From: an uncultured Fretibacterium sp.
GTDB lineage: Bacteria; Synergistota; Synergistia; Synergistales; Aminobacteriaceae
Length of the DNA: 64,000 bases
Direction: 5' to 3'
Assembly: GCA_946186205.1 (NCBI GenBank)
Contig: CAMHMH010000010.1
Coordinates: 2,777-66,776, forward strand
Positions 1-64,000 of the stretch are shown here, piece after piece. Position 1 is the first letter of the stretch, and each line of letters opens with the position of its first letter. The translations under genes were made by a program, and so were the position numbers. The notes beneath the pieces were generated by a model, which was not told the DNA's origin, searched no databases, and saw only the letters and a program-made list of their open reading frames with translations.

Positions 1-2
1 AA

Positions 3-1658
3 TTGCTGAGTCTCTTTCTTGTTGCGCTGATGTTTTTCAGTTTCATCGGCAACAGTTCAGCAAACGAGGCTGACAAAAAACTGAATGAGCTTAAAGCAGA
101 AGTGAGAGCCAGATACGGCGAGAACAAACCCATCACAGACGGAAATTATGATAAGTCGCTTGCAGTCAAGTGTATCAACGGTACATTTGTCGGCACGAAG
201 ACAGGCAACGTAATAGCATACAAGGGCATTCCGTTTGTCGGTGAACAGCCTACAGGCAAAAACAGGTTTAAGAAGCCTGTCCCGTTCGGAAAGAATGATG
301 GCATATACGAGGCATATCATTTCGCCAAGGGCAGCCTTCAGCCTGAAACATACGATGATGCGGGGGCTTTTGCTGTACTCGGCGAGGATTGCCTGTATCT
401 TAATGTGTGGAAGAATGCAGCAGATGTTTCAGAGAACAAGCCGGTTATGGTCTGGATACATGGCGGCGGTTTCACGCAGGGCAGCACGATCAATCCATTA
501 TATGACGGCTTCAATTTCGTGAAAGATAACGGCGATGTCATTCTTGTAACGATAGCTTACCGTCTTGGAGGATTGGGATTTATTCACTTGTCCCATTTGC
601 CAGACGGGAAGGATTATCCTGACGCGCAGAATCTTGGCATTATGGATCAGGTGATGGCACTTAAGTGGGTTCATGAAAACATTGCGGGCTTTGGCGGAGA
701 TCCCAATAACGTAACAATATTCGGAGAATCTGCGGGCGGTGCAAGTGTCTCGCTGCTTCCGCTCATACCTGAGGCAAGAGGCTGCTTCCACCGCGTTATT
801 GCTCAAAGCGGGTCGCCTGCGTTCACACACTCTACAGAGGAGGCTATAGCAGTAACCAATGAGCTGCTTGAGGCTCTGAACTGCAAAACCGTAGCCGATC
901 TTCTCGCACTTCCGCCAGAGAAAATTGCCGATGTAGCCGGGGATTTGCTGTCGCTTCGGGACTGGCCTGAAAGGGACGGCAAGCTCATACCTATAGATCC
1001 CTATGACGCATATCTCAAAGGAGAAGCCAAAGATATTGATCTTCTTGAGGGCTGCACAAAGGACGAAATGGGACAGTTTGCGTACTTTATGGGCAAAGAA
1101 GATTTCACTGAATACTACAACTCCCGCTACGAGAAGAGATTCAAGACAATGACTCCTGAAGATGTAGCAAAAGCGAAGGCGTTTATGGACAATACATTAG
1201 GGAATAAGTTCCGCAAAGTCTTCAAGTTCGGAAATCAGGTGCTTTTCATTGCTCATGCGTTCCGTATGTCTGAGAACCATACCGCTGCAGGAGGCAGGAC
1301 GTATCATTACTATTTCAGGGTTGAGACTCCCAGAACGTATTTCCTTTCCGGCCATGCCGCAGAACTCTCTGTTGTGTTCAATAATCCTCAGGACACATTC
1401 TTTTCGGGAAGGGCTTATGATGACACTTTCAATCACACAATGCAGCGTATGTGGGTGAATTTCGCCAAGAAAGGCGATCCTTCACTGACAGCGGAAGAAT
1501 CCCCCACGGGGAAAGCAATACAGTGGGATATGTATAACTCCGAGACAAAACCGATTATGGTGTTTGATGAGTTCAATATACATCAGGGCATTGAAGGCGA
1601 TTACGGCATTGTTGACTGGGAGAGAACATACCCGCTGACAAAGTATTTCATATTCTAA
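3..1658 (+). CDS. Carboxylesterase/lipase type B family, secreted (5' end at the window edge, possibly partial)
   Basis: 551-aa ORF open from the window edge. Hydrophobic signal-like N-terminus. WIHGGGF oxyanion-hole motif and GESAGG nucleophile elbow. Alignable end to end with the next ORF. Confidence 0.85.
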   Translation: MLSLFLVALMFFSFIGNSSANEADKKLNELKAEVRARYGENKPITDGNYDKSLAVKCINGTFVGTKTGNVIAYKGIPFVGEQPTGKNRFKKPVPFGKNDGIYEAYHFAKGSLQPETYDDAGAFAVLGEDCLYLNVWKNAADVSENKPVMVWIHGGGFTQGSTINPLYDGFNFVKDNGDVILVTIAYRLGGLGFIHLSHLPDGKDYPDAQNLGIMDQVMALKWVHENIAGFGGDPNNVTIFGESAGGASVSLLPLIPEARGCFHRVIAQSGSPAFTHSTEEAIAVTNELLEALNCKTVADLLALPPEKIADVAGDLLSLRDWPERDGKLIPIDPYDAYLKGEAKDIDLLEGCTKDEMGQFAYFMGKEDFTEYYNSRYEKRFKTMTPEDVAKAKAFMDNTLGNKFRKVFKFGNQVLFIAHAFRMSENHTAAGGRTYHYYFRVETPRTYFLSGHAAELSVVFNNPQDTFFSGRAYDDTFNHTMQRMWVNFAKKGDPSLTAEESPTGKAIQWDMYNSETKPIMVFDEFNIHQGIEGDYGIVDWERTYPLTKYFIF

Positions 1659-1677
1659 GAACGGAGGAAAAATAATT

Positions 1678-3348
1678 ATGAAGAAAGTCATTAGTATCTC
1701 ATTGGCCGCGCTGATGGTGTTCAGTCTCGTAACTTACGGCAGCACTTCAGCAAAGGCAGAGGAAACACTGAGCGAACTGAAAGCAAGCATAATGTCTCAG
1801 TACGGTGAGAACAAGCAGATCACAGACGGGAATTATGACAAGTCGCTTGCGGTTAAGTGCGTCAATGGTACGTTCGTCGGCAAGAAGGATAACGGAGTCA
1901 TAGCGTATAAGGGGATTCCGTTTGTGGGCAAGCAGCCTGTAGGTGAATACCGCTGGAAAGCTCCTGTTGATTTCGTTCCTGATGATGGAGTCTACGAGGC
2001 GTATTACAACGGGAAAAGCCCCTATCAGATGGAGGCAATCTCAGAAGGCGGTTCTCTTTATGTCCAGGGAGAAGACTGCCTTTATCTGAACGTCTGGAAA
2101 GCGGATGAAGCCTCTGCAGAGAAGAAGCCCGTCATGGTGTGGATACACGGCGGCGGTTATGAATTGGGCGGGACTGTCGATCCAACGTACGATTGCGGCA
2201 ACTTAGTCAGGGAAAACCCCGACATTATAGCCGTTTCCATTGCGTACAGAGTCGGCATATTCGGCTTCTTCCATCTGTCCCACCTTCCTGACGGAAAGGA
2301 TTATCCTGACGCTCAGAACTTGGCAATCATGGATCATATGATGGCGTTAAAGTGGATTCATGAGAATATTGCGGCATTCGGCGGAGATCCTGATAACGTT
2401 ACACTCTTCGGAGAGTCAGCAGGCGGTGAAAGTGTAACAGTGCTTCCGCTGATTGAAGGCTCACACAAGTATTTCAAGCGTGTAATCGCTCAGAGCGGCT
2501 CACCAGTCCTCTCAAGATCAATTGAACAATGCATCGAAACAACAAATGAAGTGATGAAGATTCTCGGCTGCAAAACCGTCGCAGATCTTCAGAAAGTTGA
2601 CGCTAAGAAGATGGTCAAAGCAATGGCCTCGCTCGGAGGAATGTGCGTAGGGCCTGAAAGAGACGGAAAATACTTGACGCTTACACCTTATGAGGATTAC
2701 GCAAAGGGAGCGGCTAAGGATATAGAAATTCTTCAGGGCGTAAACAAGGACGAGCTGAACTACTTCATGGTAGAAGCCGGAGGAGTAGAGCCTTTCACCA
2801 AATGGATAAACAATCGCATAGCAAAGAATTTCACCGTGCTGACGGATGAGGAAAAAGCACTTGTAGAGAGTTTCTGCAATGACATCAAGGGAGAGAGCTA
2901 TGATCCAATCTGCCGACTTTTCGACCAAATCTGGTTTATCGCGCCTATGTTCAGACTGTCAGAGAATCAGGCTCAGGCCGGCGGAAAATCGTACAGTTAT
3001 TACTTCACGGTTGAATCCTCCGTGCCATTGATGAAGAGCGGACATGCTGTAGAACTTTCGACAATCTTCAATCACCCGGAAGATACCCAGTTCACCGGAA
3101 GAGCATTCGATGAGACATTCTCAAAGGTCATGCGCAAGATGTGGGTTCAGTTTGCGAAAACCGGAAATCCCTCACTCAGTGCAGACATCTCACCCGACGG
3201 CAAAGCGTACGAATGGCCGCTGTATGACCTGAAGGACAAGAGCATTATGGTCTTCGATGAGTTCAACATTCACCCGGAAAAAGAATCACAGAGAAAAATT
3301 CTTGACTGGGACAGATGCTATTTCCTGACAAAGTATTTCTGCCTGTAA
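1678..3348 (+). CDS. Carboxylesterase/lipase type B family, secreted (paralog of the previous ORF)
   Basis: 556-aa ORF. GGAGGA Shine-Dalgarno upstream. Signal peptide MKKVISISLAALMVFSL. WIHGGGY and GESAGG motifs. Confidence 0.88.
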   Translation: MKKVISISLAALMVFSLVTYGSTSAKAEETLSELKASIMSQYGENKQITDGNYDKSLAVKCVNGTFVGKKDNGVIAYKGIPFVGKQPVGEYRWKAPVDFVPDDGVYEAYYNGKSPYQMEAISEGGSLYVQGEDCLYLNVWKADEASAEKKPVMVWIHGGGYELGGTVDPTYDCGNLVRENPDIIAVSIAYRVGIFGFFHLSHLPDGKDYPDAQNLAIMDHMMALKWIHENIAAFGGDPDNVTLFGESAGGESVTVLPLIEGSHKYFKRVIAQSGSPVLSRSIEQCIETTNEVMKILGCKTVADLQKVDAKKMVKAMASLGGMCVGPERDGKYLTLTPYEDYAKGAAKDIEILQGVNKDELNYFMVEAGGVEPFTKWINNRIAKNFTVLTDEEKALVESFCNDIKGESYDPICRLFDQIWFIAPMFRLSENQAQAGGKSYSYYFTVESSVPLMKSGHAVELSTIFNHPEDTQFTGRAFDETFSKVMRKMWVQFAKTGNPSLSADISPDGKAYEWPLYDLKDKSIMVFDEFNIHPEKESQRKILDWDRCYFLTKYFCL

Positions 3349-3364
3349 CAGTGTCAGCCGTGTA

Positions 3365-4588
3365 ATGTCAAAAAATTTCACTATGAAAGGAACTACAGTT
3401 AGTACGATGCAGCACAAATCAAAATCACAATCCCGCGCACGTGTCGTTATGGGCGCATTGCTTCTCGTTCTCGCGCTGTCCGTTACGGCGTGCGCAGCTC
3501 CCTTCACAGCTCCGAAAAAACTGGCCGATTACCTCTACTACATGGAATACACCGACTATGTGCCAGACCTCACGACGGGCGAAAATGTCAAAATGGGCTT
3601 CGCTTGCTCGGCAGTCCGCAACGGAAATTTTTACGGCCGCAATTTGGATCTTGATTATGCAGATGTCCCTGAGTTTGTCATCAAGGTTGCAGCAAAAGAA
3701 GGTCGTTACGCAAGCATAGGAATGGCCGCAATCCTCACGCTGAAATCGAATCAGGTCGACAAAGTTTCGGAAGCTGATTTGCTCGCACTGCCAAACATGA
3801 CTTTTGACGGCATTAATGAAAACGGCGTGGCCATGAACAGCAACGTTGCTCCTGCTGTTGATCTGGACTTCGCGACTCTTCTCTCAACCAATTACGGCAA
3901 ACCCCGCATTCATTCTATGGCAGTAGTACGCTACGTTCTCGATCACGCAAAATCCGCCGCGCATGGTGTGGAGCTGCTGAAGAATATGGACATTTACGGC
4001 GGCTATGGCACATGGTGGGGGCTTCACTGGATGCTTTCTGACGAGAAGGAGACTTACATCATCGAGTGCATTGACGGCGAACTTGTCGCGAGAAACGACA
4101 CGGACAACATCATGACGAATTTCTACGTCAACTACGCGCCGAAAACTCTTTACGCAAAGCATATCGCACAGACAGGTCAGAAAGTCGCGGGAAAAATCTA
4201 TGAGGGCTTCCCGATTCTTACGCCTCATGCCTGCGGAGTCGAACGTTACGCCATCCTGAAGGCACATTACGAGGAAGGCGGGAAATCTGCTGATGGAATG
4301 GCTCACTTAATGGAGCGCGTGAAATATACCCAGTCTTATGAAGCTGATACAAATCCTTTCTGGTACACAGAGTATACTGAAGGAAATCTGACAATCGCAC
4401 ACTCTCCGATGGATTTCAAGGCAGATATTCAGTCAAGCATTGAGACATACAAGCTGCACGACAGGAACATTAACCCCAATAACTTCTGGCAGACATGGCA
4501 CACATCGGTTTATGACCTCGCGAACAAGACACTGCGCCTCAACATTCAAGAGGATTACTCAAAGCATTACGACTTCAAATTAGACTAA
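3365..4588 (+). CDS. Choloylglycine hydrolase / linear amide C-N hydrolase (Ntn hydrolase) family protein, secreted
   Basis: 407-aa ORF with an N-terminal hydrophobic segment. GFACSAVRNGNFYGRNLDLDY resembles the Cys-nucleophile and GRNxD signature of bile-salt hydrolase/penicillin V acylase relatives. The exact start is uncertain (alternative ATGs at 3383 and 3407). Confidence 0.65.
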   Translation: MSKNFTMKGTTVSTMQHKSKSQSRARVVMGALLLVLALSVTACAAPFTAPKKLADYLYYMEYTDYVPDLTTGENVKMGFACSAVRNGNFYGRNLDLDYADVPEFVIKVAAKEGRYASIGMAAILTLKSNQVDKVSEADLLALPNMTFDGINENGVAMNSNVAPAVDLDFATLLSTNYGKPRIHSMAVVRYVLDHAKSAAHGVELLKNMDIYGGYGTWWGLHWMLSDEKETYIIECIDGELVARNDTDNIMTNFYVNYAPKTLYAKHIAQTGQKVAGKIYEGFPILTPHACGVERYAILKAHYEEGGKSADGMAHLMERVKYTQSYEADTNPFWYTEYTEGNLTIAHSPMDFKADIQSSIETYKLHDRNINPNNFWQTWHTSVYDLANKTLRLNIQEDYSKHYDFKLD

Positions 4589-4603
4589 CGAAATACATTC
4601 AAT

Positions 4604-4634
4604 GCCTCCTCAAAGACTGAGGGGGTATTTTTTT
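4604..4634 (+). terminator. Rho-independent terminator
   Basis: Hairpin CCTCCTCA-aagac-TGAGGGGG followed by a T8 run just after the stop at 4588. Confidence 0.6.
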
Positions 4635-4697
4635 TGCATTTAATAAGCTCATAACCTATAATCAGCATCAATCTTTTCACAGAAAGGAAGCAAGAAA

Positions 4698-5711
4698 TTG
4701 AACAAGAAAGTTTTTGCATTGGCAGTGATTGCTGTCATGGCCTCAACGTTTGCGGCTTATGCGGAGAATGCTCCCGATTATTCAAAGAAGGAAAGCTGGT
4801 ACAAGCTCCCCGAAATCACAAAGGACGCTGATACGTTCTACATCAACTCAACGTCGTATGTATTCGACAGCCTGAAAGAAGATTCACCCGAATATGCTCC
4901 GCTCGACAATGAAGAAATGTTAGCGCGGTATCCGGAAGAATATTTAGTTCACGCAACTGTGTTCGAGGAATGCACAAATATATTCATGCCGTATTACCGT
5001 CAGGCGGGAATGAGAGTCATGAAAAAATCCTGGCTTGAGACTGGCGATATTGACGCGGCAATTTCAGGAATACCCTACAGCGACATAACAGCCGCGCTTG
5101 ATTACTACTTCACGAACTGCAACAACGGAAGGCCGTTCATCATCGCAGGACACAGCCAAGGGTCAGCACTCGTAAGACTCGTACTCAAAAAATATTTTGC
5201 TGAACATCCCGATTACTACAAACGAATGATCGCCGCTTACGTAATAGGATACTCAGTAACAAAAGATGACCTGAAAAAATTCCCGCATTTGAAGTTTGCG
5301 ACAGGTGAGACTGACACGGGAGTTATCATCAGCTGGAACACAGAAGGCTCAATGAACGTAAAACAAAACGCCTCGAATATTGTAGTACTTCCGGGGGCAA
5401 TCAGCATTAACCCGCTGAACTGGAAGCTCGATGAGACTTACGCACCCGCAAGCGAAAATTTAGGCTCGCTCATTGTGAACGAAAAGGGAGAACACGTAAT
5501 CGCTGACGTAGGAGCAGACGCGCAAATAGTTCTTGCACGCGGTGTTGTGGTAACGAACGCAAAAGCCGACCCAATGCCGGAAGAAGCCGCAAGAATCACA
5601 CTGGAATATTTCGGGCCGGACGTAAGACACGATAACGATTACACGTACTACTACAGCAACATCAAAGCTAACGTAGCAAAACGAATCGCAGCTTACAAGG
5701 CCGGCAAGTAG
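4698..5711 (+). CDS. Alpha/beta-hydrolase, DUF3089-like lipase/esterase, secreted
   Basis: 337-aa ORF with a TTG start 7 nt after GAAAGGAAG. Signal peptide. GHSQGS nucleophile elbow. The DUF3089 assignment is from memory of that family's layout. Confidence 0.55.
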   Translation: MNKKVFALAVIAVMASTFAAYAENAPDYSKKESWYKLPEITKDADTFYINSTSYVFDSLKEDSPEYAPLDNEEMLARYPEEYLVHATVFEECTNIFMPYYRQAGMRVMKKSWLETGDIDAAISGIPYSDITAALDYYFTNCNNGRPFIIAGHSQGSALVRLVLKKYFAEHPDYYKRMIAAYVIGYSVTKDDLKKFPHLKFATGETDTGVIISWNTEGSMNVKQNASNIVVLPGAISINPLNWKLDETYAPASENLGSLIVNEKGEHVIADVGADAQIVLARGVVVTNAKADPMPEEAARITLEYFGPDVRHDNDYTYYYSNIKANVAKRIAAYKAGK

Positions 5712-5738
5712 CAGAAGGAAATCAATCATCACATTAAA

Positions 5739-5777
5739 GCCGTCGCATTCCGTGTGAGTGTGGCGGCATTGTTTTTT
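5739..5777 (+). terminator. Probable Rho-independent terminator
   Basis: GCCGTC...GGCGGC stem (one G-U pair) followed by TTGTTTTTTT. Confidence 0.45.
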
Positions 5778-5913
5778 TGCGGCAATCGAAATCGCAGACT
5801 CTAATTCACAGCCACGAAAATTTTTTATTTCATACTGTATAATTTTTTCTGCAAAGTAAGGTGCGGAGTCGTTGTGCCTGAAAAAAATTTTTTGTATCGG
5901 AGGTATTAATCTC

Positions 5914-8900
5914 ATGCACAAAATTAACGTGAGACTTTCATTGTTGATTTTTGTATTGTCGGTTGTCCTTCAGTGCTCGGGGATTGCACAAGCAGCGCAG
6001 ACATTGAGCAGACAAAAAATCGAAAGACATTGATGACATTGTCAAATCAGTGAACGGAGAACTCGCAATCTCTAAGAAGGGTCTAATCACCATAAGAGGC
6101 GGGAACTACACAACCAGCGGCGGCTTCGATGATAGGGTAGACCGAGGCCAAGCAACAGGCACATATTATGATGTATTCGCCACAGTGTTCAGCAGGGACG
6201 CTACACCCTCTAAAGCCTGCAAGATTTCTTCATATCCAAGATCCGGTTCGTTCGTTAATGATCTTAATAATGGTTTCTTCGATGCGCCTAATTATTTTGC
6301 CCCTGCTGTATCGCGCAGACTGTACAACGGCAAAAGAGCGTTCATGTTCCATAACATAGCTAATAACGGCGAACTCAAGTATTACTTCAAGACACTTTCC
6401 AACACCATAACTTCACATGACAACCGCCAGACACCTGATGAGCGCATGAATTACGTACAGGTTTCGGATTTCGGGGAATATACACCGAAGGCGATCCCAA
6501 GCAGTTATGACATAAAATTTGCCATGCAGGTATATGGAACGGGTGTTATGGAAGTAAAGGGCTATGAGAACGAAATTTTTGTTGTTGCAGTCGGAGGTAA
6601 CCCCACGTGTGGCAGACAAGACAATACGCCTTGAATTTTTCGCTGTCAGTGCTGACAATGCAGGCAATATGACTTTTGTGCCTTTAACGGCATTGACGCA
6701 CGAAACTCCTTTCAGAGATACAGAAGGAGGTGCGAGAATAGTATCATTGGCTGTCGGAGATTTTGACGGCGACAAATACAACAACGAAGTAGCTCTGACG
6801 ATTACCACGGGACAAGAGCTTCGTCTTTTCGTTTACAGGTTGATTGTCTCGGACGGAAGTTTGGCACTGAGGTCTCTGGGTGATCCAAAAGGGATTCTCG
6901 TTCACTCAACAAAGCAGTGGGGCTATGAGCTTGAGAGTCAGCCTGTATCAGATACGGTAGCAGGAGATTTTGACGGAGACGGCACGAGCGAAATTGCTGT
7001 ACTTTTCAAGGACGTATGGAGAGCAGAAAAACTCAAACACCACAAAGGCTGGCCGTAGGGACCCTACTTAGGCAACATACACTGCAAGGTTCAGTTCATA
7101 AGTGGAACGCTGAGACAGGCACTTTCGACACGGCAGAGACCATTAAGGATTACCACGGTGAGAAAGACGACAAAACAACAGCCACAGGAGTTGTAGGACT
7201 GAGGGCAGTTACTGCTGACCTAAACGGAGACGGCATGGACGAAATCGCTACTGTTCTGGTCGGATATTCCCATCGTAAGGATTGGAATGGTGTGGGTATG
7301 AGAGATACTGAGTTTTGTGTTTACCCTCATCTTGCGGTCTGGAAATTTGATAAGGGAATAACGCCAATTCATGATGACGCTCACGTGAAGGGTGGAGTCA
7401 ACACATTTTACAAATACGATTTCGGGCCTCTGTACGACCTCATCAAGGGTCAAAAACCACTTCTCGAAAGGGATCCTATCTTGCGTTTTTGGTCCCACAG
7501 AGACAGTTGGCCGGATGATGGTATTGAGAGAAGAGCCGGTATACCCCCAGAGCTCATACAATATATGTTTGGTCTGCAGTATTTATCAATAGCGGCAGGA
7601 CCTTTCACCGGAACACTCGGCACGTTTAAGACGGTCGATGATATTGCAATAGCGTGGAAATCCGGACAAACCGCTTCGTACCAGAAAGAGAAAGAAGTTT
7701 GGTTTGACACAACAGGTGCTGACTGCGTAACAATCTTCAAGACGAAACTTAAAAGCGACAAGGACGGCAATAAAAGTTTTGACGGTTTCGAGGACGGAAA
7801 ACTTGCACTGCAGGACAAATCTACGGCTAACGACAAGTACATTAGAGCATTCCATGCGGGGACTAGCACATTGCGCGGACTTGTAGCCGTTGACCTTGCC
7901 AGCGAGGGAGTCGAACTCGGCAGACCTGTACACATTCGGAGGGACGCAAACAGAAGTTATATCGCGGCTATCAGCGCAATTCCCTATCACGTTGATACGA
8001 TCAGCATGGACGGAACAGCACTTACTGAACAGCCCATAAACTTCACCTACAGCGATGCTTCTAACGGCGGCAATATGACTGTTACATACGGAGAAACAAC
8101 GACTGATTCTAAATCAAACTCAGTGCAGCAGGATTTGAGCCAGTCAATTGAAACGATGTTTTTGGCCGACCCTCAGGCAAAAGGCGGATCAGCGTTTGAA
8201 AAAGTGAAGGGGCTTATAGGATTTTCGTCTGGAATCGCCGGTTTCATACAAGGTGCGAAAATCGAAAGTATGACTACGGAGCAAAAGCGAGAACTTGTCT
8301 GGCGGCCGGATGCCAGCACCCCCCTGGACTTGCTCGACGGCCTTATGGGGTTCATTTCGGACAGAGTTGACAAGATTAACCAGCTCACTAACGATAACGC
8401 AACAACGACAATGATTGACAAGAACATAATGACAACGACACACGATGCAATTTTTTACACTTCTGCAAAAAGGCATATATGGCGTTATCCCGTTATGACG
8501 AGACCGCTTCCGATGTGGCTTGCTGCCGGCCAAAGAATTGACTCTACGCAAATTCAATACCCTGACACCGTGAGCGGAGACAAGCAGCTTTTCATAACGT
8601 TCACAATGAGCGAAAACTCATCGCTTAACGTGACAACGTCGACAAGTGATTCTGAGTATCAGCCGCTTCATGAGGAGGGCAACTTCTTCTCATATCCGTC
8701 TCGCATTGCAGATGTCGAAGGCTATAATGAGGCGGGAGTTCTTGGAAAGGAGAACAATTGGGACTTCAGCAACGTTTACTACAATACATCAATTACTTTT
8801 GAGAAAGCGTCGGGTGATATGCAGCACACCGAAACGAAAGTTACTCCGAGCGGGTTTACTCAATTTATATCTTTCTTTGAGAGACTCTTCAAAGGGGATA

Positions 8901-10681
8901 ATACAAAGAGTGTCATCAATATGCCCAATACGGACAACCCCAAGACTTTCACGAAGAAATACAGCAAGACCGAAAAAATCAACTACACCTTACAAGGCAG
9001 CCCAGCCCTTACAGGTAATATGGCAGCGGATCATAAAGTCAAAATGCTGCCGTTTGTAGCCAAAGAGGGAGCTATGACGTTTGCAACTGCTGTAGAACTC
9101 GGCACAAAGAATTATGCTATGTTATGGGACATAAGCAGCCTGTATCAGCAGAAGCCAGACCCGTCTTTGTACCTTCCGCGTAAGTTCGTCAAGAAGAGCG
9201 TTTTCGAGGCTAACCGCCAAGACAAGACAGCAATGATGATCAGGGGAATAAGATTCTATGCGTCAGATTTTGCATTCTTCACGGATAACAGACTCGTGAA
9301 CGGACAGAATTATGAAATCCGTGTGCCTCTGTACAACGCGAGCTTCAAGGATACCGGGGATTTCGTAGTCCGTCTCTCATGGATAGACAGTAATGATGAT
9401 TTTCCTGCTGTAGCCAACAATAAAGTTACCAAGCATTCTATCGGAGAAATAACCATGAGTCTCGGCGGCTGGAAAAACGGCTCGAATAACAACAAGGGCT
9501 GGGCGGTCTTCAACTGGACACCGAATATCACATCGAGTTCTGCGCCTATATGGGGTCCAAATCAGAACAAAGAATATTATCTCTATGTTGAGATTGACCC
9601 AAAGAACAATCTGCATGAAGTCCACGAGGCGCGTTACTTATCCGGCGACGTAAGGATTAACGATTACGGCGGAAATAACACGGGCTTTTATCCGTTTTAC
9701 GCCTACAATACGAGCGATTCCAGAGTGTCAGTCAGCGAAAATGTCATGTCAAGCGCTGTCGCCCTCACTCCTTTGTACTTCACTGACAGCGACGGCAACA
9801 GGATAAACGATATGGCCTCATTCATTCTCGCGCACAAAGACGAATCGTTTGTACCTGTAACGGCGAACTTCAATTACAGCGGCTCAGAATATCCCTATGC
9901 TTTCTTCGGAGGCTATATATTAACGCAGTCAGGAAAGCAGAAAGTTCCGGGCGCGGGCATTAATACAATAGTTGACCTCGATTCACTCGGCTATGAGGAT
10001 ATAGACGAAGTGTTTATGGTGCAGGATATCGTGCTGTTCAACGGACTCAATCAGGTTACATTCACCATTTCGCCGACACTGTTATTAAACGATGTCTCGA
10101 ATGAGCTGATGGCTAAGGCAGGTTTAATCACGTTCGGAATACAGAAATATGGTGAAATTGAAATACTTTCCTCAGACGAAGAGTTTTACGAGGGCGAAGA
10201 TCCGTATTTTGAGCTTGATCCAATTCCTGACAATATCGTTTCATCACCGACTGCAGAATCTCACACTTTCACGGCAAACGAAAATGTTTCCTGGATAATT
10301 TCGAGCGTAAAGTTTCAGGGCAATATTGCAGCTTCTGATTCTGATGACAGAGATTATCTTGACATAACCATTGAGACCGTCAGCGGGGACGAACTTATAA
10401 CGGACAACTACGGCCAAGAGGCTGTTATAACTGTCAGCTCAATCGCAGGCCTGACACCCAAAGGCGAATACACGATAACCGTTCAGAGATTCACAGACGA
10501 GGACGACGAATTGAAAGACGCGGGAGTCGTGAACTTCACCGCGAAGAATGCCGCAGAAGACGGCGGAAGCGAAAGCGTAAAGATACTTTCATCATCAGGC
10601 GGAGGCTGCGACACCGGGCTTGCCTAGGCAACATTTGCGTTATTGCTCGGCGGTATAATGGCCTTCAGGAAGAAACGCTAA
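5914..10681 (+). pseudogene. Disrupted giant secreted FG-GAP/VCBS-like repeat surface protein with a C-terminal sorting-signal-like tail
   Basis: Signal-peptide ORF at 5914-6033 (MHKINVRLSLLIFVLSVVLQCSGIAQA). Coding continues in three other frame segments: open from 6008 to 6634, then 6564-7058, then 7016-10627. Repeats GDFDGDKYNNEVA, AGDFDGDGTSEIAV and ADLNGDGMDEIA look like FG-GAP. An in-frame TAG at 10625-10627 is followed by ATFALLLGGIMAFRKKR and then TAA at 10679-10681. Confidence 0.75.
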
Positions 10682-10810
10682 ACGATAATGATAAAGCCTC
10701 CTCTTTGCGGGGAGGTTTTATTTTGTGAATTTCTTGCGCGCTATGATAAACTAAATCACATCGCAAATAATTTTTTAGCAGTTTACAGCAAGAAAGAGGA
10801 ATTTTTTGTC

Positions 10811-13800
10811 ATGGATATTGCCCGCGCCAGCATCAAGCGTACAGTAGTTGTACTTTTCATTTGCCTTCTTATTTCTCTTGGCGGTGTATCTGCCTATTTC
10901 AGCATCGGTAAACTTGAAGACCCAGCCTTCACAATCAAAACCGCAGTCGTAACAATCATATATCCAGGCTCAACAGTTTACGAGGCCGAACAGGAAGCCG
11001 CCAGCAGAATGGAAGACGCAATTCAGGCAATGGGTGAAGTAAAGAGAATCCGCACCCGTTCTTCTCCCGGTTCAGCAACAATTTACGTTGACATCAAAGA
11101 CGAATATACTACCGCTGACCTTCCGCAAGTCTGGAACATTCTCAGGCAGAAAGTCAATGACGCTCTCGTCAATCTCCCGGCAGGATGCACAGTCGTAATC
11201 AACAATGATTTCGGTGATGTATTCGGCCAGTATTACGCGCTCACAGGAGACGGCTACACAATGAGGGAGCTTTACGATTACGCGGACTTCCTCAAGAAAG
11301 AGCTTGTATTAGTCCCGGAAGTCGCAAAAGTCAGCATAGTAGGTGAGCAGACAGAAGCAGTTTACGTTGAGTTCTCATCAGCCCGGCTCCGTTCGTTAGG
11401 AATCTCATCAGCAACAATCTTCGACATACTCAATCAGCAGAACTCACTCTCAGTTATGGGAAAAACTTTTTACGGCGAGCAGTACGTAACAATAAACCCT
11501 ACAGGAGGAGTCATTAACGTTGAGGATTTCGGCGAGACTGTTATCGGAGGCGGCGAGGGCCATCTCATAAGGCTGAAGGAAGTCGCAGAGATTCGCAGGG
11601 CTTACGCTGACCCGCAGACTATGATGATGTTCTTCAACGGACAGCCAGCTCTGGCACTCGGAATATCTACGGTTACGGGCGGAAATGTCGTTACTATGGG
11701 CGAGGCTGTAGAGAAAAGACTTGAGGAGCTTGAAGAGGACTGCCCAATAGGCATGGAGCTTGCACCGATCTATATGCAGTCAGACGGAGTCGTGAAGTCC
11801 GTAAACGATTTCGTAATCAACCTCATAGAGTCGCTAGTTATAGTTGTAGGAGTCCTTCTTGTGTTTATGGGAGTGAGAAGCGGACTCATAATTGGTATTG
11901 TCCTTCTTCTGACGGTCGCGGCGACTCTCATCGTCATGAATCAGCAGGGGATTTTCTTGCAGCAGGTCTCACTTGCGGCCATGATTATCGCGTTAGGCTC
12001 GTTAGTCGACAATGCCATAGTCGTAACTGAGGGAATGCTTGTAGGAGTCCAGAACGGTCAGTCAGCAGAAGACGCAGCCTCTGACACTGTATCGGGGTCA
12101 ATGTGGGCGATGTTCGGCGGGACTGTCATCGCTGTTCTTGCGTTCGCGCCAATAGGATTATCACCAGACAGCACGGGCGAATTTTGCCGGAGTTTGCTTC
12201 AGGTTGTCGGAATATCTATGATGCTCAGCTGGCTTTTTGCTATCACGGCGACTCCCGTCATCGGAAATCTCATGCTCAAGCCCCCGAAACAGTCAGGAGG
12301 AGACCCATACGGCAGCTTTTTGTTCAGGGCTTACAGGTCATTTCTTGAGTTCTGCCTTCATTACAGGATGATGACAATTGTTGTTGTTGTGATAATGTTC
12401 GCGTTCTCTGCTGTTGTTCTGATTACGTCAGTCGAAAAAGTGTTCTTCCCGTCGTCAACAGCAATGTATTTCGTCGCGGATCTGTGGCAGCGCGAAGGGA
12501 CATCAATAAACGTTCAAAGGGACATGACAGAAAACCTTGCCGAACGACTCATGAAACGCCCCGACATCAAGAACGTTACGACCACAATCGGAAGCGGTAA
12601 TTTGCGTTTCATGCTGACATATTCACCGCCTGACGCTGATAATGCATTCTCGGAGCTTCTAGTAGAAATAAAACCAGGAGGAGATCCTAAAGCAATCCTT
12701 CAGGAGACTCAGCGAATCATTGATGAAGAAATGCCCGGTGTGATTGGAGTCTGCAAACTCTTCTCAAAGGGCGCGAGCATGGCTCCTGTCATTGAGGCAA
12801 GATTTTACGGCGATGATCCCCTTGTGCTGCGAAGCCTCGCGGAAAAAGCACGGCAAATCATGGAGCAAGACCCTATACATAACTGCGTGAGACTCGACTG
12901 GTACGACCGTGTTACGGTTTTCCGGCCTCAGATCCGCAAAGACAGAATGCAGAGCTTAGGACTTACACGCCCGATGATAAACAACGCAATACTCACAGGC
13001 ACTTCAGGCGTAACTGTCGGGACATTCAGGGACAAGAACAAATCACTTCCGATTCTTTTCAGCCTCATTCCTGAAGAGCGCAACAAGATTGATGCTTTGC
13101 AGTCATTGCCGGTATGGTCTCCGTCAGCAAAAAGGGCTGTAACTTTAGGCTCGGTGATTTCTGACCTTGAAGTCTCGTATGAAGATGAAGTAATCATGCG
13201 CAGAAACAGAAGGCGAGTCCTAAGCGTAGTGAGCGATGTAACACTCGGAAGCAACGTCTCAGAGATGCAGGAGAGAATACGCGCGAAAATCGAGGCTATA
13301 CCGCTGCCATTTGGTTACAGGTTTGAATGGGGAGGAGAGGACGAAAGCCAGAAAGACGCAATGAACGGAATGTCAAAATTATTCATGCCGTGCTTGATTC
13401 TGATGTTCACGATAATGGTGTTTCTGTTCAACGGATTCCGGCAGCCCTTTATCATTTTCGGCTCGATACCGCTGATTGTCATCGGAGTCGTTATTGGTCT
13501 CGTTATGGCGCACAAGCCGCTTGATTTCCTCTCAATCGTGGGAATCTTAAGCCTCGTGGGAATGCTCGCGAAAAACTCAATCGTACTTCTTGACCAGGTA
13601 GCCAGTGATTTCGCTTCAGGCAAAGACCGCTATCTTGCAATCGTTGAAACAGGCGTAAGCAGACTCAGGCCCGTATCAATGTCAGCAGTTACAACAGTGC
13701 TCGGAATGATCCCGCTTATTTGGGACAGCATGTTCGGCCCTATGGCTGTAACGATTATGGGAGGACTTACGGTCAGCACGATTCTTACGATGGTATTCAT

Positions 13801-13888
13801 ACCTGTAATGACTGCGGTTGCGTATAACGTACCTAACCCGGGCGAATACAGAAGCGATGACAGCGACGAAGAAGAGTATGAAGAGTAA
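10811..13888 (+). CDS. RND efflux transporter permease (AcrB/AcrD/AcrF family)
   Basis: Roughly 1025 aa with 12-TM RND architecture and a typical N-terminus, MDIARASIKRTVVVLFICLL. ATG at 10811 follows AGAAAGAGGA. The upstream ORF extension from 10688 is not RND-like. Confidence 0.9.
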   Translation: MDIARASIKRTVVVLFICLLISLGGVSAYFSIGKLEDPAFTIKTAVVTIIYPGSTVYEAEQEAASRMEDAIQAMGEVKRIRTRSSPGSATIYVDIKDEYTTADLPQVWNILRQKVNDALVNLPAGCTVVINNDFGDVFGQYYALTGDGYTMRELYDYADFLKKELVLVPEVAKVSIVGEQTEAVYVEFSSARLRSLGISSATIFDILNQQNSLSVMGKTFYGEQYVTINPTGGVINVEDFGETVIGGGEGHLIRLKEVAEIRRAYADPQTMMMFFNGQPALALGISTVTGGNVVTMGEAVEKRLEELEEDCPIGMELAPIYMQSDGVVKSVNDFVINLIESLVIVVGVLLVFMGVRSGLIIGIVLLLTVAATLIVMNQQGIFLQQVSLAAMIIALGSLVDNAIVVTEGMLVGVQNGQSAEDAASDTVSGSMWAMFGGTVIAVLAFAPIGLSPDSTGEFCRSLLQVVGISMMLSWLFAITATPVIGNLMLKPPKQSGGDPYGSFLFRAYRSFLEFCLHYRMMTIVVVVIMFAFSAVVLITSVEKVFFPSSTAMYFVADLWQREGTSINVQRDMTENLAERLMKRPDIKNVTTTIGSGNLRFMLTYSPPDADNAFSELLVEIKPGGDPKAILQETQRIIDEEMPGVIGVCKLFSKGASMAPVIEARFYGDDPLVLRSLAEKARQIMEQDPIHNCVRLDWYDRVTVFRPQIRKDRMQSLGLTRPMINNAILTGTSGVTVGTFRDKNKSLPILFSLIPEERNKIDALQSLPVWSPSAKRAVTLGSVISDLEVSYEDEVIMRRNRRRVLSVVSDVTLGSNVSEMQERIRAKIEAIPLPFGYRFEWGGEDESQKDAMNGMSKLFMPCLILMFTIMVFLFNGFRQPFIIFGSIPLIVIGVVIGLVMAHKPLDFLSIVGILSLVGMLAKNSIVLLDQVASDFASGKDRYLAIVETGVSRLRPVSMSAVTTVLGMIPLIWDSMFGPMAVTIMGGLTVSTILTMVFIPVMTAVAYNVPNPGEYRSDDSDEEEYEE

Positions 13889-13914
13889 AAATTTTTGCAG
13901 GAAAGGTGATAAAC

Positions 13915-15027
13915 ATGAAGAGACTAATTGAGATAATAATTCTGGTAGGCTTGGTATTCGGAGCATACAAGGGACTCGAATTAATGCGCGGGCAGGAAGA
14001 GGAAGTGAAGCCGAAAGAAGTCGTGCGTCCCGTGAAAACCATAACACTCAGAAGCAACGGGAAGGGCGGATTGTGGCAGTACTACGGAACATTGCAGGGA
14101 GGAAGGCGCGTTGATTTGTCGTTCAGAGTTGCCGGGCCGATAAGAAGCATACGAGTCGAAAAGGGAGCTTCCGTGAAGAAAGGCCAGCTCCTTGCGACTT
14201 TAGACCCCCGCGACTATCAGACACAGTTGAAGCAGGCGGAAAGCAATCAGGCTCAGGCTCAGGCGCAATACGAAAACGCGCAGGCAAACTTCAAGCGTTA
14301 TGAGAATCTCTACAAGCAGAAAGTCATAGCACGCTCACAGTATGACACGTACAAGACCCAATTGAATGTAGCTGAGTCATCGCTCAATGTAGCAAAGGCC
14401 GCAGCTACTGCCGTACGTGACTCGCTGAAAGATACTGAGCTGCGCGCGCCGTTTGACGGGGTAATTGTTGACAGGCTGGTAGAAAGTTTTCAGGACGTAA
14501 CAGCAAAGCAGACGATATTTATTTTGCAGGACATCTCCATGCTTGAGATCGTCTTCAATGTCCCTGACACCGACGTGATATGGGCCTCAAAAGCGACATC
14601 GTTAAAGCCGTCCTCAATCCGCGCAAAATTCGACGCGATTCCCGATGAGTCATTCCCTCTCACGCTGAAGGAGTTTGTTTTGCAGGCTGACAGAAGCACA
14701 AACACTTTCCCGGTAATCGGCGTAATGCCCCAGCAAAGAGACGTGGCACTCCTTCCCGGAATGACAGCGACTGTCGAGGTTGAAATCTTTGACTCAGCAG
14801 GCGGGGAAAGAGTCTTCACAGTTCCGCAGACTGCTGTTGTTTCGAGCGGCGACAAAACATATGTGTGGCAGTGTGAGAACAACGCGGTCAAACGAGTCAG
14901 CGTGAGGCAGAATACTCCGCACAACAACGGCTTCATTGACATCACAAGCGAGCAGCTCAGGGACGGAAATAAAATCGTCGTGGCCGGAGCGCATCTCCTT
15001 CATGAAGGCCAGAAAGTGAGAATGTGA
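13915..15027 (+). CDS. Efflux RND periplasmic adaptor subunit (HlyD/MFP family)
   Basis: N-terminal TM anchor. Coiled-coil QAQAQAQYENAQANFKRYENLYKQK hairpin region. Beta-barrel C-terminus. Lies directly downstream of the RND pump. Confidence 0.85.
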   Translation: MKRLIEIIILVGLVFGAYKGLELMRGQEEEVKPKEVVRPVKTITLRSNGKGGLWQYYGTLQGGRRVDLSFRVAGPIRSIRVEKGASVKKGQLLATLDPRDYQTQLKQAESNQAQAQAQYENAQANFKRYENLYKQKVIARSQYDTYKTQLNVAESSLNVAKAAATAVRDSLKDTELRAPFDGVIVDRLVESFQDVTAKQTIFILQDISMLEIVFNVPDTDVIWASKATSLKPSSIRAKFDAIPDESFPLTLKEFVLQADRSTNTFPVIGVMPQQRDVALLPGMTATVEVEIFDSAGGERVFTVPQTAVVSSGDKTYVWQCENNAVKRVSVRQNTPHNNGFIDITSEQLRDGNKIVVAGAHLLHEGQKVRM

Positions 15028-15053
15028 ACTCCTCTCAGCCTCATATGCTTTTG

Positions 15054-15091
15054 TCCCTTTCCTGAAAATTACGGGAGAGGGATTTTTTTTG
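15054..15091 (+). terminator. Rho-independent terminator
   Basis: TCCCTTTCC-tgaaaattac-GGGAGAGGGA hairpin followed by T8. Confidence 0.65.
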
Positions 15092-15289
15092 CTGCTGTAT
15101 TAATACAAGGGAGAATATTTTATGCGGCTGATATAATGAAAGTCTCCCCAAAGCCGCGACATAATATTTTGGAGATGATGAGATGAATATTTTTGCGGTA
15201 GTCAGCACAACATCGGCAGAACGTTTACGAATGAATATCAATGCGGCAAATAATCCCCTCAGCACGGAAGATATTGCATACTTGGAGTC

Positions 15290-15937
15290 ATGACGGCCAT
15301 GAAGATGAAGCAGGAATTTTTGCGGCTCGTGTTTCTTTTCTGCGGACTAACGGTTGCGCATCTTGGTGTTACTCTGTTCCTTCTCGCGAATCTCGGCGCA
15401 GATCCTTTCAACGTTTTCGTTCAGGGACTTAATCATTTAATGAGCGGCTTCAACCTGACGCACGGTATAATTCACATGTGCGTCTCCTTCATGATAATAC
15501 TTGTCCTGCTTGCTACAGACAGAAGCTACATCAAAGCGGGAACGGTTATATGTATGTTCTGCGGAGGCCCGATAATAGATTTCTTCATGTGGCTGCTTGA
15601 GGGTCTTGAGATAGAAAGCGCGGGATTGGTGATTAAGATTCCTGTTTTGATTCTCGGCTGTGTAATTCTTGCTTTCGGTATGACAATCGTAATAAGGTCA
15701 GAAGCAGGAACCGGGCCGAATGATTTAGTCGCTGTTGTGATAAGTGAAAAGTGTCATTTCAATTTCGGGCTTACGAGAGTGATAACGGACAGTATATTTG
15801 TTCTTGCGGGCTTCATTATGGGCGGCAAATTCGGAACAGGCACGATAATATGCGCTTTCCTGGTCGGGTTCGTTGCTGACTTTTTCATGCCATATTCGCA
15901 GAGATTAATAGACTTGGGACTCAAGCTGACTGATTAA
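15290..15937 (+). CDS. YczE/YyaS/YitT-family integral membrane protein
   Basis: 215-aa polytopic membrane ORF. GADPFNVFVQGL and GTGPND motifs are typical of this family (recognised from memory). Confidence 0.6.
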   Translation: MTAMKMKQEFLRLVFLFCGLTVAHLGVTLFLLANLGADPFNVFVQGLNHLMSGFNLTHGIIHMCVSFMIILVLLATDRSYIKAGTVICMFCGGPIIDFFMWLLEGLEIESAGLVIKIPVLILGCVILAFGMTIVIRSEAGTGPNDLVAVVISEKCHFNFGLTRVITDSIFVLAGFIMGGKFGTGTIICAFLVGFVADFFMPYSQRLIDLGLKLTD

Positions 15938-15994
15938 TGAGCACAGCAGGTATCATAACGCCCCCGGCATAAAAGCTGAGGGCAATTTTTGTTA

Positions 15995-17062
15995 TTAAAG
16001 TATGTTTGTGTCGATTCCGTATTTCACGAGCAGAGACGCAAAATCAAATCCGTTAATCAGGATTATGCCTTTTTCGGCAGCATATTTTTTTGTTTCGCCG
16101 CTGAACTCCTGAGTCATATTTATGAGAATGTTTATCTGCTTTTCGTATCCTTCTGTCCTGACAAGCTGAAAAGCACCCTCAATATCATTATCATCAATGC
16201 CCCTTTTGTTTTTCGCCTGAACATGTATCACCGGCACAAGCTCCCGTGAAAGTTCCGATGAAAGTTCAGAAATACTTTTAAGAAGCGTATTGTCCGTAAA
16301 CGACTCAAAAACTAAATCAACATCAGCCCCCTGACCGTCATATATATTGCTGTTAATGCATCTGTAACCGCATCTTGTGAAAAGCTCCTCAATGATTCTT
16401 TCAAGCTGTTTGGCTTCCCATCCGTTTATGACCCCGATAATGTTCATCAGGTAATCATTTCTTGCGTCAATAACTTGCTTTGAAGCCGAGAGAACTTCAA
16501 GCGGAGTTTTTACGGCGTGAGTGTCCGAGTCTGTTTTTTTCTCTGCGATGAGGCTTTCAGCTGCTTCGATGAAGTCTTCATTATGGACATTGTTTACTGC
16601 TTTGCGGTATGCCTTGAATTTTGCGCTTACTGTCTTTGAAGAGTCATTGAGGCCGTATGAGAAGCTCCCGATAAGTTCAACGCCTATCATATGACCGAAA
16701 TCATTGCTTTCATCATCCCGGTATCCCTCTGTAGAAATCGGCGCGAACGAATAGCCTTCTGTGCATCTCACAATTGTAAATGTGTTCGCCCATTCGTCAG
16801 ACGTTTCCCAGTCCCCCAGAGGAGAGTCAATATTCAGTTTCGGAATGATGAGAGTATCGCCCGGCTTCATGTCCAGCATAGGACGTATTATCCTGTAGCG
16901 GCGTTCCCCGTCATCGTATGTCCGCGCAAAAATATCTTCCCCGTTCCTGAGATCCGTGCCGTCACAGCCCCATCCCTGACGGAGTACTTTGTGTTCCTGA
17001 AGCTCTTTCTTGATCAGGTCGTAGCAGGCACCGTAATCAATTCTGAAAACGTAAAAGCCCAT
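15995..17062 (-). CDS. Mrr-like PD-(D/E)xK restriction endonuclease domain protein with an uncharacterised N-terminal domain
   Basis: C-terminal GQGADVDLVFES...VIHVQAKNKRG...GIILINGFDFASLLVKYGI matches the Mrr catalytic-core pattern (GxGDxGxD...QxK). ATG at 17062 lies 8 nt after AAAGGAG. Confidence 0.7.
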   Translation of the reverse strand: MGFYVFRIDYGACYDLIKKELQEHKVLRQGWGCDGTDLRNGEDIFARTYDDGERRYRIIRPMLDMKPGDTLIIPKLNIDSPLGDWETSDEWANTFTIVRCTEGYSFAPISTEGYRDDESNDFGHMIGVELIGSFSYGLNDSSKTVSAKFKAYRKAVNNVHNEDFIEAAESLIAEKKTDSDTHAVKTPLEVLSASKQVIDARNDYLMNIIGVINGWEAKQLERIIEELFTRCGYRCINSNIYDGQGADVDLVFESFTDNTLLKSISELSSELSRELVPVIHVQAKNKRGIDDNDIEGAFQLVRTEGYEKQINILINMTQEFSGETKKYAAEKGIILINGFDFASLLVKYGIDTNIL

Positions 17063-17108
17063 ATGATTTTCTCCTTTCATGTATATATTTTTTTTGAAAA
17101 CTTTAATA

Positions 17109-18080
17109 TCATAAACCGTTCAATATTTCCTCAGCGAATCCCTTCACGATCTCTTTCAGCTCTTCAGGCTCAATCACGATCACATGAGGCGCGCCAGACA
17201 TTACCCACCTCGCGAACTCATAGAGATTCGGAACTTCCGCTGACAATATCACGCCTCCTTCTTCGCACTCTTCAACCTTCTGCGACGGATGCCACTTCAC
17301 CTCGCGGAACGTCTGCGCTAATGGCTCTGAGATTCTGACCTTCACGGGAATTTTTTCATGTCCCGGGATAACATGCCACGCCGACAATGTATAGTCCTCC
17401 GTGAATCCTCCGTCTTCAGGCTTCACATACCCTTCATCACTTATTGACGCGCTTATTATCCGGCTGATTCTGTGAATGCTGAGAGTGTCATGCTTGTGAT
17501 TGTACGAGGCCATGTACCACGCATTGCCCCTGAAGTAAAAATCATACGGTGATAACGTCCAGTGCTTTGGCATTTTCCCCGGCGATGAGTAAAGAATGTT
17601 CACGGCTTTCTGCGAGCGTTTTGCCTCAACGAGAGTCCCGAAAATTTTTGCGTCAACTTCCGCGACTGGTATAGCATTGAGAGTCGATCGCGTTATCTCT
17701 GAACCTAGCGACAGAATTTCACCGGGCATATAGTTTCCGAGCTTCTCAAAGAGTGAGCGTGCAGAGTCTTTCAGGTGTGGCAGGAAATGTACGGCCATGT
17801 TCAAGCCCGCGCTCAAAGCTGTAATTTCGCTCTCGGTTATTCGCAGGTTCAAGTGAAATATTCCGGCACTCTCCATTACGTATAACTTGCTGTGAATGTC
17901 GTAGCGTATATCAGCTCCGTATATACCCCTGAGATAATACAGATCATTCTGAAGCGTCCTGTTGCTTCTGTATTCGCCAGCTGAGAATATTTCGTCATGA
18001 GTCGCTCTCACTTTCGACTGAAGGAACGCCATCACCCTCGACAATCTGTCATGACGCACTGAGGTCATATCTTTAGGCAT
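17109..18080 (-). CDS. HTH-WYL-WCX transcriptional regulator (BrxR/CapW/PafBC-like architecture)
   Basis: N-terminal wHTH-like region (RLSRVMAFLQSKVRATHDEIF). WYL-type core (SPYDFYFRGNAWYMASYNHKHDTLSIHRISRI). C-terminal extension. Start is ambiguous: 18080 is preferred because GAAAGG lies 10 nt upstream; 18113 and 18068 are alternatives. Confidence 0.75.
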   Translation of the reverse strand: MPKDMTSVRHDRLSRVMAFLQSKVRATHDEIFSAGEYRSNRTLQNDLYYLRGIYGADIRYDIHSKLYVMESAGIFHLNLRITESEITALSAGLNMAVHFLPHLKDSARSLFEKLGNYMPGEILSLGSEITRSTLNAIPVAEVDAKIFGTLVEAKRSQKAVNILYSSPGKMPKHWTLSPYDFYFRGNAWYMASYNHKHDTLSIHRISRIISASISDEGYVKPEDGGFTEDYTLSAWHVIPGHEKIPVKVRISEPLAQTFREVKWHPSQKVEECEEGGVILSAEVPNLYEFARWVMSGAPHVIVIEPEELKEIVKGFAEEILNGL

Positions 18081-20601
18081 TGAGTCCATACCTTTCACTG
18101 ACCGGCAGAACATACCCGCATGAAGGGCAGTAAGAAGTTCTGCGCTCTAAAATCCTTCCGCATTTCGGGCAGGGCTTTTCATTTCCCGTTACAGGTTCTG
18201 AGTCATTCACCGCGTTTTTGTCCGTCAGCTTTACTCCCAATGAGAGAAGAGCTTTCACCGCTTTAACATTCCCCGCGTCAACAGCAAGACTCATCAAGCC
18301 ATCGTGAATATCAGCTCCAAATTCAGCGAGGACTCCAATCACATTTGAGTCCCATTCGTGATAGTCTGACGTAACAGCGAGCATTGCGGCATTCTGATTG
18401 TGAATGTTGCGGGTGTTAATGTCTGCTCCGTTCTTGACGAGGAATTTTACGGCCTCTGCTTTGTTGAAGAATACAGCGTACATTAACGGCGAATAACCGA
18501 GCCACGTCTTATAGTTGACATTCCCGCCGTGATTGATTGAGTCCTCAATGTCATTCACAGTTCCCCAGCAAGCCGACAATAACATTATCATATCCCAGAA
18601 TCTTACCCATGTTCCGCCGTTGTCTGTTCCCGACTCTATCATCTCCCAAAGATGACTCAGCATATGACAGCTCAGCGGCCCTCCGTAATATTCCTCCCAT
18701 CCGTCATAATGCTGAATGCTTCTGACGTTGGTTATGTCTGCGGGATCATGCTTCCATAAAAATTCGGCTATGAATTTTGCCTGCTGAAAGTTATCAAGCA
18801 TGATACGTTCTCCCCTGTGCGAAAGAAATTCCCCGAACTGCGTATCACGGAGGCTGTGAATATCCGCGCCGTTATTGAGCAGCACATTCATCATTTCTCC
18901 GGGCTGATAGTAGCTATCACATCTTAAGGCGATTTCAGCAAGCGCGCTGTTTGTGTCATAATTCCCGGAAGCAATAACTTTCTTCAGGGCTTCGGGCGAA
19001 TAACAGAGGCATAACGGATTCATTTCCTCAATATCTCTTCGATGACTCCAGTTTTCATTGATGACATACGTTAATTCGGCACCTTCAGGGAGGACTAACG
19101 GCCATGTGATTCCGGCTTCTTTGAGTATTCTTAGAATCTCCGCTCCTTTGTCGAGCCTGCGTTTTATGTCAGTGTGTTGTGGTGAAGGTTTGCTCATGGC
19201 TTCGGGGAAATCGTTAATCCTGAATGCGAGTCCTGCTGACACTCTGAGAAATTCTGACAGGGATTCGCCGTAATCAGGCACAATTTTTTCGGGGGAGATA
19301 CGCTCAATGATTCCTCTTAGGGTCTCGGTGTCATATTCCGCAATCGAATCACAAAAAAGCCGGAGCGCGTGAGATTTGTTTGCTGGGTCAGTCAGAAGAC
19401 TCTTCCAGTTGCGTCGGAAATCTTGATATTCATCGTCAAAGACTTCACGGAGTGTACGAGATTCGGAAGGGTTAATTTTTGCCCCGGCGTTAATCATCAT
19501 GGGCAGGACCTCGCGCAGAAATGTCCGCACTTCTTCCGACTCTGAGAAGAAAGAATCGGCAGAGTTAAACATAATGTCAAGAACGGGTTTTATTCCGCAA
19601 TCGTCAGTAAAGTCCGTGTTCACATTCGCCCCCGCGTCAAGGAATGTGCGAACTATATCCGGGCGGGCGTATATCCATCTTGCGGCATTCGTGAAAGGAG
19701 TCATTCCGTTGTCGGCTGAAGCGTTAATGTCAGCTCCGTTTGCGAGAAGCAACTTCAGGATTTCGTGCGCGTTGTCGGTGTCTTTGCTGAAATCAATCAT
19801 CATAAGCGGTGTATATCCGTCAGTCTCAAGCTCTTTGGGGTTATGTCCCTTGCTGATGAATTGTCTGACAAGCTCAGGAGTTCCGAATCTCAAGCAGGCC
19901 GCAAAGAATGATTTTTCCGTGCCGAGTCTTTTTGTTCGCCCGTCGAGTCCGTTCTCAATCATGGCCGTGATGTTCTCTGCGCTTTCGTTCGCAAAGAGTT
20001 CGCACCAGCTCGTATAACCAGCGTCATACATGAGCGCGAAAATTTTTGCCGTGAATTTTCCGTCCTCGTTTGAATCCCATCTAGTTACAGACTTTACGCC
20101 ATGACCGCAAATTTCTTCTAGTATATTCTCTTCAATCCCCCAAAATGCTTCATGATCGTATTCTGCAAGAGGCACAGACATTATTACGTGTGCCATTTTT
20201 GAGCCGTGAATATCTCCGCACATTTCCGCCGCTTTTCGTATTGCGCTATCTACGTCATCGCCGCTTCCTGAACCGTAATGCACCGTTCCCGCGTTCCTGA
20301 AAATGCCTGCGAGTATTCTTGCGCTGTTGTCTGCAATCTCTGAAATATCTTCCGCGATTCCCTGTGAAATGTCTTCTTCATTCCGTGTGAATATTACAGC
20401 GTCAGCAATATCGGCGAATCTCTTCACGTCATAATTTCCCGCCGGGATTCCTGCTGTTATGATTCCTGACTCCCGCGCTGATTCTGCGAGCGTTATTGCG
20501 TCATTGAGTTTCGACTCTGTTATGCCCGTTATGAGAATGAAATCTGAGTCCTCAAAGTCATTCAGCGTTTCATTTTTCAGAATGTCAACTACTTTTATCA
20601 T
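18073..20601 (-). CDS. Degenerate FtsZ/tubulin-like N-domain fused to multiple ankyrin repeats and a C-terminal zinc ribbon
   Basis: The N-terminal ~170 aa are paralogous to the upstream 221-aa ORF. Ankyrin repeats include LLANGADINASADNGMTPF, LLNNGADIHS and LVKNGADINTRNIHNQNAAMLA. C-terminal CPKCGRILERRTSYCPSCG. Start is at 20601 or 20628. Confidence 0.7.
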   Translation of the reverse strand: MIKVVDILKNETLNDFEDSDFILITGITESKLNDAITLAESARESGIITAGIPAGNYDVKRFADIADAVIFTRNEEDISQGIAEDISEIADNSARILAGIFRNAGTVHYGSGSGDDVDSAIRKAAEMCGDIHGSKMAHVIMSVPLAEYDHEAFWGIEENILEEICGHGVKSVTRWDSNEDGKFTAKIFALMYDAGYTSWCELFANESAENITAMIENGLDGRTKRLGTEKSFFAACLRFGTPELVRQFISKGHNPKELETDGYTPLMMIDFSKDTDNAHEILKLLLANGADINASADNGMTPFTNAARWIYARPDIVRTFLDAGANVNTDFTDDCGIKPVLDIMFNSADSFFSESEEVRTFLREVLPMMINAGAKINPSESRTLREVFDDEYQDFRRNWKSLLTDPANKSHALRLFCDSIAEYDTETLRGIIERISPEKIVPDYGESLSEFLRVSAGLAFRINDFPEAMSKPSPQHTDIKRRLDKGAEILRILKEAGITWPLVLPEGAELTYVINENWSHRRDIEEMNPLCLCYSPEALKKVIASGNYDTNSALAEIALRCDSYYQPGEMMNVLLNNGADIHSLRDTQFGEFLSHRGERIMLDNFQQAKFIAEFLWKHDPADITNVRSIQHYDGWEEYYGGPLSCHMLSHLWEMIESGTDNGGTWVRFWDMIMLLSACWGTVNDIEDSINHGGNVNYKTWLGYSPLMYAVFFNKAEAVKFLVKNGADINTRNIHNQNAAMLAVTSDYHEWDSNVIGVLAEFGADIHDGLMSLAVDAGNVKAVKALLSLGVKLTDKNAVNDSEPVTGNEKPCPKCGRILERRTSYCPSCGYVLPVSERYGLNA

Positions 20602-20608
20602 GATGAGT

Positions 20609-21274
20609 TTACAATTTCCCTTTGTCATTCATGGCCGCGAGAACTGACACTCTCACTTTCTCGCCTAAATCATCATCCATCACATGACCCCAAATCACCT
20701 GCGCTTCAGGGTCTGCTTTCATCTCTATCACGTTTGCCGCGTCTGACATATCTCTTAACATTACTTCCGTTCCTGTTGTTATGTTCACGAGGAATCTTTT
20801 TGCGCCTGAGACATTCCCGCACATTTCGCAGGCGATCTTTGCGGCTGTTCTTGAATCTTCTGCTGTTCCTGCTCCGAAATAAACCGTGCCCGCGTCCCTG
20901 AGTATCTCGTTCACGTCTTCAATGTCGATATTGACGAACCCGGTTTTTGTTACGAGGTCTGAGACTGCCTCAATGATTCTGCGTGAGGAGTCCTCAGTTT
21001 TTCCCGGCGAAAGTATTACAGCGTCAGCAATATCTGAGAGCCTCTTCATGTTCTGGTTCAGCGGATTGATGCTGCCCGATATGCTTCCTGCTGTTACGGA
21101 TTCAGATGCCTTTGCTGACTCTGCGACTCTGATTGCGTCCTTGATGTTTGACTCTGTGATGTTCGTTATGAGTGTGAGACTTGCGTTCTCGGTGAAGCCT
21201 GATCGCCTGAAAGTGTCATGTGTGAATTGAGTCTCTTGATTCCCGGCCATGTCGATAATTTTGAAGTCGTCCAT
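20609..21274 (-). CDS. Degenerate FtsZ-like protein lacking the GGGTG(S/T)G nucleotide-binding signature
   Basis: FVNIDIEDVNEILRDAGTVYFGAGTAEDSRTAAKIACEMC...AKRFLVNITTGTEVMLRDMSDAANVIE...VIWGHVMDDDLGEKVRVSVLAAM parallels the T7-loop to C-terminal domain of FtsZ. The position of the G-box reads LITNITESNIKDAIRVAE. AGGAGGA Shine-Dalgarno upstream. Confidence 0.65.
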   Translation of the reverse strand: MDDFKIIDMAGNQETQFTHDTFRRSGFTENASLTLITNITESNIKDAIRVAESAKASESVTAGSISGSINPLNQNMKRLSDIADAVILSPGKTEDSSRRIIEAVSDLVTKTGFVNIDIEDVNEILRDAGTVYFGAGTAEDSRTAAKIACEMCGNVSGAKRFLVNITTGTEVMLRDMSDAANVIEMKADPEAQVIWGHVMDDDLGEKVRVSVLAAMNDKGKL

Positions 21275-21340
21275 AATGATTCGTCCTCCTGAAATTTTTG
21301 CAGCAATAATACAACGAGGCAGCGAAAAATTAAGGTGCTG

Positions 21341-21368
21341 TAAAAATTTCCGCGCTGAAATCCGAAAC
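21341..21368 (+). promoter_or_regulatory. Candidate sigma-28 (FliA)-type promoter for flagellin
   Basis: TAAA-N16-TCCGAAAC about 45 nt upstream of the flagellin ATG. This is a loose match to TAAA-N15-GCCGATAA. Confidence 0.3.
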
Positions 21369-21411
21369 TCAAAACGGAGCTATAACTTTCAGCAGGAGGC
21401 AGAAAATTATC

Positions 21412-23253
21412 ATGATGATAGGGAATACAGCGAACACCATCAGCATGGCATATAAGAACCTCACAGCCACGAACAAAGCAATGGAGAACACATCACGCGC
21501 GCTTTCAACGGGGCTTCGTGCGGCAACGGCGGCTGATGATGCGGCAGGTTTCGCGATGGGTATAGCTATGTCGGCGCAGGTGGCGGGAGTCGACAGGGCG
21601 ATACGAAACTCACAGGACGGTATATCAATGCTCCAGACAGCAGAAGGAGGACTCAGCCGTATAAACTCGGTGCTTCAGAGAATGAGAGAGCTTGCAGTTC
21701 AGGCGGCGAATGATTCTCTCACTGCCCAGGACAGAAGCTACATACAGGCGGAAATTGACGAACTCGCAAAAGGAGTCGACAGCGCGGCGGCAAGCACTAC
21801 ATTCAACGGAAAAAGGCTGCTTGACGGAAGCTCGACGGCTCAATGGACATCAGACAACGCGGCAACAAGCCTCAAAATCACGGGGGCAATCACGATCACA
21901 GACGAGTACGGCCAGAAGAAAGCCACCGAAGGAAACTACAGAATCGAAATACGCGCAAAGCCGGGGCAGGGCCAGGTTCAGAAAACAAATATCATTGAGC
22001 TTGAGTCACTTGAAGAGACAATCACGACTGAGACAGCACCGAAACGGGACAAGGACGGAAATATTATCACTGACAGCAGCGGGAATCCTGTAGAAGTCAG
22101 CGTTTCAGTTTCAGAGAAGAGGCTTCACCCTGCGACCCTCGAAAAAATAAAATCCTTCACGAACGCAAGCGGAGTATCATACTTCACAGAGCCTCAGACA
22201 ATACGAATAACTCAGGGCGACGGAAAAACCGCAAGCATTGTAGTTTACGGAGGAGATACAGTTTACGATGTCAGGCGGAAGATTAATGATGCGATTGCAG
22301 ATGACTTAGGGCAGGGGAAATATGTCGACAACCGTGAAAACTTCTGCACAATTTCTGACGGGACTCCCCAGACTTCAGAAGCCGTTTCAACAAAGAACCC
22401 TTCACTTACACCCTACAAAGACATGCAGGAGCTTACTTACGAGCGCGACGCTGACGGAAAATTAATACTTGATTCGGACGGTAGGCCAAAGGAAATTTAT
22501 ACCCCCGTGCAGTCTGAAAAGGGAACAATCATAATACGCAGCGCAGTGGCAGGGAAGGCCGGTGAGCTCACATTCAGCTCCGACAATGAATCGCTTATTG
22601 CCGCTCTGGGACTCAATACGATTCAGCAGGCAGAAGAAAATACATTCACCGCATCAGTGTATGACTCTCATACTGGCAAAGTGCTCGCGAAGAACGCCCA
22701 GACAGACGGAAATGTAATCACAGGAATCATTCACCCGAACGCTAATGTAGAGTTCGACAACATGGCAAACGTAAAAGTCTCGTGGTCTGAGACATCAAAA
22801 CGCTACGTAATGGAAGGCGACACATCAGCATATGAGACAACGCTTCACATCAAGGACAACAGCACGGCATTCCAGATCGGGCAGGGGCGCGGAGAAGATA
22901 TATACATCAACATCGGGGACATGAGGCCGGAAGCGCTCGGCATACATTCAGTTGACGTTACTACGAGGGAGAATGCCTCAAGGTCAATCAGCATACTTGA
23001 CGCGGCAATACATAAAGTCAGCGTTCAGCGTTCAAAACTGGGCTCATACCAAAACGAACTGGAGTACAACACGAACAGCCTAACGGAGACGAGCTTCCAG
23101 TTGCAAAACTCGGAGAGCAGGCTCAAAGATGCTGACATGGCGTTGAAGTACATGGATTTTGTGAAGCTGCAAATTCTGAGTCAGACCGGGAACTCAATGC
23201 TTTCACAGGCGAATCAGAATGCCCAGTCTATAATGAGGGTAATGAATTTCTAG
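21412..23253 (+). CDS. fliC: Flagellin (long form with a large variable central domain)
   Basis: Conserved N-terminal (LSTGLRAATAADDAAGFAMG...SMLQTAEGGL...LQRMRELAVQAAND) and C-terminal (RSKLGSYQNELEYN...ILSQTGNSMLSQANQNAQSIMRVMNF) flagellin domains. AGGAGG Shine-Dalgarno upstream. Confidence 0.95.
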   Translation: MMIGNTANTISMAYKNLTATNKAMENTSRALSTGLRAATAADDAAGFAMGIAMSAQVAGVDRAIRNSQDGISMLQTAEGGLSRINSVLQRMRELAVQAANDSLTAQDRSYIQAEIDELAKGVDSAAASTTFNGKRLLDGSSTAQWTSDNAATSLKITGAITITDEYGQKKATEGNYRIEIRAKPGQGQVQKTNIIELESLEETITTETAPKRDKDGNIITDSSGNPVEVSVSVSEKRLHPATLEKIKSFTNASGVSYFTEPQTIRITQGDGKTASIVVYGGDTVYDVRRKINDAIADDLGQGKYVDNRENFCTISDGTPQTSEAVSTKNPSLTPYKDMQELTYERDADGKLILDSDGRPKEIYTPVQSEKGTIIIRSAVAGKAGELTFSSDNESLIAALGLNTIQQAEENTFTASVYDSHTGKVLAKNAQTDGNVITGIIHPNANVEFDNMANVKVSWSETSKRYVMEGDTSAYETTLHIKDNSTAFQIGQGRGEDIYINIGDMRPEALGIHSVDVTTRENASRSISILDAAIHKVSVQRSKLGSYQNELEYNTNSLTETSFQLQNSESRLKDADMALKYMDFVKLQILSQTGNSMLSQANQNAQSIMRVMNF

Positions 23254-23268
23254 CAGTCGGCAAAAAAA

Positions 23269-23321
23269 TAGCGGTTCATGTTGAGGGAATAAACCTTCAG
23301 CACAAGCCGCTAAAATTTTTT
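23269..23321. terminator. Possible bidirectional terminator between convergent flagellin and hemB
   Basis: TAGCGG...CCGCTA stem with a long loop, flanked by A7 upstream and T6 downstream. Confidence 0.35.
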
Positions 23322-23329
23322 GTGTTAAT

Positions 23330-24304
23330 CTACAGTGAGCCTTCACGCATCCATTCGGCAAGCTCAAGGGCATAATACGTGATAATAATATCCGCGCCGG
23401 CCCTCGCAATACACACGGCAGACTCGCAGGCAATATTCTTTTCATTGAGCCAACCATTTGAACAAGCAGCCTTCATCATTGAGTATTCACCGCTCACACA
23501 ATAGGACGCTACCGGGATATTCACGGAAGATTTCACGGTCTTCAGCACATCAAGGTAGGGCAGTCCCGGCTTCACTATGATGATGTCGGAGCCTTCTTCA
23601 GCGTCAAGCAATGCTTCCTTCACGGCCTCGCGAACGTTGCGGGGATCCATCTGGTAAGTCTTCCTGTCTCCGAACGAGGGAGCAGAACCGGCAGCTTCCC
23701 TGAAAGGCCCGTAAAAAGCACTCGCATACTTCACAGCGTAGGACATAATCAGAGTGTCAGTCATTCCCGCATTATCGAGAGACTCACGAATCGCCCGCGT
23801 ATGTCCGTCCATCATGTCGGAAGGCGCAACAATATCCGCTCCCGCCTGAGCCTGTGAGACTGCAACACGCGCTAATATCTCAAGCGTTGAGTCATTGTCG
23901 ACGTTATTACCCTTCAGGAGTCCGCAATGTCCGTGTGATGTATATTCGCAGAGACACACATCACCGATCAGAGTCAGTCCGGGAAATTCTTTCTTTGCCG
24001 TTCGTATTGCTGTCTGAATTACGCCGTCTTCACGCCACGCAGAAGAGCCTGTTTCATCTTTTTGTTCAGGAATCCCAAACAGTAACACGCCTCCTATTTT
24101 CGCATTCACGGCGCGTTCGAGTATCACGGGCAACATGTCGGGGCTGTAACGTTTCTGACCGGGCATCGCGGGAATGTCCTCGATGATATTTTTCCCTTCA
24201 CGGACAAAAACAGGATAGATTAACATTGAGGGAGCTAAACGAGTCTCGCTTGTCATGTCGCGTATTGCCTGAGTGACTCGCAGCCTTCTCGGACGTATCA
24301 TCAT
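23330..24304 (-). CDS. hemB: Porphobilinogen synthase (delta-aminolevulinic acid dehydratase)
   Basis: 324 aa. RPRRLR N-terminal motif, active-site-like regions (DVCLCEYTSHGHCG, IIIVKPGLPYLD) and typical HemB length. Confidence 0.9.
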   Translation of the reverse strand: MMIRPRRLRVTQAIRDMTSETRLAPSMLIYPVFVREGKNIIEDIPAMPGQKRYSPDMLPVILERAVNAKIGGVLLFGIPEQKDETGSSAWREDGVIQTAIRTAKKEFPGLTLIGDVCLCEYTSHGHCGLLKGNNVDNDSTLEILARVAVSQAQAGADIVAPSDMMDGHTRAIRESLDNAGMTDTLIMSYAVKYASAFYGPFREAAGSAPSFGDRKTYQMDPRNVREAVKEALLDAEEGSDIIIVKPGLPYLDVLKTVKSSVNIPVASYCVSGEYSMMKAACSNGWLNEKNIACESAVCIARAGADIIITYYALELAEWMREGSL

Positions 24305-25281
24305 TGCTTCATTGCCTCCAGTCCGTCAGAAAGATATACAGATGGTTCATACTTGAGAATCTCACGGGCATATTCGATTGACGCTGACGAGTGAAGAATA
24401 TCGCCCTCACGCGGAGACTCATAGACAGCTTTCACTTCATGGCCGGGAGAAAAGACCGCGTAAATTTTCGCAAGCAGTTCATTTAGTGTGGTCTCGACTC
24501 CGCAGCCAATGTTGAAGACTCTGCCGCTTGAGTCAGGACTCATTGCCGCGAGAATATTAGCCTTCACGACATTCTGAACAGCGCAGAAATCTCTTGACTG
24601 TTTGCCGTCGCCATATATCACCGGGATTTCGCCGGAAGTAACAGCACTGATCCATTTCGGAATCACAGCAGCGTATGCGCCTTTGGGATCCTGTCTCACT
24701 CCGAACACGTTGAAATATCGCAGGCCTGTGCATTCAAGTCCGTAAACCCTCGTGTAAAACTCCGCGCATAATTCATTGATGTATTTCGTGAGCGCGTAAG
24801 GGGATAAAGATTTTCCGGTTGACGATTCAACTTTGGGCATTGTCTCATCATCTCCGTACACCGCGCTTGACGTGGCATATACGACCTTTCGGACTCCGTT
24901 GCTCCTCGCTGCCTCAAGAATATTCATGAAGCCCGACGCATTATCATCAAAACATTTCGCGGGATCTTTCATTGAAGCCGGGACTGAGACGAACGCGGCA
25001 TGATGAAGAACGTAATCGATGCCATTCATGACCCGGTTGCAGATCTCGGAGTCGTTAATGCTTCCTTCTGTGAACGCAAAATTTTCCGGGTGTCCTGACG
25101 CTTTAACGGCCATGTCTATATTGTGCTGATAACCTGTGCTGAAGTTATCGAGTCCCGTAACTTTCTGGCCGATTGAGAGCAATGCTTCCGTTAAGTGCGA
25201 GCCGATAAAACCTCCCGCGCCGGTAACAAGCCAGTGATATTTGCCGTCAACAGGAGGCAGAATTTTTTCGTAGTCTGTCAT
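24301..25281 (-). CDS. SDR-family NAD-dependent sugar epimerase (UDP-GlcNAc/UDP-hexose 4-epimerase-like, WbpP/TviC-type)
   Basis: GAGGFIGSHL Rossmann motif and YALTK (YxxxK) catalytic motif. 4-nt ATGA overlap with hemB. Confidence 0.8.
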   Translation of the reverse strand: MTDYEKILPPVDGKYHWLVTGAGGFIGSHLTEALLSIGQKVTGLDNFSTGYQHNIDMAVKASGHPENFAFTEGSINDSEICNRVMNGIDYVLHHAAFVSVPASMKDPAKCFDDNASGFMNILEAARSNGVRKVVYATSSAVYGDDETMPKVESSTGKSLSPYALTKYINELCAEFYTRVYGLECTGLRYFNVFGVRQDPKGAYAAVIPKWISAVTSGEIPVIYGDGKQSRDFCAVQNVVKANILAAMSPDSSGRVFNIGCGVETTLNELLAKIYAVFSPGHEVKAVYESPREGDILHSSASIEYAREILKYEPSVYLSDGLEAMKQ

Positions 25282-25784
25282 TTCTCGATAGCTGTGATTC
25301 TGAGTCTCCGTGTTCCTCTCGGTATCCTCACGACTACTTCATCGCCTACAACATGTCCGCTTACTGCCTGGCCTACGGGACTCTTCTGTGAGATTCTCTG
25401 AATGCCTGAAGCTGATACTGCCGCCCCGGATAATTCCTCAGAGCCTACAATTTCGTACGTGTAAATTTTTCCCTCGTGATCCAAATCCTTAATGCTGACT
25501 CTGAGTCCGACTCCTGCCTTCGTTGTGTCGAGTTTGTCCTCGTCAATCACTGTTACTTTGCTCAGTGTCTCTTCAAGGTCGTGTATCCTGTCTTCGAGTT
25601 TTGCCTGCTCCTCTTTTGCAGCCGCGTACTCTGCATTCTCGCTCAAATCTCCGAACGCTCGCGCTTCCTCAAGCTGCTTGGCAACCTCGAGCCTTCTCGC
25701 TGTTCGCAGGTGAGTCAATTCCTCGGACAGTCTTTCGTAACCGCTTCTTGTCATTTCGTGAACGTCATTTTTTTTCACGGGCAT
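25278..25784 (-). CDS. greA: Transcription elongation factor GreA
   Basis: Coiled-coil N-terminus with AFGDLSENAEYAAAKEEQ and a C-terminal FKBP-like domain. 168 aa. Overlaps the epimerase start. Confidence 0.9.
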   Translation of the reverse strand: MPVKKNDVHEMTRSGYERLSEELTHLRTARRLEVAKQLEEARAFGDLSENAEYAAAKEEQAKLEDRIHDLEETLSKVTVIDEDKLDTTKAGVGLRVSIKDLDHEGKIYTYEIVGSEELSGAAVSASGIQRISQKSPVGQAVSGHVVGDEVVVRIPRGTRRLRITAIEK

Positions 25785-27320
25785 GATTTTTTCACCTTCA
25801 CATTAGATTTTCATATTGTTTGCTAAAATACAGCGGCATTATTTTACACGAAAGGCGGCAATTACTAATGGCACAGTACGACAGCTGCACGCCATACGCG
25901 GCGGGAGTCGGCGGCATTGAGTCGGTCAATACACTCTTCCGCAAAGTCTATCAGTAAATGACACTCGGATTAGTCCTCACGTCAATAACAGCGTGGATCA
26001 CAGTAGCAAGCCCGGCAATGATTCGATTCTTCTACGGCTCACGCGCTCCGTTAATCATTGCGGCAATCGCGGAGTTAGGACTCGTGTTTTACCTCAGCGC
26101 GACGATTGCGAAACATGACGCTTCAACATCACTATTGCTTTTCGGACTCTACAGCGTGCTTAACGGCATAACGATTTCATGTGTACTTCTCGTCTACACA
26201 CAGGAGAGCGTATACACGGCGTTTTTGTCGACGGCGGGAATGTTCGGTGCAATGAGCGTGTATGCTATGTACACGAAGCGCGACATTACGACACGGGGAA
26301 GTTTCTTGCTTATGGGACTCTGCGGACTGATTATCGCGATGGTGATTAACATGTTGGTGGGGTCATCGGCGACTGTAACTGTGATAAGTGTGATAGGCAT
26401 AATAATATTCACTGTCTTGACGGCGTATGACACCGCGAAAATAAAATCGCTTGCTGAAGATTCCGACATGAATAATTCAAGAACATAATAATACCCACTC
26501 GTCATTTTGGCTGAGGGGGTAATTTTTTTTTGTGGCTGAATATAATTCTAGTTTCTCAAGCTGTGAACAGACAATCTCTCTTAACCGCTGCGGGTTATTT
26601 CACGGACATCATTTTTCTTCACTGCCGAGATTTTTCACCTTTCACATTAGAATTTCATAATCTCTGCTAGAATATGGCCGTAATATTTTACATGAAAAAG
26701 GGAGATTACATTATGGCACAATACGACAGCTATACGCCATACGCGGCGGGAGTCGGCAGCATTGAGTCGGTCAATACACTTTTCCGCAAAGTCTATCAGT
26801 ATATGGCACTCGGATTAATCCTCACATCATTAACAGCATGGATCACAGTAGCAAGCCCGGCAATGATTCGATTCTTCTACGGCTCACGCGCTCCGTTAAT
26901 CATTGCGGCAATCGCGGAGTTAGGACTCGTGTTTTACCTCAGCGCGACGATTGCGAAACATGACGCTTCAACATCACTATTGCTTTTCGGACTCTACAGT
27001 GTGCTTAACGGGATAACGATTTCATGTGTACTTCTCGTTTACACACAGGAGAGCGTATACACGGCGTTTTTGTCGACGGCGGGAATGTTCAGTGCAATGA
27101 GCCTGTATGCTATGTACACTAAGCGCGACATTACGGCATGGGGAAGTTTCCTTCACATGGGACTCTGGGGACTCATCATTGCGATGGTGATTAATATATT
27201 CTTGGGTTCGTCGACGGCTGAGACAGTCATAAGCGTGATGGGCATCATAATTTTCATGGGCCTGACTGCTTACGACACTGCGAAAATAAAATCAATCGCT
27301 GAAAGCTCCGGCATGAATGA
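25741..27320 (+). repeat. Tandem duplication (~845-bp period) covering the promoter/5' region and most of the BAX-inhibitor-1 gene
   Basis: 25741-26475 aligns with 26584-27320. Long stretches are almost base-identical, for example 25990-26260 against 26835-27105. The ATGs at 25868 and 26713 are 845 nt apart. Confidence 0.85.
25868..26488 (+). pseudogene. BAX inhibitor-1/YccA family gene copy with a premature TAA and a truncated C-terminus
   Basis: Reads MAQYDSCTPYAAGVGGIESVNTLFRKVYQ then TAA (25955-25957), where the intact copy has TAT (Tyr). It also lacks the last TM helix present in copy 2. Confidence 0.75.
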
Positions 27321-27429
27321 TGATGAGGCAATCGGAAAAGTTGCGGTGATCGGCGCGCTTGCGTTGTACTTGGACTTCATCAACCTGTTCTTGTACCTGA
27401 TAAAACTTTTCGGGAAGAGAAGAGACTAG
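26713..27429 (+). CDS. BAX inhibitor-1/YccA family membrane protein (intact copy)
   Basis: 238 aa and 7-TM-like. N-terminus MAQYDSYTPYAAG preceded by AAAAAGGGAG. The C-terminal GALALYLDFINLFLYLIKLFG is typical of the family. Confidence 0.85.
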   Translation: MAQYDSYTPYAAGVGSIESVNTLFRKVYQYMALGLILTSLTAWITVASPAMIRFFYGSRAPLIIAAIAELGLVFYLSATIAKHDASTSLLLFGLYSVLNGITISCVLLVYTQESVYTAFLSTAGMFSAMSLYAMYTKRDITAWGSFLHMGLWGLIIAMVINIFLGSSTAETVISVMGIIIFMGLTAYDTAKIKSIAESSGMNDDEAIGKVAVIGALALYLDFINLFLYLIKLFGKRRD

Positions 27430-27444
27430 AAAGAATACGAGAAA

Positions 27445-27480
27445 TCCCCCCGGTGAAAGTGCCGAGGGGAATTTTTTTTT
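27445..27480. terminator. Rho-independent terminator between convergent genes
   Basis: TCCCCCCGG-tgaaagtg-CCGAGGGGA hairpin followed by T9. Confidence 0.6.
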
Positions 27481-27507
27481 ACGTTTTTTGCGCTGGTGAT
27501 TCATTCG

Positions 27508-27675
27508 TTAGTCGTCTGAGTCCGACCTGTCGCGGAGACCGTTTCTCCACATGTCGGCTTTGTCCCGAAGCTCGCGCCTTTTCTCATCACTGAGTCTTGT
27601 ATCTCTCGAATATTTGTCGAACGTATCGGCAATCGGTCCGCTTGCGCGGGATAAAAAGTCATTGAGCAATCCCAT
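27508..27675 (-). CDS. Small hypothetical protein (55 aa)
   Basis: ATG lies 6 nt after GGGGGTG. Charged, helical-looking sequence MGLLNDFLSRASGPIADTFDKYSRDTRLSDEKRRELRDKADMWRNGLRDRSDSDD. Confidence 0.45.
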   Translation of the reverse strand: MGLLNDFLSRASGPIADTFDKYSRDTRLSDEKRRELRDKADMWRNGLRDRSDSDD

Positions 27676-27773
27676 TTTCTTCACCCCCTTGCCTTGTATA
27701 ATTGCGTCAATCTTAATCACACACTCAAAGAAAATCGAATGCATTTGATTCACACAAAAGGGAGCGTATATTC

Positions 27774-29039
27774 ATGGCCAACTTCAGACTCACACGCCAG
27801 CAAATGAACAGGCTGAAATTTCGTTTTGAGCAGTTCCGTAATGCAAGGCTTCAAGTTCACAGGCTCATGAAGGAATACATTGACGACTACAAAAACTTTC
27901 AGGGAGACTCCTCAGACCGCCAGGAATATTTAGAGGGAAAATACATCATGCTTGCTCCGTCTCACAGCCACATAAAATTTGACGGTGAAGAGATTGTCCT
28001 ATGGTCGCCGGATGATATAGCACTCTTGACCGGGCGGAGGCAGTCAACAATATCGCGAGTGCTTCAACGAATGCAACGGAGTCCGGGATGGCGTTCAAGG
28101 CTCGCGGCTCTCAGCGTCGACTCAATGTCCGGGAACAACAACAAGGTTTACATTTATCGGAGCGGAATATTTGATCTCATATTCGACAAGTACGAGGAAG
28201 AATATTTAGCACGTTACACACGGCCGCGCAGGGGAAATTCTGTCGACTCAAAAGAGGTCTTGCGCTTCTGGAATTATCTCAAGGACTCAAATTGTCATGA
28301 TGAGTATGACTCTTACAGCCTGAGAGTCTCAGAGGCTGAACAAAATGATGCTGATGATTTTCCGCCAATGTCATTGAAAGATATTGCCATGTTAATTTTC
28401 AGGAAGATACTAACGCCAAAGACAGGAATAATTTTCCCGGTGATATTCGCCGTAACTCTCGCGGTTGTCAGAAGATGGCCGGCAATGATTCCGATCCTCG
28501 CAATAATTTCTGTGATTGTGATTCCCGTTTGCGCTGTGATGATTCGGACTCATCGGTTCAGAATCGGAGTCGCGTCAGACATCGGGGCGGTCGCGTTACT
28601 GTGCGGCGTATTCTTGGGCGTTGCTTCATTCTCGGACGGAGTAATCTACACTCCCGGCGGAAATGCTGTAGAGCTTTACGAACACGAACGGAGCATTGAG
28701 CTTTACGCTGACATGTGGAGGAATGGCCGCGTGTTTTTCCGTGTGATCTCTGACAAGTATGAAGGCATCAAGGAAGTATTCTTCAGAGTGAATGAGGGCG
28801 AATACAAATCGACGGGCTTCAATGAGTATCATTATCCTGTATTGATGATTGAGCCTGAGACACAGCACGGTGATATTAGCATTGAGGTGAAGTATATTGA
28901 CGCTCGCAACAAAGAGTACGGGCCGTATAAATTTGTGTTTGATGTTGACGGTGAGAGGGAGAAACTAAAACGCAAAGCGGAAAATGACAGGCAGGAGTTC
29001 AAGCGCGAAAAGAAAGAAAAGAGCAAAAACAAAAAGTAA
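27774..29039 (+). CDS. Hypothetical membrane protein with an N-terminal HTH-like segment and a K/E-rich tail
   Basis: 421 aa. DIALLTGRRQSTISRVLQRM looks like an HTH. About three TM helices in the middle (residues ~215-300). C-terminal domain and KEKKEKSKNKK tail. Confidence 0.5.
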   Translation: MANFRLTRQQMNRLKFRFEQFRNARLQVHRLMKEYIDDYKNFQGDSSDRQEYLEGKYIMLAPSHSHIKFDGEEIVLWSPDDIALLTGRRQSTISRVLQRMQRSPGWRSRLAALSVDSMSGNNNKVYIYRSGIFDLIFDKYEEEYLARYTRPRRGNSVDSKEVLRFWNYLKDSNCHDEYDSYSLRVSEAEQNDADDFPPMSLKDIAMLIFRKILTPKTGIIFPVIFAVTLAVVRRWPAMIPILAIISVIVIPVCAVMIRTHRFRIGVASDIGAVALLCGVFLGVASFSDGVIYTPGGNAVELYEHERSIELYADMWRNGRVFFRVISDKYEGIKEVFFRVNEGEYKSTGFNEYHYPVLMIEPETQHGDISIEVKYIDARNKEYGPYKFVFDVDGEREKLKRKAENDRQEFKREKKEKSKNKK

Positions 29040-29128
29040 ACCGTGAAGGGAAAATTTTCTGTGATAAAATAGGGGCGGCGGTGAGGGAGCTAGCATGACC
29101 CCTAACGCCATGAAACAAACACCCACGA

Positions 29129-29263
29129 TTAACGGGTGAACCAGTCAATTAACAACAAGACTGTTTTCACGATCCAGAATACGGCAGCGGCGATTTTGTC
29201 AATCCGGTCAAGGAAAGTCCGCCGCTGTTTTTTTCCGGCTTTGCGCGTAACCTTTTTAGGCAT
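29129..29263 (-). CDS. Small basic/hydrophobic protein (44 aa)
   Basis: MPKKVTRKAGKKQRRTFLDRIDKIAAAVFWIVKTVLLLIDWFTR. GAGGTG lies 6 nt before the ATG. A second degenerate copy 220 bp away differs mostly at synonymous third positions in this frame. TGgTATAAT extended -10 upstream, on the minus strand near 29343-29351. Confidence 0.55.
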   Translation of the reverse strand: MPKKVTRKAGKKQRRTFLDRIDKIAAAVFWIVKTVLLLIDWFTR

Positions 29264-29388
29264 CGCGTTCACCTCAATTCTACAGGGCGGCTCCCCGTCG
29301 ACCGATGAGCCCTGTACCTCATCCGGGACTCCCTCGTGAAAATCATTATACCAGATAAAATTAGCACCTTATGTGATATGATACGTGC

Positions 29389-29462
29389 CATCCAGAAGAT
29401 AGCAGTGGCGATTTTATCTATCCTGTCAGAGAGATTGCGCCGCTGTTTTTATTGCCCTTCAT
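29389..29462 (-). pseudogene. Frameshifted paralog of the 44-aa small ORF
   Basis: The ATG (29460-29462, minus strand) gives MKGNKNSGAISLTG and then a stop. Adding one A to the A5 run would restore KKQRRNLSDRIDKIATAIFWMA, which is homologous to copy 1. Confidence 0.4.
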
Positions 29463-29509
29463 TATCTGCTACAATCCCACTAATCAATCACACACAGGAG
29501 GGATTTATT

Positions 29510-31510
29510 ATGCGAAGGAATTTATCACTCGCACTAATTCTTGTTCTCTTTTTTTCTTTCACACCTTCTCACGCACTCTCTATACGCGACAACTACGACA
29601 TAATCATAGCCGGAGCAGGCACAGGAGGAATCAGCGCGGCAATTCAGGCGGCCTCAATGGGCTCTGAAGTCCTCGTTGTAGAGTCGTCATCAATGCTCGG
29701 AGGCCAGGCAATCGCAGCAGGAGTCGCGAACATGGACGACCTTTCAGCGCAGAGGAGCGGAATATACGCCGACTTCATTTCGCGTGTCGAGGAGTATTAC
29801 TCAGCGCGGGGAAAATCCATCGGAACAAGCTACTGGGATCCGAGAAATTTAGCCTTTGAGCCTCACATAGGACTGCGAATCCTTCAGGAAATGGCACGAG
29901 GCGAGGAAGCACCCGACATTCTTTACGGGTCAGAAATTATTGCCGTCGGAAAAGAAGAAGTTATTTCCGTCAATGGCGAGAACGTCAGCGAGGCTCCACG
30001 AATCAACAGCGTAATCATTAAGACTCCTGAAGGAATGAAGAATATCACCTGCAAGATTCTCATTGACGCTACAGAATACGGCGACATTCTCCCGCTGGCA
30101 GGCGCGGACTACAGAGCAGGAAACTCAATCACGCCCAACATTAACCCAAACGCTATGATTCAGGACATAACATGGACAGCCGTTATCAGGAAATACCCCG
30201 GCGGAGTCCCTGAGCACCTCAAGCCTAAATCACCCCTTCCCGGCTACGACATGGCCCGCATAAATTACGCGAATTATGTCGCTAAGGACGGCTTCACCTT
30301 CAAGGGACAATACCCCGTAAAGCTCCCGGTAGATTTCATCACTCACAACGTTTACAGAGGACTCCCCGACTCTTTCACGCCCGGAAATTTTGACGCAACA
30401 CCAGAGAATTGGCCGTCAATCTCTAAATGCTCGGTCAACTGGGCTAATGATTTCCCCGGACAAAACAAGCTCGGAGACAAATACGGACTCCCAGTCTCAT
30501 ACTTGGAGGACAAAAACTTGCGCGCAAGGCTCGAACGCGACGCATTAATCAAAACTCTTCACTTCATTTACTACATGCAGAATGAGTTAGGCGAGTCATG
30601 GTCAGTTGATGAGAATGAATACGGCGAGCTTCAAGAGGCTGCAAAAGATCTCCCGGACGAATGGAAGATCATCGCACGTCATTTGCCCCCTGTCCCTTAC
30701 GTCAGAGAATCACGAAGGGGAGTCAGTAATCACACGCTAATCTCTCAGGAACTCTTCAGCAACTCATTAAGCTACAAAGACGGGCGCGGAAATAATGAGT
30801 TTCAGGACGCAATCGCAATCGGCTGCTATCATCTCGACTTGCATCACACGGACATCGAGTCGGATATGGAGTCAGACTTAGGCGAGAAGCAAGCGTACAT
30901 TGAGCAGCACAGGCCGCACGGAAATTTTCAGGTGCCAATGAACATTTTGATTCCCAGAAATGTTGACGGGCTAATACTCGCTGAGAAAAATTTATCGATG
31001 TCGAGACTCGTTGCAGGAGCTTTGAGACTTCAGCCAATCACAATGATGACAGGTCAAGCCGCCGGGGCTCTCGCTGCAATCTCTGTATCACGCAACATTC
31101 AGCCGAGATTCGTCAAGGCCGTTCACGTTCAGGAAGCACTGATTGATTCGGGGGCTAATCTCTCACTCTGCACTTACTCAGATGTTCCCGCTAATCACAA
31201 ATACTACAAGGCCGTACAGATCGCTAACCTCTATAAACTTCTTGAGCCGGAAAAATATCCCGATACAGTGTCTTATGATGTCGGCTACGATATAACATTC
31301 GCGCTCGACAATCCCGAACTCGTGAAGGAAATAGCAGAAGGCAAAGACAAAGGACTCTTCAAGCCCGATGACATTCTCAGCAACAAGGACAGGGAGAGTC
31401 TCATTGCCCGCGTGAAAGAATTAACAGGCCGTGAGATTTCACTGAAGGAAGGAAATATTACGAGGGGTGAAGCTGTGAGTCTCGCTGTTGAAGAATTGAA
31501 GAAAAATTAG
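29510..31510 (+). CDS. Secreted FAD-dependent oxidoreductase (FAD_oxidored-like)
   Basis: ATG at 29510 follows CAGGAGGG. Signal peptide MRRNLSLALILVLFFSF. DIIIAGAGTGGISAAIQAA dinucleotide-binding motif. The ORF portion upstream of 29510 is antisense to the small-ORF repeat. Confidence 0.75.
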   Translation: MRRNLSLALILVLFFSFTPSHALSIRDNYDIIIAGAGTGGISAAIQAASMGSEVLVVESSSMLGGQAIAAGVANMDDLSAQRSGIYADFISRVEEYYSARGKSIGTSYWDPRNLAFEPHIGLRILQEMARGEEAPDILYGSEIIAVGKEEVISVNGENVSEAPRINSVIIKTPEGMKNITCKILIDATEYGDILPLAGADYRAGNSITPNINPNAMIQDITWTAVIRKYPGGVPEHLKPKSPLPGYDMARINYANYVAKDGFTFKGQYPVKLPVDFITHNVYRGLPDSFTPGNFDATPENWPSISKCSVNWANDFPGQNKLGDKYGLPVSYLEDKNLRARLERDALIKTLHFIYYMQNELGESWSVDENEYGELQEAAKDLPDEWKIIARHLPPVPYVRESRRGVSNHTLISQELFSNSLSYKDGRGNNEFQDAIAIGCYHLDLHHTDIESDMESDLGEKQAYIEQHRPHGNFQVPMNILIPRNVDGLILAEKNLSMSRLVAGALRLQPITMMTGQAAGALAAISVSRNIQPRFVKAVHVQEALIDSGANLSLCTYSDVPANHKYYKAVQIANLYKLLEPEKYPDTVSYDVGYDITFALDNPELVKEIAEGKDKGLFKPDDILSNKDRESLIARVKELTGREISLKEGNITRGEAVSLAVEELKKN

Positions 31511-31655
31511 TGAGTCGATTCTGTTCCGTGAGTCTAAGAAGCGAATCGGCAATAAGTTCTTGATGACTATGAAACCGAATCAATCTCAAAATTTCAGAGA
31601 GTCGATTCTGTTCCGTGAGTCATAGAAGCGAATCGGAAATAAGTTTTTGATGAGT
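31511..31655 (+). repeat. Two direct copies (~88-nt period) of a short intergenic repeat
   Basis: GAGTCGATTCTGTTCCGTGAGTC(T/A)(A/T)AGAAGCGAATCGG(C/A)AATAAGTT(C/T)TTGATGA occurs at about 31512 and about 31600. The core AAGAAGCGAATCGGCAAT recurs inverted at 52638-52745. Confidence 0.8.
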
Positions 31656-31718
31656 GCAAAATGAAAAATGTAAACTGATTCAGATGCATTCGATTTTTTG
31701 AAGCCGTTATGCAACACT

Positions 31719-31757
31719 AAGGGAGGCCAAACGCACAAAGGGGAAGCCTCCTTTTTG
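31719..31757 (+). terminator. Probable Rho-independent terminator
   Basis: GGGAGGC...GCCTCC stem followed by TTTTT. Confidence 0.45.
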
Positions 31758-31855
31758 TTTGCAGAAATTACGCAATGAAAAATCGGTAAGCATTTTTTTT
31801 TTTCTAAGTATAATGTGCAATTATCCCTATACTTTTAAGAAAGGACTCATTCTGA

Positions 31856-33505
31856 ATGAACAGCGAATATTCACGAGAAGTCGAAAAATTATCAGCGGCG
31901 TTTGATGATGCTGTCTCAAACTCAGAGGCATTCACTCAGCAGGAAAAATCATCGTTCAACAATGAAATCTCAAACCGTGTGCTTCCTCTTCTCAATTCAC
32001 CCAAGCCGAAAATTTTGGTCTACGGAATCTACAACGGCGGCAAGTCTACCCTCGTAAACTCTATATGCGGGCGTGAAGTTGCATCAGTTGCTGACCGTCC
32101 CGAAACTCACAGGATTACAGCATATGACGCGGGAAAATATGTTCTTGTCGATTCTCCCGGCATTGACGCGCCTGAAGAAGACGAGAGAGTCGCGGACGAA
32201 CAAATTAAAGCGTGCCACATCATTTTGTTTGTTGTCAGCTCAAAGGGAGGATTTGAGAGCGAAACGAATTACCGCAAAATGCTCGACCTTATGAACAAGG
32301 GCATACCGTTTATCATCGTCCTTAATGACAGAGGCGTGCCAACAAATGAGGAAGCACAGCACCGCCGCGAGCTTCAGGATATACGCAGCAAAATCATCAA
32401 GAACCTCACGAAGTACAGCGGGCGTAATGACATCGAAAGAAAGTATGAAGTGATTGTAGTAAATGCTCTCAGGGCATGGCGCGGAGTCTCGGAAAACAAA
32501 GCGGGCTTCATATCGAACAGCCGAATCACAGACTTAACATCAAGGATTGATCAGCTACTCGAAAGCAAAGAAGTCCTGAAAATGTATCTCGCTCCCCTCT
32601 CAGCACTTGAGGAAGAAATCAACAGGGCAGAAGAATTACTCACAGCACGTAAGGTAACGGAAGATTTTGCGCGCAGAAGGTCAGCACTTCAGCAGAGAGT
32701 CACGGAGCTTCATTCGAGCATGGAGAACGCAATACGATACACGGCCTCAAAGTATACGGAAGAAATTTATCACAGCTTTCTCGGCGAGGGCGGGCGGAAT
32801 ATTGCGGACATTAACGCAGAAATAGCGAGCGAGGTTGATGGCAAGTATAAAGTTTCTGTTTCACCTGTTCTGACGTACATACGTAAATCATTTGCTGACA
32901 TAAACGTTACGGCGGACGAATCCGGGAATGTCGTTCTTGCGACTCCTGAAGTCAGCATGAAGCCTCGTGCGGTTTCTGGTGATGACAGCGGGAACTTGCC
33001 GGCATATTCGGACAAGAGCAGCCCGGCGGATTATGACACAGGGAGCATCACAAAAGCAGCGGCAGCAGGAGCGGCAACAGGGGCGGCAATCGGAAGCATT
33101 GTACCCGTAATAGGAACAGCAATAGGCACGGCAGGAGGAGCATTAATCGCGGGAGTCGGTGAATTTCTCCGTCAGATGTTCTCACGTGATGACAGTGAAA
33201 AGGAATTTGAGAGAAGATTGCGTGAAGTTGAAGCCTACAACAGACAGATAGAACAGAAATTCGAGGAGGACAAGCGCAGGAGGCAGGACGCACGAACGGC
33301 AGCAAACGCGCAAGTCAACAGCGCAGTTAAACAGCTCAGGTCAGCATATTCAGATCTCATAGACAAGACATTCAGCAAGGTTATACAGCTCATCGACTCA
33401 GCCGCCGCTAAAAATTCCGCAAGCAACGCCGCTATAGACGGGACAATGAATATACTTCTCGCGCTTAACGCAAATATTCACAATCTCCGTCAGAAAATCG
33501 CATAA
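31856..33505 (+). CDS. Dynamin-like P-loop GTPase 1 with a C-terminal glycine-zipper membrane segment and coiled coil
   Basis: G1 GIYNGGKST and G3 DSPG. Long helical C-terminus. AAAAGAATGAAIGSIVPVIGTAIGTAGGALIAGVG hydrophobic Gly-zipper. R/E/Q-rich coiled-coil tail. Confidence 0.6.
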   Translation: MNSEYSREVEKLSAAFDDAVSNSEAFTQQEKSSFNNEISNRVLPLLNSPKPKILVYGIYNGGKSTLVNSICGREVASVADRPETHRITAYDAGKYVLVDSPGIDAPEEDERVADEQIKACHIILFVVSSKGGFESETNYRKMLDLMNKGIPFIIVLNDRGVPTNEEAQHRRELQDIRSKIIKNLTKYSGRNDIERKYEVIVVNALRAWRGVSENKAGFISNSRITDLTSRIDQLLESKEVLKMYLAPLSALEEEINRAEELLTARKVTEDFARRRSALQQRVTELHSSMENAIRYTASKYTEEIYHSFLGEGGRNIADINAEIASEVDGKYKVSVSPVLTYIRKSFADINVTADESGNVVLATPEVSMKPRAVSGDDSGNLPAYSDKSSPADYDTGSITKAAAAGAATGAAIGSIVPVIGTAIGTAGGALIAGVGEFLRQMFSRDDSEKEFERRLREVEAYNRQIEQKFEEDKRRRQDARTAANAQVNSAVKQLRSAYSDLIDKTFSKVIQLIDSAAAKNSASNAAIDGTMNILLALNANIHNLRQKIA

Positions 33506-33519
33506 AGTGAGGTCATAAC

Positions 33520-34470
33520 ATGCTGTCAAAAAAAGATGCAGAAACTTTAGAGAGGCTCGCAGGTTCAGGCTTCCTTCAGAAATGGGAGGGACTCCGCAGA
33601 AAGTTTGACTCCGGCGAAAAAATCACAGTCGCTAATACAGGTCAGTACAGTTCCGGCAAAAGCACGCTCTTTAATGCTCTCTTGGGACGGGTTGACAATG
33701 AACGCTTCCAGACCGGCGCAATTCCCACGACGAAATCAGGAGACCGCGAGAGATTCTCGGACAATATTGATCTCATGGACACGCCCGGAATTGACGCGAA
33801 TCTTGCTGACGATGCAGAGGCCTTCAGGATGTTAATGGAGTCGGACATCATCATAATGACTCACAACGTCAAAACAGGAATGCTTAACCGTGCCGAATAT
33901 GACTGGCTGAAAAAAATTGCTGACGGGATCGGCTCTGAAAGCATTTCCGACAGGCTGATATTTGTCTCAACGTGGATTGACGAAATACAAGAGGAGTCAG
34001 ACCAGCAGAAATTGAGAGACGAAATACAGCGTCAAATCTCGGAGATAGTATCAGGAAAACAAATAGCATATTACGAGGTGTCAGCAAAAAGATATTACAC
34101 GGCCGTGAAGAAAGGCAATGCGAATCTCGAACGTGCCAGCAGAATCCCGGAATTAAGAGAAGGCCTCACAGGACGCGCGAAACTTTACGGGGCATCGCTT
34201 CAGGCTTTGAGGAAAAAAGAATTGTCCATGCTGTGCAGTGAGTCATGGGACGCTCTCCGATCTCTGAGAAATGAAAAGGACGGCGAGATTTCACGACGAA
34301 AGAAACGAATCCGTGAAAGGCATGACTCAGAGTTTGAGACTTGGCGGGGAATCAAGAACAGGTTCGAGTCAATGAGGCAGAATGTATTCAGCAAGCTGCA
34401 CACTATACGGCAGCATTTCGACAGCTCATCAGATTACCAGTCTTACGAGCGAAGAGTCTATGACATTTAG
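33520..34470 (+). CDS. Dynamin-like P-loop GTPase 2 (short form)
   Basis: G1 GQYSSGKST, G3 DTPG and a G4-like STWID. Paralog of residues 1 to ~290 of the 34892 ORF. Confidence 0.6.
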   Translation: MLSKKDAETLERLAGSGFLQKWEGLRRKFDSGEKITVANTGQYSSGKSTLFNALLGRVDNERFQTGAIPTTKSGDRERFSDNIDLMDTPGIDANLADDAEAFRMLMESDIIIMTHNVKTGMLNRAEYDWLKKIADGIGSESISDRLIFVSTWIDEIQEESDQQKLRDEIQRQISEIVSGKQIAYYEVSAKRYYTAVKKGNANLERASRIPELREGLTGRAKLYGASLQALRKKELSMLCSESWDALRSLRNEKDGEISRRKKRIRERHDSEFETWRGIKNRFESMRQNVFSKLHTIRQHFDSSSDYQSYERRVYDI

Positions 34471-34481
34471 GAGGGGTGAAC

Positions 34482-34892
34482 ATGGCGGTAATATTCTGGG
34501 CAGCAGCAGGAGCCGTAGTAGCGGCGGCCACGCACGGAGATCACAGCGCGCACAGCGATTACGACAATTACGGGAATTACGGGGACTACAGCGACGCAGC
34601 CGAAAGAAGGCGCAAGAGACGTGAGGGAATGAAGCCGGAAATAGAGTCCTCAGCAAATGAATTGTCAACCTACAAGAGAAGTATTGTAAACCCGCAGTTA
34701 AGCAGCCAGTCATTAAAGGCGGAAAAAGCAATGACTGTTGATGTTGATGCGATGGATTTAGACGCGAGGTCGAAGATCAACAGCAAGATAAATATTGAGG
34801 AGTTATCGCAGACGGGGGACTTGAGAAAAGAGCTTGATGAGATTGACGGGCTTCTTGCGAAAATTGCACACATAGGGAGCGAGAACAAGTAA
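34482..34892 (+). CDS. Small membrane protein with seven tandem [H/Y]-x-x triplets; C-terminal domain homologous to the tail of GTPase 3
   Basis: AGGAGG lies 7 nt before the ATG. N-terminal TM MAVIFWAAAGAVVAAAT, then HGD-HSA-HSD-YDN-YGN-YGD-YSD, then RRRKRRE. The C-terminus (YKRSIVNPQL...AMDLDARSK...LRKELDEIDGLLAKIAHIGSENK) aligns with the GTPase 3 tail. Confidence 0.7.
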   Translation: MAVIFWAAAGAVVAAATHGDHSAHSDYDNYGNYGDYSDAAERRRKRREGMKPEIESSANELSTYKRSIVNPQLSSQSLKAEKAMTVDVDAMDLDARSKINSKINIEELSQTGDLRKELDEIDGLLAKIAHIGSENK

Positions 34893-36076
34893 TGAACTTC
34901 TCAGCGGATGAGCTTTCACTTCTGGGAAAATATGCCGGATCTGAAACCGCAAGACGATGGGAGACTCTGCAAAAGAAGCTGGCTTCCGACGACAAAATCA
35001 CGATCGCTAACACCGGGCTTTACAATTCGGGAAAAAGTATGCTGTTCAATGCGATTCTTGACTGTACAGAAAATGAGCGTTTCAGCGTCGGGGACATGCC
35101 CACAACGAGAGAAGCAGACCGCGCAAGATTCACGGACAACATTGACCTAATGGACATGCCCGGAATTGGTACAGATCCTGCCGATAATGCAGAAGTCCCA
35201 AGTATGTTAATGGAGTCTGACATCATAATAATGACTCACAGGATCAACGCAGGAATGCTTAACCAAGCCGAATGTGAATGGCTGAAGAAGATTGCTGAAA
35301 ATATCGGTGCAGAAGCGATAAATGACAGGCTCATATTTGTATGCACAGCTATTGACCGAATAAGCAGCGAGGGTGAAAGGAACAAACTGCGGAATGAATT
35401 AATGCGTCAGGTTTCGGGTGCGTCATTCGGAAGGATGATTCAATTCTGGGAAGTCTCCTCAACTCGTTATTACAAGTCAAAGGCTGAGGGCAATTCCGAG
35501 CTTGAAGCAATGAGCGGTATACCTGCGCTCCGTGAATATCTTGTGTCTGAAGCTGAAAGACTTTCTCACATGGCCGGGGCAATAAGGAAAGCGGAAATTC
35601 TGAGGCTGTGCGCTGAAATATTATCTGCGCTGAGTGCAGCAAGAGAGTCTGTGATACGTGACTTTTCTGAACTCTCAGGGAAAATCCGCGAAAAATACAG
35701 AATGAAGCTAGAAGAATGGCAGGGAGTCCTGAAAACTTTCAGCAGAAAAAAGAGAGGAGATACTACAGGACTGAATCCTACAGGACTGTGGGGGAACATC
35801 GGCTCATTTTTCGGAAAAGAATACAGTACAAAGAAAGACACACTTTCAGACTATAAAGCAAAAATCGTAAACCCGTTCTTAGCCTCTGAGACTCTCATCA
35901 ATGCCAGCGCAATGGATGTTTCAGAGCAGGAAATGGACTCTGACGCACGTGGAAAACTCCGCTATGAGGAAGGCTACGAGGAAGCATCATCGACTCTTGA
36001 GCTTAGGCGCGAGCTTGAAATCATAGACGGACTGACAGCAAAATTTTCATACATAGAAAGCGAGAACAAACAATGA
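34892..36076 (+). CDS. Dynamin-like P-loop GTPase 3 (equivalent to a fusion of GTPase 2 and the small-protein C-domain)
   Basis: G1 GLYNSGKSM, G3 DMPG and a G4-like CTAID. Carries PTGLWGNIGSFFGKEY. The tail is YKAKIVNPFL...EMDSDARGK...LRRELEIIDGLTAKFSYIESENK. TAATG overlap with the preceding gene. Confidence 0.6.
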   Translation: MNFSADELSLLGKYAGSETARRWETLQKKLASDDKITIANTGLYNSGKSMLFNAILDCTENERFSVGDMPTTREADRARFTDNIDLMDMPGIGTDPADNAEVPSMLMESDIIIMTHRINAGMLNQAECEWLKKIAENIGAEAINDRLIFVCTAIDRISSEGERNKLRNELMRQVSGASFGRMIQFWEVSSTRYYKSKAEGNSELEAMSGIPALREYLVSEAERLSHMAGAIRKAEILRLCAEILSALSAARESVIRDFSELSGKIREKYRMKLEEWQGVLKTFSRKKRGDTTGLNPTGLWGNIGSFFGKEYSTKKDTLSDYKAKIVNPFLASETLINASAMDVSEQEMDSDARGKLRYEEGYEEASSTLELRRELEIIDGLTAKFSYIESENKQ

Positions 36077-37833
36077 CAGCAGTTGAAGCAATAAATGAAT
36101 TTGTAGAAACAATGTTAGACTGCCGCGAAACGTTAGACAAAATAGAAGGCTCTGACGAAAAATTATCGCAGTGCATAAAGACATTCGCCGAAAGAATTTC
36201 AGACATCACGAAACCGAACGCGCAATCAGATAATCCCGCAGTCAAAGACATTCAGGAGAGCCAGACAGAAACATTGCGCGAAATGCTCAAGGACGTAGGC
36301 GCGAAAATGGACGCAACCCGCGAAAATATGAAGTTCATAGTCAGCAACAAAGAGTCATTCAACATCGCAGTGTTCGGAAAAGTGAAGGCCGGAAAAAGTT
36401 ACACGGGCAATTTCATCATGGGCAACGTGATTCGCGGCATGGGTATCAAGACTTCTTACGACAATATTACGCCCCCGAAAGTTACGGTGTATGACAGAGG
36501 CAAAATCACTTCAGCCGAAAAGCTCGCGGAGATTGAGAGCAACGATGACGGATTCATTGTTGACCCTAACGAGGCCACAAGCACAATACAGCTTTTCACT
36601 CTCGGCGGCATGAAATGGATCGACACTCCCGGAATAGGAAGCGTGACTCAGGCGAATGAGCTTCTCGCAAAAGATTTTGTTGACAGCGCAGACCTTGTTG
36701 TCTACATGAGCAACTCTGACGCGGCAGGAACTCATCAGGACTTCAAAGAGCTTGAGACTCTTCACAAGAAAGGAAGAAGATTTCTGCTCCTCCTCACTCA
36801 GTCAGATACGCTTGAGGAAGACTGCGATGACGACGGAAATATTATCGCGACTCTCGTCCCTAAGTCCGACAAAGACCGCAAAAGCATGGAAGATTACATC
36901 TGCGAAACTCTGAAGGAATACGGAATCAATGAGAAGAAGCTTCAGCGAGGCCGGGAGATACTCACAATTTCAACAAAGCTCGCACTTGAAGCACTAAAGA
37001 ATAATGATGAGGCCATGTTCGACGCAAGCAACCTCAAAAAATTTCTCGCAATACTCATCGACATTACACGGAACGAAAGCGCAGACTTGAAACTTGCAAC
37101 CCCCGCGAAAAGAATCAACTCCGCGATTGACGCTATCATGGAAATTTTGACAGGAGCAGAGCATACACTCAGCAAACATTCTCAGAGCCTCAGAGAAACA
37201 GAAGAGAGACTCACCGACAACAACGAAACACTTTTAGCGCAGATGAAAAATGACTCGTACATGAAGATTGAGTCATTCATAACGAGGAAGGCTGAAGAGG
37301 TTGAAAAGGGCGGCGCGTCAGTGAGTGCTTCAGACATTGAGCGCGAAATAAATTCTGTGGTTTACAATTCCGTAATGAATGCTTGCGCCAAAGAATTTTC
37401 CGGGAGCGAGAGAATTTTGTCGTCATACTCTGAGAGCCTCAAGATTCAGGCGGGCGGCGACTTGTCCATGAGAACAGATACGATCACTCACACTCAAAGG
37501 AAAGTCGAGCGTGAAAGAAGAGATCCTACAGGACTGTGGGAGAATATCGGCTCATTCTTCGGAAAAGAATATTACAGCACAAAAACAAGGAACGTAACAA
37601 TCACAACAAAAATAGATCTCGGAGTGAATACAGCTCAGGTAATGGCCTCGATAAGAAGCGGGCTTGATGAAGTATTCATGACTCAGATTCCCGAAATGAT
37701 GAAGAAACTTGCGGATGAGATTATTTCTCCCGTCCGTGATGTTCAGGAAAAAGCAAAGGCTCAAATTTCCGCGACGATAAAAGAGCTTGAAGGCGTGAGA
37801 ATAAAAATTGCTGACACTCATACTGAAGGCTAA
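36073..37833 (+). CDS. Dynamin-like P-loop GTPase 4 (long form)
   Basis: G1 GKVKAGKS, G3 DTPG and a G4-like LTQSD. Long helical stalk-like C-terminus. Carries PTGLWENIGSFFGKEY. ATGA overlap with the preceding gene. Confidence 0.65.
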   Translation: MTAVEAINEFVETMLDCRETLDKIEGSDEKLSQCIKTFAERISDITKPNAQSDNPAVKDIQESQTETLREMLKDVGAKMDATRENMKFIVSNKESFNIAVFGKVKAGKSYTGNFIMGNVIRGMGIKTSYDNITPPKVTVYDRGKITSAEKLAEIESNDDGFIVDPNEATSTIQLFTLGGMKWIDTPGIGSVTQANELLAKDFVDSADLVVYMSNSDAAGTHQDFKELETLHKKGRRFLLLLTQSDTLEEDCDDDGNIIATLVPKSDKDRKSMEDYICETLKEYGINEKKLQRGREILTISTKLALEALKNNDEAMFDASNLKKFLAILIDITRNESADLKLATPAKRINSAIDAIMEILTGAEHTLSKHSQSLRETEERLTDNNETLLAQMKNDSYMKIESFITRKAEEVEKGGASVSASDIEREINSVVYNSVMNACAKEFSGSERILSSYSESLKIQAGGDLSMRTDTITHTQRKVERERRDPTGLWENIGSFFGKEYYSTKTRNVTITTKIDLGVNTAQVMASIRSGLDEVFMTQIPEMMKKLADEIISPVRDVQEKAKAQISATIKELEGVRIKIADTHTEG

Positions 37834-38905
37834 TAACTCGTGCAACCTTCGCTGCTCATATTGCTGTGTCGGCGACAAGTCATCATCATCAATGCTCAAC
37901 GCTGAGGAAATGTCCCGCACTTTGTCGTGGTTTGCGTCAGAAGCGAGAATGCGCGGTGAACATTCACCCTCAATAATCTTTCACGGAGGAGAACCGCTTC
38001 TGATTCCCGTCTCACAGTACCGTGAATGCCTCGACACTTTGCTGAAAGATAACGCAGATTTAGACTTCACGTTTCAGATTCAGACGAACGGGACAATCAT
38101 TAATGATGAGATTATCGCGTTCCTAAAAGATTATGACGTTCAGCCGGGGATTTCTGTTGACGGTCCGCAGGGTGTTCACGATTCGCAGAGGATTAAAGCT
38201 GACGGGAGTCCCTCGTATTCACTTGTCATGAAAAACATTCGGCGGCTCAAGTCTGAGGGGCTTAACGCATGCGGTCTTATGGTTCTGACTCGGAGATCAC
38301 TAAATGCCGGGCTTGAATGGCTCAATGACTTTGCGGAAATGAGAGTCCCAATGAAAATCAATCCGCTTTATTCTGCCGGTGAAGCACTGAAACATGACGA
38401 GCTTTCTTTGAGGCCGGGCGATTATGCTGACTATTTGATTCGAGTCTACGAATATATTTTTGACAATGAGATAAACATCTCGCTGACTCCGATTGAGTAC
38501 ATACTTCAGGGAATAATCAACGACATTACGCCGAGGGGCTGCGTTTTCTCCGGGACGTGTCATGACTCTTTCTTGTGCATTGATTACGAGGGAAATATTT
38601 ACCCCTGCGGAAGATTTGCGGACAGCAAGTCGAACATCGTCGGCAACATTCACACGGGCATAACAAGAGGAGGCCGTCAGATTCTCGCGGGTCTCAAAGC
38701 GTCGAGGACATCAAATATTCGCAGCGAGTGCAAAAATTGCAGGCACGTCAGATTCTGTAACGGCGGCTGCTCTGTCATGAACGGCGCAATGTGCAAAGAC
38801 TTCATGAGATTCACGGACTATCTTTTCAGCAATGGCATCACGAAATACAAGGACTATTTGCTTCACAGGCGGGCGGAAATATGCAGTATGATTTGCTCCT
38901 CCTGA
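37808..38905 (+). CDS. Radical SAM enzyme with a C-terminal SPASM domain (peptide/protein-modifying maturase type)
   Basis: CNLRCSYC (CX3CX2C) near the N-terminus. C-terminal YPCG...CKNCRHVRFCNGGC (CX2CX5CX3C) SPASM signature. No ATG is available; the likely start is TTG at 37808, overlapping the previous gene by 26 nt. Confidence 0.8.
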   Translation: MLTLILKANNSCNLRCSYCCVGDKSSSSMLNAEEMSRTLSWFASEARMRGEHSPSIIFHGGEPLLIPVSQYRECLDTLLKDNADLDFTFQIQTNGTIINDEIIAFLKDYDVQPGISVDGPQGVHDSQRIKADGSPSYSLVMKNIRRLKSEGLNACGLMVLTRRSLNAGLEWLNDFAEMRVPMKINPLYSAGEALKHDELSLRPGDYADYLIRVYEYIFDNEINISLTPIEYILQGIINDITPRGCVFSGTCHDSFLCIDYEGNIYPCGRFADSKSNIVGNIHTGITRGGRQILAGLKASRTSNIRSECKNCRHVRFCNGGCSVMNGAMCKDFMRFTDYLFSNGITKYKDYLLHRRAEICSMICSS

Positions 38906-40560
38906 ACGTTACGAGATACAGCGCAAACGGAGGATGGTTTCATGAATATTTAGGCGGACACATAATCGCGTCATATATATCACAGTTTCAGTTCTCCGCA
39001 AAAGTTTTCTCATGCCACGTTTCAGAATGCACAAAGATAATCACGAACGAAATCACGAAAAGGGGAGTCGAAATTCTCGGCTTCTATGTCGCGGCTGACA
39101 ATGTGATTCTTTCCGGCCATGTCATGAAGTGGGTGAAGGAAAATTTTCCGTGCGTTAAGATTCTCGCGGGAGGCCCTGAATGTTACGCGCTTGGTGAAAA
39201 GTTCATTGCTGAAAGTTTATGTGATTATGTTGTTTACGGCGAGGGGGAAAAGTCCGTGCTTGATATTCTTCGTTATGAGCTTGACGGAATCGGAAGCCGT
39301 GAAAACATCAGAGGCATAAAATACATATCGCCTTCAGGAATTTTCACCGTAAATCCTCCGTCTGAACTGATACATGACCTCGACTCGATTCCATTTCCCG
39401 ACAGAAGTAACAGCTTGAGTCTTGATTTCAGGACAGGTGAATCGATCGGCATTCTTACGGGGAGGGGCTGCCCATTTCACTGCGGGTTCTGCTTTGAGGG
39501 TTCAGCGTCAAAAACTGTGAGGCTTCGTAGCATTGGGAATGTCATCGCGGAGATTGAGTCAGTCAGAAGATACAATCCCTCCTTGAAGTGCGTCAACATT
39601 TACGATGATACTTTCACGCTTAGTCCTGAGAGAGTCAGAAAGTTCTGCGACTACATGAGAACCGCCGGGCTTTTGTGGACGTGTGAAGCTCATGTATCAG
39701 TCCTCTATCACAACCCCGAAATGATTCACATCATGGCCGGGTCCGGGTTAATCGCCGTGCAGATAGGAATCGAGAGCGGGAACAGAAGAGTCCTTGAAGC
39801 CTACAAGAAGAACATCACGCCGGAAATGATTATTGATGTCGTGAGAATGTGCAAGTCAGCAGGAGTTTACCGCGTTGAAGGCAATTACATTTTGGGCGGA
39901 GCTTTCGAGTCAGAAGAGACATTACGGGACAGCATCAGTCACGCAAAATCACTCATCACTAACGGGCGGGGCATAACGGAAATCAACACTGTATTTTTTG
40001 CGCCTTACTTCGGAACGCCTGTAACAAAAAATCCTCAAGCATACGGAATGAGAGTCGACTCTTTCAGGAACGATCACACAGCCGTAACGATGAGGGAAGC
40101 TGTTACTGAGTCAGAAAGTTTTACGGTGAATGAAATCGTGAGGGCCAAAGAAATTTTTGAGCGCGAAATCACAGATCACTATATCGCCGAGGCACTGAAC
40201 ACTGCGAGGGACGAACTAATTCACGGGACATGCAGGAATATTCCCGTTCATGTGAGCAATACGCACTGGATTCGGGCGTGGAGAAATTATCCGCACATCT
40301 CCGACTTCATGGAACACCTTTCGCATGACGAGCAGGAATTTTCGCCGATGAAATTTCCCGTGAGGACTCTCAGCGCGTATACTGTTGAGGGAGATAATGT
40401 TTCAGGTTACGGCGTGAGTCTTTCGGGAGAAGAGTCGAGAGCGATTCTTTTTGCTGACGGAAGGAGGACAGTAAAAAAAATTGCTGAGGAAAACGGAATC
40501 TCCCCAGCAGTTTTTGAGTCTCTGAATAATAAGTGCCTCGTATATTTCTCGGATTTCTAG
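38881..40560 (+). CDS. B12-binding-domain (class B) radical SAM enzyme
   Basis: N-terminal Rossmann-like B12-binding-type region followed by GRGCPFHCGFC (CX3CX2C). ATG at 38881 overlaps the SPASM gene by 25 nt. Confidence 0.75.
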   Translation: MQYDLLLLNVTRYSANGGWFHEYLGGHIIASYISQFQFSAKVFSCHVSECTKIITNEITKRGVEILGFYVAADNVILSGHVMKWVKENFPCVKILAGGPECYALGEKFIAESLCDYVVYGEGEKSVLDILRYELDGIGSRENIRGIKYISPSGIFTVNPPSELIHDLDSIPFPDRSNSLSLDFRTGESIGILTGRGCPFHCGFCFEGSASKTVRLRSIGNVIAEIESVRRYNPSLKCVNIYDDTFTLSPERVRKFCDYMRTAGLLWTCEAHVSVLYHNPEMIHIMAGSGLIAVQIGIESGNRRVLEAYKKNITPEMIIDVVRMCKSAGVYRVEGNYILGGAFESEETLRDSISHAKSLITNGRGITEINTVFFAPYFGTPVTKNPQAYGMRVDSFRNDHTAVTMREAVTESESFTVNEIVRAKEIFEREITDHYIAEALNTARDELIHGTCRNIPVHVSNTHWIRAWRNYPHISDFMEHLSHDEQEFSPMKFPVRTLSAYTVEGDNVSGYGVSLSGEESRAILFADGRRTVKKIAEENGISPAVFESLNNKCLVYFSDF

Positions 40561-41120
40561 TTCATGCAGCGGTCTCGGATAATATCCTTCACTCTTTCGA
40601 CGACGTAATCAAGCCCGCCCGATGTATCAAGAGTTACAGTTCTTGCCATGAGTCCAAGCTCGTAAAGACAATCGTCAATCTTTTCTCCCACACGTGAATG
40701 AAAATCTACTGCCCATTCTTTATTGTCGCTGAAAGTTTTTGTGCGTTCGTGCATTTGTTCGGGAGTTGTGAGCAGCTTTATTCCCCATGCCCTGTCGATT
40801 AGCGGAGACGTGCGCATTAAAGCCGAGAGCCTGCGAAAACTTTTCGGGTTGCGTACTGCGACATACGCGAGATTGCCGGGGTGCCAAGTCTCAGACACAG
40901 AGACTCCCGGGAGATTCGCGAAATTCATATCACGTTCAAGCTCCATTCTCGTAAGCTCAACTTCAAACGACTCGTCCCTTTTGTCGGGGATCCCTTTGTC
41001 CCGGTAAAATATTTCCTTGCCTATCTCGTAGCCGCAGCCCGTTATGATATTGTCCCTCTCAAGCGCACGGAGTATACTCGTCTTCCCGCTCGCATGAGGC
41101 CCGCAAATGAACATGAACAT
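40557..41120 (-). CDS. P-loop NTPase/kinase-like protein (AAA-type small ATPase)
   Basis: Walker A CGPHASGKTS at the N-terminus. 187 aa. Lies 3 nt downstream of mfd on the same strand. Confidence 0.5.
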   Translation of the reverse strand: MFMFICGPHASGKTSILRALERDNIITGCGYEIGKEIFYRDKGIPDKRDESFEVELTRMELERDMNFANLPGVSVSETWHPGNLAYVAVRNPKSFRRLSALMRTSPLIDRAWGIKLLTTPEQMHERTKTFSDNKEWAVDFHSRVGEKIDDCLYELGLMARTVTLDTSGGLDYVVERVKDIIRDRCMN

Positions 41121-41123
41121 GAA

Positions 41124-44100
41124 TTAACCCTCCTGTGTGATTTTGATGTTACGGCCTAATGACTTGAGATATTTTCTCATACGCGCGTCCATTTCACCGC
41201 CGGAAGATTTTACTGTTACAGTTCCTTTCTTGACGGTTACCTGACGAACTCCGAAACGACCGCCGAAATTTTTCGCCGCCGTGAGTCCCGCAAGATATTT
41301 CACCTCTGAAGGTATTGCCCCGAATCTGTCGGACATCTCATCACATAATGCGTCAATCTCATCAAGTCCGACCGCGTTAATCAGCCTGCGGTAAATCGTA
41401 ACTCTCACGTCATCCTGTGGGATATAATGTTCAGGAATGAATCCGCCGCCCCTGTCTGAAATTATTTCGGGCTTCTCTGGTTCTTTCCTGCCTCTGAGTC
41501 TGTCGAGCTCCTCTTCAAGAAGTTTGTAGAAAAGATTGTATGAGCTGTTTCGAGTCGTACCGTGCTGAAGTGTTCCGCCTGCCTCGCCTCCTCCGCGTAT
41601 GTCAAGATCCCTTCTCGCAATCTCGTAGCCTGATCCCAACTCCGTCATTGTTGATATTGCTTCAAGGCGGTCAAGTGTGTCCTGATTGAGCGTTGATTTC
41701 TCCGGGTAAAAGAAGTAAGCGAATGCCTTCTCTCCTCTTCTGCCGACTCTCCCTCGAAGCTGATACATTTGCGCGAGTCCTAACTCTTCTGCGTTGTCGA
41801 TTATTATCGTGTTTGCGCGACCGACATCAAGCCCGCTTTCGATTATCGTTGTCGCTATGAGGATGTCTATTTTTCCATCGTAGAAGTCTAGCATTGTTGA
41901 CTCTAGTTCTTTCTCGTTCATTTGTCCGTGAGCCGTCCTGATTCTTGCGTCAGGGAAAAACGCTTCAAGCATTCTCAGATATTCGGGCATACGTGAAATT
42001 TTTGCTGACAGAAAATATACCTGCCCGCCCCTGTTAAGCTCATACGTGATAGCCCGGCGAATCACTCCCGCGCTGAACTGGCCTGTGTATGTCGTGATGG
42101 GCAGCCTGTCTTCAGGAGGAGTCGACAATACAGAAATGCTCCGTAATCCTCGTAACGCCATCTCAAGAGTACGGGGAATCGGAGTCGCTGAGAGGCTTAG
42201 CACATCCGTTTTGCCGTAAGTCAGCTTCAGGCTCTCTTTGTGCATTACGCCGAACCGGTGTTCCTCGTCAATGATGAGTAATCCCAAGTCCCGGAACTTC
42301 ACCCCCTTCTGCAATAATTTGTGAGTCCCAATGAGAATATCAATCTTTCCTTCTTCTGTTGACTTGAGGACTTCACGCGCCTGCTTTGCTGTGATGAACC
42401 GCGACAAGAGTCCGACGTTCACGGGGAAGCCCGACAACCTCGACTGAAACGCCGCGTAATGCTGCTGAGCCAATATCGTTGTGGGAACGAGCACGCACAC
42501 TTGAAACCCTGACATTACGACACGAAAAGCCGCCCTCAATGCAACCTCCGTTTTTCCGAACCCAACATCACCGACTAACAATCGATCCATAGGGAAATTT
42601 GATGACAAGTCCTTCATGATTTCGTCAACCGCTTTAAGCTGGTCTGCTGTCTCGTTGAAGGTGAAAGCGTTCACAAAGTCATCATATGCGCTGTCGTTCG
42701 GTGCGTAAGGGGGACGGCGTTCAAGCTCACGTTTCGCAAAAATTTCCATGAGCATTAGGGCTTCTTTCTGCGCGCGCTCCTGAGTCTTCTCAAGATTTTT
42801 CTTCCACGATTTGCCTTTGAGGCTGTCAAGTTTTGCTGACTCTGACTCGTGCTCATTGAGTCCCGTCAGTTTTGCCGACTGAATCACGGGTATCAAGAGT
42901 CTTTGGTCATCCGCAAACTCAATCACAAGCACATCAAGAGGCATGCCAGAGTCATTTATCGTTTCGATCCCCCGGAATATTCCCGTGCCGTAATCCTCAT
43001 GAATGACGAGCTGCCCCGGTGATAATTTCCCGCCCTCGTTCCAGTCGTTTGGCGTGTGTCTCTGAGTGAGTGAGACTCCCGCGTTGATGCCGGACAATTC
43101 GCGCTCCGAGATAAAAGCCTTCTTTGCTTCCCTGTTGACAAAACCCGCTGAGAGATTCCCGCCGTGAATCGTGTAGGGCAGTTTCTGATACACCGGGTTG
43201 TTCGTGAAGACTTCAACGCCGAATCCATTCCGTGAAAGCTCCTCGCATGTGTTAAGTATCGTGTATGAATTTCCCCTGAAGGCCGGAAGTGATTCGGTCG
43301 GAAATTCAGCCTCAGATTTAGCGGGGTCATTCGTGATTCGAATCACAGGGAACTTTGCGAGCCTCACAAAAATTTTGTCCCATTCGTCAACAAGATACCC
43401 GGCTTTCTTTTCGTCAAAAACTTCACGCCACAGCCACATGAATGACTCGGCCTGCTGCTCTGTCTTCGATGGCTCATAAAGCGTTATCATCGTGTCGGGC
43501 GGCATGAGTGAGTCAGTCTTTGACCGTTCAGCCTCGGTTATGGCGTGCAAGATTACTTCCTCAAGCTGCATTAATTGAGAGTTAGTTTTCTGAGTGTCAG
43601 GCGAGAACCCTCCGATTCGTTCGATCTGCTCATCAAGAAATTCAAACCTTAACGGCAAAGCGTAAGCAGGATCATAGACATCAAGAATGAATCCTCTTTG
43701 CGCGAACTGGCCGGGAAGCCACACGAGACTCGACGGAGTATAGCCGGAATAAATCAGCCATTCTTTTATCGTGTCGGGACTGATGTTTTCATTGAGCGAA
43801 ATTTTGAGAGCCTTGACACCTACGAGGCATGAAGACATTAACGCACCGGGTGAAGCCGCAAGTACTCCTGACGAATTAGCCCATCGCCGCAATATCTCTC
43901 CGCGTTCTAGAAGCAGCGCATGTATGCTCGCGGCCTGCTGTGATAATGGCATCTCAGGAAGAAGGAATACATTTGCGTCCGGGTGCAGCGTCTTGAAGTC
44001 CTGCGTGAATGCTGAGACCTGAGTCGAGTCCGGGAAAATTGCGAGCGTGTGTCCTCTTGCGGGAGTCAGGTAGGCTCTTGCGGAAATTCCTGCGCGTTCA

Positions 44101-44159
44101 AGAATCGTTTTGTTCTGAAGTGAGCGTGTCAATGATTTCTTTATTGGACGGTTTATCAT
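41124..44159 (-). CDS. mfd: Transcription-repair coupling factor
   Basis: 1011 aa. Central CarD/TRCF RNAP-interacting region, SF2 helicase motifs (GDVGFGKTEVA, IIDEEHRFG) and a C-terminal TRCF domain. Confidence 0.92.
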   Translation of the reverse strand: MINRPIKKSLTRSLQNKTILERAGISARAYLTPARGHTLAIFPDSTQVSAFTQDFKTLHPDANVFLLPEMPLSQQAASIHALLLERGEILRRWANSSGVLAASPGALMSSCLVGVKALKISLNENISPDTIKEWLIYSGYTPSSLVWLPGQFAQRGFILDVYDPAYALPLRFEFLDEQIERIGGFSPDTQKTNSQLMQLEEVILHAITEAERSKTDSLMPPDTMITLYEPSKTEQQAESFMWLWREVFDEKKAGYLVDEWDKIFVRLAKFPVIRITNDPAKSEAEFPTESLPAFRGNSYTILNTCEELSRNGFGVEVFTNNPVYQKLPYTIHGGNLSAGFVNREAKKAFISERELSGINAGVSLTQRHTPNDWNEGGKLSPGQLVIHEDYGTGIFRGIETINDSGMPLDVLVIEFADDQRLLIPVIQSAKLTGLNEHESESAKLDSLKGKSWKKNLEKTQERAQKEALMLMEIFAKRELERRPPYAPNDSAYDDFVNAFTFNETADQLKAVDEIMKDLSSNFPMDRLLVGDVGFGKTEVALRAAFRVVMSGFQVCVLVPTTILAQQHYAAFQSRLSGFPVNVGLLSRFITAKQAREVLKSTEEGKIDILIGTHKLLQKGVKFRDLGLLIIDEEHRFGVMHKESLKLTYGKTDVLSLSATPIPRTLEMALRGLRSISVLSTPPEDRLPITTYTGQFSAGVIRRAITYELNRGGQVYFLSAKISRMPEYLRMLEAFFPDARIRTAHGQMNEKELESTMLDFYDGKIDILIATTIIESGLDVGRANTIIIDNAEELGLAQMYQLRGRVGRRGEKAFAYFFYPEKSTLNQDTLDRLEAISTMTELGSGYEIARRDLDIRGGGEAGGTLQHGTTRNSSYNLFYKLLEEELDRLRGRKEPEKPEIISDRGGGFIPEHYIPQDDVRVTIYRRLINAVGLDEIDALCDEMSDRFGAIPSEVKYLAGLTAAKNFGGRFGVRQVTVKKGTVTVKSSGGEMDARMRKYLKSLGRNIKITQEG

Positions 44160-44250
44160 TGCGTGTAAAAATCTCCGGGAAAAATTTTAGTATGATATAT
44201 TTATCTCTTAATCCCGATTATAACATTCACGTAAGGAGGCTTATTTTCAC

Positions 44251-45114
44251 ATGAAGAACATTGCTTTTATAGGAGCCGGGAAAATGGGCAAGCCTATGAT
44301 TCGCAACTTGATCAAGCTGGGCTTCTCTGTAGACGTTTACGCGCGCTCAATAATGAAGGTGTACGACATAATAAGCAGCGGCGCGAAATATCACAGCTCT
44401 GTTTACGACTGCGCTAAAGATTCTGACGTAGCTATAACGATGCTGGGCTTCCCGAAAGACGTTGAAGAGATCTATTTTGCTTCAGGAGGATTGCTCGACA
44501 GCATGAAGAAAGACTCATACATCATCGACATGACGACAACGAGCCCGTCACTTGCGGAAATGATTCACGGCGAGGCGGAAAAGCGCGGGCTTCATTTTCT
44601 TGACGCTCCTGTTACGGGAGGAGTCAGCGGCGCGAAGAATGCTTCACTCTCAATCATGGCCGGAGGAAATGAAGAAGACTATCAAGCGTGCCTGCCTTTG
44701 TTCCGCGCAATGGGTACGAACATAAACTACATGGGCGGGCCTGGAATGGGTCAGCACACAAAGATTGCGAATCAGATAATCATAGCCGGAACGATTGCGG
44801 GAGTCTGCGAGGCTATGACGTATGCGCGGGCTGAAGGACTCGACATGCCGAAATTCCTGCGCGCAGTCTCGACAGGGGGAGCGAGCTCGAAACAATTGGA
44901 GTCAGCCGGGCCCAAGATCCTTGACCGTGATTTTACTGCGACATTCAGCGTGAAACATTTCGTGAAGGACTTATTGCTTGCTGTTGATGAGGCCGGAAAA
45001 GAGAACTTGAATCTTGATGTGCTTCTTACGGTGATGAGTCATTACAAGCAGCTTGAGACAGACGGATTCGGCGAGAACGGGACTCAAGTCCTCATAAAAT
45101 ATTACGGAGGCTAA
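44251..45114 (+). CDS. NAD(P)-dependent beta-hydroxyacid dehydrogenase (3-hydroxyisobutyrate/tartronate semialdehyde reductase family)
   Basis: IAFIGAGKMGKPM Rossmann motif and typical ~287-aa length. AGGAGG Shine-Dalgarno upstream. Confidence 0.8.
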   Translation: MKNIAFIGAGKMGKPMIRNLIKLGFSVDVYARSIMKVYDIISSGAKYHSSVYDCAKDSDVAITMLGFPKDVEEIYFASGGLLDSMKKDSYIIDMTTTSPSLAEMIHGEAEKRGLHFLDAPVTGGVSGAKNASLSIMAGGNEEDYQACLPLFRAMGTNINYMGGPGMGQHTKIANQIIIAGTIAGVCEAMTYARAEGLDMPKFLRAVSTGGASSKQLESAGPKILDRDFTATFSVKHFVKDLLLAVDEAGKENLNLDVLLTVMSHYKQLETDGFGENGTQVLIKYYGG

Positions 45115-46029
45115 ATGATGAGACGAGTTGCAGTTTTGTGCGGAGGAGACAGCAGAGAGCGTGAAGTGTCATTGCGGAGCGGGAAAGCTGTTGCTGATGC
45201 CCTGAATGAGGCGGGATTTTACGCGGACATGATTGACTTGCTGAGGCTTGAAGATGCTGACAGGGTTAAAGGCTATGACGGCGCGTTCATTGCTATGCAT
45301 GGCGATTGGGGCGAGGACGGGCGGTTGCAGGCTAGGCTCTCAGAGATGGGAATACCGTACACAGGCTCAGGCCCTCACGCTTGCGCGCTGGCAATGGACA
45401 AATGGGAGGCTCAGAAATTTTTTGCGAGCGCGGGAATCCCCGTCCCTAAATCTGTATTCCTTCCCAAAAATTATGATGATGTTGTGCGCGCAATTGGCCG
45501 TAATGTTGTCGTGAAACCCTGCGCGGGAGGTTCAACCGTAGGAGTGTCGATAATCCCGGAACTGACTCCGCAGAATCTCAACGCCGCCGTGAGTCTTGCG
45601 CGTGAAAGTTACGCCGGGGAAGTCATAGCTGAGGAATATATACCCGGCCATGAGATAACGTGCGCTGTCTGGGAAAACAACGGAGCAACAGAAGCATTGC
45701 CCGTGATAGAGATAAAACCGCACGAAGGTTACTACGATTACGCGAACAAATACACAAAGGGCGCGACGGAATATATTTGCCCCGCTGAAATTGATGATGA
45801 GACCGCAAAACGAATCGGAGATTACGCGGTGAAGGCTCATGAGTCGTTAGGATGCAGAGCGTACAGCAGATCCGATTTCCGACTCACTCCTGAAGGTGAA
45901 GCGTATATCCTAGAAGTGAACACCGCACCGGGAATGACAGCAACGAGCCTCGTACCTAAAGCAGCAAGGGCAAGAGGCATAAGCATGGCTGAATTTGTGA
46001 AAGCGATAATGAACATGGCCAAAGTGTAA
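45115..46029 (+). CDS. ddl: D-alanine--D-alanine ligase
   Basis: VAVLCGGDSREREVSLRSG N-terminus, ATP-grasp core and C-terminal LEVNTAPGMT motif. Confidence 0.9.
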   Translation: MMRRVAVLCGGDSREREVSLRSGKAVADALNEAGFYADMIDLLRLEDADRVKGYDGAFIAMHGDWGEDGRLQARLSEMGIPYTGSGPHACALAMDKWEAQKFFASAGIPVPKSVFLPKNYDDVVRAIGRNVVVKPCAGGSTVGVSIIPELTPQNLNAAVSLARESYAGEVIAEEYIPGHEITCAVWENNGATEALPVIEIKPHEGYYDYANKYTKGATEYICPAEIDDETAKRIGDYAVKAHESLGCRAYSRSDFRLTPEGEAYILEVNTAPGMTATSLVPKAARARGISMAEFVKAIMNMAKV

Positions 46030-46150
46030 GATACCCTGTATAATTACATCATCACACAAAAATTTTTCACACAAAATATTTTTACCCTTCAGAAAATCAA
46101 CGGTGAAACATGCCGTGATTAATATAAATTTTGAGGAGGATAAAATTTTC

Positions 46151-47326
46151 ATGGATTACGCAAAGGAATCATTAAGGCTTCACGAGCAGTGGAAAGGCAA
46201 GATCGAAGTCATCGCAACCGTTCCCGTCAAGACAAAAGAAGATCTCTCACTCGCCTACACTCCCGGCGTTGCTGAACCCTGCCTCGCGATTCAGAAGGAT
46301 GTCAGCAAGAGCTACGACCTCACCAGACGGCACAATCTCTGCTTAGTCGTAACGGACGGAAGCGCAGTACTCGGACTCGGCGACATAGGCCCGGAAGCAG
46401 GCATGCCCGTCATGGAGGGAAAATGCGTTCTCTTCAAGTCATTCGGAGGCGTTGACGCTTTCCCCCTCTGCGTGAAAACGAAAGACGTTGACGAGTTTGT
46501 CGAGACCGTGTACAACATCTCAGGCTCATTCGGCGGGATTAACCTTGAGGATATAGCCGCGCCCCGCTGCTTTGAGATTGAGAGGAAGCTCAAAGAGAAG
46601 TGCGACATTCCGATCTTCCACGACGACCAGCACGGAACAGCCGTAATCACTCTCGCAGGACTCATCAACGCATTGAAAGTTGTCGGAAAAGACATCGGCA
46701 AAATCAAAGTTGCAGTAAACGGAGCAGGAGCCGCCGCAATCGCAATCACAAAGCTGTTAATCTCAGCAGGACTCAAGAACGTAACACTTTGCGACAGAAC
46801 CGGCATAGTCTACAAAGGACGCGAGAAGGGCATGAACTGGATCAAATCCGAAATGGCCGAAATCACTAACCCCGAAGGACTCAAAGGGACTCTTGCTGAC
46901 GCTATGAAGAGCGCGGATGTATTCATCGGAGTGTCAGCACCCAACAGCGTGACTCAGGACATGGTTCGCTCAATGGCAAAAGACCCGATAATCTTCGCAT
47001 GCGCAAACCCAACTCCCGAAATTTTCCCCGACGACGCAAAAGCAGCAGGAGCAAAAGTAATCTCAACAGGAAGAAGCGACTTCCCGAATCAGATCAACAA
47101 CGTGTTAGCATTCCCGGGAATTTTCAGAGGAACATTTGACGTGAGAGCCAGCGACATCAACGAGGCCATGAAGGTTGCAGCTTCACACGCGCTTGCGGAT
47201 TTGGTTGAACCCGAAAAGCTCGGCCCGGATTACATCATTCCGGCAGCGTTCGATCCGAGAGTCGGCCCGGCAGTGTCAAAAGCTGTTGCTGAGGCCGCGA
47301 GAAAATCAGGGGTTGCGAGGTTGTAA
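46151..47326 (+). CDS. NAD(P)-dependent malic enzyme (short form)
   Basis: ATG at 46151 follows GAGGAGGA. Motifs LSLAYTPGVA, FHDDQHGTA and VNGAGAAA are typical of malic enzymes. Confidence 0.88.
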   Translation: MDYAKESLRLHEQWKGKIEVIATVPVKTKEDLSLAYTPGVAEPCLAIQKDVSKSYDLTRRHNLCLVVTDGSAVLGLGDIGPEAGMPVMEGKCVLFKSFGGVDAFPLCVKTKDVDEFVETVYNISGSFGGINLEDIAAPRCFEIERKLKEKCDIPIFHDDQHGTAVITLAGLINALKVVGKDIGKIKVAVNGAGAAAIAITKLLISAGLKNVTLCDRTGIVYKGREKGMNWIKSEMAEITNPEGLKGTLADAMKSADVFIGVSAPNSVTQDMVRSMAKDPIIFACANPTPEIFPDDAKAAGAKVISTGRSDFPNQINNVLAFPGIFRGTFDVRASDINEAMKVAASHALADLVEPEKLGPDYIIPAAFDPRVGPAVSKAVAEAARKSGVARL

Positions 47327-47329
47327 GCA

Positions 47330-48706
47330 ATGGAAGAATACAGAGGCTTCAAGATATTCTCACTTCCTCCGAAATATTTCGCGCTGTTCGCGGTTGTCGT
47401 TCTTCTGTCTGCTATGCTTGGAGTCCTTCCTGCGGGAATGGCCGGGTGCTTTGCGTTCATGATTGTGTGCGGTGCTATCTTGCAGGAAATCGGCGACAAT
47501 CTCCCAATCGTTAATACATTCTTGGGCGGCGGCCCTGTCGTGATAATTTTCGGCATGGGATTTTTGCGCTACATGAACTTTTTCGGCGTGTTCGATGTGA
47601 TTTCCGGCTTAATCGGCAAGACTGGCTTCACAAAAATTTTGATGACGAACATCGATACGTTCTTCAAGCCTGCCGGGGCATTTCTCGATTTCTACATAGC
47701 GGCGTTAATCACAGGCTCAATTCTCGGAATGAACAGAAAACTTCTCGTCAAAGCGGCGGCGCGTTACTTCCCGGCAATTTTCGGAGCTATTGCGGTTTCG
47801 TTCGGGCTTGTGGCAATCGCGGGACATTTCAGCGGATTCGGCGTTGTGAAAGCTGTATTGCTTATCGCGCTTCCTATTATGGGCGGCGGAATGGGCGCGG
47901 GAGCAGTGCCGCTCAGCAAAATTTTCGAGTCGTCCGGCACAATGACCGCTGAAGAGGCTATCTCAATCATGAATCCCGCAGTCGCTATCGGAAATGCTAC
48001 ATCAATCGTGCTTGCTGGAATCCTAGTGAAAGTCCTTGCGTCAAAATTCTTCAACGGACAAGGCTCACTCATGAAGGCCGGCGCGAATGATGACCCGGCA
48101 GAATACGAGATTTCACCCGAAATGCAGAAGAAACGAGATCATGTTACAGTAACGAATCTCGGAATAGGACTCCTTGCCGCAACAACATTCTTCTCATGGG
48201 GCTATATCGTCGCGGGAATTTGGATCAAGCTCGTGCCTGCTGTGAACATTCATGCTTATGCGTGGATGATTATCACGGTCGCTTTGTGCAAAGTCTTCAA
48301 CGTTCTCCCCGAATTTATAGAGGTCTGCTGCTATCAGTGGTTCCAGTTCGTAATGAAGAATCTTACGTCAATGCTGATGGTTGGAATCGGACTGTGCTAT
48401 TTGAGCCTTGACGTTGTAATAAGCAGCTTCTCGATGATGTACTTGCTTATGTGCTTCCTTGCGTGTATTGGCGCGTTTGTAGGAGCGGGACTCATTGGCT
48501 CGATGGTTGGCTTCTATCCTGTTGAGGCCGGAATCACTGCGGGGCTTTGCATGTCGAACATGGGCGGCACTGGTGATGTTGCTGTGTTGTCGGCGGCTCA
48601 TCGCATGGAGCTAATGCCGTTCGCGCAGATCTCTTCACGACTCGGAGGCGCAATCATTCTCATCATTGGCTCGTTAATGCTTTCGACTCTTGGCAGTATG
48701 TTATAG
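47330..48706 (+). CDS. 2-hydroxycarboxylate transporter (2HCT; citrate/malate:cation symporter family)
   Basis: 458-aa polytopic membrane protein. The family assignment rests on overall 2HCT-like sequence character and its position next to the malic enzyme. Confidence 0.7.
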   Translation: MEEYRGFKIFSLPPKYFALFAVVVLLSAMLGVLPAGMAGCFAFMIVCGAILQEIGDNLPIVNTFLGGGPVVIIFGMGFLRYMNFFGVFDVISGLIGKTGFTKILMTNIDTFFKPAGAFLDFYIAALITGSILGMNRKLLVKAAARYFPAIFGAIAVSFGLVAIAGHFSGFGVVKAVLLIALPIMGGGMGAGAVPLSKIFESSGTMTAEEAISIMNPAVAIGNATSIVLAGILVKVLASKFFNGQGSLMKAGANDDPAEYEISPEMQKKRDHVTVTNLGIGLLAATTFFSWGYIVAGIWIKLVPAVNIHAYAWMIITVALCKVFNVLPEFIEVCCYQWFQFVMKNLTSMLMVGIGLCYLSLDVVISSFSMMYLLMCFLACIGAFVGAGLIGSMVGFYPVEAGITAGLCMSNMGGTGDVAVLSAAHRMELMPFAQISSRLGGAIILIIGSLMLSTLGSML

Positions 48707-48716
48707 GGGTGATTGA

Positions 48717-49550
48717 ATGAAGAAGTTACTGCTTGCGATTCTTGTTGCGGGAATTTTCGCGAGTTCTGCGTTCGGAGCAGGCATGAGAATGGGAGCTTTG
48801 ACACAGCAGAATATGAGCGCGGAAGAGTTCGCAGAGTTCATAAAGTCCCAGGAGAGAAATTTTTTCGGCTGGAAGATTATGAACACAAATCACAGACTCG
48901 ATGACACATTCACATATTTTGACTCTCTAACGTCTATGATTATGGCTCTTCACTCCGGGAAAATTGACGAGGCCGCACTCCCTGAACCTGTCGCCGAATA
49001 CGTCAAGACAACTGACGCGGGAGTCGAAATTTCCTGCGCGCTACATTCGAGAACGACTCACCTTGCGTTAGGATTCAGGAGTGATGACTCAGGTCAGAGA
49101 CTCTGCGATATGGTCAACGGGGCATTATCGGCCATGAAAGGAGACAGGAGACTCAGCATTCTCACGTCAAAATATCTTCACCGCCCCGCAACAACACTCC
49201 CGGCTGCTGAGTCATTCGCGAGTTTTCCCGGTGCTGAAACGGTGAAAGTTGCTGTTACTGGTGATCTTCCTCCGCTCGACATGATTGCGCCTGACGGAAA
49301 GCCGATAGGGTATAACACCGCTGTGTTGTCGGAAATCGGCAGGAGAATGGGAGTCAACATTGAGCTTGTGAACATTGACTCAGGAGCAAGAACAAGCGCG
49401 TTAATGTCCGGGAGAGTCGACGCTGTTTTCTGGTATCAGGTCTGGGAAGGAGTCGAGAAACAGCCCGACGCGCCCGCAGGAGTCCTTCTCTCTGAGCCTT
49501 ATTACGAGTGGGATACGTTCCTTCACTTGAGGCATTACGTGAGGGACTGA
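48717..49550 (+). CDS. Secreted protein with a family-3 solute-binding (amino-acid ABC SBP-like) domain
   Basis: Signal peptide. The C-terminal half (VKVAVTGDLPPLDMIAPDGKPIGYNTAVLSEIGRRMGVNIELV...GRVDAV) resembles the SBP_bac_3 N-lobe. Confidence 0.55.
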   Translation: MKKLLLAILVAGIFASSAFGAGMRMGALTQQNMSAEEFAEFIKSQERNFFGWKIMNTNHRLDDTFTYFDSLTSMIMALHSGKIDEAALPEPVAEYVKTTDAGVEISCALHSRTTHLALGFRSDDSGQRLCDMVNGALSAMKGDRRLSILTSKYLHRPATTLPAAESFASFPGAETVKVAVTGDLPPLDMIAPDGKPIGYNTAVLSEIGRRMGVNIELVNIDSGARTSALMSGRVDAVFWYQVWEGVEKQPDAPAGVLLSEPYYEWDTFLHLRHYVRD

Positions 49551-49554
49551 ATGA

Positions 49555-50163
49555 ATGTCCTGCCTTGAATGCAAAAGTGATTCGCCCGGCGCGATAAGAT
49601 TCCGTTTGCTTGAAGTTCACACTCTGCACATAAGGGACTTTGACGGCGAGAAAATTATTCAGGCATTAGGCGAGTTTCAGAATTACGAAATTTGTACGGC
49701 CTGCGCTCTTGAGGGGGCGCGGGTCTTTCTTTATCCGGCAAAATTGATACTGTCGAAATGTTTCGCGTTCTTCATGCTGATACTTGCGGGAATGATTCTG
49801 ACTCTCTTGCTTACGGTTAATGACTCATGGCCGGGGCTTGAAGGATTATTCCCGGTGAAAGTAATCGGGCCTCTTGCTGTCATTGTGGGACTGTCGGGAA
49901 TTTTCGCGAATGTCCGGGAGATTCTGAGAGTCCGCGAGTCCGTCAGCAAAATGAATCATGACGAGGCACTTCACTTTTCAGCATACAGGCTCATCATCGA
50001 GAACGCTCCGAAAAAATACAATGACAACGACATAACATATATCCCCGTCAGCAAAGAGACTCAGAGAATGAGTCCTTCACAGCTTGCGGAGAAATACAAT
50101 CTTCTTTCAGCAGTCGCAGTTAAAGCGCATAAACTTATAGAGGAGGAAAAAATAAATGAGTGA
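49555..50163 (+). CDS. Hypothetical membrane protein with an N-terminal Cys pair region
   Basis: 202-aa ORF. CLEC...CTAC motif, two TM helices and tight spacing with its neighbours. Confidence 0.4.
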   Translation: MSCLECKSDSPGAIRFRLLEVHTLHIRDFDGEKIIQALGEFQNYEICTACALEGARVFLYPAKLILSKCFAFFMLILAGMILTLLLTVNDSWPGLEGLFPVKVIGPLAVIVGLSGIFANVREILRVRESVSKMNHDEALHFSAYRLIIENAPKKYNDNDITYIPVSKETQRMSPSQLAEKYNLLSAVAVKAHKLIEEEKINE

Positions 50164-51097
50164 AAGTTTCATAGCGGCGTTGACCGTAGTAAGTCCGATG
50201 ATGATATTGATGATAATCGGCTGGCTTTGCAGGACAAAAGGGGTAATAACGCGCCCGGCTATGAAGGAATATGACAGGCTGATATTCCGGGTTTTTATGC
50301 CGCTGCTGTTGTTCAAGAATATATACGAGATAAATTTTTCGGGAGGCATTGCGGTGAAAGAGATGGTATTCACGGCTGTGTGCCTTCTGATAATGTTCGC
50401 ATTGTGCCTCGACTGCCCGCGATACTTGACGAGAGACCTGCGCAAGTCTTCAGTGATAGGCCAGGCGATCGTGAGAGGGAACTACGTAATATTCGGCGTG
50501 GTTGTGTCGGAAGCGTTATACGGCGAGGGCAATATAGGTGTAGTGATAATGATGAGCATGTTAGTTGTGCCGATGGTCAATATATTCTCTGCGATAATAC
50601 TTGAGGCAGGGCGTTCGGGGAAATCGAGTCCGGCAAAATTATTCCTCGCTGTGCTGAAGAACCCCATGATAATCGGAGCAATATGCGCGTTCATAGTGAA
50701 GGGATTCGGGATAAAGATTCCGGCTGTATTGTGGTCAGTGATTCGGAGCATAGCAAACTCAACGACGACAATCAGCTTTATTTCTCTCGGTGTTGGTCTC
50801 GACATGGCCGACGCGATTGCAGACAGGAGGCTTCTTGCGTGGGGAGTGATTCTGCGGATGATAATTTTGCCGGGAGTCATGCTGCCTCTTGCGGTGATTT
50901 CGGGGTTCAGGGGTCAGAGTCTTTGTGCGATGATGGTAACGTTTGCGGCTCCGTCGGCGGTTGCGTCATATCCTATGGCGGTTGCGATGGGTGCTGACGG
51001 ACAATTGGCGGGACAGCTTGTTTGCGCGACAACAATAATTTCTGTGATAACGATATTTTTGTGGACGTTCGCATTCAAGAGTCTCGGCTTGATGTAG
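50156..51097 (+). CDS. AEC (auxin efflux carrier) family transporter
   Basis: 313-aa 10-TM-like protein with typical AEC N- and C-terminal repeats. Overlaps the previous gene by 8 nt. Confidence 0.7.
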   Translation: MSESFIAALTVVSPMMILMIIGWLCRTKGVITRPAMKEYDRLIFRVFMPLLLFKNIYEINFSGGIAVKEMVFTAVCLLIMFALCLDCPRYLTRDLRKSSVIGQAIVRGNYVIFGVVVSEALYGEGNIGVVIMMSMLVVPMVNIFSAIILEAGRSGKSSPAKLFLAVLKNPMIIGAICAFIVKGFGIKIPAVLWSVIRSIANSTTTISFISLGVGLDMADAIADRRLLAWGVILRMIILPGVMLPLAVISGFRGQSLCAMMVTFAAPSAVASYPMAVAMGADGQLAGQLVCATTIISVITIFLWTFAFKSLGLM

Positions 51098-51130
51098 AAT
51101 GACACGATAACAATATGAGGAGTGATATTT

Positions 51131-51352
51131 ATGGAACAGGTAAGAGAACCCAAAATTGACTGGCGCAACATTCGGATTTACGACGAGGACGGAACGCAGA
51201 TAAAGAATCCCCGGACTCTGCGCTCAATGGCCGAAGCAATGGAACTCGCAGACGCATGGGAGAAACGCATGGAAAGCTATCACCTTGAGGAAATATTCGG
51301 CGATGATAACGAGGAGGACGGAGAAATTGACACCGACGAAGAAAACTCCTGA
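51131..51352 (+). CDS. Putative antitoxin with an acidic tail (unrecognised family)
   Basis: 73 aa. GAGGAG lies 8 nt before the ATG. Sits immediately upstream of, or overlapping, a YafQ-type toxin gene. DDNEEDGEIDTDEENS tail. Confidence 0.45.
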   Translation: MEQVREPKIDWRNIRIYDEDGTQIKNPRTLRSMAEAMELADAWEKRMESYHLEEIFGDDNEEDGEIDTDEENS

Positions 51353-51659
51353 GAGGAAGCGCACGCCGTTTCCCCGAGAAGTATTGTACACAAAAGATTT
51401 CGTTGATGACTGGGAAAAACTTTCGCGTTCCGGCAAGCACGACATGAACCGCATCAAGGAAGTAATATCACTTCTTGTGAAGAATAACGGCTCACTTCCG
51501 GCTGAATGGCGAGACCATGAACTTAAAGGCGAATGGAACGAATTTCGTGAATGCCACGTGAAAGGCGATCTTCTTGTGGTGTATCAGGTACGCAAGAAAT
51601 CATACTGTGAAGTGCTGATATTCTCCAACATCGGCACACACTCAGAAATATTCGGGTAA
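51285..51659 (+). CDS. Type II toxin, YafQ/RelE superfamily (start uncertain: ATG 51285/51303 or TTG 51384)
   Basis: REVLYTKDFVDDWEKLSRSGKHDMNRIKEVISLL...WRDHELKGEWNEFRECHVKGDLLVVYQV...NIGTHSEIFG matches the YafQ pattern (DHxLxG...RExH...D.LL.Y...G(T/S)HSE(L/I)F). Confidence 0.75.
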   Translation: MRKYSAMITRRTEKLTPTKKTPERKRTPFPREVLYTKDFVDDWEKLSRSGKHDMNRIKEVISLLVKNNGSLPAEWRDHELKGEWNEFRECHVKGDLLVVYQVRKKSYCEVLIFSNIGTHSEIFG

Positions 51660-51665
51660 CAAAAA

Positions 51666-51693
51666 ACTCCGGGAGATTTGAGTCTCTCGGAGT
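51666..51693. terminator. Bidirectional Rho-independent terminator
   Basis: ACTCCGGGAGA-tttgag-TCTCTCGGAGT hairpin preceded by A6, between the convergent toxin and pilin genes. Confidence 0.6.
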
Positions 51694-51725
51694 TCGCTGT
51701 CTGATGTGCTTGTGTGGTGTGTTAG

Positions 51726-52301
51726 TTAGTTTGTGAATATCGCAGTATCTACAGGCTCAATTATGCCGGAGAGGAGTTTGACTTGGAATGAGTTAGTAGT
51801 GTTGGTAATAATGTCAGTCGCTGTATCACTTGCGGGAGTTTCAGGATTCTCTGCTGCATCAGTATGGACATTATATTTGCCGTAGCCTTTTATCGCCTGC
51901 AATGCTGTTCTGATGTCGTCCTTGTCTGAGTCTCCGCTGAAATCTACCTTGACTATCCATGTTGTAGGCCCCGCGTTTGGAGCTGTAGCGTTATGTGCCG
52001 TATACTTAATTGCCCGTGTATCAGTGCCATCACCATCATACTTAATGTCATACCACGTGGGCAGGGACAATGACAATACCGTATCCGTTGTAACATTAGT
52101 AAGATCTTCGCCCGAATGGTTAGTTGCATACAAGACAGCCGCCGCCCTCATCGCGTTTACGTTTGAAGCTATCGTTGATGCCTTTGCCTTTGCTGATGCT
52201 CCCTGCATGGAAATCGTCATGCTTGCAGTAAGAGTCGCCAAAATAGCCACTACAATGAGCAGCTCAACCAACGTGAAACCTTTGCGTGATGTTTTCATCA
52301 C
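51726..52301 (-). CDS. Prepilin-type N-terminal cleavage/methylation domain protein (type IV pilin/pseudopilin)
   Basis: MMKTSRKG|FTLVELLIVVAILATL class III signal peptide. Confidence 0.85.
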   Translation of the reverse strand: MMKTSRKGFTLVELLIVVAILATLTASMTISMQGASAKAKASTIASNVNAMRAAAVLYATNHSGEDLTNVTTDTVLSLSLPTWYDIKYDGDGTDTRAIKYTAHNATAPNAGPTTWIVKVDFSGDSDKDDIRTALQAIKGYGKYNVHTDAAENPETPASDTATDIITNTTNSFQVKLLSGIIEPVDTAIFTN

Positions 52302-52598
52302 TTTTCAACCTCCTATAATCGAACACACAATTTGTTTTGAAACATTCCGCACAGTACGTTCATCAAATACGCCCCGCCTATTGAGCGCAAATGACTACAT
52401 GAACTGCAAACCCTTAACGCTTTGTTGCCTTTGAAACTTTTGGAACTTTTTTCTTTGGATGAGTGAATTTTATCATCTGCTGATTAATTCGGCAATACGA
52501 AAATTAATCCTTAACACAAAATCTAATCTCTTTATATTTTATACGTTGCTCTTTTCGTGAAACTTGAAACTGAGTCAGCCCCTCAAAATTTCAGCGCA

Positions 52599-52637
52599 CA
52601 AAAAATCCCGGCCATTTCGTTTTTCATGACCGGGAAA
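52599..52637 (-). terminator. Rho-independent terminator for the minus-strand TRAP operon
   Basis: On the minus strand: TCCCGGTC-atgaaaaacgaaatg-GCCGGGA followed by T6. Confidence 0.55.
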
Positions 52638-52745
52638 TTTATTGCCGATTCGATTCTTGTCTGGCAGTTCACTTCTTAGCGTCTCGATTTTGAGCTGCCG
52701 ATTTGCTTCTTAATGACTCGATACTGAGTCGCCGATTCGATTCTT
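52638..52745 (-). repeat. Three copies of the short repeat core GCCGATT(C/T)G(A/C)TTCTT (inverted relative to 31511-31655)
   Basis: TTATTGCCGATTCGATTCTTGTC, GAGCTGCCGATTTGCTTCTTAATGACTC and GAGTCGCCGATTCGATTCTTACTC. The last copy abuts the dctP stop codon. Confidence 0.7.
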
Positions 52746-53847
52746 ACTCAGCGGGAACGGGAGCGGGTGTTTCACTCTGGGACGGTGCTTTCTTCTGAGC
52801 GTCATCGATAGCTGTTGCGGGTTTGGGCTTTGAGGCTTCTGCTACTTCTTCAAGACTCTTCTCAAGCGTCGAGGCGAGTCCGTTCGTAGCTGTATCGATT
52901 CTCTTGTACAGATCCTTCACTCCCTGAACCGCAAGCACATCGCTGAAGAATGAATTATCGTACTCAATCATCTTCATTCCGCCTTTTACGAGGATTGCCT
53001 TGTTGCTCTTGTCGATCTCCTCAAGTTTCGGGCGCATTTCCTGCAACGCTTCAGCTACTGCCTTGTCGAGGACTGCTCTGTGTTCGGGCTTGAGTGCCTT
53101 ATAGATTTTGTCGTTGATGCAGATCTGGTTGCAGTAGAGTATGTGATTCGTGCAGGCGAGGAATTTCTGTACTTCCTCAAAGTGCGCGCCCACGCATGTG
53201 TCTGCGGCGTTCTCCTGAGCGTTTACCGTTCCGCTCTGAAGTGAGAAGTAAAGCTCGCCCCATGCAAGCGGTGTAGGTTCCGCGCCGATTGCCGTCCAAA
53301 AGTCCATGTGATTCTTGTTCTCCATCGTTCTTATCTGAAGCCCGGTGAAGTCCGTCAGAGTCTCAAGGTCTTTATTGGCCGTCGCGAGTCTGTACGTTGC
53401 GTTCTGCATGAAGCCGAGAAGGTGAAGCCCGGCCTTTTCGTAAGCTGCTGACATTTTGCGGTGAAACTCCGAGTCGCCGTTCAAAACTTTGTCGATCGTA
53501 TCGCCGTCGTATCTCGCGAAAACCATCGGCAAATCGAACACTGCCATCTCGGGAATGAATGACACTATCGGGGCTGTCTGGCATACTGTGATTGCTATAT
53601 ATCCCTTCTGAGCCTGACGGAGCAAATCAGCGTCCCCGCCTAATTCGCCGTTAGGGAAATAGTCAATCACGAGTCCCGCGTTTGCTGCCTTAACTTTTGA
53701 CTGAATGAGCTGCGCAAATACCTGGCCTGCCGCGCCCTTTGCTGTTGTGTCGGCGGTAACAAGCCATACTTCATCAAATTCCGACGCTCCGAAAGCACAC
53801 GAGCCGAGCGCAAGAACAACCATAAGGGCAATGATAAATTTTCTCAT
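52744..53847 (-). CDS. dctP: TRAP transporter substrate-binding protein with a low-complexity C-terminal extension
   Basis: Signal peptide, DctP-like fold signature regions, and a tail KPKPATAIDDAQKKAPSQSETPAPVPAE. Confidence 0.85.
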   Translation of the reverse strand: MRKFIIALMVVLALGSCAFGASEFDEVWLVTADTTAKGAAGQVFAQLIQSKVKAANAGLVIDYFPNGELGGDADLLRQAQKGYIAITVCQTAPIVSFIPEMAVFDLPMVFARYDGDTIDKVLNGDSEFHRKMSAAYEKAGLHLLGFMQNATYRLATANKDLETLTDFTGLQIRTMENKNHMDFWTAIGAEPTPLAWGELYFSLQSGTVNAQENAADTCVGAHFEEVQKFLACTNHILYCNQICINDKIYKALKPEHRAVLDKAVAEALQEMRPKLEEIDKSNKAILVKGGMKMIEYDNSFFSDVLAVQGVKDLYKRIDTATNGLASTLEKSLEEVAEASKPKPATAIDDAQKKAPSQSETPAPVPAE

Positions 53848-53859
53848 AGTTTTACCCTC

Positions 53860-55161
53860 CTAATATGCAAGCCACGTGCTTATTGACGGGATATAGACAA
53901 TCAACGCCAATGAGATCAAGAATGCCACGATGAACGGGAAAGCCCTCTTTGCGACATCCATCGGCTGATCCTGCGAAATATTTCCGGCAACGAACAAATC
54001 GAGTCCGAACGGAGGAGTCGCAAGTCCTATCGACAGGCAGCACACGAGGACAACACCGAAATGCACCTCATTAACACCGAGCATTTTCACAGCAGGAAGG
54101 AGAACGGGAGCGAGAATGATAATCGCCGGGCCAGTGTCCATAATCATGCCGAGTATCAAGAATATAATCGTGCATACGCTGAGGACTGCTATGTCGCTGT
54201 GGAAGTTGTTCAGAATGAAATCCTGCACTGCTGACGTTGCATGTGTGAGAGACAATACGCGCCCGAATGCCGTTGCGAATGCGAGAATGAACGCGAGTCC
54301 GCCGTAAGTTTTCACCGAGCTGATGAGGAACGCAGGAAGAGCAGAGAATTTTATTGTGCGCTCAATGAAGAGACATACTATTATTGCGTAGAAGACTGAG
54401 ACAACAGCCGCTTCAGTCGGTGTGAAGAATCCCGAATAGATACCGCCGAGAATGATTAACGGACATAGCAACGCCCAGAATGAATCCTTCAGGAGGGGCA
54501 TGAATCCGTTCGCGCTGATCTCGTCAAGCCTTTTCTGAGTCTTCTCGTTAATCTCCGCTTTGTTGTCTTTGTTCGTAGCGCAGTAGAAAACCGCATAGGC
54601 CATGAGGAACAATCCGATTAAAATTCCGGGGAAGACTCCGCCTAAGAATAATTTGCCGGTTGAGACTCCTGTTGCGAGTGAGTAAAGGACGAAAGGAATC
54701 GACGGGGGAATTATGACTCCGAGTCCGCCCGCGACTGCGATAAGTCCTGCCGCCCATGTCTTGTTGTAGCCTAAGTCAACCATGAACGGAATGCACATCG
54801 CGCCGACAGCCGCCGTTGTTGCAGGGCCTGAACCCGAAATTGCGCCGTAGAACAGGCACGTCAAAACTACAGCGCAGGGAACTCCGCCCGTGAAGCGTCC
54901 GACAAAGTACGAGAAGAAGTTGAAGAGCTTCTTTGAGATTCCGCCCTCGGCCATGATGACTCCGCCGAGAATGAACAGGGGAACCGCAAGAATCGGTGTT
55001 GAGTTTGCGCCGGATAATGTGTTGTCGACAATCTGAGGAATGACTCCGCCTCTGCCCATCATGAGAATGGGTGCGACTGAGCCGAGAATCATGCTTACTC
55101 CGATGGGTATCGAGAGTACTATTGCTACGAGAAATACTACGAATACGAGTAACGCCGCCAT
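53860..55161 (-). CDS. dctM: TRAP transporter large permease
   Basis: 433-aa polytopic membrane protein, the typical DctM size, positioned between the Q and P subunit genes. Confidence 0.88.
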   Translation of the reverse strand: MAALLVFVVFLVAIVLSIPIGVSMILGSVAPILMMGRGGVIPQIVDNTLSGANSTPILAVPLFILGGVIMAEGGISKKLFNFFSYFVGRFTGGVPCAVVLTCLFYGAISGSGPATTAAVGAMCIPFMVDLGYNKTWAAGLIAVAGGLGVIIPPSIPFVLYSLATGVSTGKLFLGGVFPGILIGLFLMAYAVFYCATNKDNKAEINEKTQKRLDEISANGFMPLLKDSFWALLCPLIILGGIYSGFFTPTEAAVVSVFYAIIVCLFIERTIKFSALPAFLISSVKTYGGLAFILAFATAFGRVLSLTHATSAVQDFILNNFHSDIAVLSVCTIIFLILGMIMDTGPAIIILAPVLLPAVKMLGVNEVHFGVVLVCCLSIGLATPPFGLDLFVAGNISQDQPMDVAKRAFPFIVAFLISLALIVYIPSISTWLAY

Positions 55162-55164
55162 TGA

Positions 55165-55737
55165 TTACTTCGCCCCCTCTGCTTTTGCTGCCGCTTCAAG
55201 TTCGGCCTTTGCGTCAAGCTGTGTCTGCTCAAGAGTCGTAAGCTCCCTCTCGTTAAACTTGCTGAGATGGATAAAGAACATCTGAACCGCCCTGAGAGTC
55301 GCCAGGCAGAACCCGAAAAGCCCGACCGCGTACAGCCACCACATCGGCCAGTTCATAGCCGGGGAAGTCTCAGCCTTCGCGCCTTCAAGCATTTCACCCG
55401 CTGACCATCTGAGGCACTCTATGCAGTGATACGCAAGAAGAGCCATGCACACACCCACGATAACGTCGACACAAAGATTAATGACCTTGCGGAGTTTTTC
55501 GGGAAGAAGGTCAATTACGACATTTACGCGGAGCATGTTTGCTTTTCTGACTGTGTAGGGAAGGGAGATAAATACGCTCATTATCCACATGAAGCGCGAG
55601 AACTCCTCAGCCCATGTAAGCGACGGCAAAAACGGAATCTTTCTGACGATAACCTGAAGCATCATGACACATGCAATCAGTATCAGAAATATGACCATTA
55701 AGCACTCTTCGAAATGCTCATCAAGCCATTTGAACAT
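55165..55737 (-). CDS. dctQ: TRAP transporter small permease
   Basis: 190 aa with 4 TM helices, immediately upstream of dctM. Confidence 0.8.
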   Translation of the reverse strand: MFKWLDEHFEECLMVIFLILIACVMMLQVIVRKIPFLPSLTWAEEFSRFMWIMSVFISLPYTVRKANMLRVNVVIDLLPEKLRKVINLCVDVIVGVCMALLAYHCIECLRWSAGEMLEGAKAETSPAMNWPMWWLYAVGLFGFCLATLRAVQMFFIHLSKFNERELTTLEQTQLDAKAELEAAAKAEGAK

Positions 55738-55834
55738 GTAGAATATTCCTCCTTGTGTTTATAGTGATTAAGGGATTAGGGACAAGGGGTAGGGAATAGC
55801 TGTACCCTGTATCCTGTACCCTGTCCCCTAGCCT

Positions 55835-56764
55835 TTACTCTGACTGTGAAGCGATTAGATCCTTCGAGCGTCCTGCCCTTAACACGTAGCTGTCTAAATC
55901 ATGGCCGACAATTTCGCGAATCTTCCGGGACATTTCCATAACCTTCAGAACGTCAACGCCCGTTGTGATTCCCATCTCATCAAGCATATTGATTACGTCC
56001 TCTGATGAGATATTGCCAGCCGCGCCGGGGACGAAAGGACATCCGCCAAGACCGCCGAATGAAGCATCAAAGCGAGTCATTCCCGCCTGCATTGCCGCGA
56101 GTATGTTAGCCATTGCCGCGCCGCGTGTGTTGTGGAAGTGAAGCCACCATGAAGCCTGCGGATATTTTTCACGGACATGCTTGCAGAGATCGTAGACCTG
56201 ATTCGGGACTGCCTGCCCTGAAGCGTCAGACAACGAAATCTCATCAATTCCGACCTTCAAATACGCCTCTATTATCGCGTCAACATCTTCAACGGGAGTC
56301 CTTCCTTCCCAAGGTGAAGCATAAGGCATTGAGATTGAGCCGGATATAGCTATGTGATTCTCGTTCGCCATCTTCACGCAGTCAGCAAAACCCGCAACGC
56401 TCTCCTCTGGAGTCCTGTTAAGATTCTTGAGGTTGTGCATACGGCTGGCGGAAACATTGAGCTTTACCTTCTTGCAGCCGCAATCGATAGCCCGCTGTAC
56501 TCCGCGTGTGTTGGGAATGAGCGCGCGCAGTTCTACATCTCCGGGAATCTCGCCTATACGCTTGAAGATTTCATCAGTGTCAGCCATCTGAGGGACTCTC
56601 TTGGGGTGCATGAATGAGCCGACCTCGATAACCTTATAGCCCGCGTCAATGAAGCCACGCAGGATTTCTATTTTCTGGTCTGTGTTGGGGTAAACTTTCT
56701 CATTCTGGACTCCGTCGCGCAGACCGACTTCACACATTGTTACTTTTTCGGGCAAGTTCATCAT
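55835..56764 (-). CDS. Hydroxymethylglutaryl-CoA lyase-like (DRE-TIM/pyruvate carboxyltransferase) enzyme
   Basis: EVGLRDGVQNE motif and HFHNTRG metal-binding motif. The ATG at 56764 overlaps the upstream stop (TGATG). Confidence 0.8.
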   Translation of the reverse strand: MMNLPEKVTMCEVGLRDGVQNEKVYPNTDQKIEILRGFIDAGYKVIEVGSFMHPKRVPQMADTDEIFKRIGEIPGDVELRALIPNTRGVQRAIDCGCKKVKLNVSASRMHNLKNLNRTPEESVAGFADCVKMANENHIAISGSISMPYASPWEGRTPVEDVDAIIEAYLKVGIDEISLSDASGQAVPNQVYDLCKHVREKYPQASWWLHFHNTRGAAMANILAAMQAGMTRFDASFGGLGGCPFVPGAAGNISSEDVINMLDEMGITTGVDVLKVMEMSRKIREIVGHDLDSYVLRAGRSKDLIASQSE

Positions 56765-57612
56765 CAGTCGATACCGTTCTCGGCAAAATATTTCTTTGCG
56801 GTCTCGAGGCACTGTTTCGCATGGCCGGCGACTCCCCGCGCTTGAATCTCTTTGAGGTTGGGAAGCTCAATCGACAGCGGGATATTCGGCATTGCTTTTA
56901 TCATGTCAGCGATTTTCACATCACCTTCACCGACATAGAATCTTGCCTCGCGCGCAGTGTAGAGCATGAGATCATCTTTGATGTTGTCAAGCACTGTGTC
57001 TTTGCACTCTGCGTTCTCTGGTGCCGGGCCGTCGCAAAGGTGAATGAAGCGGAAATACTTTCTCGGAGTCCTCGCAAGCTCTGAGCCTGTTACGCCTGCC
57101 CTGCCTGCGTGAAGCGTGTCGACCATCACAAAGACGTTATCCCTGTAAAGGTCATCGATGAGGGAAATATCTTCCTGAAGGTTTCTGACACCTGCCCAAG
57201 GAAGGAACTCAATGTTGAACATGAGTCCGAACTCTTTTGCCATGTCCGCGACTTTTCCGGCTGTCTCTGTGTACCATTTGCGGTCGCGTGTCCACACTGA
57301 GCCGAGTACGTCCGTTGCGCCTAATTTCGCGGCTGCCTCGAACGCGGGCTTGTACTCGTTAATGTCGAGGTCTTTGCGGATTCGCGCAAGCTCAATGTCC
57401 ATTAACGGCATGTCGTATTCTTTGAGGGCTGCTTTGATGTCGGCAAAAAGTTTCGGGTCATCCTGCGGAAGGAATGAAGGCTCACCGGGAAGGTGCATAG
57501 GAATCGTGCGGAGACTCACATAGTCATAGCCTGCTTCTTTTGCGATTTTGATCTGATCCATCGGATTGGTGCCGGGGATTGTGAGATAAGCTAACGAAAA
57601 TTTACGTGCCAT
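56764..57612 (-). CDS. Xylose-isomerase-like TIM-barrel protein (sugar phosphate isomerase/epimerase; possibly dehydroshikimate-dehydratase-like)
   Basis: 282-aa ORF with AP_endonuc_2-like character. The functional hint comes only from the adjacent shikimate-dehydrogenase-family gene. Confidence 0.55.
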   Translation of the reverse strand: MARKFSLAYLTIPGTNPMDQIKIAKEAGYDYVSLRTIPMHLPGEPSFLPQDDPKLFADIKAALKEYDMPLMDIELARIRKDLDINEYKPAFEAAAKLGATDVLGSVWTRDRKWYTETAGKVADMAKEFGLMFNIEFLPWAGVRNLQEDISLIDDLYRDNVFVMVDTLHAGRAGVTGSELARTPRKYFRFIHLCDGPAPENAECKDTVLDNIKDDLMLYTAREARFYVGEGDVKIADMIKAMPNIPLSIELPNLKEIQARGVAGHAKQCLETAKKYFAENGID

Positions 57613-57632
57613 TTGTGAAACTCATTCTCCTT

Positions 57633-57665
57633 TCGTGAAATGAACAAACAAACCGCCCGTGTGAT
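57633..57665 (-). terminator. Weak candidate terminator after the shikimate dehydrogenase-family gene
   Basis: On the minus strand: CCGCC...GGCGG stem followed by TTTGTTTGTT. Confidence 0.3.
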
Positions 57666-57686
57666 AGCGGCGGCGTTATTCTCTTG

Positions 57687-58565
57687 TTACTTTCCTTCTT
57701 TTTCCTTCATGATTGTCTCAAGGGTCTGGCGCATTACTTCAAGAGGCACAGCCTGACCGCCCGTCCACAACTGAATCTGACGGAGTCCCTGATACAATGA
57801 CATTCCGAGTCCGTTGATGGTTGTGCATCCGACTTCAGCGGCTTCCTTGAGGAAACGAGTCGTTGCGGGGTTATATGTCGCGTCAAAGCAAATGTGCGAC
57901 GGCTTGAGGAATTTTTTGTCGACGCATGTATATTCCTCTTTGCCCTTCATGCCGAGTCCCGAAAGGTTAAGGATAATATCTGTCTCATCGAGTGCCTTCT
58001 TGATTCCGGCTTCGTCAGCTGCTCTTACAGGTACGCAGACTCCGGGGTAGAACTTGTTGATTTCCTCGCTGAGTGTCTCGCATTTCTCCGAGCGTGAAGA
58101 GATGTATATCTTCTTTGCTCCCTCGTTGGCAAGCTCAAGGCAAACGCTCCTGCCAGTTCCGCCCGCGCCGAATGAGAACATAACTTTGTCTTTGATGACA
58201 CAGCCGTGCTCTTTGATGTCGCGCAGTGCTCCGTAGCCGTCAGTGTTGTAGCCGATGAGTTTCCCGCCCTCAGTTTTGACGACGGTGTTTGAGCTTCCGA
58301 TTTTCTTGCAGAGGGGATCAAGGTCATCAAGGTACTGCATAACGGCTTCTTTGTTGGGCTTTGTTACGGCGCAACCCAAGAACGTGGGCATGTAGCGTAT
58401 GCCGTCAATAATTTCCTTGAGGTGGGTGCTGTCTGCCTCACAGTAGCAATAGACCATGTTGAAGCCTGCCGCCTGATACGCTGAGTTCTGCATTCTTGCG
58501 GCGAATGACTGACTCAGAGGCGTGCCGATAAGTGCGATAAGTCTGCTGTTAATATCAATCTGCAT
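57687..58565 (-). CDS. Shikimate/quinate dehydrogenase family protein
   Basis: LIGTPLSQSF...MQN N-terminal substrate domain. GAGGTGRSV Rossmann motif. ATG at 58565 lies 8 nt after AGGAG. Confidence 0.85.
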   Translation of the reverse strand: MQIDINSRLIALIGTPLSQSFAARMQNSAYQAAGFNMVYCYCEADSTHLKEIIDGIRYMPTFLGCAVTKPNKEAVMQYLDDLDPLCKKIGSSNTVVKTEGGKLIGYNTDGYGALRDIKEHGCVIKDKVMFSFGAGGTGRSVCLELANEGAKKIYISSRSEKCETLSEEINKFYPGVCVPVRAADEAGIKKALDETDIILNLSGLGMKGKEEYTCVDKKFLKPSHICFDATYNPATTRFLKEAAEVGCTTINGLGMSLYQGLRQIQLWTGGQAVPLEVMRQTLETIMKEKEGK

Positions 58566-58750
58566 AATTAACGCTCCTGACATATGAAATTTTTGGTGAA
58601 TGAATTGTGATTGAACGTGATAATTTTATTCACAAGAAATTTATATTGCAAACATAATTTTACTGGTTGTGAAAAAATCTCTTTAAGACGGGCAGACAAA
58701 ATTTTCTGTGTGATATTATATACAAATCCAAAATATTATTTCAGGAGGAC

Positions 58751-61700
58751 ATGCGATTGTCTGACAGCATTCAAATTTTCTCTTCATGCGTTCAAAAATT
58801 CTTAGAGCGCAATACTGTTTTAAGCGGAAATGATAATCACCTGTATATATTTCAGGGCTTCCCTGTCAGTTTCTTAAAGGCTCTGGACATTCCTCACCTC
58901 GCAGGAGAATGGGACGGCTCATATCCTGACGCGCTGAAACTTGACGGATCAGAAATTCTCCCGTTCCTGATAACTTCAAAGGGGCAGGCGTGGTGTTTCT
59001 ATGAAGAGTTTCAAGCATTAAGCATGTTGCTAAAAAATTTCAATGTCTACAAAGGAACAATGACCGTAATCAAAAATGATCTGTTCAGTGATTATTATCC
59101 TCTTCCTGAAAGCATGTCCCCTGAAAAAATCTCAGAGCTTTTCAGAAATGACAGCGGGAAAAAAGCTGTTAATGATTCAGATTTGAAGCTACTGGATTAT
59201 TATTCAGACTGTCGGACTGATGGCAATATTCTTTTCGTGTCATTCATAGACAGGCATACAGAGCATAATATTAATGAGACAGGATTTTTCTGGGACATGG
59301 CCGGCATTCTTCCAGCGGACGGAATCGATTCTGCTTCAGATGATGAAGGTACAATTTCTTCTCTGCCTCTTTCGGAAATCAAAGTAAAGCTCATGAACGG
59401 TGAACTGAAAAATTCATGCTTCATCATTCAGGACGACGGCGATGACTCTATTGACGCTGAGATCACAAAGATGAATACGCTTGGCAGATTCTTCGGGACA
59501 AAGTTCAAGGCTTCACACTGCACAAAAAAGAATGACAGCGGGGAGCAATATCTTCACATGCTCAAGAAATACTGGGGCAGCGAAGCATCATTCAGGGAGC
59601 TTATGTTTTATGAATCTCCTGCGGAAAACAACAGGACAATGACTCTCTCACAGGGCAGAATAATATCTGACGTTATAGAGCAGAGCATGAAAGCCGCTTC
59701 AGGTGAAAATTATTCAGACATAATAGTTACAGCTCCTACAGGTTCAGGGAAATCAATATTTTTCCAGATACCCGCGATATATCTTCATGAGGAAGAAGAG
59801 AAACCGCTTCTCACGATAATTATATGCCCTCTTGTGTCGCTTATGTATGATTAGGTGAATGAGCTTCATGAACGCGGAATTGACTACGCTACATATATTA
59901 ATGCGTCAATAACATCTGAGGAGCGAAAATCAAGGCTCAACGGAATCATAAGCGGGCGTTACTCTGTTGTTTATCTTTCGCCTGAGTTCCTTCTCGGAGG
60001 GGATATACGAACTCTCACAGGAGGAAGGGACATAGGGCTTGTTGTGATTGATGAAGCGCATCTTGTAACGTCATGGGGAAGAGATTTCCGGGCTGATTAT
60101 TGGTTTCTCGGAGATTACATCGAGAATGTTCGCAGAGAAAGCCCACGCTCGGATTCAAAGCCTCAGAAATTCCCGGTGCTTTGCCTTACTGCCACTGCTG
60201 TTTACGGCGGGCGTGATGATGTCGTTGGGGATCTTCAGCAGAGCCTTCATCTTGCGTGCTACACAGGGCATATATACATCGGGTATGTCAGGCGCGGAAA
60301 TATCAAGTTTGACATAAGGCATCACGAGAAAAAATCAAGGTCAAAAAAGGAAGCAAAGACAACTCTTGCTGTTGCGGCCGCAGTAAAGTATGTGAGGGAA
60401 AAACAGAAAACGATAATGTATTTTCCGTTTGTCCGTCAGATAGGAATGATTAACGAAGTGCTTCAGAAATTTGAAGAGGGAGCAAAGACCGAAACATATT
60501 ACGGCGGCATGAATGGTACGGACAAAGATACAGCCTACGAAAATTTCAGGTGTTCGCGCTCTACTGTAATGCTTGCGACAAAGGCTTTCGGAATGGGCGT
60601 TAATATCGGGGACATAAGGAACGTATATCACTTTTCGCCTACAGGAACTCTTGCGGATTACGTTCAGGAAATAGGAAGGGCTGCGAGAAATCTCAAAGAG
60701 GGCTGCGCTGTTGCTGACTATATGATTTCCGATATGCAGTATGTACAAATGTTATGGGGGCTTTCGGGACTGAAGCATTACCAGCTTAAGGAAATGGCAA
60801 AAAAGCTCTACGATATTTGCACGCACTCTGAAGGAAGAAATATTTTGTTCTCTCCTGAAACTTTCAGCTACCTTTTCAGTGATTACCAGCTCGAAAACAG
60901 CGTAAAAAGCGGGCTTCTTATGCTAAGTGCTGACCTTAACGCAAAATCTCATTTCAGGTTGTTAAGCGTGAGACCAAGAAGCCTTTTCTCTGTGCAGTAT
61001 ATTTTAGTGCCGCACGAAATTGAGATGAAATTTCTTGATGAATACGGCTCTTACTGCAAGAAAGTTAATGACTGTTATCCGCGCAAGTCAGCCGGAGGAA
61101 GCATAATAAAGAACGGAAAAGTTTTTGAGATTGACCTTGCAAAATTGTGGGAGAATAAATTTATCGGCCTCAGCTTTCAGCAGTTCAAGTTCAAATTTCT
61201 CAGCGGTGAATTATTCCCTGAAACTGATAAAGGGCAGGGCGAATGTTACAGAATAGTGCCCAACATGAAAATGACAATCACATACGAAAAGGGCTGGCAT
61301 AAAGTAAGCGTCCTGTTCAAAAAAGTGTCGGAAGCAATTCAGGATTCATTCAATGACTTATTCAGGAATTTCGGCAGAAAACATTTCAGCTTCAGTGATT
61401 TTTACGGGATTTTCAGCAAAAGGTACAGGCTTGAGGGAAGGCGCGAATATATCAGGATGGTACTGGATCTTTTCTGCTATGATCATGTAGATTTCAGCTT
61501 CGGAGCGTCATACAGGCAGCCTACAGAGTCATGGAAATTCATCGAGCGCATAAAGCCGGACACCGACAGCGGCAATTTCGAGGAAAAATACTGCATACGC
61601 GGGGACAAGTACGCCGGCATAGGCAGCAAACTTCGGAGCTATTTCAGCATGGCAGAACCTAACAGCAAATACAGAGTCACAGAGAAATATACAGTTTATC

Positions 61701-62086
61701 TTCCAATGCCTCAGCCAATGCCCGCACGCCCTAAAAGCTATGAATCCCAATGCGATACATCATCACCGCCTCAGCAGCTAATGGCATCAATACTTCAGCT
61801 TTTCGGTTTAGCATCATACGAAATTACAGGCGGCAGAAACCTTCAAATATCCATCACTGTAACTGATCCCAGCAAGCTCCTTGATATAGCAGCCAGCACA
61901 TCATACAGGAACGCTGTGCTTTCTGACATTGAAGCCAAACACAAACGCGCAGTGAAGATAATGCAGAATTTCATGAGCAAAAATTTCACGGACAAAGAAC
62001 GCTGGGAAATAATAGAAGAATATTTTCTAGGCCATGACAGCAATGTAGATACACTTCTCGGAATAAATCAACAGGAAGGTGAATAA
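58751..62086 (+). pseudogene. RecQ-like SF2 helicase with large N- and C-terminal extensions, interrupted by an in-frame TAG
   Basis: Motif I TAPTGSGKS. Then CPLVSLMYD-TAG(59852-59854)-VNELHERGI, where RecQ proteins have SLMxDQV. DEAH box VIDEAHLVTSWGRDFR and later motifs (KAFGMGVN, QEIGRAAR) follow in the same frame. Confidence 0.8.
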
Positions 62087-62088
62087 TA

Positions 62089-62175
62089 ATGATTCCCGGC
62101 GCATTAATCGGAGACATTATCGGAAGCGTTTATGAGTTCAACAACGTTAAGTCAAAAGATTTCCCGCTCATGTCA
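62089..62175 (+). pseudogene. 5' remnant of an ADP-ribosylglycohydrolase-family gene
   Basis: MIPGALIGDIIGSVYEFNNVKSKDFPL matches the characteristic N-terminus of ADP-ribosylglycohydrolase-family proteins (from memory). Beyond ~30 aa the frame is just the antisense of a glycine-zipper gene. Confidence 0.45.
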
Positions 62176-62534
62176 GAACGCTCAATCCCTACTGAAACCA
62201 ATTTAGCGGCATCATCAACGGTTTTTTTGTCAGTCGCCGCTCCTATACCCGCTCCTACTACAGCTCCTGTACCACCGCCAATAGTCGCCCCCGTCAAGGC
62301 AGCTCCACCAATCGCAGCCCCCGCAAGCGGTACAGCCGCAAGTCCGCCACTTGCGATAACAGCAATCGTCGCGCAAGCTGCCCAGACGAGTCCTCCGCAA
62401 AGTCCGCCAGTAGCTCCGCCCACAGCACCACCGTAAGCAGTATCTTCACCCCACCACGCCAACGCAGGCTCAACAACCGCAAACATCATGACGCAAACGA
62501 CCAGCAACGCAATAACTTTTGACTTCTTCAACAT
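62130..62534 (-). CDS. Secreted glycine-zipper protein 1
   Basis: AAGGAGG lies 8 nt before the ATG. Signal peptide. The region GGAVGGATGGLCGG...GGLAAVPLAGAAIGGAALTGATIGGGTGAVVGAGIGAA is a glycine zipper. Confidence 0.7.
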   Translation of the reverse strand: MLKKSKVIALLVVCVMMFAVVEPALAWWGEDTAYGGAVGGATGGLCGGLVWAACATIAVIASGGLAAVPLAGAAIGGAALTGATIGGGTGAVVGAGIGAATDKKTVDDAAKLVSVGIERSDMSGKSFDLTLLNS

Positions 62535-62547
62535 GATTATTACCTCC

Positions 62548-62868
62548 TTAATCTGCAGGCCCCCAGATCCAGCCCGCTATACCTCCTGCAATCGCTCCGA
62601 TTCCTGCACCTACTGCCGTCCCTACAACAGGAATAAAGCTCCCGATTACTGCTCCCGTTGCCGCTCCTGCTCCTGCTCCATAGACTCCGCCCTTTATTGA
62701 CGGATCTATAATTGTCTCTGTCGTTTTCTGATGTCCACCACCGGGAAGTGGTATCCATATTTCAGTTCTACTCATCGCACCGGGTGCAATTAGATTCGCA
62801 GACGATACACCCTGCAACACCGACACAAGCACCAGCGATAAAACCAACATAACCGCAATTTTCTTCAC
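62548..62868 (-). CDS. Secreted glycine-zipper protein 2
   Basis: GTG at 62868 lies 8 nt after AAAGGAG. Signal peptide VKKIAVMLVLSLVLVSVLQG. C-terminal GAGAGAATGAVIGSFIPVVGTAVGAGIGAIAGGIAGW. Confidence 0.65.
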   Translation of the reverse strand: MKKIAVMLVLSLVLVSVLQGVSSANLIAPGAMSRTEIWIPLPGGGHQKTTETIIDPSIKGGVYGAGAGAATGAVIGSFIPVVGTAVGAGIGAIAGGIAGWIWGPAD

Positions 62869-62886
62869 GCTATTTTCTCCTTTCAC

Positions 62887-63135
62887 TTAATACACAATAG
62901 GGCTAAAAGGATCATGAAAACATCCCGGACTCACAACTACCATAAACCCCGCGCCCATTAAACCACCCGGAACACCGCCCGCTAAAAATCCCGCAATGCC
63001 TCCGAGTATTGCCCGAAATCCCAGCGATAATGCTCCGTAATTTTCCCGCTCATTACTCCGAATCATTCCGGCGAACGAAGGCTGAAGCATTCCGAACAAC
63101 AACAGCAGCATAACAACAAACGCAGTCTTTCTCAT
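62887..63135 (-). CDS. Secreted/membrane glycine-zipper protein 3
   Basis: ATG at 63135 follows GAAAGGAGGA. Signal peptide MRKTAFVVMLLLLFGML. ILGGIAGFLAGGVPGGLMGAGF is a glycine zipper. Confidence 0.65.
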   Translation of the reverse strand: MRKTAFVVMLLLLFGMLQPSFAGMIRSNERENYGALSLGFRAILGGIAGFLAGGVPGGLMGAGFMVVVSPGCFHDPFSPIVY

Positions 63136-63488
63136 TAATTCCTCCTTTCTTGAGACAAAACGGTGCGCCAAACAGCTCCAACTTCACGAAGAAACTACCC
63201 GGCGCATAAACGAAAGCACACAAATAATAATCACTCGTCTTGCGCTATGCTATAATAACCGCAGGACAAGATACGGTAAGCTGATTTTCAGCTCACATTA
63301 ATTGAGTGCTGAAAACATAAATTGATGAAACAAATTATAGCACAGAAAATTTCTTGTCCTTGTTTTTTATGCCTTACTTCATAATTTCCCCGCAATAATT
63401 TATCCCAATGGCTGAAATTCTATCGTTGATTCTGATTCTCTTTCGTGGCATAATTACCCGCAATAAATTTCCCAAGAGGTGAAACAGT

Positions 63489-63557
63489 ATGCGCAACCGT
63501 AGAATCATTATCAGCATTCTTGAGGCCGTGTGCTGTTGTCGTCCCTTCACATTCTAA
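63489..63557 (+). promoter_or_regulatory. Candidate Cys-rich leader peptide ORF upstream of cysK
   Basis: AGAGGTG lies 7 nt before the ATG. The 22 codons read MRNRRIIISILEAVCCCRPFTF, with three consecutive Cys codons (TGC TGT TGT, 63531-63539), about 100 nt upstream of cysK. Confidence 0.4.
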
Positions 63558-63659
63558 CTTCGCGCAAGAAATCCATTTTTCACACACAAATTTTTCATTA
63601 ACGCCTGAGAATTAACCGGGCAATTCATTATCACATTAACACAAAAGGAGTCGTGTATC

Positions 63660-64000
63660 ATGTCAGGAGTCTATACTTCTATCGATCAGCTTATCGGACA
63701 CACACCGCTGCTTGAGCTTGTGAGGATTCAGAATCAATTCGGGCTTCACGCAAAAATCCTCGCAAAACTTGAGTACTTCAACCCCGCAGGAAGCGTAAAA
63801 GACAGAGTCGCAAAATCAATCCTCGATGACGCAGAATCAGACGGCAGACTCAATCCCTCAAGCGTCATAATCGAACCCACGAGCGGCAATACAGGCATCG
63901 GACTCGCTTCAGTCGCAGCAACTCGCGGTTACCGGGTCATTATCGTTATGCCCGAAACAATGTCCATCGAACGCCGCAAGATCATGAAGGCTTACGGAGC
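63660..64000 (+). CDS. cysK: Cysteine synthase A (O-acetylserine sulfhydrylase), 3'-truncated by the window end
   Basis: [10 protein letters not shown]...[15 protein letters not shown] (PLP-lysine motif)...[18 protein letters not shown] Shine-Dalgarno upstream. Confidence 0.92.

What the first reader, a model, noticed from the sequence alone, without database searches (positions are those of the whole stretch)
34533..34595. Seven consecutive [His/Tyr]-x-x triplets (HGD HSA HSD YDN YGN YGD YSD) directly after a TM helix look like a radical-SAM cyclophane-type substrate motif
The DNA shows a clean 9-nt periodicity: CAC GGA GAT | CAC AGC GCG | CAC AGC GAT | TAC GAC AAT | TAC GGG AAT | TAC GGG GAC | TAC AGC GAC. 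Repeated aromatic-x-x triplets are the recognised substrate pattern of three-residue cyclophane-forming rSAM/SPASM enzymes. These make the triceptides, crosslinking the ring of residue 1 to C-beta of residue 3, and include Tyr- and His-containing motifs. Tripeptide His-Xaa-Ser repeats are the presumed substrate of the two-rSAM Hxs system. Both points are recalled from the literature and not verified here. A SPASM rSAM lies four genes downstream in the same operon. Two things are unusual. The repeat is embedded in a 136-aa membrane protein, between its N-terminal TM helix and an RRRKRRE cluster, rather than at the end of a short leader-core peptide. The protein's C-terminal domain is also homologous to a GTPase tail.
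Basis: partly seen in the sequence, partly recalled or inferred. Interest (0 to 1): 0.85.

Follow-up and report, generated by a model that had tools for sequence, protein, structure and literature searches.

The report
Radical-SAM-linked aromatic triplet repeat protein
A small membrane-anchored protein carries a conserved run of Tyr/His-x-Asp/Asn triplets, completes a split dynamin-like GTPase, and is always encoded with two radical-SAM enzymes, so it is probably an enzyme-modified part of a membrane machine, perhaps anti-phage, and not an antibiotic precursor.

Summary
ORF 34482-34892 encodes a hydrophobic N-terminal anchor, then HGD HSA HSD YDN YGN YGD YSD, then AAERRRKRRE, then a helical hairpin. 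Chance would give about 2e-4 such runs in the window.

The repeat defines the family. In 163 relatives (979 triplets), position 1 is always aromatic (Y 69%, H 29%, W/F 1.3%). Position 3 is D/N in 84% and never Gly. Copy number runs from 3 to 9.

In 20 of 20 loci with enough flank, across Synergistota, Clostridia and Riflebacteria, the gene sits in one fixed cassette. This cassette holds LeoA/LeoBC-like dynamin GTPases, the repeat protein, a SPASM rSAM and a B12-type rSAM. An archaeal sister clade of the SPASM enzyme, with no GTPases nearby, has an unrelated small ORF with the same aromatic-x-acid triplets. This supports the repeat being the SPASM substrate.

The enzyme belongs to no curated family. 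DynA and anSME are its best, sub-threshold matches, so cyclophane chemistry is inferred, not shown.

The protein is not a leader-core RiPP precursor. Its C-terminal hairpin completes the helical bundle of a split dynamin/mitofusin-like GTPase. Twelve of 20 loci add Bunzi-like (BnzB, PDC-M09A) genes, and at least six have a WYL regulator, which suggests an anti-phage role. The closest precedent is the HXS system (2026). I rate it a new variant of a known kind, with high interest.

The parts
31856..33505 (+). First cassette gene: a 549-aa LeoA-like dynamin-family GTPase with a Gly/Ala-rich membrane segment (residues 401-434).
   Evidence: Pfam Dynamin_N and MMR_HSR1, plus a sub-threshold Gly-zipper match at 402-444 (22.6 bits, cut-off 25). 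PADLOC LeoA E = 1e-29 over the full length. P-loop GIYNGGKS and DSPG motifs are intact, and residues 401-434 are hydrophobic. Present in all related loci with upstream flank.
33520..34470 (+). 316-aa GTPase: a GTPase domain plus one long helix. It is the N-terminal piece of a split dynamin/mitofusin-like protein.
   Evidence: Pfam MMR_HSR1 and Dynamin_N. PADLOC LeoA E = 6e-23. It aligns to residues 1-~300 of the fused paralogue GTP394 and stops where that protein's disordered loop begins. Always directly upstream of the repeat protein.
34482..34892 (+). 136-aa repeat protein: anchor, triplet repeat, polybasic cluster and helical hairpin.
   Evidence: Translation. 33 homologues in the word-index search and 225 clusters at 50% identity in the representative library. 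No Pfam or NCBIfam family. AF2 model: residues 1-34 are low-confidence; helices 35-72 and 88-134 have pLDDT about 70-90.
34482..34532 (+). N-terminal hydrophobic anchor (residues 1-17, MAVIFWAAAGAVVAAAT).
   Evidence: Mean Kyte-Doolittle hydropathy 2.01 over 17 residues. MAVIF...GG...A/V-rich segment is conserved in relatives. Repeat-less paralogues replace it with an amphipathic MGWFTD/MGLFGD N-terminus.
34533..34595 (+). Seven in-register [His/Tyr]-x-[Asp/Asn/Ala] triplets (residues 18-38). This is the proposed radical-SAM substrate.
   Evidence: Unique in the window and not reached in shuffles. In 979 triplets from 163 relatives: position 1 is Y/H/W/F in 100%; position 3 is D 60.5%, N 23% and Gly 0%; position 2 is S 64%, D 13%, G 9.6%. 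Copy number is 3-9.
34596..34625 (+). AAER plus polybasic cluster (AAERRRKRRE, residues 39-48), at the start of the first long helix.
   Evidence: Y36, S37, D38, A40 and E41 are invariant, and R42 and R46 are >=90% conserved, in alignment A1. By the positive-inside rule (inference), this places the repeat and the C-terminal domain in the cytoplasm.
34626..34889 (+). C-terminal helical hairpin. It is homologous to the C-terminal helices of GTP394 and is predicted to complete the helical bundle of the 316-aa GTPase.
   Evidence: BLASTP against GTP394 residues 276-393, E = 1e-19. AF2 helices. In the fused paralogue these helices follow the long helix 210-288 after a disordered loop, and the whole model matches IniA, BDLP, mitofusin and LeoA.
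34892..36076 (+). 394-aa GTPase. It is a lineage-specific paralogue in which a 316-type GTPase is fused to a copy of the repeat protein's C-terminal domain, without the anchor or the repeat.
   Evidence: AF2 pLDDT 89.5, pTM 0.79, with a disordered loop at 292-308 where the anchor and repeat would sit. Foldseek matches IniA (E = 7e-9), BDLP, MFN1/2, Fzo1 and LeoA. Only 3 clusters of the fused form are known. Absent from the other loci.
36073..37833 (+). 586-aa LeoBC-like dynamin-family GTPase.
   Evidence: PADLOC LeoBC E = 6e-21. Pfam Dynamin_N at 26.0 bits, just under the cut-off of 27. P-loop GKVKAGKS and DTPG motifs. Conserved at 37-97% identity in every locus with coverage here except the divergent L016 and L018 (28-35%).
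37808..38905 (+). 365-aa radical SAM/SPASM enzyme with no N-terminal RRE domain. It is the proposed modifier of the triplet repeat.
   Evidence: Pfam Radical_SAM. CX3CX2C at C12/C16/C19, plus eight SPASM cysteines (C245, C251, C267, C308, C311, C317, C321, C329) invariant in 13 orthologues. Best NCBIfam matches are DynA (187 bits, cut-off 450) and anSME (161 bits, cut-off 349). Best PDB matches are anSME 4k37, CteB 5wgg and the triceptide synthase ChlB 9gm3. Homologues down to about 200 bits stay in the cassette.
38881..40560 (+). 559-aa class-B (B12-binding-type) radical SAM enzyme. It is the proposed second modifier; its chemistry is unknown.
   Evidence: Pfam Radical_SAM, plus B12-binding at 28 bits (below the cut-off of 32). 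CPFHCGFC at residue 197. Best NCBIfam matches are HpnJ at 128 bits and ApyD at 88 bits, both far below cut-off. PDB 9ccb E = 1.6e-12. Present in 20 of 20 loci, truncated in L026.

Best explanation
The 136-aa ORF is the membrane-anchored C-terminal piece of a split dynamin/mitofusin-like GTPase. The upstream 316-aa GTPase supplies the G domain and one long helix. The small protein supplies the anchor and the closing helices.

The linker next to the membrane is a run of 3-9 in-register [Tyr/His/Trp]-x-[Asp/Asn] triplets. It is the substrate of the two radical-SAM enzymes at the 3' end of the same operon.

Most likely mechanism (inferred): the RRE-less SPASM enzyme abstracts a hydrogen from C-beta of residue 3 of each triplet and joins it to the aromatic ring of residue 1. 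This is the three-residue cyclophane of triceptides and dynobactin, and it costs -2 Da per triplet. The result would be a contiguous stack of small rings, that is, a rigid, protease-resistant rod between the anchor and the helical bundle. The B12-type enzyme adds a second change, probably C-methylation.

The modified protein stays in the cell as a subunit of a Leo/Eleos-like GTPase machine that acts on the membrane, probably in anti-phage defence. In this it resembles the rSAM-matured HxS-repeat effector HxsA.

Shown: the repeat, its conservation, the fixed gene linkage, the split-GTPase architecture and the defence-gene neighbours. Inferred: that the repeat is the substrate, the type of bond, and the biological role.
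For: 1. The repeat is under selection as aromatic-x-(residue with a C-beta). In 979 triplets from 163 proteins, position 1 is Y/H/W/F only. Position 3 is D/N/E/A/R and never Gly, while position 2 is Gly 94 times. Trp can replace Tyr or His.

2. The linkage is strict. In 20 of 20 loci with enough flank, from Synergistota, Clostridia and Riflebacteria, the order is LeoA-like GTPase - ~300-aa GTPase - repeat protein - ~586-aa GTPase - SPASM - B12-type rSAM (rearranged in L016 and L018). Genes are tightly packed or overlapping, and there is no other small ORF.

3. SPASM homologues down to 29% identity (P0108, P0110) are still in such cassettes, next to repeat proteins.

4. An independent context agrees. 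The sister SPASM clade (P0119, P0128; archaeal-type neighbourhoods with no GTPases and no B12-type rSAM) has an ORF overlapping its 3' end that reads HED WDE HGD YSE, or YRD HTD HSE YGD HTE..YGD YYD HTD. These ORFs are not homologous to the repeat protein. In 489 kb searched in six frames, runs of >=4 such triplets occur nowhere else, apart from antisense frames over the repeat genes themselves.

5. The enzyme has the RRE-less, full-SPASM architecture shared by anSME, ChlB and DynA. DynA is the top or near-top model, and clearly the top model for the sister clade at 282-334 bits. DynA-type enzymes make Trp-Asn C-C and His-Tyr N-C links (PMC10288494).

6. Tyr and His triceptide motifs are established (PMC11499958, PMC12912966).

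7. The small protein is a GTPase subunit. Its tail is homologous to GTP394. The AF2 model of GTP394 (pLDDT 89.5) matches IniA, BDLP, mitofusin and LeoA, with a disordered loop exactly where the anchor and repeat would be.

8. Defence context. PADLOC gives LeoA/LeoBC hits. In 12 of 20 loci, PDC-M09A (E = 8e-90) and BnzB (E = 7.5e-119) homologues follow directly downstream. WYL regulators are found in L001, L007, L009, L011, L012 and L016 (the L001 member is confirmed as WYL/WCX) and in L025 and L026. L017 has a patatin gene. Leo-type dynamins and Bunzi are validated anti-phage systems (bioRxiv 10.1101/2022.05.11.491447).

9. HXS is a precedent for an rSAM-matured tripeptide-repeat protein effector (PMC13128918).
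Against: - There is no chemical evidence of any modification.
- The SPASM enzyme is below the cut-off of every curated cyclophane-synthase model (75-139 bits against 310-450). It scores about as well on the anaerobic sulfatase maturase as on DynA.
- Characterised triceptides are leader-core peptides released by proteolysis (PMC12912966). Here there is no leader, protease or exporter.
- Contiguous triplets with no spacers, each cross-linked, may be sterically demanding. This is my own judgement and is untested.
- The window's cassette lies among housekeeping genes (flagellin, HemB, Mfd), not in a defence island, and lacks the Bunzi-like pair.
- The role of the B12-type enzyme is unassigned, and its best match is a hopanoid-pathway enzyme.
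Confidence: 0.55

Rival explanations
1. The repeat is the radical-SAM substrate, but the chemistry is not a C-C cyclophane. Options include anSME-like oxidation of the position-2 Ser (or of Asp C-beta) to an aldehyde or keto group, ether or N-C cross-links as in darobactin and dynobactin, a '+C/-4H' change as in HxsA, or mainly methylation by the B12-type enzyme.
For: - anSME is the best PDB match (E = 4e-28) and ties with DynA among NCBIfam models in 7 orthologues.
- Ser is the commonest position-2 residue (64%) and is invariant in the last triplet, YSD-AAER.
- S-D-A-A-E-R is one residue off the sulfatase C/S-x-P/A-x-R motif (sequence; the motif is from my own knowledge).
- HxsA carries a +8 Da change, not -2 Da (PMC13128918).
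Against: - Position 2 is the least conserved position. It is G, S, S, D, G, G, S in the window, and Gly in 9.6% of all triplets. Positions 1 and 3 carry the constraint, and position 3 is never Gly.
- The residue after the Aux-I Cys is the catalytic Asp277 in anSME (my own knowledge of the 4k37 work) but an invariant Gly here (C267-G268).
- The sister clade scores clearly higher on DynA than on anSME.
Confidence: 0.22
2. The repeat is not an enzyme substrate. It is an interfacial or metal-binding linker, with Tyr/His at the membrane interface and Asp/His/Tyr as cation ligands. The two radical-SAM enzymes act on something else, such as a membrane lipid, a nucleotide (viperin-like) or another protein of the cassette.
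For: - Tyr, His and Asp are all classical metal ligands, and aromatic residues favour membrane interfaces (general knowledge).
- The B12-type enzyme's best model is the hopanoid enzyme HpnJ.
- PADLOC gives weak pVip (viperin) hits for the SPASM enzyme's rSAM core.
- AF2 sees the segment as disordered.
Against: - Asn (23%) and Ala at position 3, and Trp at position 1, are poor metal ligands, yet the strict 3-residue register is kept.
- The sister SPASM clade carries the same kind of triplets in an unrelated, non-membrane small ORF with no GTPases. A linker role does not explain this.
- The SPASM enzyme's relatives are all peptide or protein modifiers.
- The pVip hits cover only the N-terminal rSAM core.
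Confidence: 0.13
3. It is a classical RiPP. The repeat is a core peptide that is cross-linked, cut out and exported as a small triceptide-like natural product, with the dynamin-like GTPases serving vesicle-mediated release.
For: - aromatic1-X2-X3 repeats next to a SPASM enzyme are the hallmark of triceptide clusters (PMC11499958).
- LeoABC were linked to vesicle release in ETEC (PMC4159319).
- The archaeal sister loci do look like leader-core precursors.
Against: - The cassette has no protease, transporter or immunity gene.
- The core would lie between an N-terminal anchor and a conserved 90-residue domain that is homologous to, and in one paralogue fused to, a GTPase.
- The gene always sits between GTPase genes.
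Confidence: 0.07

Closest known systems
Triceptides and their three-residue cyclophane-forming rSAM/SPASM enzymes (XyeB, GrrM/OscB, FxsB, YhhB, HaaB, HtkB, ChlB, MicB)
   Same: Repeated aromatic1-X2-X3 motifs, including Tyr and His, are encoded next to an RRE-less SPASM enzyme of about 365-375 aa. Residue 3 always has a C-beta hydrogen. ChlB (PDB 9gm3) is a detectable homologue, E = 3e-18.
   Different: The enzyme fails every curated model cut-off. The motifs are contiguous, 3-9 copies, with Asp/Asn at position 3. There is no leader peptide, protease or exporter. The substrate is a conserved 136-aa membrane protein that is a GTPase subunit. A B12-type rSAM is always present.
HXS anti-phage system (HxsA-D; PMC13128918)
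   Same: Two radical-SAM enzymes sit beside a protein, not a short peptide, that carries tandem tripeptide repeats beginning with His. The rSAM-matured protein is itself the functional effector of a defence system.
   Different: The enzymes are different: HxsB scores 86-93 bits against a cut-off of 370, and the second enzyme here is a class-B rSAM. There is no HxsD, peptidoglycan-binding domain or periplasmic export. The repeat is acidic (aromatic-x-Asp/Asn), not basic. The cassette includes three or more dynamin-like GTPases.
Dynobactin and darobactin maturases (DynA, DarE, DarW)
   Same: DynA is the best-scoring or co-best curated model for the SPASM enzyme, and clearly the best for its sister clade. 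DynA-type chemistry links an aromatic ring to Asn C-beta and His to Tyr C-beta (PMC10288494).
   Different: Scores are 145-225 bits for cassette enzymes against a cut-off of 450. The substrates, organisms (anaerobic Synergistota, Clostridia and Riflebacteria) and genomic context are unrelated.
LeoABC / Eleos ('Dynamins') bacterial dynamin-like defence system
   Same: There are tandem LeoA-like and LeoBC-like GTPases with intact P-loops. One GTPase is split into pieces with a hydrophobic membrane anchor, as in LeoC/LeoB. The fold matches LeoA, BDLP, IniA and mitofusin.
   Different: Canonical Leo/Eleos operons have no radical-SAM genes and no triplet-repeat protein. Here there are three to four GTPases, and the split is at a different place: after the first long helix, with the anchor at the N-terminus of the C-terminal piece.
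Anaerobic sulfatase-maturating enzyme (anSME)
   Same: It is the closest solved structure (4k37, E = 4e-28), with the same length, no RRE and the same SPASM cysteine layout. It modifies a functional protein, not a natural product.
   Different: It scores 161 bits against a cut-off of 349. There is no sulfatase gene in the cassette and no C/S-x-P/A-x-R motif. The residue equivalent to the catalytic Asp is an invariant Gly.

Membership tests
Triceptide (3-CyFE) systems | The substrate carries aromatic1-X2-X3 motifs (aromatic = Trp, Phe, Tyr or His). | tested here: met
   Seven motifs in the window. In 979 triplets from 163 relatives, position 1 is Y/H/W/F only. The definition is from PMC11499958.
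Triceptide (3-CyFE) systems | An rSAM/SPASM maturase is encoded with the substrate. | tested here: met
   The SPASM gene is in the same operon in 20 of 20 loci. The rSAM and SPASM cysteine motifs are complete.
Triceptide (3-CyFE) systems | The maturase belongs to a recognised cyclophane-synthase family (XyeB, GrrM/OscB, FxsB, YhhB, AmcB models). | tested here: not met
   Scores for the window enzyme and six cassette orthologues: YhhB 111-149, GrrM 98-136, FxsB 94-111, AmcB 93-112, XyeB 76-96 bits, against cut-offs of 310-450. A sequence-similarity network against the published set of 5369 enzymes could not be run.
Triceptide (3-CyFE) systems | A bond from the aromatic ring to the C-beta of residue 3, costing -2 Da per motif. 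| not testable with these tools
   This needs MS/MS and NMR of the co-expressed protein. The only indirect hint is that Gly is never at position 3 (0 of 979) but is common at position 2.
Triceptide (3-CyFE) systems | Leader-core precursor with proteolytic release of the product. | tested here: not met
   The repeat lies between an N-terminal anchor and a conserved GTPase-tail domain. The cassette has no protease or exporter. Characterised triceptides are all cleaved (PMC12912966).
HXS defence system | HxsB and HxsC radical-SAM pair. | tested here: not met
   HxsB model: 86-93 bits against a cut-off of 370. The second enzyme is a class-B rSAM with no Hxs model among its 21 listed NCBIfam matches.
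HXS defence system | HxsA effector (His-Xaa-Ser repeats plus a peptidoglycan-binding domain) and HxsD. | tested here: not met
   The small protein has no NCBIfam or Pfam match. Its repeat register is aromatic-x-Asp/Asn. No HxsD-like gene is in the cassette.
Leo / Eleos dynamin-like defence system | Adjacent LeoA-like and LeoBC-like dynamin-family GTPases with functional P-loops. | tested here: met
   PADLOC LeoA E = 1e-29 and LeoBC E = 6e-21. G1 and DxxG motifs are intact in all four GTPases. The fold matches LeoA, BDLP, IniA and MFN.
Leo / Eleos dynamin-like defence system | Protection against phage that depends on GTPase activity. | not testable with these tools
   Only context is available: PDC-M09A and BnzB homologues in 12 of 20 loci, WYL regulators and a patatin gene. 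The window locus itself is among housekeeping genes.
Anaerobic sulfatase maturase (anSME) | Passes the family model, and the substrate has a C/S-x-P/A-x-R motif. | tested here: not met
   TIGR03942 scores 156-216 bits in the seven cassette enzymes tested, against a cut-off of 349. There is no sulfatase in the cassette. SDAAER is off by one residue. The position equivalent to Asp277 is an invariant Gly (the role of Asp277 is from my own knowledge).
Dynobactin maturase DynA | Passes the NF041298 equivalog model. | tested here: not met
   145-225 bits for cassette enzymes and 282-334 bits for the sister clade, against a cut-off of 450. It is the closest curated model, but membership is not met.

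The most novel reading that the evidence does not exclude
Triceptide-type (or related) radical-SAM cross-linking is used here to build a structural element of a protein machine, not a secreted natural product. The element is a stack of 3-9 contiguous three-residue rings. They form a rigid rod next to the membrane in the anchor subunit of a split dynamin/mitofusin-like GTPase. The rod would act as the lever or sensor of a new anti-phage, membrane-remodelling system of anaerobes that combines Eleos-like GTPases, two rSAM maturases and often a Bunzi-like pair.
Probability: 0.35. Interest if true: 0.9.

Novelty: new variant of a known kind. Interest (0 to 1): 0.78.

Why it matters
If the inference holds, three things follow.

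1. Cyclophane-type radical-SAM chemistry is so far known only from small secreted peptides. This would extend it to a permanent modification of a membrane-protein subunit.

2. It would be the first bacterial dynamin/mitofusin-like machine that needs radical-SAM maturation. That offers a handle on how these poorly understood GTPases engage membranes.

3. After HXS (2026), it would be a second and mechanistically different case of an rSAM-matured tripeptide-repeat protein in what is probably anti-phage defence. That would suggest a wider, unrecognised class.

The family is compact: about 225 clusters at 50% identity, all from anaerobes. The motif is sharply defined and the gene set is fixed, so the co-expression and mass-spectrometry experiment is directly feasible.

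Tried and rejected
- Exact-sequence look-up of the window protein and of its 100%-identical cluster representative found no record.
- Pfam, NCBIfam and PADLOC give nothing for the small protein.
- Literature searches for radical SAM with dynamin/LeoA, SPASM with dynamin, cyclophane with GTPase, and Bunzi/Eleos with radical SAM found no description of this cassette. The library misses most subscription journals. The 2022 JACS triceptide landscape paper is not held; only its title was seen, in a reference list.
- I hoped that repeat-less homologues (P0213, P0226, P0206, P0233, P0218) would show whether loss of the repeat goes with loss of the rSAM genes. The one whose context could be read (P0213) is an extra paralogue inside an expanded Synergistaceae cassette, between GTP394-like and GTP586-like genes, so the test is uninformative.
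- The viral-contig scan found no relative.
- tRNA and Rfam scans of the window found nothing.
- The promoter and terminator scan was not above shuffled expectation.
- An A1 profile search against the archaeal small ORFs shows no homology beyond the repeat. This is useful as a negative result.
- One further SPASM relative (P0112) has no obvious repeat ORF nearby. P0115 has only a 57-aa ORF ending in YDD YYD.
- The idea that the cassette lies in a defence island in this window is rejected, because the neighbours are housekeeping genes.
- A sequence-similarity network placement and a multimer structure prediction could not be run with these tools.
Full report
**1. Observation**

ORF 34482-34892 (+) has a GGAGG Shine-Dalgarno 7 nt upstream of its ATG. 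It translates to MAVIFWAAAGAVVAAAT-HGD HSA HSD YDN YGN YGD YSD-AAERRRKRRE, followed by about 90 more residues. The seven triplets occupy exactly 34533-34595.

This is the only run of 7 in-phase [H/Y]xx triplets in any frame of the window. The expected number from composition is 2e-4, and none of 100 shuffles reaches 7.

The first 17 residues have a mean hydropathy of 2.0, which fits a short membrane anchor.

At the DNA level, TRF sees only 2.9 copies of a 9-nt unit, at 34558-34583. The periodicity is therefore kept by selection on the protein, not by recent slippage.

The SPASM gene is the third gene downstream, not the fourth. The B12-type rSAM is the fourth.

**2. The repeat defines a protein family**

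A homologue search found 33 relatives at 26-100% identity. A profile search of 1.84 billion representative proteins found 225 clusters. No Pfam or NCBIfam model matches the protein.

All full-length members have four parts:
- a hydrophobic N-terminus;
- an in-register stack of triplets;
- a near-invariant YSD-AAER followed by a polybasic stretch;
- a helical C-terminal domain.

Triplet composition, from 979 triplets in 163 proteins:

| Position | Residues |
|---|---|
| 1 | Y 69%, H 29%, W 1.1%, F 0.2%; nothing else |
| 2 | S 64%, D 13%, G 9.6% |
| 3 | D 60.5%, N 23%, then E, A, R; Gly 0 of 979 |

Copy number varies from 3 to 9. The constraint is therefore 'aromatic ring, any small residue, then a residue that has a C-beta'. 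Cross-linking residue 1 to the C-beta of residue 3 would require exactly this. Trp substitutions and frequent Asn fit metal binding or phosphorylation poorly.

**3. Genomic context**

The window operon is tightly packed, with overlapping stops and starts:

| Coordinates | Product |
|---|---|
| 31856-33505 | LeoA-like GTPase with a Gly/Ala-rich membrane segment |
| 33520-34470 | 316-aa GTPase |
| 34482-34892 | Repeat protein |
| 34892-36076 | 394-aa GTPase |
| 36073-37833 | LeoBC-like GTPase |
| 37808-38905 | rSAM/SPASM enzyme |
| 38881-40560 | Class-B, B12-binding-type rSAM |

. All four GTPases have intact P-loop and DxxG motifs.

The same order, without the 394-aa gene, recurs in loci from:
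- Synergistaceae MAGs;
- Clostridium novyi and other Clostridium;
- Filifactor villosus;
- Otoolea muris;
- Ruminococcus;
- other Clostridia;
- a Riflebacteria MAG.

The order is rearranged in two divergent loci, L016 and L018. In 20 of 20 loci with enough flank, both rSAM genes are present. No other small ORF fits inside the cassette.

The window's neighbours are housekeeping genes: flagellin, HemB, an RND pump and Mfd.

**4. The SPASM enzyme**

It has CX3CX2C at C12/C16/C19 and a full set of SPASM cysteines, invariant in 13 orthologues. It has no N-terminal RRE domain.

It passes no curated family cut-off. The best models are the dynobactin maturase DynA (187 bits, cut-off 450) and the anaerobic sulfatase maturase (161 bits, cut-off 349). 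These two remain the top pair in six further orthologues. The nearest solved structures are anSME, CteB and the triceptide synthase ChlB.

The residue after the Aux-I cysteine is, to my knowledge, the catalytic Asp in anSME. Here it is an invariant Gly.

Homologues form a continuous series down to about 200 bits. The two borderline ones checked (P0108, P0110) are still in GTPase, repeat-protein and B12-type rSAM cassettes. Their small proteins read YKN YSD YSD YSD YSN YSN YSD YAER and YSD HSS YSD YNER.

**5. An independent test of 'repeat = substrate'**

The next clade of SPASM homologues (P0119, P0128, P0114, P0112) has these properties:
- about 42% identity to one another;
- 27-32% identity to the two divergent cassette enzymes compared (P0108, P0110), and 28-33% to the window enzyme;
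- archaeal-type neighbourhoods with no GTPases and no B12-type rSAM.

In two of these loci, the ORF overlapping the 3' end of the SPASM gene carries the same kind of triplets:
- ...HED WDE HGD YSE... (98 aa);
- ...YRD HTD HSE YGD HTE..YGD YYD HTD... (102 aa).

A third has YSS HRD. All three share a leader-like IxNPxxRxA N-terminus. These ORFs are not homologous to the bacterial repeat protein.

Runs of >=4 in-phase [YHWF]x[DEN] triplets occur only in the cassette proteins (with antisense shadows over the same genes) and in these archaeal ORFs. This sister clade scores best on DynA, at 282-334 bits, ahead of anSME.

So the link between the enzyme and the aromatic-x-acid triplets survives a complete change of context.

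**6. What the small protein is**

Its C-terminal domain is homologous to the tail of the 394-aa GTPase: E = 1e-19, 35% identity over 131 residues.

AF2 predicts a helical hairpin for the small protein (helices 35-72 and 88-134, pLDDT about 70-90), with a low-confidence N-terminus.

The 394-aa protein models with high confidence (pLDDT 89.5, pTM 0.79). Its layout is a G domain, then a long helix (210-288), then a disordered loop (292-308), then closing helices. It matches IniA, BDLP, mini-mitofusins, Fzo1, the Campylobacter dynamin pair and LeoA.

The 316-aa GTPase ends where that loop begins. So the 316-aa GTPase plus the small protein is a split dynamin/mitofusin-like protein. The anchor and the triplet repeat sit at the tip position, where dynamin-like proteins carry their membrane-binding element.

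The polybasic cluster suggests that the repeat and the hairpin are cytoplasmic and so within reach of the rSAM enzymes. This is an inference from the positive-inside rule.

The fused, repeat-less 394-aa form is rare, with only 3 clusters. Unfused repeat-less paralogues also exist; they have an amphipathic N-terminus and an E/R-rich coil in place of the anchor and repeat. The one whose context could be read (P0213) is an extra unit within an expanded Synergistaceae cassette.

**7. Likely biological role**

The GTPases match the PADLOC LeoA and LeoBC models.

In 12 of 20 loci, the B12-type rSAM gene is followed within a few dozen bases by two genes. One is a full-length PDC-M09A homologue (E = 8e-90). 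The other is a BnzB (Bunzi) homologue (E = 7.5e-119).

Other defence-type neighbours:
- WYL-type regulators flank L001, L007, L009, L011, L012 and L016 (the L001 member is confirmed as WYL/WCX), and also L025 and L026.
- L017 has a patatin phospholipase directly downstream.

Leo-type dynamins and Bunzi are experimentally validated anti-phage systems. Bunzi has been proposed to monitor the membrane (bioRxiv 10.1101/2022.05.11.491447). LeoABC also include a split GTPase with a hydrophobic anchor (PMC4159319).

In the HXS system, two rSAM enzymes mature HxsA, a protein of about 214 aa with five HxS repeats, into an anti-phage effector (PMC13128918). This shows that rSAM-matured tripeptide-repeat proteins can be defence effectors.

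A defence role for this cassette is plausible but rests on context only. The window copy lacks the Bunzi-like pair.

**8. Best explanation and rivals**

Best explanation (0.55): the repeat is the substrate of the SPASM enzyme, which most likely forms three-residue ring-to-C-beta cross-links. The B12-type enzyme adds a second change. The modified protein stays in place as the anchor subunit of a Leo-like GTPase machine.

Rivals:
- The same substrate but different chemistry, such as anSME-like oxidation, ether or N-C links, or an HxsA-like change (0.22).
- The repeat is not a substrate, and the rSAM enzymes act on a lipid, a nucleotide or another protein (0.13).
- A classical excised and exported RiPP (0.07).

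Nothing here shows a chemical modification. That needs mass spectrometry.

**9. Known or new**

None of the cassette's core proteins passes a curated NCBIfam cut-off. The repeat protein has no PADLOC match, and the two rSAM enzymes have only weak, partial ones. No paper in the searchable library links radical SAM enzymes with bacterial dynamins.

Each component is of a known kind: triceptide-like motifs, SPASM maturases, Leo-type GTPases, and rSAM-matured repeat effectors. The combination appears undescribed, and so does the placement of the motif inside a GTPase subunit. I file it as a new variant of a known kind, with high interest.

Noticed in passing
window 34892-36076: A 394-aa GTPase is a natural fusion of a 316-type GTPase with a copy of the repeat protein's C-terminal domain. 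It lacks the anchor and the repeat. Its linker (..GLWGNIGSFFG..) aligns with the repeat region and may be a degenerate remnant. Only 3 clusters of this fused form exist in the 5.8-billion-protein collection.
   Followed up: yes
L021 160-624 (P0213); also P0206, P0226, P0233, P0218: Repeat-less paralogues of the small protein have an amphipathic N-terminus (MGWFTD.. or MGLFGD..) and an E/R-rich coil in place of the anchor and repeat. In L021 the paralogue sits between GTP394-like and GTP586-like genes of a close relative of the window organism. The [GTPase + small protein] unit therefore duplicates within Synergistaceae cassettes.
   Followed up: partly
L001 9408-11671; also L004, L007-L012, L015, L025, L026, L028: Two genes directly follow the B12-type rSAM gene in 12 of 20 loci. 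They match PADLOC PDC-M09A (E = 8e-90) and the Bunzi protein BnzB (E = 7.5e-119). WYL-type regulators flank at least six loci. The window copy lacks all of these.
   Followed up: partly
L019 9103-9399; L031 5118-5426; L030 4938-5141: Small ORFs overlap the 3' end of archaeal-type sister SPASM genes. They carry aromatic-x-Asp/Glu triplets after a shared IxNPxxRxA leader-like N-terminus. A conserved ~130-aa coiled-coil protein lies downstream and a ~500-aa protein lies divergently upstream. None has a family match. This looks like an uncharacterised RiPP-like system in its own right.
   Followed up: partly
L026 13286-14458: In this metagenomic locus the B12-type rSAM gene aligns only to residues 1-389 of 559 before the PDC-M09A-like gene begins. 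This could be a deletion, a pseudogene or an assembly artefact.
   Followed up: no
L017 10875-11810; L018 3920-4711 and 10916-14358; L004 3070-3708: Variant cassettes exist. L017 has a patatin (CBASS-lipase-like) gene directly after the B12-type rSAM. LRAT-family genes lie near two cassettes (L004, L018). In L018 the two large GTPases follow the rSAM genes, and a TPR protein and a further dynamin gene lie downstream.
   Followed up: no
window 34590-34610 (residues 37-42, S-D-A-A-E-R): The near-invariant sequence after the last triplet is one residue off the sulfatase formylglycine motif C/S-x-P/A-x-R. The closest solved relative of the SPASM enzyme is the sulfatase maturase. This is probably coincidence, but it bears on the chemistry rival.
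   Followed up: partly
window 7016-10627: A 1203-aa ORF has no Pfam match at E <= 1e-5. It lies directly upstream of an AcrB-family RND transporter (10688-13888) and a HlyD-type adaptor (13906-15027).
   Followed up: no
window 18073-20628 (-), 25958-26488 and 26674-27429 (+), 27774-29039 and 29336-31510 (+): Other genes near the cassette: an 851-aa ankyrin-repeat protein; two tandem Bax1-I (BI-1/YccA) family genes; a 421-aa ORF with no family match; and a 724-aa FAD_oxidored protein just upstream of the cassette. The last two have no tblastn match in the other loci and so are not conserved with the cassette.
   Followed up: partly
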